Origin: an uncultured Chloroflexia bacterium
GTDB lineage: Bacteria > Chloroflexota > Anaerolineae > Anaerolineales > UBA4823
Assembly (NCBI GenBank): GCA_963698765.1
Contig: CAVOSB010000026.1
Location: 10,833 to 74,832 of the forward strand
Direction of reading: 5' to 3'
Length of the DNA stretch: 64,000 bases
Below are positions 1 to 64,000 of the stretch, one piece after another (within the stretch, counting starts at the first letter, position 1; the number at the start of each line of letters is the position of its first letter). The notes under the pieces are model-generated. The model worked only from the letters and a program-made list of their open reading frames with translations. It searched no databases and was not told the DNA's origin. Made by a program: the position numbers and the translations under genes.

Positions 1-217
1 ATGAGCTGGTAGCCAGGAGGGATTCGTCCGGAGAGAGGGCAAAGCCGTTGACGCTGTTTTGGTGGCCTGAAAATACTGCTTTTTCCTGCCAGGAAGCGGC
101 GTCCCACAGCTTTACCAGCGCATCCATGCCGCTGGAGATAAGGGTCCTGCCGTCCCTGGTAAAACGCAGTCCCAGGACATAGTTTCCATGCGCATCGAAG
201 GTAAGGTGTGGTTCCAT
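1..217 (-). CDS. WD40-repeat protein, 5' part (runs off the window)
   Basis: Manual translation MEPHLTFDAHGNYVLGLRFTRDGRTLISSGMDALVKLWDAASWQEKAVFSGHQNSVNGFALSPD shows WD40 GH...(L)WD repeats; GGAGGA RBS upstream. Confidence 0.8.
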   Translation of the reverse strand, partial: MEPHLTFDAHGNYVLGLRFTRDGRTLISSGMDALVKLWDAASWQEKAVFSGHQNSVNGFALSPDESLLATSS

Positions 218-271
218 GTGCTTCCTCCAGGCTGCAATTATAAATCAGGATATCCAATGACCTGCCTCAAC

Positions 272-337
272 AAACCTCACAGGTTTTAGAAACCCTGGCA
301 CTGGAAAAACACCAGTGTAAACTCCGTACGCCTGAAG
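272..337. repeat. Palindromic repeat arm (AAACCTCACAGGTTT) with a nested CCTGGC...ACGCC element
   Basis: Arm matches the 11302 and 17446 elements; 294-337 aligns with 32444-32493. Confidence 0.6.
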
Positions 338-534
338 TACTGTGCCATCAAGGTTGAAAATCTATTTTCAGATCAGGTTTTACCCAAGGTTTGCCAGGAT
401 CTGTTGCCATGGTAAGTTCTTAACAAATTCGATATCTGCCTGGGGACTTTTGGGTGATTGAGTGTAGAATTGCCAATGTATAAATTATGCAGGATAATTG
501 AATTATTCAAAATATATTTACGAGGCGGATTCCT

Positions 535-3499
535 ATGAACCTTGTTAGATCCCATCTAGCCCGACCTGGCACCAGGACAGCAGGCTTCGTTGTATTTTTT
601 GTGTTCTGCGTGTGTGCATTCTTCATGCTCGTTGAGACCGATGATGCAGCAGCTTTTCCGGACAGCAGTCCCCCACTGGAACAGCCCAGTTTGACCCAGC
701 AGCTGGACACACCCAGCGGAACCGAGCCGCTGGACGTGCCCAGCGTATATCCGCCTCCGGAAATCAGCATCTCGGATATCACCGTCAGCGAAGGGGACAG
801 CGGCATCATCCAGGCTATCTTCTCGATCCTGCGCTCCGGGTACCTGGGCAGCATCTCGGCTATCGGTTTTACAACTGCAGACGGCAGCGCAGTCCAACCC
901 AGCGACTACGCCAGCCAGTCGGGTACGCTGGTCTTCGAGCCGAATGTGGCCAGCCTGACCGTGACCGTGGATGTAAACGGTGATACCCTGTCGGAAGCGG
1001 ATGAAAACTTCTTCCTGGACCTGGGCGATCCGCTGTTTGCCGAGATCATCGACGCCCAGGCGCAGTGCACGATCACCAATGACGACCCGCAGCCTGGGAT
1101 AACCATCGACGATGCGACACTCTCGGAAGGCGACAGCGGGACTGCAGCACTCTCATTTACGGTCCACCTGGATGCCGCAAGCGGGCAGACGGTCAGCGTT
1201 GACTTTTCTACTGCAAACGGCACGGCTGTCCAACCCGGCGATTACCTGTCCGCTTCCGGAACCGTCACTTTTATCCCTGGAGAGACTGCGGAGACCATCC
1301 AGGTCAACATCGTTGGAGATATTCTGGACGAAGCTGACGAGACTTTCCTGGTGGACCTGGCGAACCCGCTTAACGCCACGCTCACAGACAACCAGGCGCT
1401 CGGCACAATCAACGACGACGACCTACCAGCGGAGATCACGATCGCAGACACAACCGTCACGGAAGGCGACAGCGGGACGGTGAGCGCTTCCTTCACGGTG
1501 GCTCTCAACACCCCCAGCGGGAAAACCGTCAGTGTGGAGTATTCCACTGCCGACGACACAGCCACACAGCCCGACGACTACCAACCCGCCTCCGGGACGC
1601 TCACCTTCATCCCGGGTGATGTTTCTGAGAGCATTACAATCGATGTAGCCGGTGATACTCTCACCGAAGGCGATGAGGTATTCCCGGTTAACCTGACCAA
1701 CCCGACGAACGGCACAATCGCAGACAACCAGGCTGTCGGCACGATCAGCGATGACGACCAGCTGCCAGAAATGACGATCAGCGATGCCACAGCCACCGAA
1801 GGGGACAGCGGTACGACCAGTGTTTCCTTCCTGGTGACTCTGAGCGCCTCCAGCAGCAAGACAGTCAGCGTCACCTATGCCACCGGCGACAACACGGCCA
1901 GCCAACCGGCCGACTACCAGCTAACAACCGGCACGCTTACTTTTGTACCGGGCGACATGGCAGAGCAAGTGCGGGTCAATATCGTTGGCGATACGATGGA
2001 CGAGGACGATGAGACCTTCCTGGTCGACCTGTCAGGTCCGGTGAACGCCACCCTGGCGGACGACCAGGCATTGGGGACGATCACGGATGACGACCCGCCG
2101 CCGGAGATCACGATCAGCGATACCACCGCCACCGAAGGTGACAGCGGTACGACCAGTGTTTCCTTCCTGGTGACTCTGAGCGCTTCCAGCAGCAAGACAG
2201 TCAGCGTAACCTATGCCACCGGCTACAACACGGCCAGCCAACCGGCCGACTATCAACAAACAACCGGCACGCTTACTTTTGTCCCGGGCGACAGAGCAGA
2301 GCAAGTGCGGGTCAATATCGCCGGCGATACGATAGATGAGGACGATGAGACCTTCCTGGTGGACCTGGCAGATCCGGTGAACGCCACCCTTGCGGACGAC
2401 CAGGCATTGGGGACGATCATAGATGACGACCCACCGCCTGGAATCCGGATCGCAGACCTGACGGTTGCAGAGGGCAGCAGCGGAACGACAACCGCATCTT
2501 TCACAGTCACCCTCAACTCCGCCAGCGGTAAAACCGTAACTGTCGATTATGCAGCCGCCGACGACACCGCCACCCAGCCCGCCGACTACCTTTCTGCCTC
2601 GGGAACCCTCACTTTTCTGCCAGGAGATGTCTCAGAGAATATCAACGTTGACATCGTCGGGGATATTATTGACGAAAACGATGAGACCTTCGTGGTGAAC
2701 CTGTCGAATCCCGAGCAACGGCCGGATTGCAGACAACCAGGCGCTCGCGACGATCAGCGACGACGACCTGCCGCCAGGCATATCGATCGCAGACACAGCG
2801 ATCACCGAAGGGAACAGCGGGACGACTGCTGCGACGTTCATCGTTTCACTGAGCACAGCGAGCAGCAAGACGGTCAGGGTGAATTACGCCAGCGCCAACG
2901 GCTCAGCCATCCAACCCGCCGATTACCAGCCTGGGTCGGCCCTGGTCACATTCAACCCCGGAGAGGTATCGAAGAATATTCAAATTAAACGTCGTGGGGG
3001 ACACCCTGGATGAAATCGACGAGACCTTCCTGGTCAACCTTAGCAACCCGCTGAACGGCAGCCTGCAGGACAGCCAGGGAACCGGAACGATCACGGATGA
3101 AGACCTGCCTCCCAATATGTCGATTGAAGACGTGACTGTCACTGACGGCGTGACTTCGAACGTGCTGGCGACATTTGTGATCCGGTTAGATGCCCCCAGC
3201 GGGAAGCAGATCACGGTGAACTTCGCCACCCAGGACGACAGCGCGATTGCACCGCAGGACTACCTGGCTGCCACGGGCCAGGCGACGATCAACCCCGGAC
3301 AGACACAGTTTTCGATTACGGTGACTGTCATCGGTACGTTAGGCAACGAGCCAGCTGAAAGTTTCTTTGTGAATTTGAGCGGGGCTGTGAATGCCAACCT
3401 GGTCGATAACCAGGCAATTGGAACTACCTGTAGAATTACCTGGTCTTTCTTCCAATTGTGCTCAATTCCAATAGCGGACACTGGTATCATCCACCGTAA
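535..3499 (+). CDS. Secreted/surface Calx-beta repeat protein (8 domains; frameshifted near 2716, 2985 and 3430)
   Basis: N-terminal hydrophobic segment; eight ~112-aa repeats of type ISD.TV.EGDSG...DY....GTLTF.PG...I.GD..DE.DETF.V.L..P.NA.L.D.QA.GTI.DDD; an alternative frame ends NYLVFLPIVLN...HPP*. Confidence 0.85.
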
Positions 3500-3575
3500 A
3501 CCGGACATGATACCGGTGTGGATCGATCCACAATCGCTGCACCGGTGGGTGTTAAAAAGGGCGACCTGAAAGGAC

Positions 3576-3611
3576 TAGAAGCTAAACTTCTTCTTAGAAG
3601 TTTAGCTTCTA
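3576..3611. repeat. REP-like hairpin family A (TAGAAGCTAAACTTCT-N4-AGAAGTTTAGCTTCTA)
   Basis: Perfect 16-bp inverted repeat between convergent genes; five copies in the window. Confidence 0.9.
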
Positions 3612-4022
3612 TATTCGCTTGTATCCAGCAACAGGCGCCGGTCGGGGGTCAATTCCACCTTGAGCTCGCGAATCGGCTGGTCGGCGGGGCCGTTGAGCAG
3701 GCTGCCGTCCTGGGTGAAGCGCGAGCCGTGACAGGGGCAGGCATAGCCATCGTTCTCTGATGCCAGGATGCAGCCCAGGTGCGGGCAAACCAGGCTCAAC
3801 GCCCGGTAACCGCTCCCTGTCGACAGGAGCACGGCCTGGGCTTCCTCAACCAGCGTGCTGGAGCCGGGTGGGTACTGGCTGGCAGGACCCAGGTCGAAGC
3901 GCGTCTGGGCAGGTGGGTCGGCTGGTAGCTCAAGAAGCGCCCCAGGCCGAGGAAATTCCGAGCAGCCCGCTCGCACCCAGCAGGCCTTTTCCGAGCCAGC
4001 TTAGAAAATCACGCCGGTTCAT
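3602..4022 (-). CDS. Rieske 2Fe-2S protein with TAT signal (Rieske/cytochrome b complex subunit)
   Basis: CPHLGC and CPCHGS motifs; MNRRDFL twin-arginine start at 4022 in a shifted frame. Confidence 0.9.
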
Positions 4023-4049
4023 CTTGGAGCTTTGCTTCATTGCATCGCC

Positions 4050-5290
4050 TCAGCGCTCGACAGCATGGCATTCATGGCAGTACCTGGATTCTGCTGATCG
4101 ACCTGCTGCTGGCAGTCGCTGCCCATCACCGGTTTGAATGAGAAGCGCTCGCCAGTCGCTTTGCCGAACAGCTCGTAGCTGCCGTCATCCAGCAGGCGAG
4201 TGTTCCACAACGGCTCGCCCTGGCTGGGTGACCAGGATGCTATCCCCGACCTGCAGATCGATGACCGGGTTGAGGAAAGCCAGGCGCATCGCCAGCTCGT
4301 CCTGGCGTTGGATGCTGGCGGTGAGTGGGAGCTCATCCAGCGTGCCGTGGCAGGTAAGGCACTGGACGTATTGGATCTCCTTCTTGTGGCTGTATAGGTT
4401 CCCGTCACCCATGGCTTCCTGGCGCGTGTGGCAGTCGATGCAGTCCAGGGTCCATTCGCAGCGTGTGAACTGGGCTATGGGCTGGTAATAATCGTGCATG
4501 CGGTCGGCCGGGTCGTCGCTGCGATGGACGAATTCCATGCTCCGCAGGTCGTAGTTGCCGCGGTTATGGCAGGTGTTGCACTGCGTATAAGGCATCGCAA
4601 GGGTCAGGTCGTGAACCTGCTGCTCCGCATCCAGACCGGCTGTCCTGGTATGGCAGGCAGAGCAGCCGGTGAAGCGGTAGGAATCCGGGCCGTCCAGTGG
4701 TTCAGACCACAGGTGGCAGTTCAGGCAGTTCTCGGCAAAACTGCAGCACAGCAGGCGAGCTTTCCTGGCCTGGATCGAAGCTTTTAACTCCGGCAGCGCC
4801 AGCTCGTTGATCCATGCGGTAAGCTTTCACCGCCTGGACGCCGTAACGGGCTTTCAGATCGGGCTGGGCACCAAAGGTGAAGCGCATCTGGGCGATGGCG
4901 CCGGCGTAGGTGGCCTGGATGCCGGTTAGCACGCGCTGGATATGATCACGATCCAATTCGGTGGTTCCGCTGTGACAGTCACTCCCACCACATGATGCTT
5001 CAACCACCGACAGGTCGGAAGGGTTCGCTCCGCCGCGGATGCTGCTGTGAGCCAGGTCAGCGTCGAGAGCCAGCCGCTCTCCGCCGTGACAGCGCACGCA
5101 GCCGAAGGTCTGTACCGGCGTGGGCCGGGCTGATCTCCGGCAGGTCGCCGTGGCAGGTCAGGCAGTATTCGATCTCACCGGTCAGGGTCGGAGTCAGCGG
5201 GACGGGCGCCGGTGAACGGCTCTCGACGAACCAGGCCAGGAGCAGGGCAGCCAGCAGCAAAGCTGATGCCAGGACGGCGAGCGCTCTCAT
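4050..5290 (-). CDS. Membrane-anchored multiheme cytochrome c (~9 hemes; frameshifted)
   Basis: Across frames: CLTCH, CVRCH, CGGSDCH (atypical), CLNCH, CSACH, CNTCH, CIDCH, CLTCH, CHECH; N-terminal TM helix. Confidence 0.85.
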
Positions 5291-6313
5291 CGCAGCGCCA
5301 TCAGGGTCAAAATTAGGATCGCGGATCCGAGCAGGGCCACCGAGATGCTAGCCAGCCGGTTACCGGTTGGGAACCAGCGACCCAGCTCGCGCTGGCTGGG
5401 CGACCGGAAGCGCGTACGGCAGGAGGGCCAGCCACAGCAGGACGAACACGGGCAGGGCGACTCCCCAGATGAACGGATTTTTGAAACGCAAGAGCTGCTG
5501 CACCCACAGGAAGAACCAGGGCGCCCGTCCTTCTGCGGCAGACATACCATCCGGGCTGATAGGCTGGTCTATGGGTGCCGGGAAGAGGGCGGAAACGATC
5601 ACCAGCAGGGCAGCGCACAGGAACGAGGCCAGGATTTCCCGCCGCACCAGCTCATTGCGGCTGATGCGCGTGTGGTCCTGGCGGTGTTCAGGCGGCGGCA
5701 GGGCGATGCCGCCGTCGCGGCGGACGCGGAAGATGTGCCAGATACCGATCAACACCAACGGGAGAATCAATCCAAAGATGTGCCAGGCATAGAAGCGCAC
5801 CAGGGTAGCCGGGCCGGGCTGGCTGCCCCCCACCAGCATCCCGTAGAGCACATTTCCCAGCAGCGGGATGGAGCGCAGCAGGTTGGTGCCTGCCACCAGC
5901 GCCCAGCGAATGCCTTCGTCCCAGCGCAGGACGTAGCCGGTGAAATCGAGAAACAGGCACAGCACCAGCAATCCCAGTCCGAGCAGGTAATTGAAGCTGC
6001 GCGGCCGGGCGTAAGCCCCGGTGAAGACTACACGCAATAAATGCAGGATGGTGACGACAACCAGGGCCTGCGCAGCCCAATAATGCATGTTGCGAATAAA
6101 ACCGCCAAACGGGACCAGGTAGGTGATGGTTTGAACCGAAAGGGCGGCTTTGGAGGGCTCGGGGACGTAGTAAAAGAGCTCAACGGCGCCGGTCAGGATC
6201 AGCACCAGGCACAGGAACACTGCCACTCCACCGGCTCCCAGCGTGTAGCGCCAGCGTGCCTGGGCGGCAGGGATGGTGGGAGGGTGTAGGTGGTGAAAGA
6301 AAGACGGGCGCAC
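5287..6313 (-). CDS. Cytochrome b (b6-like N-terminal domain fused to a subunit IV-like C-terminal part)
   Basis: RNMHYWAAQ...LHLLRV and FYAWH...WHIFRV heme b ligand pairs, TGYVLRWD, APWFFLW at the Qo-motif position. Confidence 0.9.
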
Positions 6314-6353
6314 GTGCTGAATTATATTCTAGAGTGGGAGGGAGTTAATAATT

Positions 6354-6389
6354 TAGAAGCTAAACTTCTAGGTAGAAGTTTAGCTTCTA
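6354..6389. repeat. REP-like hairpin family A
   Basis: TAGAAGCTAAACTTCT-AGGT-AGAAGTTTAGCTTCTA. Confidence 0.9.
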
Positions 6390-6406
6390 AGATACTCAAT
6401 TTGTGA

Positions 6407-7207
6407 TTAATCTCCAGTCGGCTGGCTGGCGGGGACAGCGGAGGCCTCCGCCACCTGCGCTTCGACTTCGTCTTCCCAGTGCGCTTCTTCTTTCAGCTTC
6501 TCGTTGTACCACTTTTCGTGGTGGGCGCGGGCATACCAGGCGGAGACCTTACCGGAGAACATGGAGAAGAAGGCTTCCTTTTCTTCGGGGAAAACTGCTC
6601 CCATGTAGACATGGATCATCAATCCGGCCACGATGGCGAATACGGACATCCAATGGATGGGTTGGGCAATCTGTTTCAGAATGGGCGGAAAGACCGTTCT
6701 GAAGGTCATAACGATCCCACTTAGCATGATCCCAATGGTTGCGAGTATGACCACGTACATGTAGGCTTTCTGCCCGGCATTGTATGCGTCCTGGGGCGGA
6801 AGCTCCTTGTCTTTCATGAAACCCAGCATCTGCAGCGGCTTGATCTTGAGCCATTCGATGTCGTCCTTATCCAGCAGCATGCGGTGCGAGGCGAAAGGCA
6901 CGAAGTAGCGGCGGAAACCGATCAGGATGTTGAAGGTCAAAACGAAAATCCAGATCAACCCCACGGTGTAGTGAAAGCGGATCAGGTTAGCAGAACCGCC
7001 GAAGATATTGCGAAAAAGCTCCTGCAGCCAGAGCGGGCTGAGACCCAAGGCGGGAGATGAAAGGATGGCAATGCCGGTTGGAAAAAGCATCAGCCAGCAG
7101 GCCACGTTGAACCAGTGGGTGAGGATATTGGCCAGGTTGTGCTTCTTGTACTTCTTCTCGCGCAGCCGCCGGCGTTCTTCCAGAGGTATACTCTTATATC
7201 GGCTCAT
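6407..7207 (-). CDS. FdnI/PhsC-type di-heme cytochrome b membrane anchor
   Basis: Four TM helices with THW, RFHY, PIHW and IHVYM histidines; YNAGQK motif; C-terminal WYARAHH.KWY. Confidence 0.85.
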   Translation of the reverse strand: MSRYKSIPLEERRRLREKKYKKHNLANILTHWFNVACWLMLFPTGIAILSSPALGLSPLWLQELFRNIFGGSANLIRFHYTVGLIWIFVLTFNILIGFRRYFVPFASHRMLLDKDDIEWLKIKPLQMLGFMKDKELPPQDAYNAGQKAYMYVVILATIGIMLSGIVMTFRTVFPPILKQIAQPIHWMSVFAIVAGLMIHVYMGAVFPEEKEAFFSMFSGKVSAWYARAHHEKWYNEKLKEEAHWEDEVEAQVAEASAVPASQPTGD

Positions 7208-7211
7208 CGCA

Positions 7212-7970
7212 TCACTCCTCAAATTCCGATTCACCCTGAACCAACTGCTTGGTGAAATAGACTGCCTGCACCAGGAAGGCCCCACCTACTGCAGCGGCCA
7301 TGAGCGGTACAGCCACTTTTTTCCAGCCAGCCTGGGACAGCGTGTATTCGGGCGGCCGGGGCAGGGTCTTGTCCGGCAGTACCAGCGGATCGGTAGCACC
7401 GGCGTAGTTGATGTAGTAAATATTCGGATCGGTGTCCACATTTCCGTCTTCAAAATCCAGGCGCAGCACGGTGGAGGCGGTTTTCAATGCTTGCGAGACC
7501 TCGGAATCCGGGTCATTCAAGTCTCCGAACAGGCGTGAACCGCCCAGGCAGGTGGCGACGCAGGCCGGCTGCAGGCCGACCTCCACGCGCTGGATGCAGC
7601 CGTTGCATTTATCAACCACACCGCGCTCTTTATCCAGGTAGCGCGCGTCGTAGGGGCAGGCCTCCACGCAGTAGCCGCAGCCGATGCAGGCTTCCTGGTC
7701 TACCAGCACCAAGCCATTCTCCTGGTCCTTGAAGGTCGCACGGCTGACGCAGACATCCACGCAGGGTGGGTTCTCGCAATGCATGCAGTTATAAGGGATG
7801 AAGGTGCGGGTCAAATTCGGAAACTCACCCTGGATTTCAGGCGTGTAGACCCAGATGCGCGAATCCGTCATTGGGACAGAGTTTTCAACGCTGCAGGCCA
7901 CCAGGCAAGCCCGGCAGTCGATGCAGCGCGCAATGTCAATCACAAAACCGTATTTCTTCTTAGTTGCCAT
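7212..7970 (-). CDS. 4x[4Fe-4S] electron-transfer subunit (PsrB/PhsB/DmsB family) with C-terminal TM helix
   Basis: CIDCRACLVAC, CMHCENPPCVDVC, CIGCGYCVEACP, KCNGC...PACVATC. Confidence 0.92.
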   Translation of the reverse strand: MATKKKYGFVIDIARCIDCRACLVACSVENSVPMTDSRIWVYTPEIQGEFPNLTRTFIPYNCMHCENPPCVDVCVSRATFKDQENGLVLVDQEACIGCGYCVEACPYDARYLDKERGVVDKCNGCIQRVEVGLQPACVATCLGGSRLFGDLNDPDSEVSQALKTASTVLRLDFEDGNVDTDPNIYYINYAGATDPLVLPDKTLPRPPEYTLSQAGWKKVAVPLMAAAVGGAFLVQAVYFTKQLVQGESEFEE

Positions 7971-7980
7971 AGTCAACCCT

Positions 7981-10164
7981 TCAAGCCTTCTTGACCGTCA
8001 CAAAGGTCTGGCTGAGCGCCTGCCCGCCGCTGATCGGGTCGGTATAGGTCACATGCAGGACCGAGTTGCTGACACCGTTCGCAAAGGCAGTGGTCAATCC
8101 CTTGGAGAGATGGCCGTAACCCGGGGTCAGGTAAACGCAATCGTCGCGGATAGCCTTGGTGACCAGTACCTGGACCTGCACCTTGCCGATCTCACTGGCG
8201 GCTTCCACCCAATCGCCGTCCACCAGGCCGCGGGCAGCGGCTGCTGCCGGGCTCATCCATAGTCTCGGTTGATCCTCATATTTATGCAGCAGCTGGTTGT
8301 TCTGCGTGCCCATCTGGGTGTGCTGCCCGACTTTACCGGTGAGCAGGTAAAAGGTATCGGGCTTGGGCAGAGGAGGCTCTTCCCAGTGCGGCCAGGGTGA
8401 GAAACCTGCTTTTTCGAGCGTTGCGCTGAAGATCTCGATCTTACCGGTGGGAGTGTTGAACAGGATTTCTTCGCTCTCCGGTTTTACGACAGCCGGTACC
8501 AGGTAGCCCTTATAGCGCAGGGCTTCGAAATCCAGCCCTAAAGGCTCCAGCTGCTGTTCGATGTAATCGACTTCGTCCTCATATTGGAAGTAATCACCCA
8601 ATCCGAGGCGCTCGCCGAGCTGCTTGTAAATCCACAACGCAGAACGCGACTCCCCCAGCGGCTCGATCACCGGCTGACGCAAGAAAATCTTGCCTTCAAC
8701 CACAGATAACGGGTCAAAGCGCTCCAGGTAGGTGGATTCCGGCAGGATCACATCGGAGAACCAGGCAGTATCATTGATGATGGCGTCCACCGTGACAATG
8801 AAATCCATCTTGCCAAAGGCTTCTAATGTACGCTGGCGGTCGGGCAGTGAGAGCACGGGGTTCTGGCGGGAGATGAACCAGCCGTGCGCCTGGTAGGGCT
8901 CACCGGTCAGGATGGCGTCGCGCATTTCCTGGAACACGCCCAGCTTGAGCGGCACCAGCGGGTATTTCCAGGGCACGCCGTCCAGCCGCATGGCAGAGAT
9001 GCGCGGGTAAGGGGGCTGAGGAGGCTTGCCCAGCGTGATCCCGCTGGCTTCGGGGCTCTCGGCAGCCAGGCAGCCGCCCTGTCTCACCACCGCACCGGTT
9101 ATCGCATCCAGGGTGGCGATGGCGCGTTCGGTCTGGAAAGAATTAATAAAGTTCGATGTACGCCAACCCGGGTGCGCCAGGGCGTGTTTTCCGGCCGCAG
9201 CAAATTCGCGGGCGATGCGCTCGATCGTGGCGGCAGGCACCCCGGTAATCCCCTCCGCCCACTGCGGCGTGTACTCTTTCATGGCATCCGGAAGGTCCAG
9301 GCAGCCGACCACGTACTTCTGGACAAAATCGCAGTCGCCGATCTGGTTGGTGACGATCACATTGATCATCGCCAGCAGGAAAGCAGCGTCGGTGCCCGGG
9401 CGGATTGGTATCCACTCTGTAGATTTGGCAGCCGTCTTGGTGAAGCGCGGGTCGAGTGAGACCAGCTTGGCGCCCCGGGAGATGGCTTCCACCAATTGAG
9501 AGGTCTCGGAGGTGGAGATGGCTTCCATCATGTTGCGCCCGGTCAACAAGACGTACTGGACGTCATCATAATTCCTGGACGGCTCTTCAACACCGTATGT
9601 CAGCAGGAAGGCGGTCACCATGGCGTTGAAGCACAGGCTGCGCTGGGTGCCGTAGTTGGGAGAGCCGAAGCCGTTCAGCAGGTTCTCAAATTGCACCTGG
9701 GAAAGGCTGTGGGTGGAAGAGAAGACCATCGCTTCCGGGCCGTACCTGGACTTGATATCCAGCATCTTCTCTGCCGTGAAATCCAGGGCTTCTTCCCAAC
9801 CGACCTGGCGGAACAGCCCTTCGCCACGCTTGCCTACCCGGATCATGGGCGAAAGCACGCGGTCGGGATCGTAGGCGTGCATCAACCCCGACTGGCCGCG
9901 TGCGCATAGTTTCCCGCGAGTGCGGGTGATCGGGATTGCCGTCCAGCTTCACCACGCGGTCGTCGACAACTTTAGCCCGCACTCCGCAGCGCCACACGCA
10001 CATCTCGCAAAGGGTGTGAATGTAGCCGTCATCGGTGAGCGGGACCTTGCCGCCGTAAGCAGCCCTGGCCAGGCGCGGAGGAACACGCGGCTGGCAGCCG
10101 CAGCTCCCACTCCCAGGCCGCCGAGCCTGATGAAATCGTGTCTAGATATCACGTTTTGTTTCAT
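7981..10164 (-). CDS. Molybdopterin oxidoreductase catalytic subunit, polysulfide/thiosulfate reductase (PsrA/PhsA) family; frameshifted at the N-terminus
   Basis: TAT-like leader, CEMCVWRCG...KLCARG 4Fe-4S motif, GSPNYGTQRSLC with the putative Cys Mo ligand, PIRPGTD, SDVILPESTYLER. Confidence 0.85.
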
Positions 10165-10173
10165 TTTTTTAAC

Positions 10174-10731
10174 TTATTCACTCGTTTTATTCTTGCGCTG
10201 CAAGCCTGCCCGATCGATCAGGTAGAACAACAGCAATGACATCGAAGCAAAAAGCAGCACAGCCAGGAATGGGCTCAGGTTCCAAAGGTCGGGGATGACC
10301 ACATTGCCCACTTTTTCCAGGCGTTCGATGGGAGGGAATATTTGCTGGTAAGTCAATCCGAACAGGGCTGCACCAACCAGGAAACCCAGGAAACCAGGGA
10401 TCACGTAATCGAGCTTGCCTTCGCCGCCACCGGCGGCGCAGGTGCCCGGTCAGAGACCGACGAGGGCCATGCCCACACCGAAAATCAAGCCTCCTAACAG
10501 GTTGCCCACCACGTAAGTGGCAGGGACATTGGGGAATGTGATCAGTCCCAGCCCACGCAGCGTGTACAGGCCCGCCATGGAGACCACCAGGGCGGTCATA
10601 ATGAATTTAAGGACGGCCATATCGGTGAAGCGGAACACGTTCACGATCTTGCTATAGCGCGTCAGGCCGGCCTTGTTGAGGGAAAACCCAAAAAAGACGC
10701 CCAGGATCAGTGCGAGGATATAGTTCGTCAT
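10174..10731 (-). CDS. YeeE/YedE sulfur-compound transporter, second half; predicted selenoprotein (in-frame TGA at 10450-10452)
   Basis: The ORF ending GMALVGL* continues in the same frame as PGTCAAGGGEGKLDYVIPGFLG; the TGA occupies the Cys of the family GxCPGT motif. Confidence 0.8.
10422..10438 (-). promoter_or_regulatory. Putative bacterial SECIS element
   Basis: CGCCGCC-GGU-GGCGGCG 7-bp stem starting 11 nt after the UGA, with GU in the apical loop. Confidence 0.65.
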
Positions 10732-10733
10732 GG

Positions 10734-11270
10734 TTAATATCTCCTGCGGTAGACGAGGATCGTAGTGAGAATGCCGGACATGAACATGCCGGCCATGAAC
10801 AGGAAGGCTGCCGGCGCCAGCAGCATGCCGCCGGAGATAACCAGCCCACTGGTGCACCCGCCGGCGATGCCAGCCCCGTACTCCAGGATGATGGAACCCA
10901 GGAAGACCAGCAGCCAGCGCTTCCACAGCTGCGCCCCGAAGATCGTTTTCCACTGGGCGTCGTCGGTGTTCCAGCGCAGCTTCCAGGTGCGGCTGGAGAG
11001 CGCCCCCAGCCCACCGCCCAGGATGATCCCCACGAGCAGGACCACGCCCCAGGTGATGCCAGCCGGCATGATGAAGTTAAAATACATCACGTTGAAGACC
11101 TGCGGTGCCAGAGCTTTACCGATCAGGCCTGCCAGGTTTTCAAAGGCGCCCGAGGCGCCCAGCAAGCTGTCGCTCAGCCAGACAGCCAGCACCCCAACGA
11201 TGCCCAGCAGGGTGCCGGCGATATAAGGCGACCATAACTCTTTCCGAACTCCCTGAACAAGATTACTCAT
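10734..11270 (-). CDS. YeeE/YedE sulfur-compound transporter, first half
   Basis: WSPYIAG, LGASG and GAGIAGGCTSG motifs. Confidence 0.88.
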   Translation of the reverse strand: MSNLVQGVRKELWSPYIAGTLLGIVGVLAVWLSDSLLGASGAFENLAGLIGKALAPQVFNVMYFNFIMPAGITWGVVLLVGIILGGGLGALSSRTWKLRWNTDDAQWKTIFGAQLWKRWLLVFLGSIILEYGAGIAGGCTSGLVISGGMLLAPAAFLFMAGMFMSGILTTILVYRRRY

Positions 11271-11301
11271 TTGTCCATCTCCTGATTTATCAATTCAATG
11301 A

Positions 11302-11335
11302 AGACCTCACAGGTTTAAGAAAACCTGTGAGGTCT
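11302..11335. repeat. REP-like hairpin family B (AGACCTCACAGGTTT-N4-AAACCTGTGAGGTCT)
   Basis: Perfect 15-bp inverted repeat in an intergenic space. Confidence 0.9.
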
Positions 11336-11347
11336 CGAAATGGAAAT

Positions 11348-12291
11348 TTAATCTCCAGACATCGCCAGCAGCAGCTCGCGTGTCGAACGGTCCAGGTTGC
11401 GCACGCGTGTGACCAGCTCGGGATCCAGCCGCGACAGGCTGTGGAACAGCTCCGAGGCGGCATCAGGATTTTCGAGCAAGCGCTGAAGGGCGTGCAAGCC
11501 CTTTGGATTCAAGCGGGCGATTTGAGGCAGCAAGGCCGCCACTTCCGCCGGCACACCTTCGATCGCCGGCAGCTCTTCTACCGTCAGTGCAGGGGTCTCG
11601 GCTTTCTTGCGGAAGATGGGCAGATCCCCGCGCTTGCGTTCGTTATAAACTGCGAAAGCACCACCGCCCAGGACAAGTGCAACGATCAACGTGGCGGCGA
11701 TCACATTGCCAACATTGACCGAGCGCACACCGGTGACCATTTCATCATAGCGCTGCTGGTAGTCGACCACGTCATCTCCTCCGGTCACCAGGGAAGTCGA
11801 GCCTTCCATGGGCGCGGTATCCTGGACTGCAGTTTCCTGGTCTGCGCTCTGAGGGTGGATTTACCTGTTTCGCCGGGGTCTGACCCGGCGGGCTGTTCAG
11901 GTGCGCCCCCCTCGCCGACGGTGATACCGAGCGTTGTGGCATACACCTGCGCCAGCTCACCCATGTCTTCCGGGTGGCAGGTCTGGCAGGCAGCCTGTAT
12001 ATCGGAGAGCGGGGGGACCATACCGGAATGGGCAGCGGCTTCATCCATGCTCTGGCTGTTCCCGGCGTGGCAGATATAACAGAAATCACCGAAAGCATGC
12101 GATTTATGCCAGCCTGTGCCGTCGGCGTTCACCGGATCTTTACCCTGTATTTCGTGGCAGTTTTTACATGATGAGGCCTGCGACCCGCACTGCGCCTGCG
12201 CGCTGGCGCCGGGATAGAGCAGGACTGCTGCCGACAACAGCAGGGCGCCGGTACAGACTAAGAGAAAAATCTGATTTTTTGAAAAGGCCAT
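11348..12291 (-). CDS. Triheme cytochrome c with signal peptide, C-terminal TM anchor and cytoplasmic tail (frameshifted near 11800)
   Basis: CKNCH, CYICH, CQTCH; TM segment VIAATLIVALVLGGGAFAVY. Confidence 0.8.
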
Positions 12292-12370
12292 CGATACCCT
12301 CCCGGATTGTGGGTTGTGCTGGAAAGCCTGCTTCTGCCGCTGTTTCCAGCCTCCTAGAAGCATTAAAACC

Positions 12371-12739
12371 TTATGTATTATCCGAAGTGATCCCCACCAG
12401 CTCTGATTCCATCAGCCCGGCACGATAGGCGATCCGGCTGCGGAGTACTTCCATCAGCAAGTCAAGTGCCTCGATCAAACGCCGGTCTGTCAGGCTGTAT
12501 TCCACGCTGGGTCCCTGGCGAACAGTGCTGACCAGGCCGCTTTCACGCAGTATTTTCAGGTGCCGAGAGGTGGTGGGCTGGCTTAATCCCAATTCAGCAG
12601 CCAGGTCTTTAACGCACTGCGACCTGGCTGAAAGGGCGTAGAGCAGCATGATGCGGTTGGCATCCGCCAGTGCTGAGCACATGTTGGCGTGCAGCTGGAT
12701 CACTTCCTCATGCAGGTTCGGATTATTCATCATCACCAT
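12371..12739 (-). CDS. ArsR/SmtB family transcriptional regulator
   Basis: ALADANRIMLL...LGLSQPTTSRHLKILRESGLV...G..VEYSL. Confidence 0.92.
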   Translation of the reverse strand: MVMMNNPNLHEEVIQLHANMCSALADANRIMLLYALSARSQCVKDLAAELGLSQPTTSRHLKILRESGLVSTVRQGPSVEYSLTDRRLIEALDLLMEVLRSRIAYRAGLMESELVGITSDNT

Positions 12740-12893
12740 ACCTTGAATTCCACTCAGATGTCACTTTCTATTAACAGGATTTTCCCGCCCGGTAATGAAT
12801 ACCGGCCTAGATATTTCAGGTTCCTTCGATATATGCGTATAATGACATGAACGGATTTATCTATATGATAGTTGACTGGTTTTCAAGCTGATA

Positions 12894-12907
12894 GTGATAT
12901 TTGTCAC
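12894..12907. promoter_or_regulatory. GTGA-N6-TCAC palindrome (CRP/FNR- or Rex-like site)
   Basis: GTGATATTTGTCAC in the divergent promoter region upstream of arsR; near-identical site at 54895. Confidence 0.45.
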
Positions 12908-13027
12908 ATATTTTTCACACAATCATAATAAACTTGTCGACGGAGAAGGACCGCTCGGATGATGGATTTCTGAGGTAAAATGCCCCATGCTCAACCATGG
13001 GCGATCACATTTCTACCTGATTGGAAG

Positions 13028-14280
13028 ATGGACGAAGAAATTCTGAATGCGGATCCAGACCCGGAGACTGCGAAGGAAAGCGGCAGCCTTCAGGATAAAA
13101 GTAAGCAAAATCTACGTATTGTGGTGCGGGTTGCGTTCGGTATCATCGTGATCGGTGCTCTCGTCCTGCTGCCGCGCTTCCAGGACAAAATATTCAGCCT
13201 CTTACCGCTCAACCCGTTGTTTGGCGCCGAAGGCTCGGGATCACTGGCCTGGCTGCCAAAACTCGAAGTCACTCCAACCTTTACCCCTTACAGTGGTTTC
13301 GACCAGCTGTTCACACCCACGCCTGCTGCGACGCAGACCGTCCAGGACCAACCCATTGAACTGGAGCAGTCACCCTACATCCACCCACAAGGACATTTTC
13401 AATTCGAATACCCCAAAGGCTGGAGGGTGGAAGACGGCGACCAGGAAGCCACCATCCTGACTCCGGACCGCAGTGGGAGAATCTTGATCCAGGTAACCGA
13501 TACCGGTTATGCCCTGGATACTACTTTTTCAAGCGTTTTGTCGAAGGCCGTGAAAAGAACCAATTCACACAGCCAGCATCCGCCGAAATCGTCTACATCC
13601 CATTGGAGGAGAGCATAGATGAGGGCGATGGAAGCGCAGTCGTCACGAAAGAGCTCTACCGGGGTGGTGAATTCGAGGTGGTACGCAGCTTCTATCTCCA
13701 GGACGGCGAACTGATCTACACAGGCGACCTTTGGACAAAGGAAGATCTGCTCGAAAGCCATTCCAGGAGCATGGAGAGTATCTGGGATTCGATCTCCGGA
13801 AATTCGGAAGAAGCAGGTGATCTCGATATCTATCACTGGGTTTTCCGGAAAGAAGACCCTGAGAACAGTTACAGCGTAGACATACCTGTCCCCTGGCTGC
13901 CGGAGCAGACCAGGAGCCGGAGCTCAAGCATCGAAACCTACCACTCCCCCGACCAACACGCAGTCATCCAGCTGATCAGCTATAGCACGAAGATCGAATT
14001 ATCGGATGTATTGGTCGGTAATTTCGTCCTGCAGCTGTTGCGGGATTACTATACCCGTGATGTGGTGATCACGGCAGACCAGATCGTGAGCAATGGAAAT
14101 GAGCAGCTGGCCTGGTATTCCCCGACCGGCGGCTACCGGGGTATCACACAATTCAGGAGGGTTGGGCTGAACACGCTGGTGATCCTGACGACGATCGCAG
14201 ATAATGACTACCTGGAAATTTACCGGGATTTGCGCGAGCGCACCATGGATAGTTTTGAGATTGAAGGCAGCTCCGAATAA
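13028..14280 (+). CDS. Membrane-anchored protein with PsbP/DcrB-like domains (frameshifted near 13520)
   Basis: TM helix, TPT linker, and the FQFEYPKGW and YSVDIPVPW strand motifs. Confidence 0.55.
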
Positions 14281-14505
14281 GCTGGAGACGCAAGCCGCCA
14301 GCCTGTGTCGTTGACTTTTTATTCAAAGTGCATATAATCAAATCACTTTTGGAGGAGATAAAGGCAAGCATCCGCCGGGTGCACATACCGATCAAAAGGC
14401 TGAGACCGGAATATTCGTAATGCTGCCCCTGGTGAACACCGGGGATATCTCCTAAGAAATTCGGAAAATAGATAATTGAAGTAATTCTTATTCGGAGATT
14501 GCAGA

Positions 14506-15230
14506 GTGGATCACAAGTGGACCAGTTTGCACATCGCCGTCATCATTCCCGCGTACAATGAAGCGGGAAACATCGCTGCACTCGTCCAAGAAGTCAATCA
14601 GGTCATTCCTGGCGCGAAGATCGTGGTGATCGATGATGGATCGAGTGATAACACGGGGCAAATTGCCAGATCTGCCGGAGCCATTGTACTGACCCCTCCC
14701 TTTAACATCGGGATTGGCGGCGCTGTCCAGACCGGATTAAAATTGGCGGTTATCGAAGGGGATGATATTGTGATTCGCCTGGACGGTGATGGACAGCACC
14801 CACCATTTGAAATTCCCAGCCTGCTGGAGGCAGTTGCCAGCGGTGAGGCCGATGTAGCTATCGGCTCTCGTTTCTGCTCTGGAGGTGAAGCGCCTCCCAT
14901 CAGTGTTGCCCGGCGGATTGGGATATTCTTCTTCAGCCAGCTGACCTCCCTGCTGGCAGGGCAGAAAGTGACAGACCCAACTTCGGGTTTCTACGTGATG
15001 GATAAAAAGGCCGCGGCGTTCCTCTCGCACAACCTCTCACAGGACTACCCGGAAGTGGACGCCCGCGTTCTGCTCTCCAGGGCTGGCTTCCGCGTCAAGG
15101 AATACGCTACGAAAATGCGGCCGCGTGTGATGGAGTCTCTTCCATCACAGTCTGGCGAGCGTTTTATTACGTGCTGAAGGTTTCATTATCTGTCATCGTG
15201 GCGCGCTCGCGGACAATTTCCCCGGAATAA
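14506..15230 (+). CDS. GT2 glycosyltransferase (polyprenol-phosphate sugar synthase/DPM1-like)
   Basis: IIPAYNE, IDDGSSD, LDGDGQH, GSRF, TDPTSGF. Confidence 0.9.
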
Positions 15231-15255
15231 GCCTGAAAATCGGAGAATGGAGATA

Positions 15256-15756
15256 ATGATGAGTATCAGTTATCGCATAGTTATTATCATTTCCAGCATT
15301 TTCCTGATCATCACGGTCTGGTCATTGATCAAACGCGGCCTGTTCCGCCCGGCTTACGCACTGCTGTGGTTTTTCGGCTCTTTTGCCATCCTGCTGCTGG
15401 CGCTATTTCCCGAATTCATCCCTTTCGTCGCACGTTTATTCGGTGTAGACTACCCACCGTCCGTAGCTTTCGCCTTTGGCATTTTCATATTAATCATCCT
15501 GCTGCTCAACCAGACAATTTACCTGTCCACATTCGCCAGGCTGAACAAAGAGCTGGCTCAAAATTACGCTTTGCTGCAGTACCGGCTTGAGCGGCTGGAA
15601 GGAGTTGTGGCTCGGGAACAGGGAGAAAATTTCCCGGATGCCAGGCAAATCTCCGGGCCGGGAGAGATACAAACACTCCCTACCGGAAGCAAAACTGGGC
15701 AGGGCGATCCCGATGTAGGCCCGGGTGATATTAATTTGCCCCTAACACAGACGTGA
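15256..15756 (+). CDS. DUF2304-like small membrane protein (usual GT2 partner)
   Basis: Three TM helices, YALLW, FGVDYPP, ELAQ..ALL; directly after the GT2 gene. Confidence 0.75.
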   Translation: MMSISYRIVIIISSIFLIITVWSLIKRGLFRPAYALLWFFGSFAILLLALFPEFIPFVARLFGVDYPPSVAFAFGIFILIILLLNQTIYLSTFARLNKELAQNYALLQYRLERLEGVVAREQGENFPDARQISGPGEIQTLPTGSKTGQGDPDVGPGDINLPLTQT

Positions 15757-15771
15757 TAATCTAAAGGTGAA

Positions 15772-17434
15772 ATGCCAATGAGCTATCGTGTTTGGGTAAT
15801 AGGCCTGGATGGGGCCACATTTGACCTGATCCTGCCGTGGGCGAAGGCCGGTCATCTGCCGGTATTGGCAGCGCCTGCTGAATGAAGGCACATGGGGCGA
15901 GGTGCGCAGCACCATCCCCCCGATCACAGGCCCGGCCTGGACCAGCTTCATGAGCGGCACCAACCCGGGCAGGCACGGTATCTTTGATTGGGTTTACCGC
16001 AAGCAGGGCAGCTACGAGTTCCACCCGGTCACGGCTGCCAACAGCCGACAACCAAGCCTGTGGAAGATCGCCAGTGCGGCTGGAAAACGGGTCATGGCGC
16101 TGAACGTGCCGATGACCTTTCCGCCCGAGGAAGTCAACGGCATCATCGTCTCGGGTCTACCGGCGACCTCGCTGACAACTTATCCTTCTCAGCTGGCCAG
16201 GGAAATCCTGGCAGATAATCCCGATTACGTGGTGTATCCCGACCCAGGCCAGGCTTATTCCGACCAGGGCATCCAGTCTTTCCTCGCCACACTGGAAAAA
16301 TCCATCCAGGGTCAGACCAGGCTGTGGCGCAGCTTCATGCAGCAGGAGAAATGGGATTTTGCGATGCTGGTCTACAATGCCACAGATGTCGTCCAGCACG
16401 CGATGTGGAAATTCATGTCGCCCAGCCACCCACAGCACGACGCGCGCAAGGCAGAAAAGTACCAGGACGCGATCCTGGACACTTACCGCAGGCTGGACAC
16501 CATCCTGGGAGAGACAATCCAATCGATGGATGATGACAGCGTGCTGTGGCTGATGTCGGACCACGGGTTCGGCCCGATCACGCATTTCATCCACGTCAAT
16601 ACCTGGCTGATCCAGCAGGGTTTTATGTCACTGCAGTCCGATGCGCTGACACGCCTGAAAGCCTTTTTATTCCGCCTGGGCCTGGCTCCTATGCCGATCT
16701 ACGACCTGCTGATCCGCCTGGGTTTCGGGCGGTTCAAGCGCGAGGTGGTGCGCGGCAGAGGACAGGGAATGTTGAAAGCACTGTTCCTCTCATTTAACAA
16801 TGTGAATTGGAGTAAGACACGGGCGTATTCCCTGGGAAATATCGGCCAGATCCGGATCAACCTGCAGGGACGCGAGCCAGAAGGTCTTATCCAGCCGGGT
16901 GCAGAATACGAGCGGGTGGTGGAAGAAATCATCGCCAGCCTTGAAGAGCTGCGAGACCCCGACAGCGGAGAGCTGGTGATCGAAAGCGTGTACCGCAACC
17001 CGGAGGTTTACCATGGAAAGGCAGCAGCCGATGGCGCCGACATCCTGTTTCTCCCCCGCCGGCTGGAATACTTCGGCTTTGGCGAATACGAATTCGCCGA
17101 CAACCGGGTGGTCGCCCCCCTTAAGCGCGGCATATCGGGCACACACCGCATGAACGGCATCGGGATCGCCTGGGGTAAACCTATCCGCAGCGGGCGGCTG
17201 GAAAATGCCAGGCTGGAAGATTTTGCCCCCACCATCCTGCACCTGCTGGGACTGCCGGTGCCGGCGCACATGGACGGCAGGCCGATGCTGGAGATACTGG
17301 CGGATGACGCAAGCCTGCCAGCGGTGCAGTATGGACCGGGCTGGGAGGATGGCGATAACCCGCACCTCCACCTGTCTATCCAGGAAGAGGACACCATCCG
17401 GCAGCGGCTGAGAGACCTGGGATATGTGGCGTGA
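15772..17434 (+). CDS. Alkaline phosphatase superfamily protein (type I phosphodiesterase/nucleotide pyrophosphatase)
   Basis: VIGLDGA, STIPPITGPAW, MSDHGF, SGTHRMNG, C-terminal RLRDLGY; frameshift near 15865. Confidence 0.85.
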
Positions 17435-17445
17435 GAAGAACCAGT

Positions 17446-17505
17446 AAGACCTCACAGGTCTAAGAAGACCCTGGCCAGAACGCCAGGACTGGCCTGTGAG
17501 GTCTT
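17446..17505. repeat. Family B hairpin with nested CCTGGC-CAGAAC-GCCAGG element
   Basis: AAGACCTCACAGG...CCTGTGAGGTCTT arms enclosing an internal hairpin. Confidence 0.8.
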
Positions 17506-17550
17506 GTTGTGCGTTCTATGATATAGAATCGGAAGAGAGAGGTTGATTTT

Positions 17551-18385
17551 TTGAAACATGCGCTGACCGTCGACCTGGAAGACTGGTACCACGGCCTGAC
17601 CAGCACCAACGCCAGGCCGGAAACCTGGCCATCCTTGAGCAGCCGGACGGAGCAGACGGTTGAGCTGCTGCTGGATCTTTTTGCAGCCAACCAGCTGCAT
17701 GCCACCTTTTTCGTCCTGGGCGACCTGGCGCAGAAGTGTCCAGGCGTGATCCGGCGCATCGCTGAGGCAGGCCACGAGCTGGGCAGCCACGGCTTTTCCC
17801 ACCGCCCGGTGCACCAGTTAAAACCTTCCGAATTTAAGGCAGAGCTGGACCGCACCACTCAACTCGTCCAGGACATCAGCGGCCAGGCGGTGAAGGGTTT
17901 TCGGGCGCCGTACTTTTCCATCGACCAGCGCTGCCTGTGGGCGTTCGAGGTGCTGGCTGAAAGCGGATACCAGTACGATTTCCAGCGTTTTTCCTCTGCG
18001 CACCATACTCTACGGCTATCCAGGAGCCTCCCGCTACCCGTTCCGCCCACTGCCGGGGGCCGAGCTGGTCGAATACCCGGTGGCTACCATCAGGGCTGCA
18101 GGGCTGACACTCCCGGCAGCCGGAGGTTTCTACTTCCGGATTTACCCCTACACCTTTATCCGCTGGTCGCTGCGGTCACTGGAAAAAAAGGCCCAGTCAG
18201 GCGTGCTGTATATGCACCCCTGGGAATTCGACCAGCATCAGCCGCGCATCCCGGTGACTTTCCGTGAGCGCATCACGCACTTCGCAGGCCGGTCGAGCTG
18301 GGCGGAAAAATTGACGCGCCTTGCCCGGGATTTCGAGCTGGTACCATTGGGGGAGCTGCACCGCTTATGGCTACAGAGAAATTGA
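17551..18385 (+). CDS. Polysaccharide deacetylase (CE4; XrtA-system/DUF3473 type), frameshifted
   Basis: TVDLEDWY, ATFFVLG, HELGSHGFSH, GFRAPYFS, GGFYFR, YMHPWEFD. Confidence 0.88.
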
Positions 18386-19488
18386 TCCTGCCTCCCATCC
18401 TTGCAGAACAGATCGACCGCGCCAATTCCGGCCAGAGCGACAGATGGAACATCGAAAGACTGTCAGCAGGCAACCGGCAGGATTGGGATGAATTCGTACG
18501 TTCTTCTTCCGACGGCCTGCCGACACAGCTTTCAGCCTGGGAAGGGATCATGAGCGCAAGCTACGGCTACCCCTGCCATTTCCTGTTGGCCCGCAGGGAC
18601 GGGCGAGTGGAGGGGGTGCTGCCGCTGTTCCTGGTAGACAGCTTTCTGACAGGCCGGCGGCTGGACAGCATGCCGGGCGCGGCCTGCGCCTGTGATTCAC
18701 AAGCCGCCAACGCCCTGCTGCTGGCAGCCGACCAGCTGGCTCACGAGCTGAAAATCGATTACCTGCTGCTGCGCGATGCCCGCCACTCATGGCCAGACAG
18801 CAACCTGGAAGTGCTCGAAGCTCACCGGGGGATCAGGCGCCAGCTGATCCACGACAGCGAGAAGACCTGGAAATCCCTGCCCAAGGATGTGCGCTACCAC
18901 ATCCGCAACGGGCAAAAACAGGCGGAGCTGGAAATCGTCACTGACCAGACTGGCGTGCAGGATTTTTATGCGTTTCTCAACCACTACAACCGCAGGACCG
19001 GCACACCCTCATTCTCCTACCGGTTCCTCGAGCATGTCACCAGGGCATTACCGGACGGCTACCAGATCACCCGCCTGTTTCACCAGGGTAAGTGGATCGG
19101 TGGTTTTTTTAACTTCCGGATGGGAGGTTCGATCTACGGCATGTGGGGTGGCTCATCGCATGAATTCCTGAAGATGAAACCGAACCACCAGGCGCTGTGG
19201 GCCATGATCCAGCAAGGGTCGGCGCAGGGGTTTACGGTGCTGGACATGGGCCGCTCGGAATACCCGTCGACCCAATACGATTTCAAGGAGCAGTGGGGAG
19301 ACCAGGTTTACCCGATCTACCAGCTGTTCACTGTCTACCGGGGTAAGAAACCCCGGATGCTCGAGATACGCAACACCCAGCAAAAATACGGGCGCTTTTC
19401 GCTGTTCCGGTCGGCCTGGAAACGCTTGCCTGACCGGGCCGCGCGCCGACTGGGTCCGCATATACGCTGGCACCTGCCATTCGGATGA
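18367..19488 (+). CDS. FemAB-like GNAT family protein
   Basis: GVLPLFLV, GTPSF, PNHQALW, LDMGRS...FKEQWG. Confidence 0.8.
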   Translation: MATEKLILPPILAEQIDRANSGQSDRWNIERLSAGNRQDWDEFVRSSSDGLPTQLSAWEGIMSASYGYPCHFLLARRDGRVEGVLPLFLVDSFLTGRRLDSMPGAACACDSQAANALLLAADQLAHELKIDYLLLRDARHSWPDSNLEVLEAHRGIRRQLIHDSEKTWKSLPKDVRYHIRNGQKQAELEIVTDQTGVQDFYAFLNHYNRRTGTPSFSYRFLEHVTRALPDGYQITRLFHQGKWIGGFFNFRMGGSIYGMWGGSSHEFLKMKPNHQALWAMIQQGSAQGFTVLDMGRSEYPSTQYDFKEQWGDQVYPIYQLFTVYRGKKPRMLEIRNTQQKYGRFSLFRSAWKRLPDRAARRLGPHIRWHLPFG

Positions 19489-20516
19489 AACCTGTGCAAA
19501 AAAAGTCGCGAACGAAGTACTGGATAAACCACCTGCTGCGGCTGATCGGGTTAGGCTTATTCATCTGGATTCTCAGCCAGGTGGACCTGAAGTCGATCCG
19601 GGATATCCTGCGCGGGGCCGATCCCTGGCTGGTGGCGCTGGGGGTTGCCATGGCGGCACCGACCGTGGCGATCCGCGCCTGGCGCCTGTGGCTGATCCTG
19701 GCGACTTTTGGACTGCGCATCCCCTACCTCAAGACCCTGGTGATCCGCCTGATCGGGGCGGCCAGCGGTGATATGATGCCTGGTCGTACCGGCGAAGTGA
19801 TCAGCATTGCCTACCTGCAGAAGGAAGGACTGGGCATCCGCGATCCGGCATTGACCTTGATTCTCGACCGGCTGTTCGATTTCGTGATCCTGGCGGTGTT
19901 GGCCATCGCCGGCCTGACATTCATCGGTAAACAGGTCATTCCTGAGCTCGAAACCATCAACTGGATCCTGGGGCTGTTTGCAGCCGGCTTCGTAGCGATG
20001 ATTGTTTTGATCCTGGTGCTGAAATCGAAGCCCGAATTGACGACCAGGATCATCCAGAAAGTACTCCCCAGGCGCTGGTACGACACGCTGAACGAGCTGT
20101 GGCTGGCGAAGGATGGAAGAAAATCCGAATACCCGCTGCGTTGGGATGTCAAAACAGTGATCTACGTGGCGCTGGCCAGCCTGCTGTCTTTCGCCTTCCT
20201 GTTCCTGCGCGGCTACTTCCTGGCGCGCTCGATATCCATCGATATCTCCCTGCCATACCTGGCAGCCACCATGGCCATCACCACCCTGCTGCAGCTGATT
20301 CCGGTGAGCAACGTGTTGGGCATCGGCACACGCGAAGTCAGCCTGATCTATTTATTCGGGCTGGTCGGCATCTCGGCCGAGCTGGCGGTGGGTTTTTCTT
20401 TCCTGATCGTCTTCGCCTTACTGATTCAAGACCTGGTGGGGTTAATTTTGTGGTGGCGCTTTCCCCTCGATACCCCGCTGGCAGGAACACAAGGAAAACC
20501 AGCCCGGTCGAAGTAA
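19485..20516 (+). CDS. Flippase-like membrane protein (lysylphosphatidylglycerol synthase TM domain)
   Basis: PGRTGEV, DRLFD and LGIGTRE motifs; multiple TM helices. Confidence 0.85.
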   Translation: MKPVQKKSRTKYWINHLLRLIGLGLFIWILSQVDLKSIRDILRGADPWLVALGVAMAAPTVAIRAWRLWLILATFGLRIPYLKTLVIRLIGAASGDMMPGRTGEVISIAYLQKEGLGIRDPALTLILDRLFDFVILAVLAIAGLTFIGKQVIPELETINWILGLFAAGFVAMIVLILVLKSKPELTTRIIQKVLPRRWYDTLNELWLAKDGRKSEYPLRWDVKTVIYVALASLLSFAFLFLRGYFLARSISIDISLPYLAATMAITTLLQLIPVSNVLGIGTREVSLIYLFGLVGISAELAVGFSFLIVFALLIQDLVGLILWWRFPLDTPLAGTQGKPARSK

Positions 20517-20535
20517 AATTGTCGAGTTATTAAAG

Positions 20536-21797
20536 ATGTTTGCACACCTGCCTCCAACGGCTGCACCGCTCTCATCCCGCGCCCTGATAAAGGGATTATT
20601 CGGCTCGCCCAGGGGAAAACCCGCCGTGGCTGGCTTTGAGCAGCTGCTGGAGAAGTATTTCGATACTCAGAAGGTATTCACTTTTACTTCCGGACGTGCG
20701 GCTTTCCGGGTGATCCTGGAAACAATCAAGAAGCGCCCGGACCTGCAAAACCGGAAGCAGGTGATCCTCCCGGCGTATACCTGCCCGGTGCTGGTGAAAG
20801 CTGTCGAAGACGCCGGGTTGGTCCCGCTGCTGTGTGACATCAGGCCTGCCAGCCTGGATTACGAGCCGGAACAGCTGCAGCAGCTGGCAAAACAGGAGAC
20901 CCTGGCATTGGTGCACGTACACCTGTTCGGCCTGCCGCGCGAGCGAGAGGCGCTCGAATTCGGCGGCTGCAAACAGCGGGGCGCTGTTGATCGATGATGC
21001 CTGCCAGGCAATGGGTGCGGAGCTTGAGCAGCGGAAAATTGGGTCGTTCGGCGAAATGGGCTTCGCCAGCTTCGGTCCGGGAAAGCCGTTGAGCCTGGGG
21101 GGCGGCGGAATGCTGTCGGTAAATTCACCTGGTTGGGCAACCGAGGTGGAAGAGACGATCCTAAGTCGAGGGGATTTCGGCCGGGGAAATCCGCTGGCCT
21201 CACCGATGGCCTGGATGCGCCTGCTGGCGCTTAATTTCATCTTCCAGCCCGCCGGTTGGCAGCTGGCAACTTCGCTGGGGCTGCACAAGATGGGAGATGA
21301 TGAGAAAAACTGGGGCTACCGGCTGAGCCGGCTGACCCCTGTACAGGCCAGGACCGGGCTGGAATCCCTGGCAAGCCTGGAATCGTTAAACCACAGGCGC
21401 AGGCAAAATGGAGAGACTCTGAAGCAAAGCATTGAAGGACATACCAGGCTTAACGTGCGTGCCAGCGCCCGTCGGAGCTGTTCCCGGCTACCTGAGATTT
21501 CCGCTGCTGGTGGATGACCTGGAGATGCGCGACAGGATTTTCCAGCAACTTGCTGCGGCTAAAATCGGAGTGGGAAAGATGTACCGCAAGACCCTGCCGG
21601 ATCTCATCCCGGATTTGAAGTCGGGGAGCTATCCGGGAGCAGAGTACGTCGCCCGCCACCTGCTCACCCTTCCTGTTCACCAGTATGTTAAGGAAGCACA
21701 CTTAAACCTGATGGTGCAGATCATCACCGGAATCACTGCAGGCGGAGAGACAAAAATTCAAAGTGTAAATTCGATCAGGATAAATCATGGCGACTGA
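20536..21797 (+). CDS. DegT/DnrJ/EryC1/StrS aminotransferase (frameshifted twice)
   Basis: SGRAA, LPAYTCP, HLFGLP, IDDACQAMG, SFGPGKPL with the PLP lysine, LLTLPVH. Confidence 0.85.
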
Positions 21798-23379
21798 GAA
21801 AAAGATCAAAATGCTGGTTATTGGCCTGGACGGGGCTTCTTTAAACTTCGTCCAGCCATGGATCGACGATGGGCTGCTGCCGAATTTCAAAAAACTGGCA
21901 GAGCGAGGCTGCAGCGGTGACCTGGAAAGCTGCCTGCCGCCGGTCACCATGCCAGCCTGGAGGGTGTATTCCACCGGGAAATATCCCGGGAAACTGGGCG
22001 TGTTCTGGCACCAGCAGCTGGACATGAAAAAGCGCTCCGTGATCACCCCGAATGCTGCCATGATTCACTCGGCGGATTACTGGGATTACCTCAACCGGGC
22101 TGGATACCGCAGCGGGGTGTTTGGCATGCCAGACCTGTATCCCCCACGGCCGGTAGATGGATTCGTGGTGTGCGGAGGGCCGAGCGTCTCTTCTGCCGAA
22201 TACTCTTATCCGCAGAAATGGGCGGCAGAACTGGAAAGGGAAGTCAAATACGAGGTGTGCCTGAAGGGTGATTTCTTCGGAGCCGATGCCGACAGCCCGG
22301 TGGTGGCCGAAGCCCTGGGCGTGATCGAGAAGACCTTTCTGGGGGCGGATTATATCTACAGCCGCGACCCGGTGGATTTCTTGAAAGTGGCTATTTTCGA
22401 CATCAACCGCATCCAGCACTTCTTTTACGACCAGAAACCCAGCCTGCAGGCGTGGCAGATTGCCGACCGCTGGCTGGAGAAATTCGCAACAGGATTTGAC
22501 TATATCGGCATCATGTCTGATCACGGCACCGAACCGCTGGAGCGGGCTTTCTTCCTGAACGTGTGGTTAAAACAGGAAGGCTACCTGTTTACCAAATTCA
22601 AACCATTAGACATCCTACCGAAGCTGGGGATCAACCGCACCACTGCCGGCAGGGTCATCAGCTTCCTGGGACTCAAGCGCTTCCTGGACTACGAATCGGT
22701 ACGCAAATACAGCAGTATCTTGCCCTCGGCTACGGGGGTGTTCGGCGAGTTTGGCAACCAGGCTGTGCTCAGCCGCACGGACTGGTCGAAATCCAGGGTG
22801 ATTGCACTGGCCCAGGGACCGATTTATATCAACCGCGAGCTGGTGAAAGACCAGGAAGAATACGAGCGTTTGCGCCGTGAGCTGGTGGAAAAACTGGAAG
22901 CCATGCAGGAACCAAAAAGCGGTAAGAAAGTCTTCAAAAAGGTATACCTGCGTGAAGAAATCTACCAGGGACCGTATGCCGAGATGGCGCCAGACCTGCT
23001 GGCATTGAACTACGACGAATTTCACAACCGGGCGGGTTTGAGCCAGCCGGCTGTCTTTGCCAACTCATGGGCCTGGAAAGGCAACAACCGCCATAAAGGA
23101 ATGTTCATGCTGGCCGGTCCGGGGATTCGACCCGGCGCGACACTGCAAGGGGTACGCATCGTGGACCTGGCGCCCACCATCCTGCACCTGCACGGTGTGG
23201 CCGTGCCGGAAGATATGGACGGACGGGTGCTGGAGGAAGCATTTCTCCCCGATTCTCCCCACAGCCAGAACCCGGTCCAGAAACAAGCTGCGATCGATGT
23301 GGGTTATACTCATGAGAAAGAGGCTGAGTCAGACCAGATCATCAGCGACCGGCTGCGTGACCTGGGATACATCGAATAA
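21787..23379 (+). CDS. Second alkaline phosphatase superfamily protein
   Basis: VIGLDGA, PPVTMPAW, MSDHG, VDLAPTILH, C-terminal RLRDLGY. Confidence 0.88.
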   Translation: MATEKKIKMLVIGLDGASLNFVQPWIDDGLLPNFKKLAERGCSGDLESCLPPVTMPAWRVYSTGKYPGKLGVFWHQQLDMKKRSVITPNAAMIHSADYWDYLNRAGYRSGVFGMPDLYPPRPVDGFVVCGGPSVSSAEYSYPQKWAAELEREVKYEVCLKGDFFGADADSPVVAEALGVIEKTFLGADYIYSRDPVDFLKVAIFDINRIQHFFYDQKPSLQAWQIADRWLEKFATGFDYIGIMSDHGTEPLERAFFLNVWLKQEGYLFTKFKPLDILPKLGINRTTAGRVISFLGLKRFLDYESVRKYSSILPSATGVFGEFGNQAVLSRTDWSKSRVIALAQGPIYINRELVKDQEEYERLRRELVEKLEAMQEPKSGKKVFKKVYLREEIYQGPYAEMAPDLLALNYDEFHNRAGLSQPAVFANSWAWKGNNRHKGMFMLAGPGIRPGATLQGVRIVDLAPTILHLHGVAVPEDMDGRVLEEAFLPDSPHSQNPVQKQAAIDVGYTHEKEAESDQIISDRLRDLGYIE

Positions 23380-23415
23380 ATCAGCTAACATCGAGAGAAT
23401 AATATTATTAACCGT

Positions 23416-26400
23416 ATGAATTATCCTGCTGTTTTAGAGCGCTTTAAGTCTGCAAAGGTCGATCTACGCCAGCAGCGCACATCAATCCTTTTCGCACTGG
23501 CCTCTTCCCTGCTGGTGATCGCCTGGACACTGGCACCCAAAGCGGTTTTACCGGAGATCCTGAGCTTCTTGTTGACGATGTTTACCGTCCTGCTGCTGCC
23601 GGGATTGTGGATTCTGTGGGCAGCTCCCGATGTGGACGGCGGCGACTGGCTGAAGCGCATTCCGCTGGCTTTCACACTCACTTATGCGCTGTGGTCGATT
23701 CCCATTTTCATGATCATGCGCCTGCATGCGACCTGGGAGGCATTTTACGTTCTTTTTATCAGCTTCAGCCTGTTAATTCCGCTGCTGGCGGTCATCCTTG
23801 CCAGGCGTAAAACGATCGAAAGAATCCGGCTGCAGGAGAGCCTCGCTCCAGGAAGAGTCATGGATAAAATCCGATCTTCCAGGATAACCCTGTCGAATGC
23901 CCTGCTAATCATCCTGGTACTGGCCTGCGCGGCGGCATTGATTCCGCTGTCATCCAGCGGGTATGTCGACGGCGATGTGCTCACACATGTTGCCATGATC
24001 CGCAATGTACTGGAATCCCCACGCTTCAGCATGGAAGAACCACTGTTCGGGGCAGGATTACCGGCACCCACGCGGGCGCGGCCAATCCCTGGCTGCTGCT
24101 GCCGGCATTCATGTCGCGGGTCTCGGGGATCGATCCGCTGCACCTGATCAACACGTATCTTCCGCCAACGCTGGGTATCCTGGCGATCCTGGCTGTTTAC
24201 CTGCTGGTTTCCGAGCTGAGCGGGAAGAAATCGTTGGCACTTTTTACGACAGTCTTCTTTGTGATCTACCTGGCTGCTGAGCCATTTCACCGCCACGGAA
24301 ACCAGTCATATATCCTGTTTCGCAGGATCATCTCGGATAAGCATTTCCTGCTGGCAATCCTGCTGCCCGTGGGGATCGTATTTGCGCAGCGCTACCTGCG
24401 ATCGGGATTGACCCGCTTCCTGGTGCTGTTCGGACTGACCGGGATGGGCATTGCATTCACACATTCGCTGGTCACGCTGTTCTTGCTGATCTCGACCTCG
24501 GTATTCGCGACCGGTTACTTGCTCGTGGATTGGATCAACCAGCAAGCCTTCATCAAGAAGACTGCCTGGCGGGTGGCAGCCCTGGTTGTATCGACCGGAG
24601 TGCTGATGACGATTCCACTGCTGCAAAGCCGCAAGGAATCCGATCGCATTTCTTACTTATTCTTGAATGACCTATCCAGGATATCGCTGGTGAGCGATAA
24701 AACCCTGATTTCACCGGTCACCAGCGTTGATTCGCTGAGCGTACCGGGCCAGAAGGTGCCATACCTGGGAGAGGTGGAAGTTGAGAATGCCAACCCGTAC
24801 CTGGTTAGGCGGCTGTACGGGCAGCTCAAGGCAAAGGGGCTGCTGGTCTTATCTTCCACCATGTTTATGAGCCATCCGGATCTGCTGTGGGATTTGGGTA
24901 CGATCCTGGCATTGTGCCTGACGCCTTTTTTGCTGTTGTGGGTGCGAAAAGACAACCTGGCACTATACCTGTTCGCTGTCACCATCACCTACCCGTTAAT
25001 CAACTTCATTCCATTCATGGCGCCGCTGGCGAGCCGCTTCGTGACACCCTGGCTGCTGTACCGCTTCACCTGGCCGCTACCACTGGTCCTGACACTGGCA
25101 TATTTCCTTTATTAAATTCGCCGAATGGTTCGAAATACCGTTTTCCCGCTTCCAGCCGCGAAAAATAAACCTGGCAGGCCTGCCGGCGGTGGTGTTATTA
25201 CTGCTAATGGCGACCTGGCTACGTGGGGATATCCAGGAATTTGCAAGATCCCTGCTGGATAAACGAAATCCTACCCAAATTTTTTCGAATGAGCTGATCG
25301 ATTTCATACGCGAACGAGTGAGCTCCGATCCCCTTACCGGCAGTACGGGAGAAGTGCTCTTATCCGACTATTCTTCGAACCTGATTTTTGCGGCATTTTT
25401 CGACCATCCAAACCTGGTCGCCCACCGCTACAACACCACCAGTGAGGAATTCATCGCCAGCCGGCAAGATGAGGCCTTGCAGCGCTCGCTGGATGTCGAT
25501 TATTTTACTGAAGCAACCTTGCTCGATAACCGGATTATGGAAATCATCCGCGATCATGGAGTCAGCCACGTGCTGGTGCGGTCGAATCGAGCGCTCAACT
25601 GCCAGCTGTCATATTACCCCTCAGCTTTTAATGAACTGTACCGCGACCAGGCTTACACTCTTTATGAAGTAAAGGCACCTGTGCAGGATGACCCGACTAT
25701 CCAGGCCAATTCCTGGCTGCTGGAGGGAAATCTCGAGTCGGCTTTCTCTGCATACCAGGACGGCTTGAGACTAGAACCGACCTCACTTCCCGCCCTGCTC
25801 GGAATTTCCGAAGTCTATACGCGCAACGGAGAGCCGTCGCTGGCACTGGATTACCTGCAGCAGGCCCTGAACACTTCGGCAGAAAACCCGTGTGTGTTGA
25901 AGGCGCTGGCAAGCGGCTATTTCAATTCCGGCGACTTGGACAGGGCAGCAGAAAGCTACCGCCAGGCTATCGCTGCTGCCCCCTGGGATGAGAAACTGTA
26001 CCGAGCACTGGGGGATGTACGTTTGCTGCAGGACCGTTTTGACGAGGCAAAAGAAGCATACAGCAAATCCATCCAGATCCAGCTGGATACCGATCCATTT
26101 TCTTTTAAAGAAATTCACACCACACAACAAACAAAGACCGGGCTTCCTGCCAGCTCCCCCGGAGCAACCAGTGAAGAAATCGTTCCTCGGATACCGAGCT
26201 ATCAAGATACAGTGTCCGAGTTTTTTCGCACCAGGGGGTTAAGCGATGTGGAAGAGGCCGCAACAACCGCCTCCTTGCAGACTGACAGCAACCAGGTGCC
26301 GGTGCTGGCTGTAAATAAAACCGATCAAGAGAACACAAACAACGAACGCCCAAACGGCCTTAGTTATTACCAGGCAGGAAATTTTTTCCTTTCGAGGGAA

Positions 26401-29400
26401 AAATTCGACCAGGCACTGGCTTCTTATCACAACGCGATCCAGTCGGCGTTATTGAACCTGGACTGGGGGGTGGACGCGCGTGTAGCAGTCGGATTGGCGT
26501 ATAAAGAGATGGGATCTCTCGACAAGGCAATCGAGACTTTCCAGGAGATCCCAAATTACATCACCTCTGTCACCGAACCTTATCTCGAACTCGCCAGGAT
26601 CTACCAGGATCAGGGTAATCTGCAAGCGGCGCTGCAGCTATACGACCAGGCCATTCAGATCTATCCGGATGATATCCGTGCCTTCCTGGGAAAAAGCGAG
26701 ATCTTCCTGGAGCAAGGCAATGAAGTCCTGGCGCTCGAAGAATATGAAAAGGCGTTAGAAGCAAATCCCAGATCTTCCATGACCTGGAACGCCATCGGCG
26801 AGCTGTATATTAAGCAGGGTAAATTGGAACAGGCCAGCCAGGCGTTTTTCAAATCCCTGGAGCTGACTCCGGTCAACGAACCTGCCTATCTCGGGTTAGC
26901 GACCGTGTACCAGCAAGAAAGCCGCATCGACGCCATGCTGGCCAACACGCGCAACGCTATCATCAGCGCTCCGAATTCTTCGAACGCTTATATATTCCTG
27001 GGAGATGCTCTACGAGCCCAGAAACGGATCGACCAGGCAGCCGCTGCATATAAGCGGGCCATCGAACTGAACCCGATCGAAGCCGCGGCTTACAGCAAGC
27101 TGGTTTCGCTCAGCCCGAGCCCACAGCTGGCAGCCGACATTGAGGCGCAGCTCAACTCGTTCTCTTTCCGCAGCGAGCCTTCGGGTTCGGTCTGGAGCGT
27201 GCTAGCGAACGCTTACGGTCAGCAGGCCGATTTTGAGCAGGCGAAGACCTTCTACCAGCGCGCTATCCAGACCGATCCTACCCTGACGCAAGCCTATATC
27301 GGCCTGGGGGAGCTGGATTTACTCATGTCGAACGACCGGACGAGCGCTTTGAAGTTATACCAGCAGGCTGTACAGTCGGATCCTGAATCGATCCGGGCGT
27401 ATTCAGAAGTCGCCAATTTTTACCTGGCGCAGGGTCAGCTGGAAACGGCTCTGGCAGCATACCAGGCCCTGGTTGCGGATTTTCCAAACCAGGCGGTTGG
27501 CTACCTGGGCTTGAATAACGTGCACCGCAGGATGGGAAATCAAAACCAGGCACTCGAAATTCTGCGCCAGGCGGTGGAGAGCAATCCAATCTCAGCGGAA
27601 ATTTACATGGCGTACGCCGACCAGCTGCTGCAAAACGGTGACCTGAATAGCGCCAGCGAAATGTACACGCAGGGACTGCAAATCGATCCCGGCGTGGTGA
27701 ACAGCCTGGCCGTAATCGAGCGCATTACCAGGGTGGTGGGTGACCGCCAACAGGTCCGCAACTTGATTGATCGATCGGGCAACTCAGCTGGACTTTCCGA
27801 TGGTGCAAAAGTTGCCTTAGCCCTGCTGGACGAATCGGAAGGTGACTTCGAAAGCGCAGAAAGACTGCTGATCGAAGTCAAGGATGGGGATACTCTCAAT
27901 CCTGCCAATTTCCTGCAACTGGGGGAGTTCTACCAGCGGCGCCAGCGGTGGCAGGAAGCAAACCAATTGTTCAACCAGGCCCTGGCGCTGGCGCCCTTCG
28001 ATGCGACGATCTCTCTTGAGATCGCCTCGACTTATTCCAACATGAAGAGCTTTTCCGAAGCGGAGAACTGGTTTCGTAAGGCCCAGAGCCTGGATGCCAG
28101 CGATCCATCGGCGGCGATCGGACTGGCAGAAGTAAATAAAACGCGCGGCAGCTGGGATGCTGCCCTGGAAAACCTGGAGCAAGCTGCAGACACTGCCCCC
28201 AGTAATGCTGTCGTGCACATGGCTCTTGGCAACCTGTACCGGGATACCGGAAGACTTTCAGAAGCGGAGCAGGAATTCAAAACCGCCTGCGGCCTGGATC
28301 AGAGCCAGCTAAGCTGCTATATCTCGCTGGGTGCGCTGTATGAAACCACCCAGCGCTGGCAGGATGCGCTGGAAATCTACACGAAAATCACCGATGGCGC
28401 TCCATACGAAGCTTCCGGTCATGTGAACCTGGCACGCATTTACCAGCAAACTGGTCAGAATGAGAAAGCCGAGGAAATCCTGGACATGGGACTCGATCAA
28501 AGCCTGGACAAGGAATACATCCTGGTGAACCGGGCACAGCTTTATGCATCTCAGAGACTCTGGGACCAGGCCCGAGCCGATTTGGAGACCGCCAGCCAGG
28601 GCAACCCGGATTCGGTCTTCAGCGAAATACGCCTGGCGCAGTTCCTGATCCAAAGGGGACAGATGGTTGAAGCACTGGCTATGCTGAAGACGATTGACCG
28701 GGATGCGGAAGCCGGTCCAGCTTCGAAAGTCGCCCTGGGTGATTACTATGCAAAACAGGCTGATTGGCAGAAAGCCACATCTTTTTACCAGGCAGCGCTG
28801 GACCTGGATCCAGCATTCACCGAAGCCGCTCTCGGCCTGGCGTACGTGCAACGGGTGCTCGGAAATCCTGAGCAGGCTGAGCAGATATACCAGTCGATGT
28901 TGCACCTTTCTCCTGATAATCCTGAGCTTTACCTGGCAATCGGCGACTCTGAATTAAATCGTGGGAACGTCTCCGAGGCAAGAGAAGCCTATCACAAAGC
29001 CCTGGAATTGGCACCAAACTTAGTCGCCGCCTACTGGCGGATAGAGAAAATCGCACAAATTTCAGGCAATTCCGACAATAAATTGAAAATATTGGAAGAT
29101 CTGGTCAAAAATGAGCCAACTCCCGATTTATTGATTGAATTAGGACAGCTTTACCAGGCGGAAGGCAAATGGGAGCAGGCTTTCTCACTCTACCAGCATT
29201 CAGCTGCCCGCTTCCCGGAACATGGGGATACCTGGCAGGCGATCGGCAATTATTACCAATATTTCGGGGATTGGGAAAAAGCGCTGGAGGCCTATGATGC
29301 GGCCATCCAGCATAATCCAGCCTCTTACCTGGCCTGGCAGTCCAAAGGCTCAATCCTGCAGTCTTTAGGCCGGATGGATGAAGCTTTGGAAAGTTACGAT

Positions 29401-30202
29401 GTGGCGATCGATCTAGATAGGTCGCAGATTTCCGGGTATATCGCCAAAGCGAACTTGCTGAACGAGACCGAACAGAGGGAATCCGCCATCTCCACCCTGA
29501 ACCAGGCCATCCAGGCAAATCCTACCAGCACCGAAGGCTACCTGTATTTGAGCCAGCTGCACTCTGAGAAAAATGAAACCCAGCAGGCATTGGAGGTAAT
29601 CCAGCAGGGAATCGCCATCCTGCCCGGCTCTGCCGAGATGCACACCGCACGCGGGGAGGTATTGCAGCATCTGGCGTTCGACCTGAAAGAAAAGCTGGAT
29701 GCTTCTCAAGCAAACGACCTGAACGCTGAAGAACTGCAAGAGTTCCAAACAGCGAACGAAGCCGAGCTCCAGCGCATCCAGCTGCTTCTTGATGAAGCCG
29801 GCATCGCCTATGATCAGGCCTTGGAAATTCAACCGATCAACGCCACAGCCCTGATTGGGCAGGGGCAAATCGCTGCCCTGGCAGACGACCATCCGAAAGC
29901 ACTGGAATATTTCTCACGCGCCGCCCGATTTTAACCCGTTAATGGACAAAGTCTGGATCAGCATCGGGGAATACTATCTGCAGAAAAAAGACTGGCAGGA
30001 AGCGTACGACGCTTTCCTAAAAGCCATGCTGCTTTCACCATCCAATCCCAGAGCGCGCTTTGGATTGAGCGAGGCGATGGCGGGATTAAAGCTTGCCGAT
30101 TCATCCACTGCAGCTTTTTCGATTCAAAACAGTCTCTTTTTATGGGATCGAATCATCAACCGCTCGGGTCGTACTCCCACCCGTACTGGAAGGTTACAAT
30201 GA
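23416..30202 (+). CDS. Giant multi-pass membrane protein (DUF6077/GT-C-like) fused to a long TPR array; probably one gene split by frameshifts
   Basis: ORFs 23416-24147, 24111-25115, 25189-29934 and 29855-30202 overlap or abut with continuous domain logic; >12 TM segments followed by many A.A...LG..Y...G....A...Y..AL...P repeats. Confidence 0.7.
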
Positions 30203-31097
30203 GCCATTTGGATAAGCGCTACTTTATAATCGTTTTACCTCTTCGCTGATTCTTTCGGCGCAATCCTGCGGATTCATTCCAGCTCCAGCGACGTCCACCA
30301 CCTCGGCGACGCTGGCTGCGGCTAGAACACGGCCCCCCACCACAATGCCACGTGCGACGCCAACGAACATTCAGCCAGTAGTTGAATCCACTTCAGATGA
30401 AACCTCTTTACTTGAAAGCGGCGAGCTGATGATCGGGTATCCTTATTCTCCATCTTTTGTCGATTATTTCAACAGTATTAACCTGCCGACCGATTACGTC
30501 GCGGTCGGTTTACCCGGCCTGGAGACCCTCAGCACGCTAACCGTCGGTCAAAAGGTCTTGATGTTCGGTTCTGTCGCGCGATTGAAAGAATACCCCGAGG
30601 AGGCTTTTTCCAAGGTTGATACGATCGGGTTCGACCTGGAACGAGGTGCCGTACCGCAGGAAGAACAGGAAGACCTGGTTCGCACCGTGCAGGAAGCCGC
30701 CGAATTTGCGAGGGGAAAGAATGTGAAATTCATGTTGGCTCCCGTCTCTCGCTGGACTGAGCAATACGGCGAGCTGCTGGTGCCATATGCCGATGTGATC
30801 GTGATGCAAATGATGCGCTACCAGTCAGACCCCCTGCTCTGCCCGGAGAAAATCCGAGAATTCAGCCGGAAATTACGGGCTGCCAACCCGGAGCTGGAAA
30901 TATTCGTGCAATTATCGACCCAAAGGGAGGAAACACCCGCCCAGTTATATGCCTGCATTGACGCCGTTCGTGATGAGATCGACGGCGTATGGATACAGTG
31001 GCATTACCGGGACGAAGGTAGCGGGCCGAAAGAAGGTCCACCTAATTTTGAGGAGCTGCTGGAGCTGATCGGTTTGATTCGGCCGACTCCCCAGTAA
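30199..31097 (+). CDS. Hypothetical exported protein, possible glycoside hydrolase-like TIM barrel
   Basis: ATGA overlap with the upstream gene, Thr/Pro-rich linker, IGFDLE segment; N-terminus frameshifted. Confidence 0.45.
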
Positions 31098-31104
31098 ACG
31101 AGCC

Positions 31105-32263
31105 CTAATTTCCGCCCGAATGAGGCACGACCCCATCCAGATAGAACACCCCGTGATAGCGGGTGCCCAACCACAGGACATTCGACCAGGGATCGGCAGC
31201 CCAGGCCGAATAGCGCAGGTTCGCCGGATCTGGTATCAGGGTAGAGAGATCGGCAAATAAATTCGTCCAGGTAGCCCCATTGTCCAGGCTGCGCTGCATA
31301 TCAGAAAAGATTGGGCAGGGGGCGACAGGGCTGATGAAAAGATCATCGTCGATCAAGGGCAGGGTGACCCAGGTGGTACCGCTGTCATCGCTGCGTCGGT
31401 GGAACTGGTCTGAGGTGCCGTACCCCTGGCGGGTGATGAAAATCTGCTCGGGTACACAGGGATTGAAAGTAATCGTGGTGAGCCGCTTGGTGGCAGGAAA
31501 ATTCTCTTCCACCCGGCTCCAGTTATCACCGCCGTCCAGGCTGACAAATAAACGAGTTCACGCGCGGGTTAGTGGACAAATCCGTATTCCCACCAGCATA
31601 AATCTTGTCAGGAGTAATGGGATCGAAAGCCAGCGAGATGATCCCCTCCGTTGATCCCACGGATAAATTCTTCTCTATCCAGGTCTTTCCGGCATCTTCC
31701 GTCTCGTATACGTTATATGGGACGTCGGCGTTGATTCCGATGAACACGTGATCGGAATTCACCGGATCGACTGCGACCGCCCACCCGCCGCCAGTATTCG
31801 CAGCCGGCCAGATGTTGGTCCAGGTGGAACCGCGATTGGTGCTGCGCAGCACACGGTTGATGGCGGTCGCATACAGGATATTGGGGTCCGATTTGGATAC
31901 TGCCAGCTGGCGGACGCTGGGGTCCGGGGCATGGGCAAATCCCCAGACTTCACTCCAGGACTGCCCATGATCCGCGCTTTTATACATGCCAGAATCACGG
32001 TAGGCGATCAAGATTTCGTGTGGCGAAGACGGGTTTATCAAAATATCTCGTACCCAATCATCCGGCAGCCCGTTGGTCATCGCTTTCCAATTCAAGGCAG
32101 AGCGGGTGACGGAAGGGAGATAAATCTCGAAGTTGGCAGGTTGTGCCCCCACTTCAATTGGATGACCGGCTAATGTATGAAGGAAAATAAATGTGAGTAA
32201 GAATTGTAAGCAGCGATGAGATGCGCGTTTCATTGGAAGACTCCGATAAATTGTTTTCATCAA
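31105..32263 (-). CDS. Secreted BNR/Asp-box beta-propeller protein (frameshifted near 31530)
   Basis: SADHGQSW, STNRGSTW, TEDAGKTW, SDDSGTTW, SLDNGATW; FEIYLPSV motif after the signal peptide. Confidence 0.8.
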
Positions 32264-32391
32264 TATATTTTATTTATACCGTATGGCGAGCCCAGCCAGC
32301 CTTTCAGCTTTGAAAAGCTCGGAATACAATTGCAAGCAAAATGAATGCTACCTTAATTATCCCCCAGGTACAATCCAACGAAGGTACCGGT

Positions 32392-32507
32392 TGTTATCCC
32401 GAACGTAGTGATTGATCTGACATGAAAAACAGGTTCTTCGTTTCCTGGCCCTGGAAAATGCATCCAGGGTGAACTCCTAACGCCAGGACAGGACGCTCAG
32501 GATGACA
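32392..32507. repeat. Degenerate TGTCATCCTGAGCG...CGCTCAGGATGACA inverted-repeat element with a nested insert
   Basis: Left arm TGTTATCCCGAACGTAGTGA, right arm CGCTCAGGATGACA; insert at 32444-32493. Confidence 0.6.
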
Positions 32508-32518
32508 TTAAAAAAGAG

Positions 32519-32592
32519 CGGTCCCGACGGGATTCGAACCCGCGATCTCGGCCTTGACAGGGCCGCATGTTTGGCCGCTACACCACGGGACC
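32519..32592 (-). tRNA. tRNA-Asp (GTC)
   Basis: GGTCCCG acceptor stem, anticodon loop CTGTCAA, GGTTCGAATCC T-arm; CCA not encoded. Confidence 0.97.
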
Positions 32593-32642
32593 ATGGCGAA
32601 CGGTATCTTACCATAGCGGTCAGGCAGCGTCAATAGCACGGT

Positions 32643-33264
32643 TCAGGCAGACCAGGTCACATCGCCAAACAGACCCGTAGGCCAGCCTCGGCGGAGGAAA
32701 GCCTCGAAGAGCGGACGCTCATCGCCAATGCGGCCGTAGGCACCGTGCCCGGGAAAGAAGAGGGTCTCATCCGGCCAGGCGAATACAATTTCCTGCATGG
32801 TCTGCATCTGGCGGTTGAAATCCTCGGCCAACCAGGTTTTGCCGGGACCGCCTCTAAATACTGTATCCCCGACCAACACCCGCCCATCACCCAGGTCGAA
32901 GCAGCACATCCCGGGTGTGTGTCCGGGGGTGTGCAGCACCCGCAGATGTGCACCTCCGACGAAGATTTCCTTTCCATCCACCAATGGCAGATCATACTTT
33001 AAGCTGAAAACGTTTTGCATCGGCAGGGTGCATGTGAACCAATGCACTGGTTGCCTCACGTATGTCCTGCAGTGCCCCCACATGGTCTTCGTGCCCGTGG
33101 GTGATCAGGATATCCGATACCCTGGTCCCCGCTGTTCGATCCATGATCTGTGCCGGATCGGCACCGGGGTCTATGATTGCACTGGTATTGGCCTGTTCAT
33201 CAACCAAGATATACGAGTTCATTGGCCAGGGTCCTACCTGGCAGATTTTAAGATCGAATGTCAT
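32643..33264 (-). CDS. MBL-fold metallo-hydrolase (glyoxalase II-like), frameshifted
   Basis: IDPG, THGHEDH, TPGHTPG, GDTVF, PGHG. Confidence 0.88.
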
Positions 33265-33338
33265 TGGTTTCAGCCTTATTTTTGATCCTATTCATGATCA
33301 GCCATTATAATTCAAAGAAAAACAGGGAGCCGCTTAGC

Positions 33339-33869
33339 ATGAGCAAAAAGAAAACGCATCGAAAACCAGGCACTTCTGGCAGCGGACAAAATACAAGCGC
33401 CAAGAAAACAAATATTGATAACCGCAAGTCGATCAAGGCGAAAAAGAGAAGCACAGCCTCCAGGCCGTGGCTGTGGTATGCGCTGGGGGGGGCGGCTATC
33501 CTGGTGGTCATCGCCGTAGTGGCTTACCTGCTGGTACAGGCTGAGCCTGCCCCGGTGGAAGTTCAAATCCCGGCCAGCCAGGCGTATGAGAAATACCAAT
33601 CCGGCGCTTTCTTCCTGGATGTGCGCAGCCAGGCGGAATGGGAAGAGATCCACATTCCCAATTCCACCCTGATCTCATTGGATGAACTGCCTGCCCGCCT
33701 GGCCGAGCTGCCGACGGACAATGAGATCGTAGCCGTGTGCCTGGTCGGCAAGCGCAGCCAGGAAGGGCAGAAGATCCTGGCGGAGGCCGGATTTGAGAAT
33801 GTGTACTGCCTGGAGGGCGGGATCCAGGAGTGGAAGGCTGCAGGCTACCCGACCGAAGGAAATGGCTGA
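33339..33869 (+). CDS. Membrane-anchored rhodanese domain protein
   Basis: TM helix, LDVRS..EW...HIP, active-site CLVGKRS, LEGGIQEW. Confidence 0.9.
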   Translation: MSKKKTHRKPGTSGSGQNTSAKKTNIDNRKSIKAKKRSTASRPWLWYALGGAAILVVIAVVAYLLVQAEPAPVEVQIPASQAYEKYQSGAFFLDVRSQAEWEEIHIPNSTLISLDELPARLAELPTDNEIVAVCLVGKRSQEGQKILAEAGFENVYCLEGGIQEWKAAGYPTEGNG

Positions 33870-33921
33870 CAGGTGTATCGGAAGTCGAAAAAAGTCTGGA
33901 ATTTACTGCTAACAGGAGAAC

Positions 33922-34909
33922 ATGATGAAAAAGATCCGCTGGGGATTGCTATCCACCGCACGCATCAACCACCACCTGATACCAATTATACGGACATCGA
34001 AGCGCGGCCAGCTGGCTGCAGTCGCCAGCCGTGACCAGCAAACAGCCCAGGATTACGCAAGGCGCTGGGATATCCCGCTGGCGTTCGGCTCGTACCAGGC
34101 AATGCTCGATGCGGGAGAAATCGATGCAGTCTATATCGGCCTGCCCAACCACCTGCACGCCGAATGGAGCATCAAGGCAATGCAGGCAGGGCTGCACGTT
34201 TTATGTGAGAAACCCTTTGCCATCAGCCTGCAGGATGTGGATGCGATGATCGCTGCCAGCCAGAAGAACCAGCGCGTGCTGGCAGAAGCGTTGATGTACC
34301 GCCATCACCCACAGACCCTGCTTGTTAAGGAACTGCTCCAATCGAATAAGCTGGGCGTTATCAACCAGGTGCGCGGCAAATTCTCTTTTCGGCTGGATGC
34401 CACTGAGGACGTGCGGCTAATGCTTGAATACGGCGGCGGGAGCCTGTGGGACGTGGGAGGTTATCCGGTCAGCTACGCCCAGTTCGTCTTCGGCTCCGCG
34501 CCGATAGAAGTATTCGGGATGCAGGAAGTCGGGAAAACCAGCGTCGACTTAACCTTCAGCGGCATACTGCGCTACGCTTCCGGGAAGATGGCGCAGATCT
34601 CCAGCTCAATCCTCACACCTTACCACCAGGCTATCGAAATCACCGGTTCCGAGGGGACCCTGGAGCTTAACCGCCCCTTCAACCAGATAAATGAAGAATT
34701 CGCGGATGTTCTTCACGCCTAACGAGGGTGCTCAAGAAAGAATCCGCGCACCGAAGAAGGAGCTATATGCCGGCGAAGTCGAAGACATGCATGCAGCCAT
34801 CCTGGACGGTGCGCAGCAGCTGGTGAGCCTGGAAGAGACTCGCAACCACGTGCGAACGGTGCTGGCGCTGTTTGAATCGGCCAGGACGGGAAAGCCGGTG
34901 CATTTGTAA
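33922..34909 (+). CDS. Gfo/Idh/MocA family oxidoreductase (frameshift near 34700)
   Basis: IRWGLLSTARI, LPNHLH, HVLCEKP, GGGSLWDVGGY. Confidence 0.9.
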
Positions 34910-34976
34910 TCGAGATCCGCGATCGTTGTAACCGAGATCGGCGATCTCGGCTGCAGGTTCGACGATCTCGGCTACA
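34905..34976. repeat. TGTA...TACA REP-like palindromic cluster
   Basis: TGTAACCGAGATCG-G-CGATCTCGGCTGCA plus partial copies (CGATCTCGGCTACA). Confidence 0.7.
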
Positions 34977-34986
34977 GAAGAGGAAG

Positions 34987-35903
34987 ATGCACAGCCACCA
35001 CAACCCGTACACTGAAAAACGCCTGGTAATTGCGATCCTGATCACCGGTTTCATCTTCCTGGCAGAGCTGCTGGGAGGCTACTGGACAGGCAGCCTGGCG
35101 TTGATGTCCGACGCAGCTCATGTCTTCCTGGATGTCTTCGCACTGCTGCTCAGCTACCTGGCACTGCGGGTCTCAGCCCGCCCAGCTGATGAGCGGCACA
35201 CCTTCGGCTATCACCGCGTGGAGGTACTGGCAGCCCTGGCGAACGGGGTGACGCTGATCGTGGTGGCGGGCTACATCCTGTGGGAAGCCGTGCAGCGCTG
35301 GATCGATCCTGAACCCGTAAAATCCGTGCCGATGTTGGTGATCGCAGTGGTCGGACTGGCAGCCAATGTCTATGTAGCTCTGACCTTGCGCGGTGAAAGC
35401 CACCGGCACGGGCCTGCCACCCACCGCCACGAAGACCTGAATATGCGCTCTGCTTTCCTGCACGTGGTGGGTGACGCGCTGTCTTCGGTGGGTGTGATCG
35501 CAGCGGCAGGGTTGATTTATTTGACCGGCATGACCTGGTTCGACCCACTTATCAGCGTGCTGATCGGCCTGATGATCCTCTTGGGATCGGGACGCCTGGT
35601 GACCGCGCCCTGCATATCCTGATCGAAGGCACGCCGGAAGGCATAAAAGTGAGCGATATCGGGCAGGCGCTGGCAGAAGTCCCTGGCGTGCACGAGGTGC
35701 ACGACCTGCACGTGTGGAGCCTGTGCTCGGGGCAGATATCACTCAGCGCACATATCGTGATGGATCGCGATGCCAGGATGGGTCAGGGGTTGATGCTGAT
35801 GGAAATGAACCGGCGGTTGAACGAGCGCTTCGGCATCGAGCACACCACCCTGCAGATCGAGCCGGGGCATCCCAGCCAGGTTCAGCTGATCGTGCCGAAT
35901 TGA
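34987..35903 (+). CDS. Cation diffusion facilitator (CzcD/ZitB family), frameshifted
   Basis: SLALMSDAAH, TFGYHRVEVL, NMRSAFLHVVGD, VHDLHVW, HTTLQIE. Confidence 0.92.
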
Positions 35904-35949
35904 CAGCGAAAAGTTCCTTATAGCTCAGGTATACAAGGATGAACTGGCT

Positions 35950-35984
35950 TAGAAGCTGAACTTTTGGAAAAAGTTCAGCTTCTA
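35950..35984. repeat. REP-like hairpin family A (variant)
   Basis: TAGAAGCTGAACTTTT-GGA-AAAAGTTCAGCTTCTA between convergent genes. Confidence 0.9.
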
Positions 35985-35994
35985 AGTTATTGGT

Positions 35995-36960
35995 TTACTT
36001 CACGGTCCAGGTGGTTTCCCACGAATCAAGTACTAAGAAATCGCCGGTTATCTGAAATTGCACAGTCCCGGGTATCACTGGCAGCGGCTCAGTACGATCC
36101 ACAGGCTGTCCAAGTGTGACCGCGGTCATGATTCCGCCGGGTTCCTGACCGCATATGGTTTCAAATTCGCTGACTGGCGCCTCAGGAATTATGTTCAGGC
36201 AGATGAGCTGTGCACCGTGCCACTCGGCATTCTTTCCCCTCAGCTCCAATTGAAGCGATTTCATTGCATCGGGCGGCGCTCCGCTTTCATTAATCGACAG
36301 GCTGGCAGATTGCAGCTGTACCAGCAAATCCCCAAACTTTACCTGCGCCTGGATAGGCCAGCTATCGCCCACAGAGTGCCCAACCAGGTCGATGACCAGG
36401 GGGTTATCAGCTGGCAAGCCGGTCAGGGAGTATTCCAGCTGCAGCGATAATTCCTCCACGCCGGCGTTTAGCGCAGCGAATTCTGCTTCTGCCAGGCCAG
36501 GCTGCAGTCTGGTGGTACTCTGCAATGGAATTTCGCCACCATCCTGGTCGAACAACCGCGCGTCGTATATCTCTCCATAAGGCCTTGGCCTGACCAAAAT
36601 GCCTGGATGAAAATAAAAGCCGACCTGTACACGGGTGTTAATTGCACTCCTGAACACATCAATTATATACGGCTCTAAAAGCGGGGACTCGCTGTCATCG
36701 ATCACGCCGGTAGGGACTTGCGTATGCGTTGGGACCTGGGTCAGGGTTCGCTGCGGAGAATTGGTGATAGCCCCGGTCTCGCCTGGAGTAGCCGTCAGCA
36801 GCCTGAGCATATGAGGCGTCGCAAATATGGCAGCAGGAAGAGACGGCAGGCCGACGGGTGAGATGGCAGGCTCAGGCAAAGCCCGTCCAGCCTGGCAGGC
36901 GGTGACTGCAACCAGGGCCAGTGCAGCTAAATGAAGTTGAATTCCGTAAAGTTTAATCAA
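35995..36960 (-). CDS. Hypothetical lipoprotein
   Basis: Hydrophobic leader ending VTAC, Thr/Pro linker; putative TTG start overlaps the upstream stop. Confidence 0.55.
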   Translation of the reverse strand: MIKLYGIQLHLAALALVAVTACQAGRALPEPAISPVGLPSLPAAIFATPHMLRLLTATPGETGAITNSPQRTLTQVPTHTQVPTGVIDDSESPLLEPYIIDVFRSAINTRVQVGFYFHPGILVRPRPYGEIYDARLFDQDGGEIPLQSTTRLQPGLAEAEFAALNAGVEELSLQLEYSLTGLPADNPLVIDLVGHSVGDSWPIQAQVKFGDLLVQLQSASLSINESGAPPDAMKSLQLELRGKNAEWHGAQLICLNIIPEAPVSEFETICGQEPGGIMTAVTLGQPVDRTEPLPVIPGTVQFQITGDFLVLDSWETTWTVK

Positions 36961-38826
36961 TTTGTGAGAGCAGCAGCCTCGCCAGCGACTGCCGCGACAG
37001 CAGGTCGGCGCTGACCATCCCCTGGACACAGCCCCCTTCCACCACCGGCATGGCTGAGATGCCGTGCCCTTCCAGCTTGCGGACCAGCTCGAGAATCGTA
37101 TCAGCCGGAGCGGCGGATACCACCTGGCTGCTCATGATCGTATCCAGGCAGTCTTGCAGCGCGGCTCCACGGGCCGCAGCCTGCGTGACATCCCAATCGG
37201 TGAGCACGCCCACCAGCTCTCCGCCCTGCGAGAGAACTGCCAGGATCGGGCTGCTGCTTTCCACCAACAGGCCGGCGGCTGCGCGCACGGTTTGGGTCAC
37301 GGAAATGGTCGGCATGTCTTCCATCAAATCCGCAGCGGTGCGGCCGGCTTCATGCCGGACAACGCGTTGGATGCTGATATGTTCGGCCGCTTCGCAGGGC
37401 AGCATATCGGCGTCGGATACCAGTAAATCGACCAGCTCGCGCATGTTGCGGCGGATCACCTGCTCGCAGGTAATTCTCCGCAGCCGTGCAGCGCCGCTGT
37501 GAAAGCTCATCGAGCTCGCTGGCATGCTCAGCCAGCCAGGCGTCCACCGCAGGGTGATCTCCAAGCAGATGGCCCGGGATGCGCAGGTGCGCTGGAGTGC
37601 GGATCAGGTGCTCCTGGGAAGCGTAGATGACTCCACCTGAATTCACCAGGTAATCTGTGGCAATCAGCACGCCGCGCTCCCGGTAAACCTGCCGCTCCAT
37701 GCGCTGGCGGGCGGTTTTACGCGCCCGGTCAGGCGAATAGGTGTTGGCGCCTTCTATGATCACCGCCCACTTTCCCATTTCCGCAACCGTGACAGCTGGC
37801 TGGCTGCCCTCGTCCACATCCAGGTAATTGGCTACCGGTGAAGCCGGAACCAGGCAGAAGCACGATTCTCGCAGCAGGTCGTTGGGCGCGCTGGAATACT
37901 TGGTGTGCGATACTCCCCACTGGCCCTGGAGCAGGTGCTCGATGAAGTAATCGCGCGTCACCAGGCCGCGCTCCTGCCACAGGCGGAACAGGCGCTCGAC
38001 TGGCAACCCCTGGGGATCAAAGAGGCTGCCCAATGCATCGCTGATGCCCAGCACCTGCGCGCCAGCTACCCGTTCGCACAGCATGCGTGAAGCGTGCGCG
38101 CCGACTGCCCCATAACCCTGGATGACGACCGTTATGCCGTCCGAGCCCGGCATTTCCAGGTTGGCAAACTGCGGCAAGACCTTCAGCCGTGGCATCTCCT
38201 CCAGCAAAGCCTGCAAGGCGATCACCAGGCCGGCGGCGGCCGCCCCCAGCTGGTCGATCTGAACTGCCGCCCATCTCACCGGGCTTGGAAAGGGCATTGT
38301 CCAGGCCGTTCTCGATGGCAATTGTCTTCATATCCGCGTCGTTAGTTCCCACATCCGGGCCGGGCAGGTAAACGGAATGATAGCGGTAAAGCAAGCGCGC
38401 AAACAGGCGCACCACTTCGGTGTGCTCGGCGGGTGTCAGGCTGCGTTCTGCCACGATGCCGGCTTTACCACCACCGTACGGCAGGTTGGCGGCGGCATTC
38501 TTGAGGGTCATGCCGCGCGCCAGGTTGTGAATCGTTTGCGGTGTGATGTCCGGCAGCATGCGGATGCCCCCCATCGCCGGCTGTCCCATGGCCAGGTTAT
38601 CGACGACCAGGTATCCGCCCACTTCCAGCAGAGAATTCTCGTCCCACATGCATACGACGCTGCGCGGTCCGAGATTATCGACCTCGATCCCCAGGCTGCG
38701 CAGGCTGTCGATATCCAGGGCTGAAAATTCAAAGTAGCAGCGCCCGGCGTCTTTAATGAGCCTCTTGTTCCACGCCAGCTCGGGAATGGCCTGTTGAAGG
38801 AAGGTGTGCATGCGTGTGGGGATCAT
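36953..38826 (-). CDS. Glu/Leu/Phe/Val dehydrogenase with C-terminal CBS pair (frameshifted twice)
   Basis: GGIRM, MTLKNAAANLPYGGGKAG, PGPDVGT, IQGYGAVG, EGAN, DYLVNSGGV, then VGVLTDWD and ISAMPVV CBS motifs. Confidence 0.85.
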
Positions 38827-38838
38827 GGCAACTCCAGT

Positions 38839-40110
38839 TTACTGTACACTGTGCAATTCACCCGCCGCTACAAACGCCAGACCCCCCTCCGTCAGCGCCC
38901 AGGCTGTGCGGTTGACGGAATCCCACTTGTCGATGAAGTTTTGTTCCAGGTTTTCCCAATCACCGGAGGCGATGACTTCGCTCTTGTCACGGAAATAATC
39001 CAGGATGTCGGAGGGATGCTGACGCTGCTCGTCGACTTCAGGATCGGCGCCTTCGTGCTTGGCGGAGATGTTGGCTACGTGGTCGGCGATCTCCACCAGC
39101 TCCTGCCGGCGGTTGTAGGGCTGGCGGACGATGCTCTTGTAGGTTTCGACGATGTGGTGCTCGAAGCGCACCACCTCTTCGAACCCCAGCTGCTTGCGAA
39201 ACTGGGCAGTCAATTCCATGGTCTCATTATTGATTGAATTGCTCCAATTGAATCCGATCAGCGGCGAGGTTCCATCGTCGCGCGAGAACAGCTTGGCACC
39301 CAACAGCGTCCATAAACCGGCATAGGGATTGTCGTTGCCCATGAAGACCGAGATCTTGAATTCGATATCGACACCCAGGCGGTAAAGCAGGTATCCGACC
39401 AGGACGGTGCCGGGGTTGATGTTCAGCACCTGGCGCACCCCGTAATTGGTGTAGTAATACAGGAATTCGTCGACCCATTTGAGAGGATAATGGTTGGGCT
39501 GCCCGATGCCGCCAAAATAGCCGGTGATGGTAGCCGGACCACCCAGGTGGACATTCGAGCCGTCGGTGCCCTTGGTGTCGAGGGTATCCACGTAGCTGGC
39601 GCCGATGATCTGCATGGCAGCGGCGATGGCAGGCAGGTCGCCGTCGGCTTCCTGTTCCTTCATCTTGCGGACCTTGATGAAGCGCCCCGGCATCAGCCTC
39701 CCTTCTGCGATCGAGCGTTTGGCGATCTCGATGATCCAGGGGAAATACTGGCAGGCGCTGATCTCCAGGGTGACGGCGAAATCATCGGCGAAGCGCATGG
39801 AGTCAGCCCTGTCTCCCATTACTTTCCGGCGGTAGGCGGGGATGGTGATGAACGCCTGGCGGTCGCGCTGCTGCTCGAGCCAGCGCAAATCCTGCAGGTA
39901 TTCCGGGTGGGCAGCCCTGACTTTTTCCAGCAGGTTGGGGAGCTGGCGGGCCTGCTCAGCCTTATGGTTGATCTCTTCAGGTGTGCCGTATTTTCCAACC
40001 ACTTCCAGGAGGTTGTTGATGACCTGCATGTCCGGATTGAGGAGAACGGCGTTGATGTCATCCAGGCGGTCGTAAGATATTTTCAGCAGCTGGCGTAGAT
40101 TCTCGTCCAT
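38839..40110 (-). CDS. Hypothetical 423-aa soluble protein
   Basis: Intact ORF with AAAGGAG RBS; no family motif recognised. Confidence 0.85.
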   Translation of the reverse strand: MDENLRQLLKISYDRLDDINAVLLNPDMQVINNLLEVVGKYGTPEEINHKAEQARQLPNLLEKVRAAHPEYLQDLRWLEQQRDRQAFITIPAYRRKVMGDRADSMRFADDFAVTLEISACQYFPWIIEIAKRSIAEGRLMPGRFIKVRKMKEQEADGDLPAIAAAMQIIGASYVDTLDTKGTDGSNVHLGGPATITGYFGGIGQPNHYPLKWVDEFLYYYTNYGVRQVLNINPGTVLVGYLLYRLGVDIEFKISVFMGNDNPYAGLWTLLGAKLFSRDDGTSPLIGFNWSNSINNETMELTAQFRKQLGFEEVVRFEHHIVETYKSIVRQPYNRRQELVEIADHVANISAKHEGADPEVDEQRQHPSDILDYFRDKSEVIASGDWENLEQNFIDKWDSVNRTAWALTEGGLAFVAAGELHSVQ

Positions 40111-40138
40111 TCATAAGCTCCTTTTTAGTTAAGAGAAC

Positions 40139-40315
40139 TGTACACGGATTACACGGATTGAACGGATTTACACGGATTCTTACTAATATTTTCAAGAAAA
40201 TGTCGAGAAGATAGTTTTGCACCAACCAAGCAATTTACGGAGCCAGGACTTTTTGTCAAAAAATTTATCCTGTTCTATCTGTTATTATCCGTTTGATCAG
40301 TTAAATCCGTGTACA
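40139..40315. repeat. MITE-like element with tandem ACACGGATT units in inverted arms
   Basis: TGTACACGGATT (x4 units) ... degenerate ATCCGT units ... AATCCGTGTACA; related arm at ~41236-41268. Confidence 0.7.
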
Positions 40316-40359
40316 AATTCTTTCTTCTCCGTTTAATACTTCAAATCAGTGTACCGGTT

Positions 40360-41220
40360 TTATTTCAGCAGGTCGAGCAGCTCGTCATATTCTTCGTCTT
40401 TCATGCCAAACCAGTTTTCCGGCTGCGGGAATGTCCCAGAAGTGACTTCCTGGACGTAGCCCTGCAGGCCGTTCAGGATCACTTCACCGGCATTTCCGAA
40501 CACTTTTGCCATGCGCGGCTTGAAGCGTGGGTACAGGCCAAACATGTCGTGATAGATGAGCAGCTGCCCGTGGGCATTTGGGCCTGATCCCAGGCTCATG
40601 ATCAGGCAGTCTACTGCGCGCTCGGTGATCAGCTTGCAGACGCGGTCGGGCACCATCTCGAACAGGATCATGCAGGCCCCGGCGTTTTCCAGCGACTTGG
40701 CTGAGTCGATAATTTTCTTGGCCTGTGCAGCGCCTTTTCCCTGCACTCGGAAACCACCCAGGGCGCTCAGGCTCTGCGGGGTCAACCCCAGGTGGCCAAT
40801 GGCCGGGATGCCGGAATGCACGATGCCTTCGATGCGGTCGGCCATCTCTGCGCCGCCTTCCAGCTTGATGGCATCGCAGGCTGCTTCTGCCATGAAGCGC
40901 CCGGCATTGCGGATAGCTGACTCCACACTGGGCTGGTAGCTCATGTAAGGCATATCGCCCACCAGGAACACGTTGGGGGCGCCGCGGCGCACGGCCTGGC
41001 TGTGGCGGATCATGTCTTCCATCGTGACGGGTAAGGTGGTCTCATAACCCAGCATAGTCATTCCAAGGCTGTCGCCCACCAGGATCATATCGATACCCGC
41101 CTGCTCCTGCAGGTAGGCGGTGGGGTAGTCGTAGCAGGTCAGCCAGGTGATGGGGATGCCGTCGGCGGCTTTCTTGAATAAGGTGGGGAGAGTGACTTTT
41201 TTGCGCGGTTCGCCAGACAT
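40360..41220 (-). CDS. panB: 3-methyl-2-oxobutanoate hydroxymethyltransferase
   Basis: LTCYDY, LVGDSLGM, GDMPYMSY, KLEGG, GHLGLTPQ, GQLLIYHD. Confidence 0.95.
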   Translation of the reverse strand: MSGEPRKKVTLPTLFKKAADGIPITWLTCYDYPTAYLQEQAGIDMILVGDSLGMTMLGYETTLPVTMEDMIRHSQAVRRGAPNVFLVGDMPYMSYQPSVESAIRNAGRFMAEAACDAIKLEGGAEMADRIEGIVHSGIPAIGHLGLTPQSLSALGGFRVQGKGAAQAKKIIDSAKSLENAGACMILFEMVPDRVCKLITERAVDCLIMSLGSGPNAHGQLLIYHDMFGLYPRFKPRMAKVFGNAGEVILNGLQGYVQEVTSGTFPQPENWFGMKDEEYDELLDLLK

Positions 41221-41607
41221 CAATTTCTCCTTTTTTGTATACGGATTTCATGGATGAACACGGATTTTTCTCAGATTTAATCCTTAGATTGTGGGTTTCT
41301 ATTCAGGTTAACTAGTAGAAACTTTTCGAAAGAGAAGACTCCCCGACCGGTGGAAAAAACAGCTCAGGTTTTGCGACTTTATTTTATTACAGATTACCCA
41401 CTTCGGACAACTGACGAAAGGCACTTTTTGAACAGGTAAAAACAACCTAACTAAGAGCAGCTAAGATATAATTTCGGAATAAACCTGCTTCCTCCGAACC
41501 TGATGTGAATTTCATATCCTGTGAAATTCTCGAGCCATCAATTATTCATTTCAATAACCAGTACATGCAGGCAGTGATGAATCTATTTTGTCACCAGCCA
41601 GGCTGAA

Positions 41608-42651
41608 ATGCTGCTGAGCGATTATCAACCGAAAAGCCAGCTTGTCACCGGGGTGACCCAGGTAAAAAGACCGCGTTTTTCGGCCATCGACGCGCACAAC
41701 CACCTTGGAGAGCTGTTCGGTGGGGGTTGGGACCGCAAGCCGCTCTCCCAGCTGCTGGACCTTTTAGATGAGGCAGGCGTGGTCGAGTACGTTGATTTAG
41801 ATGGAGGCTGGGGGGAAGAGGTCTTACACGAGCACCTTGATTATTTCAAATCCCGGGCACCCGAAAGGTTTCACATCTTCGGCGGGGTGGATTGGACCCA
41901 GTGGAGAATTTTGGGGGAGAAGTTTCCTGAATGGGCGGCAGACAGGCTCAGGATTCAACAGCAGCAAGGCGCCGAGGGATTGAAAATCTGGAAGGATTTT
42001 GGATTACTGGTCCAGGACCAGGAGGATAAACTGGTGAGCGTAGATGACCCACGGCTCATACAGCTGTGGGAAACGGCAGGAGAACTCAACCTTCCCGTTA
42101 TCATCCATGTCGCCGACCCGGTGGCATTCTTCAAACCACAGGATCAATTCAACGAACGCCTGGAGGAGCTCGAAGCGCATCCCGATTGGGCATTTGTCAG
42201 CCCGCCTTTCCCTTCATTCAACAGCATCCTGGAGGGACTAGCCAGCCTGGTGGCGCAGCATCAAAACACGATTTTTATCGGCGCACACGTGGGCTGCTAT
42301 GCGGAAAACCTGGCATGGGTGAGCTCGCTGCTCTAGCGCTGCCCAAATTTTTACGTGGATATCAGCGCCCGGATAGCTGAATTGGGACGGCAGCCCTATT
42401 CTGCCCGAAAATTCTTCTTGCAGCACGCCGACCGCATCCTGTTTGGCTCCGACATGGGACCGGACCTGGAAGCATACCGCATCATGTATCGTTTCCTGGA
42501 AACAGAAGATGAATACTTCAGCTACGACTCGCAGGAAAGACCTCGCCAGGGGAGGTGGAATATTTACGGCATTCACCTGTCCGAGGATGTATTGGAAAAG
42601 GTTTATTTTAAAAACGCAAAGAATATTCTGCAAAAGGAGAAGAAGAAATGA
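41608..42651 (+). CDS. Amidohydrolase family protein (in-frame TAG at 42334-42336)
   Basis: IDAHNH, IHVADP, GAHVG, RILFGSD; both ORF halves are in the same frame. Confidence 0.8.
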
Positions 42652-43996
42652 AGAAAAAGCTGGTGATCATAATTTTATTGGCCCTGATGATCAGCGCATG
42701 CGGCGGAGGCCAAACCGCTGAACCGGTCAGCACCGACATAGCGGAAATCGCAGGCCCGACGGCGGCTGAGGAAGTACCCCCGGCTGAGAAGGTCCAGATC
42801 CGCATGTGGACGCACCAGAACGATTCTTTCAACGCCGGCTACCAGGCGCTGGCAGAGGAGTACACGCTGGCGCACCCAAACGTGGAAATCCTGTTCGAGA
42901 CCTTCGACTATGATACCTACATCCAGAACTCTCCAGACGGCTTTGCCAGCCAAGACCGAAGCGGATATCCTGCAGATGTTCGGTTCATGGGTGTGTTCGT
43001 ATGCCGAAGGCGGAAACCTGGCGGAGATGCCCGCCGCCTTGATCACGCTGGATGACGCCAAAACAAAAATCCTGGGAGCACCTGTAGGCGGCTATATCTG
43101 CCAGGATAAACTGTACGGTATCCCTCAGGAATACAACATCGAATACGGTGCGGTGCTGCTGAATACCAGGATCGCCGAAGAAGTGGGAGCGACCAATTAC
43201 CTGGACGGCTGGGACGAATGGGACGAAGTCATCGAGGATGGAAAGAAAATGGCAATCATCCAGGACGGCGTGATGACGCGGGCTGGATTGAACTTCACCG
43301 GTTCGGACGGGATTGCGACCATGTTCCACTCCCTGTACCTGCAGTACGGCGGCCAGTATCTTAATGATGGGGTCTACACAGTCAACACGCCGGAAGGAGT
43401 TATGACCCTGGAGCTCATGAAAAGCCTGGTTGATGCAGGCCTGGTGGATCCAGTGCTGTTTACCGACGAGGAAAACTGGGTGGGTGACTCATTTTTTGCC
43501 GAGACCAGTGCGATGGGGCTGGTAGGTCCGTGGGCCATCCCGGAATACAGCGGAGATTACCCGGATGTGGCTGCGGTGACCATTTACCAGCCGCTGCCCA
43601 GCGTCGGCCTCCGATCCGGTCTTTGCGGCTGCATCCGGCTGGGGGCTGACAGTATCGAACAACAGCAAGGTACAGGAGGCAGCCTGGGATTTCGTAAAAT
43701 ACGTTACCCTGGAAGCGGACAATGCCGTGGCATTCAACCTGGCCTCCGGAACCCTGCCTGCCCTAAAGGAAAATATAAGCGGTACGAATGCAGACTCGCT
43801 GGTGGCTGAATTCCCGTATTTCAAGCCTTTCCTGGGCATCCTGGAATTTGGACAGTACGAGGGGCAGTTCCCCGACCGTGATTTCGCCTGGTACGAGGTC
43901 ACCTACCCGACCGTTTTGAATTTCCTGCAAGGCAATGCCAGCGTGGAAGAGACCCTGTCATCGATGGAAAGCGAAGTGCAGGGATCATTCAAGTAG
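42648..43996 (+). CDS. Sugar ABC transporter substrate-binding lipoprotein (frameshifted twice)
   Basis: Lipobox ISAC, HPNV.I, KLYGIP, AM..VGPW, AAWDFVKY. Confidence 0.85.
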
Positions 43997-44013
43997 AATT
44001 GGACTGAGGATAT

Positions 44014-44046
44014 GACCCTAAGGGTTTGAAGAACACCCTTAGGGTC
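44014..44046. repeat. Family B-like hairpin (GACCCTAAGGGT-N9-ACCCTTAGGGTC)
   Basis: 12-bp inverted repeat between the substrate-binding and permease genes. Confidence 0.8.
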
Positions 44047-44061
44047 TTTCCGGGGACGCCA

Positions 44062-45054
44062 ATGATAAAACTGGCAAGACCATCCTGGAGGAGTTTTTTC
44101 CGCGGCCGCGATTCAGCTGAAAAGAAATTCCTGGCAGGCACGATTTCTCCCCTGGTGTTGTACCTGGCATTCTGGACTCTGTTCCCCATGATCTGGGGTG
44201 TAGCCCTGGCATTCTTCGATTACAGCCCGCGCCGGATGGGCGGGTTCCTGGGATTCGGAGGGGATAATCCCTTCATCGGGGTCCAGCATTTCCAGAATAT
44301 GACCGATTTCTCAACCACGGCTGCTTTAGAAGTGCAGCAGTTCCACACTGCAGTCAAAATTACACTGATGTTCGCCGCGCTGGTTGTGCCGCTGAATTTA
44401 CTGCTCACGCTGCCATTAGCCTTTTTGATCGAATCGGTCCACGGTCGTGCCAAGGGCATCTTCCGCACCATATTCTTCCTGCCAGTGCTGGCGCCGTCGG
44501 TGGGCGTGGCAATCATGTGGGGATTCATATTCCATCCGCAGCGCGGCCTGCTGAATGCCATTATCGGCGAAATTAGCGGGAAGATGACCGGAATCGCCTG
44601 GCTGAGGGACCCCAGCCTGGAGCTGTGGGGCATACCAGCGGCATTGTTGGCGGTCGTGATAGCCTACCTGTGGCAGGACCTGGGCTACAACCTGGTCATT
44701 TTTATCGCTGCCCTGCAGGGCATCCCGCAAAGCATCAAGGATGCTGCGGTAATGGATGGCGCCAACTGGCTGCAAATGTTCGTCCGCATCATCATCCCGC
44801 TGTTGATGCCGACCATCCTGCTGGCAGCAGTCCTGACCATGATCTCGGCCTTCCAGGTCTTTGATATTATCCAGGTGATGACCGAGGGCGGACCCAATGA
44901 CCAGACCCAGGTATTGCTATTAAACATCTATAACTACGCATTCCGTTTCCAGAAGATGGGTTGGGCGGCAGCAGTCTCGATCGTGATGTTCCTGATGATT
45001 CTGAGTATCTCCCTGGTTCAGGCCCGCCTGTTGCGCAGCGAGTGGGAGTATTGA
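44062..45054 (+). CDS. Carbohydrate ABC transporter permease
   Basis: FRTIFFLP, EAA-like DAAVMDGA, FQVFD...TEGGP. Confidence 0.93.
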   Translation: MIKLARPSWRSFFRGRDSAEKKFLAGTISPLVLYLAFWTLFPMIWGVALAFFDYSPRRMGGFLGFGGDNPFIGVQHFQNMTDFSTTAALEVQQFHTAVKITLMFAALVVPLNLLLTLPLAFLIESVHGRAKGIFRTIFFLPVLAPSVGVAIMWGFIFHPQRGLLNAIIGEISGKMTGIAWLRDPSLELWGIPAALLAVVIAYLWQDLGYNLVIFIAALQGIPQSIKDAAVMDGANWLQMFVRIIIPLLMPTILLAAVLTMISAFQVFDIIQVMTEGGPNDQTQVLLLNIYNYAFRFQKMGWAAAVSIVMFLMILSISLVQARLLRSEWEY

Positions 45055-45056
45055 AC

Positions 45057-45908
45057 ATGGCTGCCACTGCCGTTCCCAACAAACCCCGCAGGCGCCGCAT
45101 CAACCTGGCCTATTTCATCCTCGTCCCGCTCAGCCTGGTGGCCCTACTGCCCTTCGTGTGGATGATACTCAGCTCTTTCAAGACCCTGGCAGAAGTTCGC
45201 CAGATTCCACCGACCTTTTTTCCCCAGGAATTCACACTCGAGAATTACCAGCGGGTGCTCGACGATCCTGACCTGCCCCTGGCAACCTTCTACCGCAACT
45301 CGGCCATCATCGCACTGGCGAACGTAGTGCAGGTGCTGTTCACCAGCTCCCTGTTCGGCTATATCTTTGCCAAATATGAATTCAAAGGTAAAAAGTTCCT
45401 GTTCTGGTTCGTACTGTCTTTGATGATGATCCCGCACCAGATGACAATGATCCCCGGCTACCTGATCCTGGCAAAACTCGGCCTGATCAATAATTTGCTC
45501 GGTTTGATCATCCCAGCGGCGATCGACGCCTTCGGGATATTCCTCTTTCGCCAGTTCGCACTTTCGATACCGGATGAGCTGATCGACGCAGCACGCGTGG
45601 ATGGGGCTGGCGAATTCAGCATTTACTTCCGGATCGTCCTGCCCCAGCTGGGTCCGGCCCTGGCCACCTTTGGGATGCTGACCTTCATGTTCAATTGGAA
45701 TTCGTACCTGTGGCCGTTAATCGTCCTGACCGAGAAGAACGTCCGCACGCTGCCGATCATCCTGACCTGGTTCAGCAACCAGATGGTCGATAAGACCAAC
45801 CTGACCATGGCAGCCTCAGTGCTGGTAATCCTGCCTGTATTGTTTGTTTTCTTGCTCGTCCAGCGCTGGATCGTCCAGGGGATTACTCTCAGTGGATTGA
45901 AAGGATAA
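45057..45908 (+). CDS. Carbohydrate ABC transporter permease
   Basis: [21 protein letters not shown]. Confidence 0.93.
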
Positions 45909-45912
45909 CACT

Positions 45913-47251
45913 ATGACCAAGATCACTTTTATCGGCGCAGGCAGCCTGGGTTTCACTGCCGAGCTGGCCCGGGATATCCTGACCTTCCCCGGCTGCAGGA
46001 GCGACCATCGCCCTGATGGACATCAACGCCGAGCGCCTGGGATACGCCGAAAAGGGGGTCAGCAAGCTGGTGCAGGCGGTGAAGGTGCCTGCCAGGGTTG
46101 CAGCGCCACCCTCGACCGGGTGGAGGCGCTCAAAGGCGCGGATGTCGTTCTGACTACCATCCTGGCAGGCAGCACCGAGGTCTGGCGGCACGATATCGAA
46201 ATCCCCAAGAAATACGGCGTGGATATCAATGTGGGCGACACGCGCGGCCCGAGCGGCATCTTCCGCTTCCTGCGCACGATCAACCCGATGATGGACATCG
46301 TCCGCGACATGGAACACTACTGCCCGCAGGCGGTCCTGCTGAATTACACCAACCCGATGGCCATGCTGTGTGTCAGCCCTCCAGACGCCAGACCTTCATC
46401 CCTGTCACGGGACTGTGCCATTCGGTGCAGGGCACAGCCATGATGCTGGCGGATTGGATCGGCGCGCCGTTCGAGGAGATCGATTACCTGTGCGCCGGCA
46501 TCAACCACCAGGCATGGTATCTTACATTTCAACTGGAAGGGGCAGGACGCCTATCCACTGATCCACAAGGCGATCACCGGGCGCCCCGAGATCTACAATG
46601 CGGAGCAGGTGCGCAACGAGATGTACCTGGCGCTGGGATATTACGTGACCGAATCGAGCGGGCACAACTCCGAGTACAACTGGTGGTTCCGCAAGCGCCC
46701 CGACCTGATCGAGAAATACTGCACGCACGGCACCGGCTGGAACCCGGGCGAGTACGCCTATATCCTGAAAGAATACCAGCACACCGAAGCCACCTGGAAG
46801 GACCAGGTGAGGTCGAGCTGCCAGGCCGCTAACCGGTCAGGATCTGACTGCAGCGCGGGCACGAGTACGCCGCCTACATCATCAATGCGCTGCAGGGCGG
46901 CGAGCCGTTCAAGTTTAATGGCAACGTGCCCAACACCCAGCTGATCACCAACCTGCCTGAAGGCGCATGCGTGGAAGTGCCGGTGCTGGTGGACAGGGCA
47001 GGCTTCCACCCCCTGCACGTCGGTGCGCTGCCGCCCGAATGCGCCCTGCTGACCCAGCTCTCGAGCGGGATCGAAGAGATGGCGATCACAGGCTTCACTG
47101 GCAGGCGACCCGACCATGGTCTACCGCGCCATCTGCCACGACCCGCTGACCGCCGCGGTGCTATCCCTGGCCGAGATCCGCCAGATGACGAACGAGCTTT
47201 TTGACGTAGCACAAGGATTACCTGCCGCAGTTCAAGGCTCAAAAGACATAG
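45913..47251 (+). CDS. melA: GH4 NAD+-dependent alpha-galactosidase (MelA-like), several frameshifts
   Basis: [50 protein letters not shown]. Confidence 0.8.
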
Positions 47252-47273
47252 GCAGTCCATGCATACCTGACGA

Positions 47274-47308
47274 TAGAAGCTAAACTTCTTGGAGAAGTTT
47301 AGCTTCTA
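47274..47308. repeat. REP-like hairpin family A
   Basis: TAGAAGCTAAACTTCT-TGG-AGAAGTTTAGCTTCTA. Confidence 0.9.
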
Positions 47309-47369
47309 CCTTTGGCCTGGAAAGTTATTCAAGATTGAATGCCTAATTACTGACGTGGATATACTTGCC

Positions 47370-48248
47370 GTGAAATATTCAGAAAGGATCAGACAGCGAT
47401 TAGGAGTACCAGGTAGGGTCGCACTGCTGATCCTGGTATTCAGCCTGGCTGCCTGCGTCCAAACCGGAACTGAGAGGTCTGAGGATATGACACCAACAGG
47501 ATCACTCCCTACCAATCCATCCCCAAAGCCCGCCGGTGACTGGTGGCGTCCTGCTGCCGGGCTGAGCTGGCAGTGGCAGCTGACCGGCGAGCCGGATCTC
47601 GACATCCAGGCCGAGGTGGTCGACATCGACCTGGAAGTCGACCCGTCCGTGGTGGAGGCCTTCCATAAAAAGGGTACGCGAGCCATCTGCTACATCAGCG
47701 TCGGTTCCTATGAAGACTGGCGACCTGACGCAGGGCAGTTCCCGGCAGAAGTGCTGGGCAAGGATTACGAAGGCTGGAGCGGTGAAAAATGGCTCGACAT
47801 CCGGCGTATCGATTTGCTGGCGCCAATCATGCTCAGGCGCCTGGATGAATGCGCCGCCAAAGGCTTCGACGCGGTTGAGCCGGACAACATGGAAATATTT
47901 ACCAACGACACCGGCTTTCCGCTGACCTACGCGGACCAGCTGCGCTACGCCCTGTGGCTGGCGGAGGAAAGCCACCGGCGCAGCCTGGCGATCGGGCAGA
48001 AAAACGCCCCCGACCAGGTGAAAGACCTGGTGGAGGTCTTCGATTTCGCCATCACCGAAGACGCCTTCTACTACGGCTGGGCAGAAGAGTTGCTGCCGTA
48101 CATCCAGGCCGGAAAGCCCGTCTTTGCGGCTGAATATACCGACCTGGATGGGGATTTCGAAGCGTTCTGCAAGCAATCCAGACAGCTGGGATTCAGCACG
48201 ATCCTCAAGCAGCGCGACCTGGACGCCTGGCTGAAGACCTGCCCGTAA
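47370..48248 (+). CDS. GH114 endo-alpha-1,4-polygalactosaminidase-like lipoprotein
   Basis: Lipobox LAAC, WQWQL, ICYISVGSYEDWRPD, KGFDAVEPDN, GQKN, KPVFAAEY. Confidence 0.88.
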   Translation: MKYSERIRQRLGVPGRVALLILVFSLAACVQTGTERSEDMTPTGSLPTNPSPKPAGDWWRPAAGLSWQWQLTGEPDLDIQAEVVDIDLEVDPSVVEAFHKKGTRAICYISVGSYEDWRPDAGQFPAEVLGKDYEGWSGEKWLDIRRIDLLAPIMLRRLDECAAKGFDAVEPDNMEIFTNDTGFPLTYADQLRYALWLAEESHRRSLAIGQKNAPDQVKDLVEVFDFAITEDAFYYGWAEELLPYIQAGKPVFAAEYTDLDGDFEAFCKQSRQLGFSTILKQRDLDAWLKTCP

Positions 48249-48374
48249 ATAATACTCGATTAATCGAATATTTAACTAATTCATCCTTCATTACGTTAAG
48301 AACGGATTATGATCTATGTGAATCTTGTACCAGGTATTTGGATTCAATAAATCAAGAAAACGGGAAAACGCAGA

Positions 48375-49790
48375 ATGAAAAAAGTCGTCATCGGTCTGGT
48401 AATCGTCCTGGCAATCGCTGCTGCCTGGTTCGCATACACGCGTTACACTTCCGCCCAGGCCGCACAGGCCGAGGCAGTCCAGTTTGAAACGGCGCCCATC
48501 GAAAGAGGTGAGCTGGTATCCACGATCAGTGCCCTGGGAAAGGTACGCTCCGGGCAGTCTGCCGAACTGAACTGGGAGACCTCCGGCACGGTGGAAGAAG
48601 TGCTGGTGGCGATCGGGCAGCAGGTAAGACCGGCGATATCCTGGCGAAATTGGAACAGACCTCCCTGCCTGAGACTGTGATCACGGCGCAGGCCGACCTG
48701 ACCGACGCCGAACTGGAGCTGGAGGACCTGCAGCTTAACGCGGACACCTCGCGCATCAAGTCCATGCAGGACATCGTGACTTACGAGCAGGCGGTGCGCG
48801 ACACGCAGTACACGCTGGACAACTTCACCATCCCCACCAGCCAGGAAAAGATGACTGCGGTCGAAGGCGTGAAAGCGACCAAGGCTGCGTTGGAAGCCGC
48901 CAGGCAGGCTTTCGAGCCGTACAAATTCGATCCGGCCGAAAATCCTACCAGGCGCAGCCTGCTTGAGAGGCTGAACAGCGCTCAAAGCGAGTACAATGCG
49001 GCTATAAAACGCCTTAAGTACGAGTATGACCTGACGGTGGCAGAGGCCAACCTGGAGAAAGCCGTGCACGATTTCGAGAAATACCAGAGCGGCCCTTCTC
49101 CCGCAGATATCGAAGCGGTGGAAGACGCGCATCGCAGCAGCCCAGGCGACCATTAACCAGGCCATGATCACCGCGCCTTTCGACGGCACAGTCACCGACG
49201 CCATCCCGCAGGTGGGAGACCAGGTGACAGCCAGCAAGAAGGCCTTCCGACTGGACGACCTGACCAGCCTGTATGTCGACCTGGAGGTGTCGGAAATCGA
49301 TATCAACCAGGTCAAACCGGGCCAGCCGGTCAGCATCACCATCGACGCCATTCCCGGGCGAGAATACCAGGGTGAAGTGCAGCGCGTGGCGATGATCAGC
49401 AGCTCGGAAGGCAATTCGGTCAATTTCACGGTCACCGTCCAGCTGATCGATCCGGATGAACAGGTGCTGCCTGGGATGACTTCCGAAGTCGAGATCGTAG
49501 TCGCTCAGAAGGAAAATGTCCTGCTGGTGCCCAACCAGGCTGTGAGGCTGGAAAACGGGATGCAGGTGGTTTATACGATGGATCCAACCGCCGGTCCAGA
49601 ACCGCTGCCGGTGGAAGTTACCCTGGGAAGCTCGTCGGAGACGCACAGCGAGCTGTTGACCGGGGAGCTGCAGGAAGGCGACCTGGTGGTGCTAAATCCC
49701 TCGGATGTGTCTTCTTCAGGTCCTCCCGGGATGTTCTTCCGCGGCGGGTCGGGAGGTGGAGGCGGGGGAAACCGTGAGAACGAGCCATGA
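48375..49790 (+). CDS. MacA/HlyD-like membrane fusion (adaptor) protein, frameshifted twice
   Basis: N-terminal TM, SGTVEEVLV..GQ.V, ITAPFDGTV, VSEIDI..V..GQ, PGMT, LLVPNQA. Confidence 0.85.
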
Positions 49791-51006
49791 CCCTGATTCA
49801 GCTGATCCTGGAAGCCCTTGACAGCCTGACTTCCAACAAGCTGCGCTCCGCGTTGACCATGCTCGGCATCATCATCGGCGTGGGTGCGGTGGTGGCGATG
49901 ATGAGCGTGGGAAGCGGAGCCCAGTCGGCCATCACCGAGTCGATCGAAAGCATCGGGGTGAACCTGCTGTACATCGTCTCGGGCGGAGAGTCCGACCACC
50001 CGCAGCCGCTGACACTGGAGACGCGCAGGCGCTGGACGATCCCCAGCTGGCTCCGGAGGTGATCCACGTCGCCCCAGTGCTGCAGGACCAGGCAGAAATC
50101 TCGATTCCCGGCGAATTCACCAGCGCCAGTCTGATCGCCGTCACGCCGGATTTCTTCGAAGTGCAGAACGCGGAAGTAGCTGAAGGGCAGCGCATAACGC
50201 ATGCCCACGTCGAAGGCTACCAGGCGGTGGCCCTGCTGGGAACGGATGTGGCCGAGTACCTGTTCAATACGCGCACTAACCTGGTGGGGCAGAAAGTGCG
50301 CATCCAGGGGCAGATTTTCGAGGTGGTGGGGGTGCTCGAAGAGGCGGGCGGCACTGGCTTCCAGAATGATGACAACCGGGTGATCGTACCACTGACCACC
50401 GCCCAGCAGCGCCTGCTGTCTCGGCCCTATCCCGGCCAGGTCGACATGATCTACGTGCAGGCCAGCAGCTCGGAGACGGTCGATGCAACCATCGACGACG
50501 TCACGCAGATCCTGCGCGCCCGCCACACCAAGTCGCTGGGGGAGGACAATTTCGACATCCTGAACACCCAATCCTTCCTGGAAACGGCGACCGAGATCGC
50601 CGGAACGATGACGATTTTCCTGGGCGGGATCGCCGGGATTTCGCTGTTGGTGGGGGGCATCGGCATCATGAACATCATGCTGGTGGCAGTCTCGGAGCGC
50701 ACACGCGAGATCGGGCTGCGCAAGGCACTGGGGGCGCGCAAGAACGACATCCGCATCCAGTTCCTGGTGGAAGCCGCCCTGCTATCGATGGGGGGAGGGT
50801 TCCTGGGCATCGCCCTGGGCTGGGGCGTGGCCACCCTGGTGGGTCGCATCGCGGCGGCCAGCGGCAACACCCTCAATCCCCAGGTGGAGCTGAACGCGGT
50901 GCTGCTGGCGACGATATTTTCGACGGCGGTGGGATTATTCTTCGGTATTTATCCGGCCAACCGGGCGGCGGGGTTGGAGCCGGTGGAGGCGCTGAGGTCG
51001 GAGTGA
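49787..51006 (+). CDS. MacB/FtsX-like ABC permease (no ATPase domain)
   Basis: NKLRSALTMLGIIIGV, GGIGIMNIML..VSERTREIGLRKALGA, PA.RAA.LEPVEALRSE. Confidence 0.92.
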
Positions 51007-51074
51007 ATGACAACATCCATTTGAATTGGAACCCATGAATGGTTAGTTGTGCGATTATTACTTTATTTGTTTAC

Positions 51075-52043
51075 TTAGCTATTCAATAATGAATCGAATC
51101 CATTTCTCGATGATCCGGTTGTCCTCTTTGGTCTTTTCTCACGGATTAGTCTGCCATCTGGTAAAGTCGAATGTGTAATATCATAAAATTGTTCCAGCTG
51201 TACTTCAGTTAGATTCACACCAACTAAGTTTGAAGATGATAGGACAGCACCAGTAAATACTGCATCTTTTAGAATGGCATTTTCTAGGTTGATATGAAGG
51301 AAGAAAGAATTTCTGTGACAATCTGCTTTCTCTAGATTGGCTCCTTTCAAATTCGTTCCTAATAAAGTACATTTTGATAAATTTGCATTTTTCAAATTTG
51401 AATTGGATAAATCTGTATTCGAAAGATTTGAATTTGAAAAATTTGCCCCTTCTAATTGAGAAAATGACATATCATAAAAACTGAAATCAATTCCATTGAG
51501 TTGTACTTTATCCAATGGGGAATTCTTTAATAATATTTTAGCTAAATTTGCGTCTCTAAGAAAGTTAATATAGTATTTTGTCTATCTGTATCCAAGACTC
51601 GAAGAGTTGTAAATGTTCTAACTCTGGGCTACTTCCATTACACTATTCGAAATTATTGGTAGTATTCTCTTTTACATCCTTATTCAATAATAAATATTCA
51701 ATCTTATCTGAAATATCTTTGAAGATTAAGAGTTGACTTTTGCTGGTCAAGTGAAATTTCAAGTTCGAGATTTTTACTTTCCCTTAGATATACCAATTCT
51801 TTGTCTTTATCTTGTCTTGTAAACCATACAGCCAAGAAACCTAGAACGATGGGAACTATCGCTAAATCTAGCAAGTCCCATATAGTCTTATTCTCGAGAT
51901 CCTGGGAAAATTGGCCCATTGATAACCTGTCTTTATTCGTAGATAGACTGCCCATATAATTAATAGCAAGTGTGGTTAAAGATAAATATCCAATATCTTC
52001 TCAACCAAGGAACAAAAATAATAGTATTATTCGATTTCTTCAT
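51075..52043 (-). CDS. Pentapeptide-repeat membrane protein (fragmented, AT-rich)
   Basis: KTIWDLLDLAIVP segment; ANFSNSNLSNTDLSNSNLKNANL repeats. Confidence 0.65.
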
Positions 52044-52380
52044 GTGAATTCCGTTGAAATCGCACTGTGAGATCCGAAACATGCTTACCGCAGGAGAAGG
52101 GAAAACACTGGCATGAAGTATTTTACTTCATGTGTGCGTTGTCGAGCGGAATCGGTTCGTGGGATAAACCGGAATTGCTGTACGCCTTGCTCCAGATTAT
52201 GCAACCTGTTTAACCACACCTGGGATCACAATCAGCCAATTCTCCATATGCCTGACCAAGGATGAGTGGTGGTTGTGTGCTTCGGCGATTGAACTTTCCA
52301 ATTATTTCTTTGTGATTTTCGTGATGTTTGTGTTTCTAAAATTACTGTCAATCAGATTATAAATGATGATTACGAGAGAT

Positions 52381-52782
52381 TATTTTCCAGGTATTGATCC
52401 GGAGGAGAAGACAATTTCAGGGAATTGCTCTCTAAGTTGGCGGTCAAGTCACCAGAGGACATCCAAGCTCCAGCGCTAAAGCGACGAATTCGCAATCATA
52501 AGCGGAACACTTGCTCCCATTTGCTAACTCAATCACCCTTATATAATCCGTCTCGAATTCACGCCCTTGCATAAAAGCTAATGCTTCTCGCATCCTTCCC
52601 TGGATAATATGTTTATCGAGGATGCTTTTCCTTAGAAAAACAGTCAATACGTTACAAAATTCACTGCGCCACAATTTTGGCGCATACCAGTCAGAGTCTT
52701 TTCTCAGCAAGCTTTGGGCAGATGATGTCCTCTCACCCGGCAACAATAAATGCACAATCAAATTTGTGTCCGCAACAATCAT
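52381..52782 (-). CDS. vapC: VapC/PIN-domain toxin (frameshift near 52445)
   Basis: MIVADTN, SEFCNV, SAYDCEFVALA, LVT.D. Confidence 0.88.
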
Positions 52783-53021
52783 GGTCTGCCTTCTCGCTTG
52801 GCACGATCCATTTCTTCATCGGTAATCACATATCCTTGGGTTAGCTCTCGGATTTTTCGAGCGCGTTCCAAAATTCCTTCGACATCGACTCTACGAGGGT
52901 AAAATACCTGCTCCAGGCAGACGATGATCTCGCTGTTGAGGCTGCGGTGATTGGCGGCGGCGGATTGCTTCACTCGATCATACAGGTCAACAGGGATATT
53001 TTTCAAGGTTATTGTCGGCAT
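52779..53021 (-). CDS. Arc/FitA-like ribbon-helix-helix antitoxin
   Basis: MPTITLKNIP.DLY..VK..A..NHRSLNSEI; ATGA overlap with the toxin gene. Confidence 0.88.
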   Translation of the reverse strand: MPTITLKNIPVDLYDRVKQSAAANHRSLNSEIIVCLEQVFYPRRVDVEGILERARKIRELTQGYVITDEEMDRAKREGRP

Positions 53022-53149
53022 CAGAATCCTCCAATATGGTTCCAAAATGGTTTCATTTAATAATAACATAATCCAAATAATTCTCCAAAAAATCAGGCGT
53101 AATCTGAATTCAAATCACTCACAAGATTTATTCGGTTTGAAGATGATTT

Positions 53150-53219
53150 AAACACCAAGAACACAAAGAACACGAAGATATATTATTAAATCTTCGTGCT
53201 CTTTGTGATCTTCGTGTTT
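53150..53219. repeat. Inverted repeat built from tandem CACGAAGAA-type units
   Basis: AACACCAAGAACACAAAGAACACGAAGA ... TCTTCGTGCTCTTTGTGATCTTCGTGTT. Confidence 0.75.
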
Positions 53220-53230
53220 CAGAATGCATT

Positions 53231-53266
53231 TAGAAGCTAAGCTTTTCGGAAAAAGCTTAGCTTCTA
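53231..53266. repeat. REP-like hairpin family A (variant)
   Basis: TAGAAGCTAAGCTTTT-CGGA-AAAAGCTTAGCTTCTA, 6 nt after the metVF stop. Confidence 0.9.
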
Positions 53267-53272
53267 CGATGT

Positions 53273-54755
53273 TCAATTCAAGACGAATGCGGGTTCGGGG
53301 ATCACCGGCTGCTTTTCAATCAGCCCGGCTTCGGTGACGATGCGCGGCACGATCTCTTCCCAGCCCACCGCCATCAGGTGGATGCCGTTGACGCCCTGCT
53401 TGCTCTTGCACCGCCTCGATCAGCTCCAGGGCGATCTGCACGCCTTCTTCTTCGGCTCCGTCGCCGGCGGCTTCCATGCGCTTCAGCAGCTTCTCCGGGA
53501 TGATCACGCCCGGCACTTCGTTGTTCATGTACTGCGCCATCTTGAGGCTCTTGAGCGGGGTGATGCCCGACCAGGATATAGACCTTATCCAGGATATTGC
53601 GCTTGGCCAGCTCGTTCAGCCAGATCTCCAGCCCGTCGGGGTCGAAGACCAGGTTGGTCTGGAAGAACTGCGCTCCGGCGTTGACCTTCTTGTGCTCGCG
53701 GATGGCCTGGAAGCGCGGCTCGGAGGCATAGGGCGAGCGGCCGCGCCCAGGAAATAACTTGGGCGGGAATTTCATCGAGCGCCCGTCCAGGTAGCTGCCT
53801 TCGTCGCGCATCCGGCGCAGGATCCACAGCATCTGGACCGAGTCGATGTCCAACATGTCCATGCGGCCGCGCGGGCTCGGGAGCCATCTTCATGCTGTCG
53901 CCGGACAGGCACAGGATGTTGCGCACGCCCAGGGCGTTGGCGCCCAGCACCTCCGCCTGCAGGCCGGTGCGGGTGCGGTCGCGGGCGGCGATCTGCATCA
54001 CCGGCTCGGCGCCGTGCTGGATGCGCAAGCGTGCTGCACGCCCAGCTGGACATGCGCGGCGTGGCCGAGGGCGAGTCGGTGAAGTTGATCGCCGCCACAT
54101 AGGGCTTGACCAGCTCGATGTTTTCGATCCAGCTTCTTGGTGGCGATGGTCATCGGCGGGGCGACTTCGGCGGTGACCACAAACTCGCCGGCTTTCAGGC
54201 GGCGCTCCAGCTCGGAGACCGGCTCGCTGTAAGCGGCGGGTGGTATTCGGCGTCGCCCTGCCACCAGTCCGGCTGGCGCACCGGGCGGAAGACCGAATCC
54301 CAGGTGCTGTCGCGCTTGGCGGCGTCGCTGGAGACCATGCCCTTGCGACAAATTCACCGATGCCCACCTTGCTGCACCTGGTGAACGACATCGCCCCAGG
54401 TCTCGCCGCCGACCTTGTCCCAGTCCAGCGGCGGCAGCACTTCCAGCAGCTTCTCTTCGCGCCCCATCTTGAAGGCGCGGTCGTAGATCTTGTACCAGAT
54501 GCACGGGCGGGTCTCGTCCACATAGCAGTGCTCTGCGGTGGAGCCGCCGCACGGGCCGTTGCGCAGCGCCCTTGGGGCACTCCATCGGGCAGATGAAGGC
54601 CGTCTCCTGCAGCAGGCAGTTGCCGCACATCCGGCAGCCGAACAGCGGCCCTTTGACCACTTCTCCACGGTCTCCAGCAGGCGGACGCCAAAGCGGCTTC
54701 TTTCTGAAGGGCAAGTAGGCGGCTGCCAGCGTCTTCCAGGGGTAAAGCCAGGCAT
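53273..54755 (-). CDS. metF: Methylene-THF reductase, MetV-like Cys-rich domain fused to MetF (several frameshifts)
   Basis: GCRMCGNCLLQETAFICPMECPK..RNGPCGG...C...CIW followed by EFVVTAEVAPP, AINFTDSP, ARDR.R.GLQ, GAQFFQTN, GIHLMAVG. Confidence 0.8.
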
Positions 54756-54894
54756 AGATCAATCTCCTTATGGAGATCGGACTACCAATCAAGGTTTAAA
54801 GTCGCGCAATTTCGCTGCTACCAGGCAATTCGAATCCTGCTGTATAGCACGCCTGGCAGCCTTATTAAAATATCACCTGATTTGGACAGTATAC

Positions 54895-54908
54895 GTGACA
54901 TTTGTCAT
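54895..54908. promoter_or_regulatory. GTGA-N6-TCAT palindrome (CRP/FNR- or Rex-like site)
   Basis: GTGACATTTGTCAT upstream of metVF; 12/14 identical to the 12894 site. Confidence 0.4.
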
Positions 54909-55082
54909 AATTCGGCAGGTGACAGACATCTGGCCCCAAAAGCTGACGTTGGTGCTCGATAACCGTGGATATGGCAGTCCGAAGATGCCCAACTGTGGAT
55001 AATCCATTACCCCGGACTGAATTCATCTGGACTTCGGGATCCTTCTACAGAATATGCTTAGACGGCCTATCCGAATAGACGC

Positions 55083-56008
55083 TTACTGCTCCAGATACGA
55101 ATCGGCGTAAATCACCTTGTTCAGCAGGATCTGCACGGTCTTCCAGATCGCGACCTGCTCGGGGTCGCTGATAGTCCACGTCGTCGATCGACGGCTCTTC
55201 CATAGCGGCGATGCGGTCGGCGATCTTCAGATACAGCGGCCCGACCGGCGTGCTGTCGTCGCGCTTCTCGATGATGCGGATCGACTCTTATGCTGCTCGT
55301 CCAGCGGGTTGGCGATCATCATCTGCAGGCCGACGCCCATCAGCATGGCCAGTAGATGCGGTTGATCAGCGGGCGGTTCTGCGTCCGGGACGGCGTTGGA
55401 GACATTCGACAGGCCGACCGAGATCGCCGGCGGCGGGTCCCAGGCAAACTGCAGCGTGCGCACGGCTTCGATCAGCTGCGGGCAGTATTCCTGGCAGCCG
55501 GAAACGGTCAGCACCAGCGGGTCGATGATCAGGTCGCTGCATCGGGAAGTCGATCTCCAGCATGCGCGGGATCAGCTTTTCGACGGCGATGTTGACGCGC
55601 TCGTCGGCGGCGACCGGGATGCCGGAGGCGCCCATGGTCAGGGCGATCAGGCGGGCATTGTACTGCTTGGCCAGCAGCGGCACTTTCTCCAGCCGCTCGG
55701 GCTCGGCGGAGGTGGAGTTGATGATCGGCTGGGCCTTGGTGATCTTCTTCAGCCCGGCTTCGATGCCCACCAGGTTGGTGCTGTCGAAGCTGAGCGGCAC
55801 ATCGACCACCGCCTTCGACCGTCTCCACCATCCAGGGGAAGACTACCTCGCCGTCTTTCTTGCGCGGGCCCAGGTTCAGGTCCAGCGCCTGGGCGCCGGC
55901 TTCGACCTGCTTGACCGCCAGGTCCTGGAAGAAATTGGCGTCTTTGTTGGTCAGGGCTTCTTTGACTTTTTCGGAAATGATGTGAATATTTTCGCCAATG
56001 ATGTACAT
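55083..56008 (-). CDS. acsE: Methyl-THF:corrinoid iron-sulfur protein methyltransferase (frameshifted)
   Basis: MYIIGENI, ALDLNLGP, PLSFDSTN, IINSTSA, IDPLVL, GLSNVSN; acs cluster context. Confidence 0.85.
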
Positions 56009-56082
56009 GGTTTTTCCATCCTTTCTTTTTCGATATCTCACAGATTCGAGTCCCTGGTCAAGAGCTGCAGGTCTAGCTGGTC

Positions 56083-58062
56083 TCAACTTGCCGAGGCCGC
56101 TTCCACGCTGGGAAAGCGGCTCAGGTCGGTATGCGGCAGGAACAGCGCCGACATAAACGCTTCGTAAAATGAGTTATCGGCCGACAGCTCGATATAGGTC
56201 ATGCGCGGAGGCGATTTCTTGGATGCGCTGGCGCGGCCCGGCGGTCCAGCAGGGCATAATAGGCGCCGCGGACCGAGGTGTTGCCCAGGAACTGAAAGCG
56301 CTCCCAGGGCATATCGGGCAGCAGGCCGATCTGCACGGCCTTTTCGACGTTGATGTACTTGCCAAACGAGCCGCCGATCAGCATCTGCTCGATCATCTCC
56401 AGCGGCACGCCGACCGACTCCGGCCAGCACGGTGAAACCGGCGTAGATGGCGGCTTTGGCGCGCAGCAGGTTGTCGATATCGACGTGGGTGATGACGATA
56501 TCCTGGCCGTGTGCGGTCTCAGCTGCCCAGGCGACCACATATTCCAGGCCGTGCTCGCCCTCGCGGATGCGCGGCGTGTCCAGGTGAGTGTTCAGGTTGC
56601 CGCCTTTATCGACCACGCCGGTCATGAACATCTCGGCCAGCAGCGAGATCAGCCGCTGCCGCAGAGTGCCGCGCGGCTTGCCCGCCCCCGATCACCCGGT
56701 AGGTCGGCTCGCTAGGTACTGCCGTTGATCCAGACTTCTTCGATGGCGCCGCGCGTGGCGCGCATCCCGCTGCTGCACACCGGCGCCTTCGAAGGCCGGG
56801 CCGGCCGAGCAGGCGCAGGTCACCAGCCATTCACTGCGAGCCCAGCACGATCTCGCCGTTGGTGCCGACATCCATGAACAGGGTGATCTGGTTGGTGTCG
56901 TCCATGCCCGAGGACAGCACCCCGGCGGTGATATCCGAGCCGACGTAGCTGGCGACGCCGGGCAGGCAGTCGACCATGCCTACCGGGTGGATCTTCAAGC
57001 CGACTCCTGGCTGCGGTGAGCAGCGGGATATGGTTGATGGCGGTGACGAAGGGCGCCAGGCGGATGGTGGCCGCCGGGATGCCCAGCAGCAGGTGGATCA
57101 TGGTGCTGTTGCCGGCGATGGTCGCCTTGACGATCTCGCTGCGGCTTGACCTTCGATCAGTGCTCGCCAAGCCTACGTCTGGCGCGCTTGCAGGCCGTCT
57201 CGATCAGGCTGTTGATGGTGTCCAGCACCAGTTCGCGCAGCTCCTGCCCGCCGCCGTTCTTGCCGGCGTAGACGATGCGCGAGATCACATCCTCGCCGCG
57301 GGCGATCTGGCCGTTGTATTCGGAGACCTGGGCCTTCACCTGCCCGCTGATCAGATCGACCAGCCAGACGGTGACGGTGGTGGTGCCGATGTCGATCGCC
57401 AGCTCCCCACAGCGGTTCGTCGTCCGGTACCTGCCCGGGCAGCAGATCGATCAGCCATTCCTCGATGGCGACTTGCCGTCGGGCGAGCCTCGCTGCAGCT
57501 GTCCAGCGATGGCGGTCACCTGCCAGTCTGCCATCGCGCAGCACCTCGCCCAGCTTGCGCAGCAGTCGGCAGACGGAGACTTTGACAGCCTGGTCGAAGC
57601 CGGCCTTGCTGGCGCAGGCCGGTCAGCAGGCGGCTCAGATCGTCGGTCTGGTCATCCATGCTGGGCAGGACTGAGAGACAGCCGCACCCGGCGGATGGTC
57701 TGGTCCAGCTCGGAGTTGTAGCCCGCCGGGACGCGTCACTTCGGCGCACGTCAGGTCGGTGGTCAGCCGGCGTTCGATCTTCTCCTGCGGCGGGACGTGG
57801 ACCTGACAATCGCCTTCGACCACCGTCTGGCAGGCCAGGGCGTAAGCCGGCTCGATATCCTCCGCTGGAAAGCCGCAGCGTGCTGCGGCGGCGCACGGCG
57901 CCTTCCAGGACCTGCACCGCACACCGCCCGCAGCGCCCCTGCCCTCCGCAAGGTTGCGCGATTTCGATCCCCGCCAGGCGCGCCGCTTCGCTGAGCAGCG
58001 TGCCGGTAGGCACCTGGACAGCTTCAGAGGACTCGATCGAACTTGACCTGATGAGATTTCAT
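56083..58062 (-). CDS. acsV: Reductive activator of corrinoid proteins (2Fe-2S + ASKHA/DUF4445), frameshifted
   Basis: CGGQGRCGRC...LACQ, AIDIGTTT, GEDVISRI, MDVGTNGE, LLRAKAAIYAG, IELS. Confidence 0.85.
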
Positions 58063-58078
58063 GTAGGCGTCAATCGAC

Positions 58079-58111
58079 AGACTTCCGAAGTCTCCAGGAC
58101 TTCGGAAGTCT
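58079..58111. repeat. Family B-like hairpin (AGACTTCCGAAGTC-N5-GACTTCGGAAGTCT)
   Basis: 14-bp inverted repeat between acsC and acsV. Confidence 0.85.
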
Positions 58112-58115
58112 CTGT

Positions 58116-59439
58116 TTATAAGCGCCTGTTTCATGAACTTCGGAAGATCGACCGCTTCGCGCGGGCCGACGCGGATTTCCCAGCCGGGCAGCTCTTCTTC
58201 CAGCTCGCCGGAAAGCACCGCCACGTGCCCGGGGAGCACCACCCGCTTGCGGCTGACTTTGTCGGCGAGGTTGAAGCTCTTGACGGCCTTGGCGATGCGC
58301 TCGGCGTCGAACTTGCCGGCCGCCCAGGCGGTGAGCACGCTCATGCCTTCGGCGTCGCACACCACCAGCCAGGCCGGCAGGCCGGAGCCTTCGACTTCGT
58401 TGGCCACGCTGAAGTAGGTGATGCTGAAGTTGGTGGTGACCAGCACCGGGCTGTCGGGCTTGGGGTTGTTGATCTCGTACATGCCGGGCTGCACCTGGAT
58501 CGGTTTCTGCGGGTCGGTGTAGATGTTCTGGCGCAGCACCAGCAGCGGATAGACCAGGCTCGGGGGCAGAAGTTGTCGAGCACGATGAAGCCGGCATACT
58601 TGGCGATCGCCTGCGCGGCCGCCTCGGGGTGTCTGCGGGAAGGCGATCAACGGGAAGCCCAGGGCGCGGAAGTTCTTCTTGAGCGCCAGGCGGCGAATCT
58701 GGGTGGTCAGGGCCAGCCAATCGCCCAGGCTGTCAGCTGGCGGGATCCAGCACCAGGTCTTCCACGCCTTTGGCCTTGATCTTCTCGGTCAGCTCGGCCA
58801 GCTCTTCCAGGTTGCCGGCGCTACGCCAGGGCAGCCTTGGCGCCTTTGGCCAGCTCGGCCATGGCCTCCCAGTTGTCGGCGTCGGCGCCATGCAGCAAGG
58901 CGTTTCGCCTGGCAGGGCTGCCAGGCCGGCGGCCATCACGGCCGGATCGCTTGCCGACCAGGATCAGCGGCCGCTTGGTGGCTGCGCGCACGGCTTTGAC
59001 CGCTGCGGCGAAACTTGCCGGCGTCGCCGCTGGCAGCTTCGACTGCGAAGCCGTCCAGGGTCAGCTCGATGCCGACGTAGTTGGCTGTAAGCGTCGGCGT
59101 CGGCTACGCTGCTTTTGAGCTGCCTCCGGCGAGCAGGTCATCGCTGAATTTGACGAACAGACCCGGCTTGTTGTAGAAGGTCTTCTCGTGGCGGAACAGC
59201 ACCACTTCGTTGCCGGCCTTCACCTCGTTGCCGTCCGCTTTGAGCGTCACCAGGCGGATGGGCGGGGCAGCCGATTCGGCCAGCTGGGCTTTGGATTCTT
59301 CGCTGACATACGGGCAGGCGGAAAGCTCGACCTGCTTGGCGGCCAGCTTCATGGCAAAGGCCAGGCAGGTGGGGAAACCGCATTCTTTACAGTTGGTCTG
59401 CGGAAGAAGTTTATAGATTTGAATTCCGGAAAGAGCCAT
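58116..59439 (-). CDS. acsC: Corrinoid iron-sulfur protein large (gamma) subunit, frameshifted
   Basis: LPQTNCKECGFPTCLAFA...CP, LRQNIYTDPQKP, TTNFSITYF, SVLTAWAAGKF, VGPREA. Confidence 0.93.
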
Positions 59440-59503
59440 ATTCACTCGTTTCTCCAATGATCTGATCGGTCCTAGTCAATCCGTACACGCGTTCAGGTGC
59501 AGT

Positions 59504-60471
59504 CTACAGTTCGGCTACCGCCATCAGCTCGTCGATGGCAGCCTTGACCCGCCGGACGCTCTCGGGATGGCGCAGGACGACGATATCGGCGCCGGATTCG
59601 AGCAGGGCGACGGCGGTCAGCGCTTCCCAGTTGATCGCCCGCTTCGCCAGTCGCCCCAGGCTTCCGGCACGCCTTCGCCGACCTTGGATTCCTTGGTCTT
59701 CCAGGCTTCGAAGCCGGGGGTGACCAGCATCGGGAGCTGGGTCATGGCGTCGCCCTGCAGGGCGGCCAGGCGCAGGCGCTCCATCACCGAGTAGCCATAC
59801 TCGATGCCGTAGCCCAGGGCGCCGGTGGTCGGGTCCATGAGGATGCGATCGAGCGGCAGGCCCATATCGCTGATCAGGATGTTGAGCTGCTTGGCCAGGT
59901 TGACATCCATCGGCGTGCGGGCGTTGACCAGGTGCCCGTTGGCCATGGCGGTGGCGACGATGGTGCGGTAGTTCTTGTCTTCGCAGATGCCCAGCACCAG
60001 GCGCTCGCCTTTGGTGGCTTCGGCCACCGCCACCAGCAGCTTGTTATCCACCTCGGCCTGGCCGGGGCCAAAGACGATCAGCGGCAGGCCGCTGGCTGCC
60101 AGCACGCTTTGACCGTGGCAACCGCTGCCTCCGGGGTGGTGGGATTGCCGTCCTGCGTCGGTCAGGCTAAGCGTCAGCTGGATCAGGTCGGCGCCGGCGG
60201 CTTCGGCAGCCTTGGCCCATCGGCCGGGTCATCGATCACCTCGCCCCAGGTCTTCAGCAGCAGCGGCGACCAGTCCTCCGGGCGGCGGTCGCGGATTTCA
60301 CAGCAACGACCGGGCGGTTGGGCGATGGCGCCTTCGAAGTGCATGAAGGGCAGGCAGTCTCGCCGCCCACGGTGACCGTCTGGTGCGCGTGCCGCCCTCG
60401 GCGGCCGTGGCGCCGATGGTCACCTCGCGCACGCTGCCAGGCCATTTGTCTTTTGGAATTTCAATAGGCAT
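59504..60471 (-). CDS. acsD: Corrinoid iron-sulfur protein small (delta) subunit, frameshifted
   Basis: VGGE..LPF.HFEG, DVNLAKQLN, MDPTTGALGYGIEY.YSVMERLRLAALQGD, LRHP. Confidence 0.92.
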
Positions 60472-60578
60472 ATGTTTCACTCCTGTTAGATTAGATGCTT
60501 TTTTGATTATTGGCTCAGACGATGGCTGTTATCTGGGAACAGATCGTTCTGAGTGCTCAGTGATACATCACAAGCTTA

Positions 60579-61087
60579 TTATTCCTGCCTTTGCGCTGCG
60601 TGCGGCTGGCGCTCGCGGCGCTGGATAAAGGTCTCCAGCGGCGATTGGCGCGCTGCGCTGATGCCCAGGTCGCGCAGCTCATCGTCATCCCGGGCGGCCA
60701 GGTGGCGCAGCAGGTGCTGGTAGGAGATCAGCGCCGCCGGGTACTCGATCCCGCCGGCATGATGCATCAGGAACAGCACCCGCACCCGCTGGTCCTGCAT
60801 CATCTGCGCGGCAGCTGTCAGCGGGATATCCGGCGGCACCTGGGCACATCGTCGCGCATGACATGCTTCGGCATTCAGCCCGACGCGGTTGGCCCGTGCG
60901 CATAGGCGTGCACCAGCTCCTCCTGGCTGACCACCCCCAGGGCGTGCCCTTCCTCGCGGATCCAGCACGACCACCGCTTCCAGCTCTTTTTCAGCAACAG
61001 CGCGCAAGATCCGACCACGGCGTATCCGGGCGCACAGGTCGCCACACCGACGGTCATCAGGTCGCGCACCAGTTCGGGAGATTGCAT
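60579..61087 (-). CDS. CBS domain pair protein (frameshifted)
   Basis: VRDLMTVGVATC, LGVVSQEEL, PPDIPLTAAAQMM, ALISYQHLL. Confidence 0.75.
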
Positions 61088-61203
61088 TCGTACGGTTGTT
61101 CGGATTATTGTTCAGTTTACAGCATCAGTGTACATCGCCATCAGAACACGGCAGCACTGGTTACCCTTGCCTGCACCTGATACTGATCACAGACTTCTGT
61201 ACT

Positions 61204-63499
61204 CTAGAACATCGGGTCCATCACCAGGGCCGGATGGTTGTGCTCTTCCAGCCAGGCCAGCAGCTCATCGACGGTGGTGACGTTGCGCTCGTCGGCGATC
61301 TTGTCGATCAGGTCCGGGTCGCCTTCGCGCTCGCAACCGCCTTCAACTCGTCGGCCATGGTCTCTTTGAGCACGCTGCTCATCCAGACCACGCGCTTGAA
61401 GCCGCCATCCGCGGAGATGAACTTGGGGCTGATCAGGTAGAACTTGCCGACGCCCATCACACCGGGGGTTTGCAGACCGCCGCCGGCGATGCCCGCCAGC
61501 GTGCTGAAGGTCATCCCGGCCGGGGTCATGCTGGTGTCTTCACGGCTGACCACCATCACGCCGTTGGCTTCGGGGATCAGCATCACGATGCACTCGAAGC
61601 AGCCGCAGGCGGTCATCGGGATTTTCCATGATCGAGTACATCGAGACTTCCTCGACCACGCCGTGCGAGCCGATCTTGGCGTAATCGTTGGTGCCCGTCC
61701 AGTAGCCTTTCTGCGAGTCGATCAGCTTGCCCGAGCTTGATCGGCTGGTTCGGGCCGGTGGGGTTGATGTTGAAGGAGGCCTTGCAGTCCAGCCAGTTGT
61801 ATGCGCCGCACAGGCCCAGGCGCTCCGGGCTGACCACGCAGACATGGTTGGGGGCAAAGGACTGGCACAGCGTGCAGGAGTAGAACTCTTCCACCTTGTC
61901 GTCGGTCAGGTCGGCCAGGCGCTTGTTGCGGAAATCGTAGGCCTCGCGGGCTTTGGCCAGCCATTCCTGGACCTTCTCCGGGTCGGTGTAGATCGTCACC
62001 TGGACTTTATCGACGATCGCGCCGAAATCGGTCTTGAAGCGGGCATGCAGGATCTTGCCAAAGTGCTCCAGGTTGAAGCCCTTCTCGGCAGCGCGCGTTG
62101 GAGATGCGGATCCAGGCGATGTCGCGCTGGCCGATGTGCTGGATGCCGGAAGCGCCGTTGACGAAGTAGTGGATCTGGCGCTCGAGCACCGGCTCGAAGT
62201 CTTCCTGCATCTGCCGCCCGGCGACCTTGACCACGATGCCCATGTCCATGTGACCCTGGGCAGGCGATCTCGTCGAAGGTCGGGCCGACCACTTCGACCT
62301 TGCCATCGACCACCTCATCCAGCGGCGCCATGTGCAGGTATTCGAAAGCAGCGCGAGTACTTGCCGCCAAACTCGACGCGCATATCGGTCTTGCGCACCA
62401 CTTCGCCTTCGAAGGCCGAGCCGTAAGGCACCGGCACGGGCACATCGGCGACTTTGACCTTGACGCCGCGCACTTCGATGCACTTCTGCACCAGGCGCTC
62501 GGCGCGCTCCAGGTCGTCCTTGCCGTCGATCTCGTTGAACGGCATGCTGACGACGTGCTCGTAGCGGGTGACGCCGGTGGGCAGGATTTCGGGGATGACC
62601 GTATCGGCGATGACCGGGAAGCCGAAGTTGATCGCCCCGGCGGCGGCGGCATATTTCAGGTCATCCACCTCGCCCAGCGCCAGCACAAAGGCGAAGACGC
62701 GCTCCTTGTTGTACATCAGGATATCGCGCGCCTGCCCGCCTTTCATCCCGCCGAAGGTCAGCGCGGAGCGGGTGGCAAAGCCCAGGGCATAGATGGCGCT
62801 GATCGTGTCGGTGCCGAAGGGCACGGTGTAGGTGTCGTAGCCCAGCTCGACGCCTTCTTCGATCCAGCTGGTGGATGATGCTGCGCCCGTTGACATTGCC
62901 GGACAGGAAGGTCAGGATGTTGCGCTTCTGCAGCTCACGCACGATCTTGACGGCGACTTCGTTGGATTTGGCGCAGCCGACGATGGCGGCAAAGCCGGGC
63001 ATACGCCCATCGACCAGCTGGATGCCCCACGAGCGCAGCTGGATATCATCGATCGGGCCGTTCAGATGGCCATCCAGACCCGTTGCCGCCGTGACCGTTA
63101 TCCGGGCTGGTGAAGGAGGTGCCGCCGGCCAGCTGGAAGCCGGGCATCGGCTCCGGCTGCAGGTCGTAGACAAAGCGGATGGCTTCGATGATCTCGGCGG
63201 CGAGCAGGGTCGCCATGCCGCTGTCGAGGGTTTCACCCAGGTAGGGCGTCCAGTGTTTGCTGGAGGGCAGTCGGGTGCAGCAGCTGGCGGGCATGCTCCA
63301 TGATCGGCTGCAAGCTGGCCCAGGGTCTCCACCTCCTTGCCGGTCATGCCCAGGATCAGCGGCAGGTAATAAGCGGTATTGGGAAAGGCGACCTTGGTAT
63401 CCGGGCCTTTTTCAGCCAGGGCTTTTGCAGCATCAGCTCTGCTTCGGTGACCAGGGCATTGGCGCCGCGGATGGCACGGGTTGCGATGTAACGAGACAT
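61204..63499 (-). CDS. acsB: Acetyl-CoA synthase, bacterial type (frameshifted)
   Basis: FPNT.YYLP, LVDGRMPGFA, VEFGG, FYSCTLCQSFAPNHVC..SPERLGLCGA, PMTACGCFECI. Confidence 0.95.
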
Positions 63500-63520
63500 A
63501 TGGATCTCTCCATACTCTGC

Positions 63521-64000
63521 TCAGTCAGCTGCCACGCCGTACAGAGCTTCACGGCGGCGTTCCAGTGACCGGCAGCTTCTTCCAGTCGAGCATGCGCGCG
63601 ATCGCCGCTGCGCCCAAACTTGTTGGGTCGTAAACCGGCAAGCCCAGGGCGGCGCGTTTCTTATCGATGTGGTCCAGCGTGCGTCTGGATCATCTCGTCC
63701 GGATCGGGGATGAATTCCATCTTGCCGCCGTAGAGCTTCTCCCAGCCTTCGCTGATGTAGTTCAGGACGATGTCGCTGTCGGCCACCCGGTCGGGCATGC
63801 CGCTGATCGGGGATGAGCCGCCGAAGATGACATAAGCGCCGGAAGCCACGCAGTAGGTGCCGATGGCCAGGGCTTTCTCGCTCATCCATTCCGGCGCCAG
63901 GCCGACCGCCGGGATCTGGTCGATATCATCGCCCAGGCCGCCTTCTTCCACCATCTGGGTCAGCACGGTCAGGATGCGGGTGTTATCCACGCAGGAGCCC
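63521..64000 (-). CDS. cooS: Anaerobic Ni-CO dehydrogenase catalytic subunit, 3' part
   Basis: GSCVDNTRI, APEWMSEKALAIGTYCVASG, HIDKKRAALG; directly upstream of acsB. Confidence 0.93.

Follow-up and report, generated by a model that had tools for sequence, protein, structure and literature searches.

Adjacent Psr/Phs-type molybdoenzyme and APWF-type Rieske/cytochrome b modules in Anaerolineales

Gene content and integrity of the cluster

The window, a 64,000-nucleotide stretch of DNA, contains ten co-directional genes, as the initial annotation described: all lie on the minus strand between 3602 and 12739, in the order it gave, and family scans fit each label. We divide them into module A (arsR, the triheme cytochrome, two YeeE halves, the PsrA/PhsA-type enzyme, its Fe-S subunit, and a quinone-reactive anchor) and module B (an APWF-type cytochrome b, a nonaheme cytochrome, and a Rieske protein).

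12893..12908, minus: box TGTGA-N6-TCAC, found by eye; similar boxes lie 5' of arsR in many relatives
12371..12739, minus: ArsR/SmtB-family regulator (PF01022 and NF033788 above cut-off)
11348..12291, minus: triheme cytochrome c, one frameshift near 11850
11302..11335, no strand: REP-like dispersed palindrome (45 arm matches in the genome)
10734..11270, minus: YeeE/YedE (Sulf_transp) half 1 (PF04143, 49.6 bits, cut-off 27)
10174..10731, minus: YeeE/YedE half 2 with in-frame TGA, predicted selenocysteine at 10450-10452
7981..10164, minus: PsrA/PhsA-type Mo-bisPGD subunit, compensating frameshifts near 10070 and 9910
7212..7970, minus: four-cluster Fe-S subunit (TtrB/NrfC/PsrB type) with C-terminal anchor, from family scans
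6407..7207, minus: FdnI/PhsC-type diheme cytochrome b anchor, from alignment with E. coli FdnI
6353..6390, no strand: 36-nt dispersed palindrome between the modules, possible terminator (20 arm matches in the genome)
6321..6348, minus: promoter-like TTAACT-16-TATAAT, close enough to the cytochrome b start for a leaderless transcript
5287..6313, minus: long cytochrome b, ExtP+ExtQ-like fusion, one frameshift near 5390
4050..5290, minus: membrane-anchored nonaheme cytochrome c, four frameshifts
3602..4040, minus: Rieske [2Fe-2S] protein, Tat-type anchor, with two frameshifts close to the N-terminus
3576..3611, no strand: the 36-nt palindrome again (second copy), at the cluster's end

We take the box 5' of arsR to be of the Crp/Fnr type. 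About 10 frameshifts, evident in the three-frame translation and in tblastn comparison with intact relatives, break five of the ten genes. These are probably assembly errors, since the counterparts of the broken genes are mostly intact in relatives and nrfA elsewhere in the same genome is likewise split, into four pieces; alternatively, the bc genes may be decaying in this strain.

The in-frame TGA of the second yeeE was overlooked in the initial annotation. Of 30 copies matched within loci L001-L040, 27 have TGA at this codon and 3 have TGC; a SECIS-like hairpin with G in its loop (10422-10438) follows 14 nt after the TGA, and the genome carries selA (above cut-off) and tRNA-Sec. On this combination of TGA/Cys pairing, hairpin, and machinery, YeeE half 2 is a predicted bacterial selenoprotein. 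The YeeE/YedE (TsuA) family of thiosulfate transporters includes a listed selenoprotein form with the motif GUxSG (PMC13188914). Our genes share with this family the PF04143 halves and the Sec/Cys pair at a conserved Cys but are split in two, carry the motif G-x-U-P-G, and belong to a cluster without yeeD or tusA. In Chondrinema, a YeeE pair also adjoins a Psr-like operon.

The molybdoenzyme and the Rieske/cytochrome b module

Model scores, scores against solved chains, motifs, and a tree bear out the proposed assignment of the Mo subunit to the Psr/Phs type. Its profile scores are 595 for PhsA, 301 for Dms, 163 for ArrA, and 101 for TtrA, and among solved chains Thermus PsrA scores 544 bits, ArrA 187, and all non-PsrA chains 287 or less. 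The PhsA equivalog NF012032 (cut-off 694) is not reached, at 595 bits for an intact relative and 527 for the window fragment. In a 19-row tree without Arr, Ttr, Srr, or Wolinella rows, the subunit clusters with PhsA (support 85-90), in a clade of its own with only ~34% identity to PhsA. It has the Tat leader (RR in 64/70 relatives, RH in the window), FS0 motif, Cys Mo ligand, and ABC gene order that passages of PMC2500031 give as criteria for the Psr/Phs group, and a TQRSLCF stretch is kept in 68/70 relatives. The anchor in the window aligns its four His and a YNAGQK stretch with E. coli FdnI; across loci the anchor is either FdnI-type or HybB/HmcC-type, and PsrAB is always accompanied by one. 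Hints as to substrate diverge, with a His common to Thermus PsrA and absent in PhsA set against a PhsC-like anchor. The triheme cytochrome has an N-terminal signal/TM segment and a second TM segment; an additional Cys ahead of heme 1 is invariant, and no relative was found among solved structures. The window ArsR falls under cut-off in persulfide-sensor models (BigR, 47 of 155; TsoR, 66 of 115); one Cys in helix 1 is matched in 29/49 relatives.

It is highly improbable, in our estimate, that the substrate is instead selenium, tellurium, or another oxyanion (as for an SrrA-like selenite reductase), or that the system serves sulfur disproportionation. Such readings draw on the selenocysteine in YeeE, on longer relatives of the nonaheme in Desulfocapsa sulfexigens, on the altered selenite and tellurite reduction reported in part of the Geobacter literature upon loss of extI, and on the inseparability of Psr, Phs, and Srr by sequence alone, which passages of PMC2500031 and PMC13047784 state for Psr and Phs. 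Against them, the ArrA and TtrA models score far under PhsA, and the abundance of the family (2337 proteins at E<=1e-100) suits a common substrate better. The suggested link to disproportionation found no support in its classical form: studied disproportionators use Apr and Sat, according to passages of PMC13490349, whereas aprA was matched in 0/137 genomes (without a positive control) and dsrA in 1/5.

In module B, the "b6-like" label of the initial annotation describes only part of the cytochrome b gene, which encodes b6 fused to subunit IV and has GAGG at the heme-ci site where the b6f type has CxGG. Its heme ligands H77, H91, H178, and H193 are invariant in 47 sequences, and the four heme-b His are joined by both Rieske boxes (CxHLGC, CPCH). 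The Qo motif is APWF rather than PEWY or PDWY in 88/90 sequences, so that the canonical glutamate is missing. We rejected a canonical bc1/b6f complex on the basis of this motif, the missing heme-ci Cys, and the presence of the nonaheme in place of cytochrome c1/f. The estimate of ~9 hemes was right in number, although the nine sites comprise eight CxxCH and one CX4CH, as in intact relatives. Two further Cys of the nonaheme, C276 and C391, candidates for ligating a catalytic heme as in sulfur enzymes of the TsdA, SoxA, or MccSep type, are invariant in 62 sequences and lie near lost His positions, at least one residue off; they also occur in a paralogous family unlinked to psr and so may form a plain disulfide. 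Across the order, 40 of 251 sampled genomes, spread over 10 families, contained the nonaheme, and the window's genome encodes three further cytochrome b paralogues. The Rieske signature in the window is S-F (CPCHGSRF), and all 83 readable signatures of 85 are S-F or S-Y, for which potentials of +260 mV or more are predicted. With a predicted potential near +260 mV, the window's center would lie too high to supply electrons for polysulfide or thiosulfate reduction.

These potentials bear on a direct wire, in which module B would lift menaquinol electrons to low potential (by pmf or bifurcation) and pass them on to PsrAB by way of the nonaheme and triheme, much as ExtMNOPQS may do for MccSep. 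The same complex type adjoins two unrelated polysulfide reductases, the Qo motif lacks its canonical glutamate, and the invariant nonaheme Cys are close to His positions of distant relatives. In genome G009 the nonaheme remains beside module A while cytochrome b and Rieske are located elsewhere, and in G072 a second nonaheme copy lies behind module A. We nevertheless regard the wire as distinctly unlikely, given the uniformly high predicted Rieske potentials and an anchor that leaves PsrAB in need of no second electron source. The Q-cycle coupling envisaged in the initial annotation could thus operate only by an indirect route, through the quinone pool and pmf.

Co-occurrence and adjacency across Anaerolineales

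Modules A and B co-occur and stay adjacent across Anaerolineales, bearing out the expected synteny with the Mo enzyme. Of the 137 family genomes surveyed, 48 have both modules, 16 a single one (9 + 7), and 73 neither. The modules lie side by side in 27 of the 48 and apart in 21 (7 far off on one contig, 14 on different contigs). In a second family, 5/20 genomes encode the nonaheme; the same five have the Mo enzyme, adjacent in every case. When 80 loci were chosen by the nonaheme alone, module A was upstream in 54 and not upstream in 10, and 16 loci ended too early to show it; 79/80 related records come from Chloroflexota, which supports that origin for the window. On a 58-row PsrA tree, the anchor type switched three or more times while module B was retained. 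DsrE precedes 3/13 stand-alone B modules, and a rhodanese and an Sqr-like gene occur near some loci. By these synteny counts, taken over genomes that are kin, the arrangement is far beyond chance. Neither of two outcomes named beforehand as refuting, bc genes independent of and non-syntenic with the Mo enzyme or a Mo enzyme outside its clade, was seen in full.

The proposed single transcription unit is borne out only in part: here and often elsewhere, a promoter-like site of their own precedes the bc genes. In the window, the gap at 6313-6407 holds the 36-nt palindrome and TTAACT-16-TATAAT, ending 7 nt ahead of the cytochrome b start. A -10 box at leaderless position precedes cytochrome b in 15/63 adjacent loci, versus 1.65 in shuffles, and a terminator-like hairpin occupies the gap in 16/63; against this, the gap is 22 nt or less in 9/63. 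Module B is probably capable of independent transcription as well. Together with the 21 genomes with separate locations and the relatedness of the genomes, these sites favor functionally separate neighbors kept side by side by common inheritance or common anaerobic regulation. We consider this very unlikely: 48 of the 64 genomes with either module have both, including those where they lie apart, adjacency outlasts repeated anchor replacement and is seen in several families, and some gaps are tight.

Electron flow and comparison with known systems

Our preferred reading, held tentatively and at somewhat less than even probability, is that the cluster encodes a previously undescribed two-branch respiratory system for sulfur compounds, coupled via the quinone pool and pmf without a wire, as predicted from gene content. 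Module A, whose Tat leader would place it outside the membrane, would reduce a low-potential S-S acceptor, either polysulfide (about -270 mV) or thiosulfate (about -400 mV). Menaquinol would be oxidized on the cytoplasmic side by the FdnI-type anchor of the module, and the membrane potential would pull electrons outward. Salmonella PhsABC works in this way, with menaquinol oxidized inside and electrons driven outward by the membrane potential. Module B would oxidize menaquinol by a Q-cycle, with electrons passing via Rieske and the nonaheme to a higher-potential acceptor encountered in the same setting. For this acceptor we would first suspect tetrathionate or another polythionate (+198 mV), perhaps reduced by the nonaheme itself; where a caa3 oxidase or NrfA is present, either could act as the sink. 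Module B would generate the pmf that module A spends.

The two-branch reading is favored by co-occurrence, adjacency, retention of module B despite anchor changes, the Psr/Phs assignment, the sulfur-handling neighbors (YeeE pair, DsrE, rhodanese, Sqr-like), the Geobacter ext/MccSep parallel, and the precedent of Campylobacter jejuni Qcr, as far as the passages cited below describe it. It is weakened by the small gain from spending pmf on thiosulfate when a high-potential acceptor is at hand, by the lack of TtrA and TsdA genes in the cluster, by the possibility that the extra nonaheme Cys form a disulfide, by the reverse operation suggested for APWY-type complexes in passages of PMC4122944, and by the promoter-like sites, separate locations, and kinship of the genomes noted above.

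An alternative that we rate as unlikely, if a serious contender, is a sulfide-oxidizing chain: the Psr-type enzyme would oxidize sulfide to polysulfide and reduce menaquinone through its anchor, and module B would re-oxidize menaquinol by a Q-cycle, with the nonaheme handing the electrons on to oxygen, nitrite, or an acceptor outside the cell. All steps would be downhill (-270 to -75 to about +260 mV), gene order tracks the path, and the window's genome encodes a caa3-type oxidase and nrfA. The Psr of W. succinogenes reportedly catalyzes sulfide oxidation. Sulfide is an electron donor for that organism, according to passages of PMC6682613. The distribution of sinks speaks against such a chain: COX1 is unenriched (36/48 cluster genomes and 67/89 others, 75% vs 75%), NrfA is rarer (19/48 vs 58/89), and at the thresholds used 9/48 have neither, one of them (G053) with a marginal COX1 match. 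Three genomes (G073, G128, and G129; 93-97% complete) yielded no COX1, NrfA, or NosZ match, an argument weakened by their fragmentation into 230-650 contigs each. On this distribution, module B is not tied to generic sinks, a point in favor of the two-branch reading. In addition, the three other cytochrome b paralogues could re-oxidize quinol, and the Geobacter parallel is reductive.

Like Thermus thermophilus PsrABC (PDB 2vpw) and Salmonella PhsABC, the Anaerolineales enzyme combines Mo-bisPGD, Tat leader, Cys ligand, and ABC gene order, with an FdnI/PhsC-type anchor in the window; it shares with Thermus PsrA the Arg and His of the active-site region. Unlike those systems, it is accompanied by the triheme, the Sec-YeeE pair, and the Rieske/cytochrome b module.

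The proposed kinship of the bc part with Geobacter ext/cbc clusters stands: the best or only NCBIfam equivalog matches are ExtM (141, cut-off 800), ExtP (210, cut-off 290), and ExtQ (33, cut-off 150), all below cut-off, and the nonaheme corresponds to residues 17-391 of the 599 in ExtM, its N-terminal two thirds. Geobacter extHIJKLMNOPQS (Cbc6 = CbcMNOPQR; MccSep = ExtKL) shares with our cluster homologous cytochrome b, Rieske, and multiheme proteins, an adjacent polysulfide reductase and sulfur-handling protein, and a selenoprotein. Our reductase is a Mo enzyme that brings an anchor of its own, whereas that of Geobacter is a heme selenoenzyme; here, ExtP and ExtQ are fused and ExtM is shortened to 9 hemes. 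No ExtH, ExtI, ExtN, ExtS, porin, or ExtKL-like genes appeared among recurrent neighbor families. Passages of PMC5877670 place the Geobacter relatives of module B in one cluster with rhodanese and ExtKL/MccSep, and MccSep is described in part of bioRxiv 10.1101/2025.11.18.688581 as a polysulfide reductase indispensable to S0 respiration, with an unidentified electron donor.

The parallel raises a broader idea, which we judge quite unlikely: ExtMOPQ-type (APWY/APWF) complexes may be a dedicated energy module for sulfur respiration, recruited twice, once beside MccSep in Geobacter and once beside a Psr-type Mo enzyme in Anaerolineales. They would supply driving force or low-potential electrons for the step from menaquinol to polysulfide, and the nonaheme could itself work as a Cys-ligated S-S reductase. 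Anaerolineales are usually treated as fermenters; if the idea is true, they would be abundant, overlooked sulfur respirers. How heterotrophs reduce polysulfide or thiosulfate (-270 to -400 mV) with menaquinol (-75 mV) in the absence of hydrogen or formate has so far been explained only in part. The Geobacter ext parallel makes the idea testable in a genetically tractable organism.

The cluster, found in a common lineage, ties a sulfur Mo enzyme to an APWY-type complex. According to the 2014 survey by Kao and Hunte, no APWY-type Rieske/cytochrome b complex had been characterized by then, and its sections on this clade make no mention of such a link (PMC4122944). Those sections describe an A-P-W Qo motif, a medium-high to high potential Rieske, Chloroflexi among the hosts, and several copies per genome, all shared by our system; the fourth residue here is F rather than Y, and the partner is a nonaheme. 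In C. jejuni, passages of PMC6195509 report a menaquinol Rieske/cytochrome b complex that serves anaerobic reductases of moderate potential, with electrogenic feeding demonstrated for Nap and Tor and proposed for TsdA. Those reductases have positive potentials and no quinol dehydrogenase of their own, whereas the Anaerolineales enzyme has its own anchor and a predicted strongly negative acceptor.

Gene set and molybdenum enzyme

The cluster encodes, in order, arsR, a triheme cytochrome c, two yeeE halves, a Mo-bisPGD subunit, a four-cluster Fe-S subunit, and an FdnI-type cytochrome b anchor (here the psr module), followed by a long Rieske-complex cytochrome b, a multiheme cytochrome c, and a Rieske protein (the bc module).

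G000:C26:10833-74832, forward strand: the window, on contig C26 of its own genome, G000
Window 12739 to 3602, minus strand: the ten-gene cluster
Window 10450-10452, minus strand: in-frame TGA of the second yeeE half, aligned with cysteine in 3 of 30 homologues

All parts of the cluster are members of known families, and Pfam and NCBIfam scans were consistent with each of the ten gene labels in the initial annotation. About ten frameshifts disrupt five of the ten genes. Copies in relatives are mostly intact and nrfA elsewhere in G000 is also fragmented, in four pieces, and therefore assembly error is the likely cause; because seven of the ten frameshifts fall in the bc genes, we retain decay of these genes in the window's strain as an alternative. 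Owing to the frameshifts, intact relatives were examined beside the window's fragments. A large tandem-repeat protein at window 535-3569 (plus strand), with repeats that look Calx-beta-like by eye, is likewise frameshifted.

The best solved relative of the Mo enzyme is Thermus PsrA (388 bits with the window fragment). A Mo-subunit profile searched against solved chains scored 544 bits with Thermus PsrA, 287 with the next chain, and 187 with ArrA, and the PhsA model reached 595 without passing its cut-off of 694, compared with 163 and 101 for the ArrA and TtrA models; the initial assignment to the Psr/Phs type is thus borne out. Among 70 relatives, 68 retain the Mo cysteine ligand and 64 a twin-arginine leader, and the enzyme shares with Thermus PsrA a histidine that PhsA lacks. 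In a 19-row tree built after dropping six Anaerolineae rows, and without rows for ArrA, TtrA, SrrA, or Wolinella or Thermus PsrA, a separate clade of Anaerolineae enzymes (support, 100) groups with PhsA and a Chondrinema Psr-like enzyme (support, 85) apart from Dms and Fdh. The window's anchor aligns with Escherichia coli FdnI at all four heme histidines and at the YNAGQK stretch, which marks a cytoplasm-side quinone site in FdnI. Substrate cannot be read from sequence in the Psr/Phs group (PMC2500031, PMC13047784).

The second yeeE half carries TGA in 27 of 30 copies and TGC in 3, with a SECIS-like hairpin downstream of the TGA codon, and G000 has selA and tRNA-Sec. Standard gene calling would end this half at 93 residues. 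A YeeE selenoprotein family with a different motif is already listed (PMC13188914).

The bc module

The cytochrome b of this module has four invariant heme histidines, lacks the heme-ci cysteine, and carries APWF as its Qo motif in 88 of 90 sequences. APWY-type proteins form an uncharacterized clade with Chloroflexi among its hosts, and Kao and Hunte proposed reverse operation for their complexes (PMC4122944). All 83 readable Rieske sequences, of 85, have S-F or S-Y signatures, which predict about +260 mV or more (PMC4122944). The top NCBIfam matches of the module are Geobacter ExtP, ExtQ, and ExtM, each below cut-off, in agreement with the resemblance to ext/cbc clusters put forward in the initial annotation. 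The long cytochromes b of clade G', whose large conserved operons have no assigned function (PMC5600118), may include this one.

The multiheme cytochrome is a nonaheme protein with eight CxxCH motifs and one CX4CH. Outside these motifs, five His, two Met, and two Cys are conserved in 97 to 100% of 62 sequences and would be nine candidate ligands for the nine hemes. The two cysteines, C276 and C391, lie near positions occupied by histidine in distant relatives; since both also occur in a paralogous family unlinked to psr, a disulfide is as likely as heme ligation, and we rejected the pair as a mark of psr-linked nonahemes. The AlphaFold model is poor (mean pLDDT, 66; heme regions, <50), and neither Foldseek, VIA-align, nor a profile search against solved chains gave a match, which is no evidence for a new fold.

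In P0127, a distantly related protein, an ExtM-like multiheme domain follows a cytochrome b domain within one fused chain, in support of a partnership of these two components in the bc module. A paralogous module (L147:7600-10700 and loci L148-L151) has its cytochrome b split between two genes that enclose those of the nonaheme and Rieske proteins, and it does not adjoin psr. G000 has three further Rieske/cytochrome b sets (C16:24278-25482, C16:53446-54803, and C29:315114-315966), one adjoining a heterodisulfide-reductase-like Fe-S gene and one succinate dehydrogenase. Four successive multiheme cytochromes at G000:C37:218800-227100 (locus L133), with 4, 9, 5, and 5 CxxCH motifs, are accompanied by an Fe-S subunit and a QrcD/HmcC-like membrane subunit and form a predicted second quinone-linked multiheme system.

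Pairing and transcription of the two modules

Close cytochrome b homologues (≥55% identity) occur in 57 of 137 family genomes and the Mo subunit (E ≤ 1e-100, one copy counted per genome) in 55; 48 genomes carry both, 9 only the cytochrome b, 7 only the Mo subunit, and 73 neither. Among the 48, the genes lie within 3.5 kb on the same strand in 27, are distant on one contig in 7, and fall on separate contigs in 14. In a phylum sample of 301 genomes, a second family had both genes in 5 of 20 genomes, adjacent every time, and no genome outside the order had both. The synteny of Mo enzyme and bc genes expected from the initial annotation is therefore found in relatives. Among 80 loci picked by the nonaheme alone, the psr module was upstream in 54 and absent in 10, and 16 loci ended too early (manual table count); 79 of the 80 record titles are Chloroflexota, chiefly Anaerolineae, and in a sample of 251 genomes from the order, the nonaheme was present in 40, spanning 10 families. 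As these genomes are related and not independent, the counts represent conservation rather than a tested correlation.

A psr anchor gene precedes cytochrome b at 72 of 95 distinct loci, partly hand-chosen as adjacent or apart; 16 anchors are of the window's FdnI type and 56 of the HybB/HmcC type. A FastTree phylogeny was built from 58 PsrA sequences whose loci also encode cytochrome b and the nonaheme, and the anchor type switches on it at least three times. Replacement has thus affected the genes that separate psrA from the bc module but not the bc module itself, a pattern that favors selection for the pairing. One locus has a 12-heme cytochrome gene inserted between the modules (L101:5629-6894). 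Where the bc module stands alone, a ywiC-like gene precedes cytochrome b in 8 of 13 loci (L021, L027, L029, L032, L036, L039, L047, and L063) and a dsrE-like gene is present in 3; at L050, both lie between the two modules.

In the window, the 93-nt gap between the modules contains a dispersed palindrome and a promoter-like site, the −10 box of which stops 7 nt short of the start codon. Among 63 loci that combine adjacent modules with a clean start, a −10-like box lies 5 to 9 nt before the start in 15 (shuffles: mean, 1.65; maximum, 5), a terminator-like hairpin lies within the gap in 16, and the gap is ≤22 nt in 9. The single transcription unit initially proposed is partly supported; the bc module is probably transcribed by read-through as well as on its own, varying by lineage. 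Two 36-nt palindromes flanking the bc module were rejected as mobile-element ends, being copies of a genome-wide repeat. Upstream of arsR, a Crp/Fnr-type box (window 12893-12908) and an AT-rich palindrome (window ~12825-12845) recur by eye in many relatives; the box is a likely binding site of a global regulator and the palindrome of ArsR.

Proposed electron flow and comparison with known systems

PhsABC is driven by proton motive force (PMF). Given menaquinol at −75 mV (PMC6195509) and polysulfide at about −270 mV or thiosulfate at about −400 mV (PMC2500031, PMC6682613), the psr module must spend PMF for reduction, and a Rieske center predicted at about +260 mV would be unable to feed that reduction. 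Run in reverse, the bc module could reduce menaquinone only with donors below about +100 mV, by our estimate for a PMF of 180 to 200 mV. Two schemes fit most simply. We tentatively favor two quinol-oxidizing branches, in which the bc module would make PMF with a higher-potential acceptor and the psr module would spend it; in the other, less probable scheme, electrons would run downhill from sulfide through the psr module, menaquinone, and the bc module to a terminal acceptor. The preference follows from the reductive role of studied Psr/Phs members and of the Geobacter parallel, and from the absence of a tie between the cluster and generic electron sinks: COX1 occurs in 36 of 48 cluster genomes versus 67 of 89 others, NrfA in 19 of 48 versus 58 of 89, and three well-completed but fragmented genomes have no COX1, NrfA, or NosZ match. 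Against the two-branch reading, G000 itself has a caa3-type oxidase and nrfA. Co-occurrence did not support a role of the bc module in serving NrfA, NosZ, or a generic oxidase, and weak NosZ matches proved to be cupredoxin domains.

For the two-branch reading, our guess at the bc module's acceptor would be tetrathionate (+198 mV), by analogy with the Campylobacter jejuni reductases fed by Qcr (PMC6195509). Disproportionation, also raised initially, is unsupported in its classical form (compare PMC13490349): aprA was matched in 0 of 137 genomes, a search with no positive control, and dsrA in 1 of 5. One cluster-bearing genome has dsrAB (G083:C12:66176-68334) despite the lack of an aprA match in the family.

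The literature searched, which left most subscription journals outside, contained neither this combination of genes nor a paper joining Anaerolineae, polysulfide reductase, and Rieske, or any four among Chloroflexota, thiosulfate reductase, Rieske, multiheme cytochrome, and YeeE. The cluster is a real, widespread, uncharacterized variant of predicted sulfur-compound respiration. In Geobacter, the ExtMNOPQS genes lie together with extKL and a rhodanese-like gene (PMC5877670). The extKL product, MccSep, reduces polysulfide, is indispensable for S0 respiration, and has an unidentified electron donor (bioRxiv 10.1101/2025.11.18.688581); the preprint text examined mentions neither ExtM, Rieske, nor Chloroflexota. 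From our own comparison, we infer that like bc complexes would adjoin two unrelated sulfur reductases, MccSep in Geobacter and a Psr/Phs-type Mo enzyme in Anaerolineales.

Follow-up and report, generated by a model that had tools for sequence, protein, structure and literature searches.

A predicted selenocysteine in the PmpB-like subunit of a two-gene YeeE/YedE transporter encoded beside a PsrA/PhsA-like molybdoenzyme

Does an in-frame TGA end a transporter gene of an uncultured Chloroflexia bacterium of the Anaerolineales, or is it read as selenocysteine (Sec, U), and what would a protein carrying Sec at that point do beside a molybdoenzyme? The question is raised by a minus-strand gene of the YeeE/YedE family in the window, i.e. 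the whole 64,000-nt stretch of DNA analyzed here (Table 1). Read from 10731 down to 10174 with TGA taken as U, the gene yields 185 aa and contains a single in-frame TGA, codon 94 (10452-10450), in the context GMALVGL-U-PGTCAAG; translation table 11 splits it into ORFs at 10450..10953 and 10174..10404. An initial annotation had described two same-frame halves parted by one TGA, and a hairpin 11 nt past it. Both descriptions are borne out, the hairpin reading CGCCGCC-GGT-GGCGGCG, with the addition that the gene lies on the minus strand, which had been left unstated.

Table 1. Features of the locus in window coordinates. StYeeE, YeeE of S. thermophila; counts out of 80 refer to the best 80 of 206 related loci.
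Feature	Coordinates	Strand	Remarks
bc-type module: cytochrome b, small ORF, multihaem cytochrome, Rieske protein	3602..6313	-	
Cytochrome b561-type membrane subunit	6407..7285	-	in 17/80 loci
PsrB/TtrB-like 4Fe-4S subunit	7212..7976	-	
PsrA/PhsA-like molybdopterin subunit	7981..10164	-	two assembly indels near 9914, 10081; start 9 nt after stop of Sec gene
PmpB-like (N-half) subunit of split YeeE/YedE transporter, 185 aa, predicted Sec94	10174..10731	-	PF04143 profile positions 8-161, E 4e-20; matches StYeeE 5-104
SECIS-like hairpin, 7-bp stem, GGU loop at +19..+21	10422..10438	-	begins 11 nt after TGA
Cys98 codon (U-P-G-T-C)	10438..10440	-	
In-frame TGA, predicted Sec codon	10450..10452	-	StYeeE Cys91 by alignment
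PmpA-like (C-half) partner, 178 aa, GGCTSG	10734..11270	-	PF04143 170-308; Cys139 = StYeeE Cys293
CxxCH-bearing membrane protein, two ORFs	11348..12363	-	one 310-aa ORF in L068
ArsR/SmtB-family regulator, cluster head	12371..12739	-	NF033788 above cut-off; in 64/80 loci

The assembly does contain indel errors in the adjacent molybdoenzyme gene: two extra bases at 9914 are present in contigs from four runs of one comparison and one run of another, and a single run has an extra base at 10081. Both indels are assembly errors, since these independent short-read contigs restore the frame, and an intact 730-aa form of the psrA-like product is encoded in a relative (L068). At the TGA, a 644-nt contig from a separate study (run X5) shows 17 differences over 10286-10800, none of them at the codon, and this independent contig thus carries the identical TGA. 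The codon is likewise unchanged in contigs of runs X1 and X4, yet their support is weak because the codon lies just 26 nt from their ends. Sequencing error is rejected as the origin of the TGA.

Across relatives, the codon alternates between TGA and Cys, an alternation that the initial annotation had proposed to look for. Our main set comprises the best 80 of 206 related loci from species-representative genomes; the Sec column reads TGA in 48 of them, TGC in 29 and TGT in three, with no additional stop inside the matches, and the hairpin is tied to TGA. The 48 TGA loci show 71-82% identity and an intact downstream half. A second set of relatives, which overlaps the first, gave TGA in 16 and Cys in three of 19 close loci, and Cys in all ten distant paralogues (~400 aa). 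A YeeE-family paralogue of ~400-440 aa with the Cys motif GFCPGTS is common in related genomes (L034-L043); no match to it was found in the genome carrying the TGA gene. A pattern search of metagenomes, which required TGA and excluded Cys four codons later, returned 32 loci, of which 29 align to the query at 31-58% identity and three (L137, L139 and L151) were dropped for lack of any alignment; because the pattern demanded TGA, this set yields no Sec/Cys ratio. Eighteen of the 29 form one clade whose cluster members are named Desulfosporosinus, and one locus (L140) is doubtful as a Sec locus, as Cys is found in every one of its 120 nearest proteins. A tree built with the Sec column masked needs seven U/C changes, with gain and loss indistinguishable on this unrooted quick tree. 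Close orthologues were found in only three genomes, all of the same order, of a 250-genome sample of the phylum, one of them with a TGA, and none of 240 homologous proteins (the best 120 of 716 plus the best 120 of 6213) has a U at the Sec column. Cys98, four residues past U, is Cys in all of the 80 best loci, which are from Chloroflexota; the more distant TGA loci, whose search pattern excluded Cys there, lack it.

The hairpin has the features of a bacterial SECIS. Its loop starts at +19, inside the range of 16-37 nt after the UGA given for bacterial apical loops (PMC10778597). The predicted fold of bases +10..+33 has an energy of -14.1 kcal/mol; 2000 synonymous recodings average -6.1, and 1.3% of them reach a value as low. 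Only two of 1892 TGAs that close frames of at least 200 codons in the genome share the stem geometry and GG loop, one of them being the site at 10450. In the best 80 of 206 loci, all 48 TGA alleles rank in the top 10% for folding against their own synonymous nulls, as against four of the 32 Cys alleles, with mean folds of -12.3 (null -5.8) for the former and -6.4 (null -5.8) for the latter. The five outer stem pairs are intact in every one of these TGA alleles and vary solely by C/T and G-U, whereas the pair +15:+25 is present in just 11 of the 32 Cys alleles, where third positions drift freely; seven TGA alleles have a shifted hairpin register. Selection on the hairpin thus appears confined to TGA alleles. 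The 18 Desulfosporosinus-like loci, with eight distinct hairpin sequences, have all seven pairs in a different stem, and again a GGT loop at +19..+21. Two Cys alleles (L068 and L094) retain the hairpin sequence of neighboring TGA alleles, which suggests that they might be recent Sec-to-Cys changes. A scan of the window with Rfam returned one tRNA and nothing else.

The Sec machinery, the presence of which had likewise been put forward as a check, is encoded in the genome (3.85 Mb, 75% complete): selA is intact, a 97-nt tRNA-Sec has the anticodon TCA, and selB and selD are matched over their full length, each frameshifted as assembled. We read these two frameshifts as probable assembly errors because the psrA indels next to the TGA gene are contradicted by short-read contigs. 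Further in-frame TGAs are found in a formate-dehydrogenase-like gene (CARL*H; C4:48068, minus strand) and in selD (CAG*ASK; C34:25674, minus strand). The TGA of the former is followed, as at 10450, by an 11-nt spacer and a 7-bp stem with GG at +19, and the frameshift in the latter falls inside its hairpin. Among the genomes of the best 80 of 206 loci, leaving out two same-genome duplicates, a selA match is present in 46 of 47 TGA genomes (in one case just a fragment where the contig ends) as against 19 of 31 Cys genomes, a contrast that is inflated by kinship and incomplete genomes. The sole TGA genome without a selA match carries selB and a 72-bit tRNA-Sec, and a tRNA-Sec is also present in two of four tested Cys genomes lacking such a match.

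Taken together, the alternation, the hairpin, the Sec machinery and the independent contig uphold the original proposal, and the TGA at 10450-10452 is very likely decoded as Sec, a prediction drawn from sequence comparison. The competing readings, a true stop (in a pseudogene, by an error of sequencing, or ending a functional product of 93 aa) or Trp under another code, are together extremely improbable. The former might draw on the indel errors of the assembly and on the 93-aa products listed in databases, and the latter on the W at the Sec column of six JGI proteins among 120 matches listed. Against a stop stand the TGA common to 48 of the best 80 of 206 loci, with its intact downstream half, and a hairpin selected in TGA alleles alone; on the shared TGA and the independent contig, a pseudogene or sequencing error is rejected. 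Against Trp, psrA and psrB end normally in TGA, and TGG is absent from the column throughout the best 80 of 206 loci; this reading is rejected too. Because of this absence of TGG, the W-bearing records (P0002, P0005, P0025, P0070, P0099 and P0110) probably represent read-through by a gene caller that treats TGA under another code. None of the three outcomes that the initial annotation had named as speaking against Sec, namely TGC or TGT in reads, missing Sec machinery, and homologs devoid of TGA or with an unconserved hairpin, came out that way.

The protein had been taken for a single YeeE/YedE transporter; the family is right, but the gene encodes only the PmpB-like half, with the upstream gene supplying the other. 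The two halves match PF04143 at 72.9 and 49.6 bits (gathering score 27), and the partner's Cys139 is placed by a weak profile match (E 0.004). No significant match was obtained on comparing half with half by BLASTP, nor any relevant match on searching the partner against PDB with phmmer; an AlphaFold model of the PmpB-like half alone has a mean pLDDT of 52 and was set aside. The partner gene is present in all of the best 80 of 206 loci and invariably has Cys. An N-half gene next to a C-half gene, each with a single conserved pore Cys position, is the arrangement known from PmpA/PmpB, for which a heterodimer has been proposed (PMC11582611), and the two halves encoded here very probably form one as well. 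In StYeeE, Cys91 and Cys293 are both essential and are reported to lie ~7 A apart along the substrate path (PMC7449682).

The claimed link to the adjacent molybdoenzyme is backed by conserved gene order: arsR, the CxxCH protein, pmpA, pmpB, psrA, psrB and a membrane anchor, often followed by a bc-type module. Wherever the downstream sequence extends for 4 kb or more (69 of the best 80 of 206 loci), a psrA-like gene follows, with TGA and Cys alleles alike, and the Desulfosporosinus-like loci keep the order cytochrome-pmpA-pmpB-psrA-psrB. The best NCBIfam match of the psrA-like product is PhsA, at 506 bits; as this is below the cut-off of 694, its substrate is not fixed. Every psrA motif found has the Mo-ligand motif TQRSLCFN, with Cys as the ligand, and a twin-arginine signal is present in 75 of the 80 best relatives; where these have R-R, the molybdoenzyme of the window reads R-H (10138-10143), either a variant or an assembly error. 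The CxxCH protein has no Pfam match. Its gene immediately precedes the two transporter genes in 75 of the best 80 of 206 loci and is also kept in the Desulfosporosinus-like loci; its two-ORF state in the window is probably an assembly frameshift. The bc-type module (3602-6313) trails the molybdoenzyme genes as a private module in many relatives. Further along, a Calx-beta repeat protein is encoded by two consecutive ORFs on the plus strand (535-3569).

As to function, we lean towards a reading in which the Sec protein and the upstream product would form a YeeE/TsuA-like channel passing thiosulfate, polysulfide or sulfane sulfur for the PsrA/PhsA-like operon. SelB would bind the GG-loop hairpin, leading to Sec insertion, and the halves would together build an hourglass of the YeeE kind. 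A reduced sulfur species might move inward through it, handed over by the outer Cys139 to the central Sec94 and then released to the cytoplasm; Cys98 may stand in for the missing Cys22 on the cytoplasmic side. Sec would then stand in for Cys with greater reactivity, without marking a selenium substrate, and Cys alleles would do an equal job within the same operon. Certain observations go against the TsuA analogy: the position of StYeeE Cys22 is Thr in the PmpB-like half, a search of the 75%-complete genome gave no match to the TusA/YeeD family, and the psrA-like product stays below the PhsA cut-off. YeeD is reported as essential for YeeE-mediated uptake in E. coli (PMC11073785), and pmpAB of H. 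denitrificans as not thiosulfate-regulated (PMC11582611), which counts against the favored reading.

Two other roles bear on this choice. The Sec channel could be a SoxT1B-like sensing route, delivering sulfane sulfur in small quantities to the ArsR/SmtB repressor instead of feeding the enzyme. The frequent ArsR gene (64 of the best 80 of 206 loci) fits such a role, as does the service of SoxT proteins in both import and signaling (PMC11582611), and the widespread twin-arginine signal implies that the molybdoenzyme would act outside the cytoplasm, where an importer is unneeded. Yet the regulator does not reach the cut-offs for BigR and TsoR, and the Desulfosporosinus-like loci have no such ArsR match within a 4 kb flank; we regard sensing as unlikely. 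Still less probable is that the pair moves selenite, selenide or polyselenide, either as part of selenium homeostasis or to supply a selenium-oxyanion reductase, even though YedE-family genes are reported to co-occur with selenium metabolism (PMC9312934) and the downstream cytochrome b has a match, below cut-off, to ExtP from an operon for selenite/tellurite reduction. The selenium-associated YedE models TIGR04112 (27 of 200 bits) and NF033796 (36 of 350 bits) are likewise matched below cut-off, the sel genes lie on other contigs, and Cys alleles retain the same operon even in genomes without a selA match. In M. maripaludis, deletion of yedE is described as causing no clear selenium-uptake defect (PMC11097638), and a selenium importer requiring selenium for its own synthesis would presumably be self-limiting. 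Thus, among the thiosulfate, polysulfide and selenium species originally suggested as substrates, the sulfur species are favored and selenium is the least supported of the three.

With YeeE/TsuA of Spirochaeta thermophila and E. coli (PDB 6LEO, 8J4C) the proposed channel shares the equivalences U94 = C91 and partner C139 = C293; those are single chains of 330-350 aa with three Cys, whereas here there are two genes, with Thr for Cys22, no YeeD/TusA neighbor and a respiratory in place of an assimilatory setting. The TsuA/YeeE importer models NF041049 (27 of 645 bits) and NF052577 (39 of 400 bits) are matched far below cut-off. PmpA/PmpB of Serratia and Hyphomicrobium likewise consist of adjacent half-genes with one conserved Cys each, PmpB being described as the N-half with the C91 position (PMC11582611); the present halves differ in having ~180 aa instead of ~130, Sec for Cys and a PsrA/PhsA-like operon.

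The gene had been presented as a hidden selenoprotein, which stands only in part. A predicted 'YeeE/YedE' selenoprotein family is already catalogued, with the representative WP_012471001.1 (PMC13188914, PMC9312934) and the motif GUxSG (PMC13188914), and Peng et al. (2016) tabulate five organisms with it (PMC5029168); the Sec position described here is absent from the catalogue tables examined. The catalogued form likewise belongs to the same Pfam family, is split over two genes and has Sec for a conserved pore Cys. Its Sec, however, lies in the GUxSG of a PmpA-like half, whereas in the locus analyzed Sec lies in the GLUPG of the PmpB-like half and the partner has Cys. As the motif GUxSG alone is ambiguous, since StYeeE Cys91 also lies within GCASG, the assignment draws on the representative and two further examples among the deep-Sep data (PMC12013277), which are PmpA-like halves (WSPY...GUPSGHG) that by eye match the upstream partner. 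None of the 'UPG' matches in deep-Sep supplement files 1 and 3 (PMC12013277) is a YeeE protein, and the family is not named in the main text and supplements of the GOS paper (PMC2398784), in the main text of the Haft and Gwadz preprint, or in the main text and part of one supplement of BSepDB (PMC13326102), a database of 57,630 entries. A YeeE/YedE selenoprotein with GxUPG was not found described in the papers examined on this family, from which the full selenoprotein databases could differ. We therefore regard this as a new Sec position, the Cys91 equivalent of the PmpB-like half, within an already catalogued selenoprotein family; a 2026 review, where it treats such cases, counts a differing Sec position within one domain as a distinct subfamily (PMC13188914).

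By these comparisons, a predicted Sec-bearing pmpB is widespread in Anaerolineales-like genomes and Desulfosporosinus-like loci, and Sec in the PmpB half is commoner among the loci examined than the five organisms counted for the catalogued form in 2016. Named Desulfosporosinus species share the gene or operon. The mis-annotation that had been foreseen is evident in relatives: all seven stop-at-TGA products looked up stand in databases as 93-aa proteins (e.g. WP_345308173.1 in RefSeq), and D. metallidurans OLN32803.1 is a 93-aa member of one cluster. The reading as Sec corrects this widespread truncation in public annotation.

Three metagenome loci of 68-72% G+C (L134, L142 and L157, the first ending at a contig edge) have a TGA in both halves, in the motifs GG*TSG and GA*PGT, with a hairpin after each; those of L142 are at about 3377 and about 3800 on the minus strand. 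The L142 pair adjoins an AcrB-family pump gene, and beside it is a short gene that we take to resemble msrB. If these double-TGA loci are real, selenium would occupy both essential pore positions. Sec generally replaces redox-active or metal-binding Cys, and its repeated use in the YeeE pore therefore argues for pore chemistry. A rather doubtful extension is that split YeeE channels might be redox-active conduits and not passive pores, with either a Sec-to-Sec relay across the membrane that carries sulfane sulfur covalently or gating by a diselenide. A partial parallel to the double-TGA loci is offered by the ABC permease selenoprotein SaoP, of unrelated fold and family, for which a gating Sec is predicted and two Sec meet in the dimer (bioRxiv 10.1101/2022.07.06.499078). 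Were the conduit reading true, the UGA would make the channel selenium-dependent and, by coupling, perhaps also the molybdoenzyme encoded 9 nt downstream. The StYeeE structure paper proposes a three-thiol hydrogen-bond relay, with a plain channel presented there as not excluded (PMC7449682). The Sec-bearing pair bears on this very question of relay versus plain channel in YeeE, and the natural Sec, Cys and double-Sec versions make the chemistry of the pore testable.

Follow-up and report, generated by a model that had tools for sequence, protein, structure and literature searches.

The three genes studied here may, with a probability of about 0.5, encode the degradation of methionine to methanethiol, pyruvate and a folate-bound C1 unit rather than a part of vitamin B5 synthesis. 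They lie in the window (the whole 64,000-nt stretch of DNA analysed, from an uncultured Chloroflexia bacterium) and encode a dehydrogenase fused to a pair of CBS domains, an orphan 423-aa protein predicted to be a barrel, and a PanB paralog, PanB2. In the proposed route, the dehydrogenase would deaminate methionine to 4-methylthio-2-oxobutanoate (KMTB), the barrel protein would replace the methylthio group by water, yielding 4-hydroxy-2-oxobutanoate (HOB) and methanethiol, and HOB would then be cleaved by PanB2 to pyruvate and methylene-THF. The barrel could first form 2-oxo-3-butenoate by elimination and then add water back, possibly by way of a lysine Schiff base (K252 or K351). SAM or MTA would tune the dehydrogenase through the CBS pair, and methylene-THF would pass onward to Fhs (giving formate and ATP) or to the acetyl-CoA synthase branch. 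A hub at HOB and homoserine is quite probable, and methionine as the source is about an even bet. Our confidence falls along the series: PanB2 acting on HOB/pyruvate, HOB production by the barrel, the catabolic direction, methanethiol as the leaving group, elimination with rehydration, and tuning by SAM/MTA. At standard state the equilibrium probably lies on the side of thioether formation from HOB, which means that breakdown requires methanethiol to stay low.

All three genes are on the minus strand, co-directional as the initial annotation stated, and there was indeed no panC, panD or panE among the ORFs adjacent to panB2. The panB2 gene (40360..41220, minus strand, 286 aa) has an ATG start preceded by AGGAG. 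An AT-rich gap of 249 nt (40111..40359, minus strand) separates it from the orphan gene (38839..40110, minus strand), an intact ORF of no named family in which the enzyme-like motifs pointed out earlier were confirmed. The gap has one sigma70-like site (40259-40232, 10/12), not significant alone (6 sites versus 3.0 +/- 1.8 in shuffles), and a promoter and terminator scan of the locus gave results near chance.

The dehydrogenase-CBS gene (36953..38826, minus strand) starts 12 nt past the orphan gene, and the CBS pair occupies approximately 36953..37340 on the same strand. In the assembly as given, the gene is distributed over three frames by two one-base insertions, near 38265 and 37469; with these removed, it encodes one protein of 623 aa with both the dehydrogenase and the CBS domains, as initially annotated. 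An independent short-read contig, about 98% identical over 36900-39364, had neither extra base, and a contig from a second run was free of the one extra base within its coverage. Since the near-identical independent contig has neither base, the fusion is a real single protein and the two frame breaks are most likely assembly errors. Frameshifts were also present in 11 of 32 test genes of this genome. An acs/MeTr cluster is located about 15 kb from the trio in the same window.

The linkage of the three genes is far beyond chance, in genomes that are kin and not independent samples. PanB2 (at 68% identity or more) was found in 19 of 301 genomes; all 19 were among the 24 genomes with the barrel gene, and none among the 277 genomes without it. 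A second panB match was present in 17 of these 19. The dehydrogenase was found in 16 of 201 genomes of the order, and in all 15 genomes other than the present one the barrel gene was directly upstream. PanB2 adjoined the dehydrogenase-barrel pair in 8 of the 15 and was elsewhere in the genome in 5/5 tested of the other seven. The dehydrogenase is accessory: it was not found in 25 other barrel-positive genomes and in 30 of the 80 nearest loci. A PanB-family gene adjoined the barrel gene in 59 of the 80 loci. These observations support one functional unit, in which the dehydrogenase is tied to the barrel gene (15/15) more than to panB (8/15 adjacent).

PanB2 belongs to the PanB/KPHMT family, with PF02548 and TIGR00222 matches above cut-off and the catalytic residues (equivalents of D45, S46, D84, K112, E114, H136 and E181) kept. 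It was 48% identical to the panE/panC-linked panB of the same genome and differed from PanB in five pocket positions (V179L, G201S, I202L, I212L and V214I in E. coli numbering), as well as in having no link to pan genes. According to PMC7610986, I202, I212 and V214 shape the pocket of the E. coli enzyme. Instead of the 2-oxoisovalerate-type pocket (V179, G201, I202, I/V212, V214), the window's PanB2 has L, S, L, L and I, with larger side chains at 179 and 214. We observed the signature L-S-(L/I)-x-I in 19 of 19 barrel-associated PanBs from three deep lineages and V-G-I-V-V in 6 of 6 panE/panC-linked PanBs. Residue 179 alone is not diagnostic because the PanB of N. meningitidis carries Leu there. 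Since the pocket is narrowed, the suggested role in valine or 2-oxoisovalerate metabolism is disfavoured. The suggested link of branched-chain amino acids to the C1 pool is retained only as a unit tying keto-acid hydroxymethyl transfer to folate C1 metabolism (Fhs in 11 and MeTr in 8 of 80 related barrel loci, besides the acs/MeTr cluster), with the branched-chain substrate disfavoured. The role proposed for PanB2 is that of a HOB:THF hydroxymethyltransferase giving pyruvate and methylene-THF.

The dehydrogenase is a member of the Glu/Leu/Phe/Val (ELFV) superfamily (PF02812 and PF00208), with the catalytic Lys, Lys and Asp and the Rossmann motif kept. Still, it is only about 30-35% identical to any solved member and far below all NCBIfam cut-offs, and it has an N-terminal extension of about 60 aa in addition to the C-terminal CBS pair. 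Three pocket sites that are Lys, Ala and Ser in the T. maritima glutamate dehydrogenase (GluDH) were Met in 25 of 27 cases (Ile in 2), and always Gly and Ala (27 of 27 each). Thus, Met/Ile and Ala replace the Lys and Ser that bind the gamma-carboxylate (Lys89 and Ser380) in all 27, and the protein is not a GluDH by this test. In the comparison with leucine, valine, phenylalanine and tryptophan dehydrogenases, the pocket was non-polar, the score for the tryptophan dehydrogenase ScyB was 59 bits against a cut-off of 600, and LeuDH, TrpDH and PheDH ranked below GluDHs. Phenylalanine dehydrogenases, too, typically carry Gly at the A163 site; tyrosine phenol-lyase (TPL) or tryptophanase was found in 8 of the 80 nearest barrel loci, with a TyrR-like regulator as a further neighbour, so that the substrate of the dehydrogenase may instead be aromatic. 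Wang in 2001 is said to have converted a GluDH into a methionine/norleucine/norvaline enzyme. Changes at these same three sites bring about such a conversion as described in PMC5708825, and the window protein has a pocket like those engineered variants; it is proposed to be a methionine dehydrogenase.

The second and third closest PDB proteins to the CBS pair were MJ0100 (E 1.5e-13) and PH1780, with a multi-CBS protein ranking higher. The pair has the G-h-h-T-x-W-D motif of MJ0100, and the Trp of T-x-W-D was present in 24 of 27 cases. PMC13381585 describes both proteins as SAM/MTA-responsive and MJ0100 as a SAM-regulated homocysteine-forming enzyme. The CBS pair is therefore a candidate SAM/MTA sensor, and since it resembles SAM/MTA-binding pairs, the control by energy charge proposed earlier is not the first guess.

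For the 423-aa protein, no match was found at E<=0.1 in Pfam and NCBIfam, models of PanC, PanD and PanE included, and none among PDB sequences in single and profile searches. The structure model predicted a (beta/alpha)8 barrel spanning roughly residues 108-415 and an N-terminal arm of helices. Foldseek, the search envisaged in the initial annotation, and VIA-align returned nothing beyond generic barrels (CutC, glutamate mutase E, ThiC, GH18/GH20, Kce, class II aldolase). The best matches (Z 11.8-12.6, 7-8% identity) were tied with unrelated barrels and assign no reaction; the model of a distant subfamily did no better, and the one ESM Atlas match, at 0.76, was too low for use. DapA/NAL and transaldolase (Z about 10.7-11) were likewise tied with other barrels. 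For class II FBP/tagatose aldolases, the best Foldseek E-value was 4e-4 (TM 0.34, 11% identity), and of a His metal triad only H318 was kept across both barrel subfamilies. Residues common to both include S118, E152, N230, K252, S254, N288, N291, H318, K351 and E353, with K252 (strand 5) and K351 (strand 8) invariant. We discarded a role in B12 or radical-SAM chemistry because the neighbour clusters showed no recurrent cobalamin-binding partner and no cysteine was invariant. With a barrel model and no sequence match to PLP gamma-lyases (methionine gamma-lyase, canavanine gamma-lyase, MetB/MetY), the protein does not belong to these enzymes, and it may work like them. It is proposed to be a 4-methylthio-2-oxobutanoate lyase/hydratase.

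The distant barrel subfamily was related over the full length (hhalign probability 98.1, E 1e-13, 369 columns) and had no panB neighbour. Among its 14 genomes, homoserine dehydrogenase adjoined in 11, an aminotransferase in all 14, AOR in 8, aldehyde dehydrogenase in 2, thrC with a proposed homoserine kinase in 1 and threonine aldolase in 1. A PF02774 profile for asd had no match in 3 of the 14 genomes and one weak match, which may be Asd or ArgC, in 11. In three barrel loci without PanB2, the barrel gene was next to DapA-aldolase::Fae fusions, whose chemistry would be the same net as that of PanB2, an aldol cleavage with C1 capture on a pterin, and in two cyanobacterial loci without PanB2 its neighbours were tdh-kbl. 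All these partners are exits from HOB or homoserine. The lysC-asd genes flanking the barrel gene in one genome (G012) and an asd-family gene in another fit biosynthesis equally, and the pairing of the barrel with sugar-acid dehydratases in three loci, L106 among them, is not explained by methionine. Three acidobacterial loci had an MtaA-type methyltransferase, a corrinoid protein, MeTr and Fhs, a possible methanethiol sink; the present genome, 75% complete, gave no MtaA-type match.

Other readings were weighed against this evidence. A rather unlikely one keeps the HOB/homoserine hub and changes the source: the barrel would act on a different C4 compound substituted at position 4 (the keto acid of homocysteine or cystathionine, homoserine lactone, 2,4-diaminobutanoate or a tetronate derivative) and release HOB or homoserine from it, with the dehydrogenase acting on that compound or on homoserine. 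All downstream evidence fits it equally, L106 holds a metallo-beta-lactamase-fold hydrolase and DhaKL besides its dehydratases, and the distant subfamily's aminotransferase could have aspartate as its substrate in the last step. However, the dehydrogenase pocket is non-polar, the CBS pair is near SAM/MTA binders, the neighbours are amino-acid fermentation genes, and methionine is the sole protein amino acid with a C4 leaving group on this skeleton. We consider it improbable that the trio runs in reverse, with PanB2 making HOB from pyruvate and methylene-THF, the barrel adding methanethiol or H2S, and the dehydrogenase aminating the product to methionine or homocysteine under SAM feedback through the CBS pair. 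The thermodynamics, the lysC-asd pair in G012, the likeness to MJ0100 and the lack of a hom, lysC, thrB or MetY-like match in this 75% complete genome are in line with synthesis. On the other hand, the partners aldehyde dehydrogenase/AOR, Fae fusions, Fhs, Tdh/Kbl, TPL and tryptophanase belong to catabolism, hom was found in 5 of 5 relatives with the complete trio, an asd-family gene and a Cys/Met PLP enzyme (putative MetY) are neighbours elsewhere in three of the carrier genomes, and an Rfam scan of eight loci found no riboswitch, SAM riboswitches included.

Poorer still are the prospects of a C1 route for branched-chain or aromatic keto acids, in which the dehydrogenase would provide a keto acid (2-oxobutanoate, 2-oxoisovalerate or an arylpyruvate) for hydroxymethylation by PanB2 and the barrel would dehydrate or cleave the product. 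Keto acids of this kind are made by ELFV dehydrogenases, KPHMT takes a wide range of keto acids according to PMC7611260, and TPL, tryptophanase, Vor and the TyrR-like regulator would suit it; yet the larger side chains at 179 and 214 are the opposite of variants taking bulkier substrates, the cluster has no enone reductase, and the homoserine dehydrogenase next to the distant subfamily works on an unbranched C4 skeleton only. We give very little credence to the barrel itself being a pyruvate:formaldehyde (HOB) aldolase for formaldehyde detoxification or assimilation. Its two invariant lysines, the aldolases and transaldolases among the fold matches and the step from HOB to homoserine in the synthetic homoserine cycle (PMC11259041) speak for such an enzyme, which would nevertheless duplicate PanB2 or the aldolase-Fae fusions and leave the dehydrogenase without a role. 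Least credible is an alternative pantoate/CoA pathway with the barrel in place of PanC, PanD or PanE. The frequent PanB-family neighbour favours it, as does panC not being found in 4 of 19 PanB2 genomes. The initial annotation had proposed such a replacement, but contig C38 of the same genome carries a canonical panB-panE-panC-coaX operon, panC was present in 17 of 24 barrel carriers, and profiling against pan genes gave no panE or panC match in any barrel locus. The barrel gene is also present in two genomes in which neither panB nor panC was found, and the distant subfamily is again without a panB neighbour. With panD not found in 5 of 5 genomes tested, a PanD substitute keeps a slight probability, but no neighbour points to beta-alanine.

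The proposed methionine route has relatives among known systems. The canavanine gamma-lyase pathway of Pseudomonas canavaninivorans and Rhizobiales (PMC9533460) has the same C4 elimination and water addition, feeding homoserine (Hom) and aspartate-semialdehyde (ASA) dehydrogenases on the way to aspartate; its lower genes recur beside the distant subfamily. That lyase is a PLP fold-type-I enzyme acting on the amino acid and does not turn over methionine; the orphan, in contrast, is a predicted TIM barrel with a proposed 2-oxo acid substrate and an exit through PanB2. Methionine gamma-lyase (TIGR01328) and the fungal KMBA demethiolase STR3 (PMC4763297) release methanethiol from methionine or, after transamination, from its keto acid, and both are PLP enzymes. 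The product of methionine gamma-lyase is 2-oxobutanoate (PMC9533460), whereas the proposed route would keep the C4 oxygen in HOB and yield pyruvate and a C1 unit. The synthetic homoserine cycle (HOB aldolase RhmA and HOB aminotransferase) likewise interconverts pyruvate plus C1, HOB and homoserine; as presented in PMC11259041, it is engineered and assimilatory, with free formaldehyde and promiscuous enzymes, while the trio would be dedicated natural enzymes with folate-bound C1, likely in the reverse direction.

We found no description of the 423-aa family, of a HOB-specific PanB or of the proposed route in the open-access literature, and the route is likely undescribed. Slightly short of even odds is the broader claim of a widespread PLP-free methionine fermentation, made of a natural SAM-tuned methionine dehydrogenase, a new TIM-barrel family (KMTB to HOB and methanethiol) and a PanB paralog (HOB to pyruvate and methylene-THF). 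If true, a large unnamed enzyme family (at least 568 carriers in GTDB and at least 8000 clusters at 90% identity, besides at least 1216 in the distant subfamily) would gain a reaction, anaerobes would have a further path of methionine breakdown and methanethiol release that bypasses methionine gamma-lyase, and many genes labelled 'panB' would be recognised as lying outside the pantothenate pathway. In nature it would mirror the synthetic homoserine cycle in reverse, and anoxic sediments and digesters would have a methanethiol source that has so far gone uncounted. Dedicated HOB enzymes are wanted for synthetic C1 assimilation, which now has promiscuous aldolases only, and PanB2 would join methylene-THF and pyruvate directly.

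The methionine gamma-lyase profile passed its cut-off in none of 80 genomes, and near-cut-off matches occurred both with and without the barrel family. In Polaromonas, a methionine-gamma-lyase-like gene divergent from an Lrp gene was 3 kb from the barrel gene. The 423-aa family was not found in viral contigs and was present in 1 of 72,556 plasmid records, in 1 of 201 cyanobacterial genomes and in 4 of 201 acidobacterial genomes sampled.

The three genes lie on the minus strand of the window, with a panB-family paralog (PanB2) at 41220-40360, the 423-aa ORF encoding an orphan barrel protein at 40110-38839, and the Glu/Leu/Phe/Val dehydrogenase-CBS gene, which starts 12 nt past it, at 38826-36953. 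The window is on contig C26 of an Anaerolineales-type genome (G000, 3.85 Mb, 74.7% complete); the closest loci were found in Anaerolineae. In the assembly, the dehydrogenase-CBS gene runs through three frames, caused by two extra bases. Both bases were absent from a short-read contig of another study (~98% identical over the gene), and a second-run contig covering one of the sites lacked the base there. Related loci had a single ORF of 618-635 aa in the 27 loci aligned (30 dehydrogenase loci less three cut or broken ones). The fusion is real, and the three-gene unit described in the initial annotation was upheld in its genes, shared direction and spacing.

Frameshifts were observed in 11 of 32 test genes of the G000 assembly. 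Its split ORFs are likely assembly errors, since many genes are frameshifted, including those for an amidohydrolase, an ABC binding protein, a GH4-like protein, acs and MeTr in the window (41608-47200 and 53500-64000) and Fhs and tryptophanase elsewhere. The dehydrogenase gene is followed by a lipoprotein-like ORF (35995-36950, minus strand) without a family match and, behind it, by a 20-pair hairpin (35945-35989) that may terminate the transcript.

The trio is a real conserved three-gene unit and not a CoA pathway. The alternative pantoate/CoA pathway initially proposed as a candidate is not supported, as panB-panE-panC-coaX are present on another contig of the genome (C38), panC occurs in 17 of the 24 carriers of the 423-aa gene, and the pocket of PanB2 has changed. 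The C38 PanB is 48% identical to PanB2. Of 301 genomes from the phylum, 24 were found to carry the 423-aa gene and 19 to carry PanB2 (68-80% identical to that of the window), all 19 among the 24; no window-type PanB2 was found in the other 277. A further panB match was detected in 17 of the 19. As for the five carriers without PanB2, another PanB paralog adjoined the 423-aa gene in two, unlinked panB copies occurred in one, and panB was not found in two. A search with profile PF02261 found no panD in the five carriers tested (G000, G043, G253, G266, G274), though four of them have panC.

The 423-aa protein has at least 8000 homologue clusters, with one main cluster at 50% identity, and received no family name from searches of sequence or structure databases. 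AlphaFold modelled it confidently (pLDDT 93) as a TIM barrel to which a helical arm is attached, and the fold matches were generic (Z at most 12.6 at 7-8% identity). The barrel is in no named family. A weak match in genome G602 led to a second subfamily of 1216 proteins, which aligned over the full length (probability 98.1) and had a similar predicted fold. Common to both subfamilies are S118, E152, N230, K252, S254, N288, N291, H318, K351 and E353, a set that includes two lysines of the barrel but forms no clear metal triad.

Neighbours of the 423-aa gene were counted in the 80 best of at least 568 GTDB loci, many of them truncated at contig ends; in this and the other counts, related genomes are not independent. 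The neighbours were PanB2 (59), the dehydrogenase (30), Fhs (11), MeTr, TPL/tryptophanase and Lrp (8 each), an MtaA-type methyltransferase (3), DapA::Fae and Kbl (2 each) and homoserine dehydrogenase, hom (0). The second subfamily, found in 14 of 81 genomes, had beside it an aminotransferase in all 14, hom in 11, AOR in eight, an aldehyde dehydrogenase in two, thrC together with a proposed homoserine kinase in one, and threonine aldolase in one. Cyanobacterial carriers had tdh-kbl near the 423-aa gene, and PanB2 was not found in them. In G002, a genome in which panB was not found, two DapA-aldolase::Fae fusions adjoin the gene; they would couple aldol cleavage to the trapping of formaldehyde on a pterin, the role proposed for PanB2. 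A gut locus (L106) with a barrel homologue of 41% identity carries a PanB paralog of the same pocket type, an IlvD-family dehydratase and DhaKL. We consider it quite probable that these neighbours represent differing exits from one compound, 4-hydroxy-2-oxobutanoate (HOB), either to pyruvate and C1 or via homoserine to aspartate or threonine.

The tandem DapA-aldolase::Fae fusions (L120:13618-17096 in G002, L075 and L104, all in Chloroflexota bacteria) could use either H4MPT or THF as the pterin. The L106 operon (4323-16412) reads panB paralog, Liv-type ABC transporter, distant barrel homologue, IlvD-family dehydratase, MBL hydrolase, DhaKL, IclR; its substrate is perhaps a tetronate or a methylthio-sugar acid. 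At L118:9736-16182 (G570), genes for an iron alcohol dehydrogenase, AOR and a nickel-pincer isomerase come after the barrel gene; this may be a route to malate via 2,4-dihydroxybutanoate. LarA-family racemases are likewise encoded near L138 and L149. In two distant-subfamily operons, a divergent 468-aa Cys/Met PLP enzyme (L145:5409-6815, L146:10121-11527) that scores under all NCBIfam cut-offs accompanies an SDR, a cupin and an aldehyde dehydrogenase.

In PanB2 the catalytic residues are conserved, and the pocket is altered. In 25 hand-picked rows, the L106 branch being long, the positions of E. coli 179/201/202/212/214 read L-S-(L/I)-x-I in 19 of 19 rows of PanB2 type or from orphan-gene loci, in three deep branches, and V-G-I-V-V in 6 of 6 panE/panC-linked rows. 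According to PMC7610986 and PMC7611260, Ala or Gly at 202, 212 and 214 broadens the scope of the E. coli enzyme; the larger PanB2 residues therefore suggest a smaller keto acid, pyruvate. A PanB2-type gene (68%) also occurs at L126:9621-13670 (G061), in a sugar ABC transporter and enolase-family dehydratase cluster near thrB-thrC, on a different contig from the barrel gene of that genome.

Within the order, 16 of 201 genomes had the dehydrogenase-CBS gene; the barrel gene lay directly upstream in 15 of the 15 others; PanB2 adjoined it in eight of these and was elsewhere in the genome in five of five tested. The fusion was not found in 25 other barrel-gene carriers, where aminotransferases may serve. 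From this distribution, the enzyme most likely supplies the substrate of the barrel. The catalytic Lys/Lys/Asp are kept, with Met, Gly and Ala aligned at the Lys, Ala and Ser pocket positions of GluDH. A GluDH triple variant K89L/A163G/S380A was reportedly made by Wang et al. in 2001. The nearest solved relatives of the CBS pair include MJ0100 and PH1780, both of which respond to SAM/MTA (PMC13381585). Changes at the three GluDH pocket positions named above (K89L, A163L, S367A) gave a methionine/norleucine/norvaline enzyme, as stated in PMC5708825.

The most likely function of the trio, with a probability that we put at about 0.5, is the conversion of methionine to pyruvate and methylene-THF. 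The dehydrogenase-CBS would yield 4-methylthio-2-oxobutanoate (KMTB), the barrel would convert KMTB to HOB by elimination and hydration with loss of the methylthio thiol, since that leaving group is beta to the ketone, and PanB2 would cleave HOB to pyruvate and methylene-THF. Canavanine gamma-lyase performs the same elimination and water addition, but on an amino acid (PMC9533460), and fungi are known to demethiolate KMTB (PMC4763297). Searches of the open-access literature yielded no description of the barrel family or of this route. Three acidobacterial loci carry a methyltransferase-corrinoid-MeTr set beside the barrel gene, which could take up methanethiol, and in the Polaromonas locus a methionine-gamma-lyase-like gene is divergent to Lrp; no MtaA-type match was found in G000 (74.7% complete). 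With the methionine gamma-lyase profile, none of 80 genomes passed the cut-off, and hits close to it appeared both in genomes that have the barrel family and in genomes that lack it. With the asd profile (PF02774), 11 of 14 second-subfamily genomes gave one weak match, which may be Asd or ArgC, and three gave none.

Against methionine as the substrate, aromatic-catabolism genes adjoin the barrel gene, and Gly at the A163 site, also typical of phenylalanine dehydrogenases, fits such an enzyme as well; a methionine route does not account for the sugar-acid dehydratase neighbours in L106, L122 and L124. If the trio were instead biosynthetic, the fact that no hom, lysC or thrB was found in G000 (74.7% complete) would favour it, yet hom is present in five of five better-assembled relatives that carry the trio.

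The window also contains, at a distance of about 15 kb from these three genes, a cluster encoding acetyl-CoA synthase, the corrinoid Fe-S protein, MeTr and a MetF-like protein (53500-64000, minus strand). L025, L026, L047, L055 and L091 each combine MeTr and the trio in one locus.
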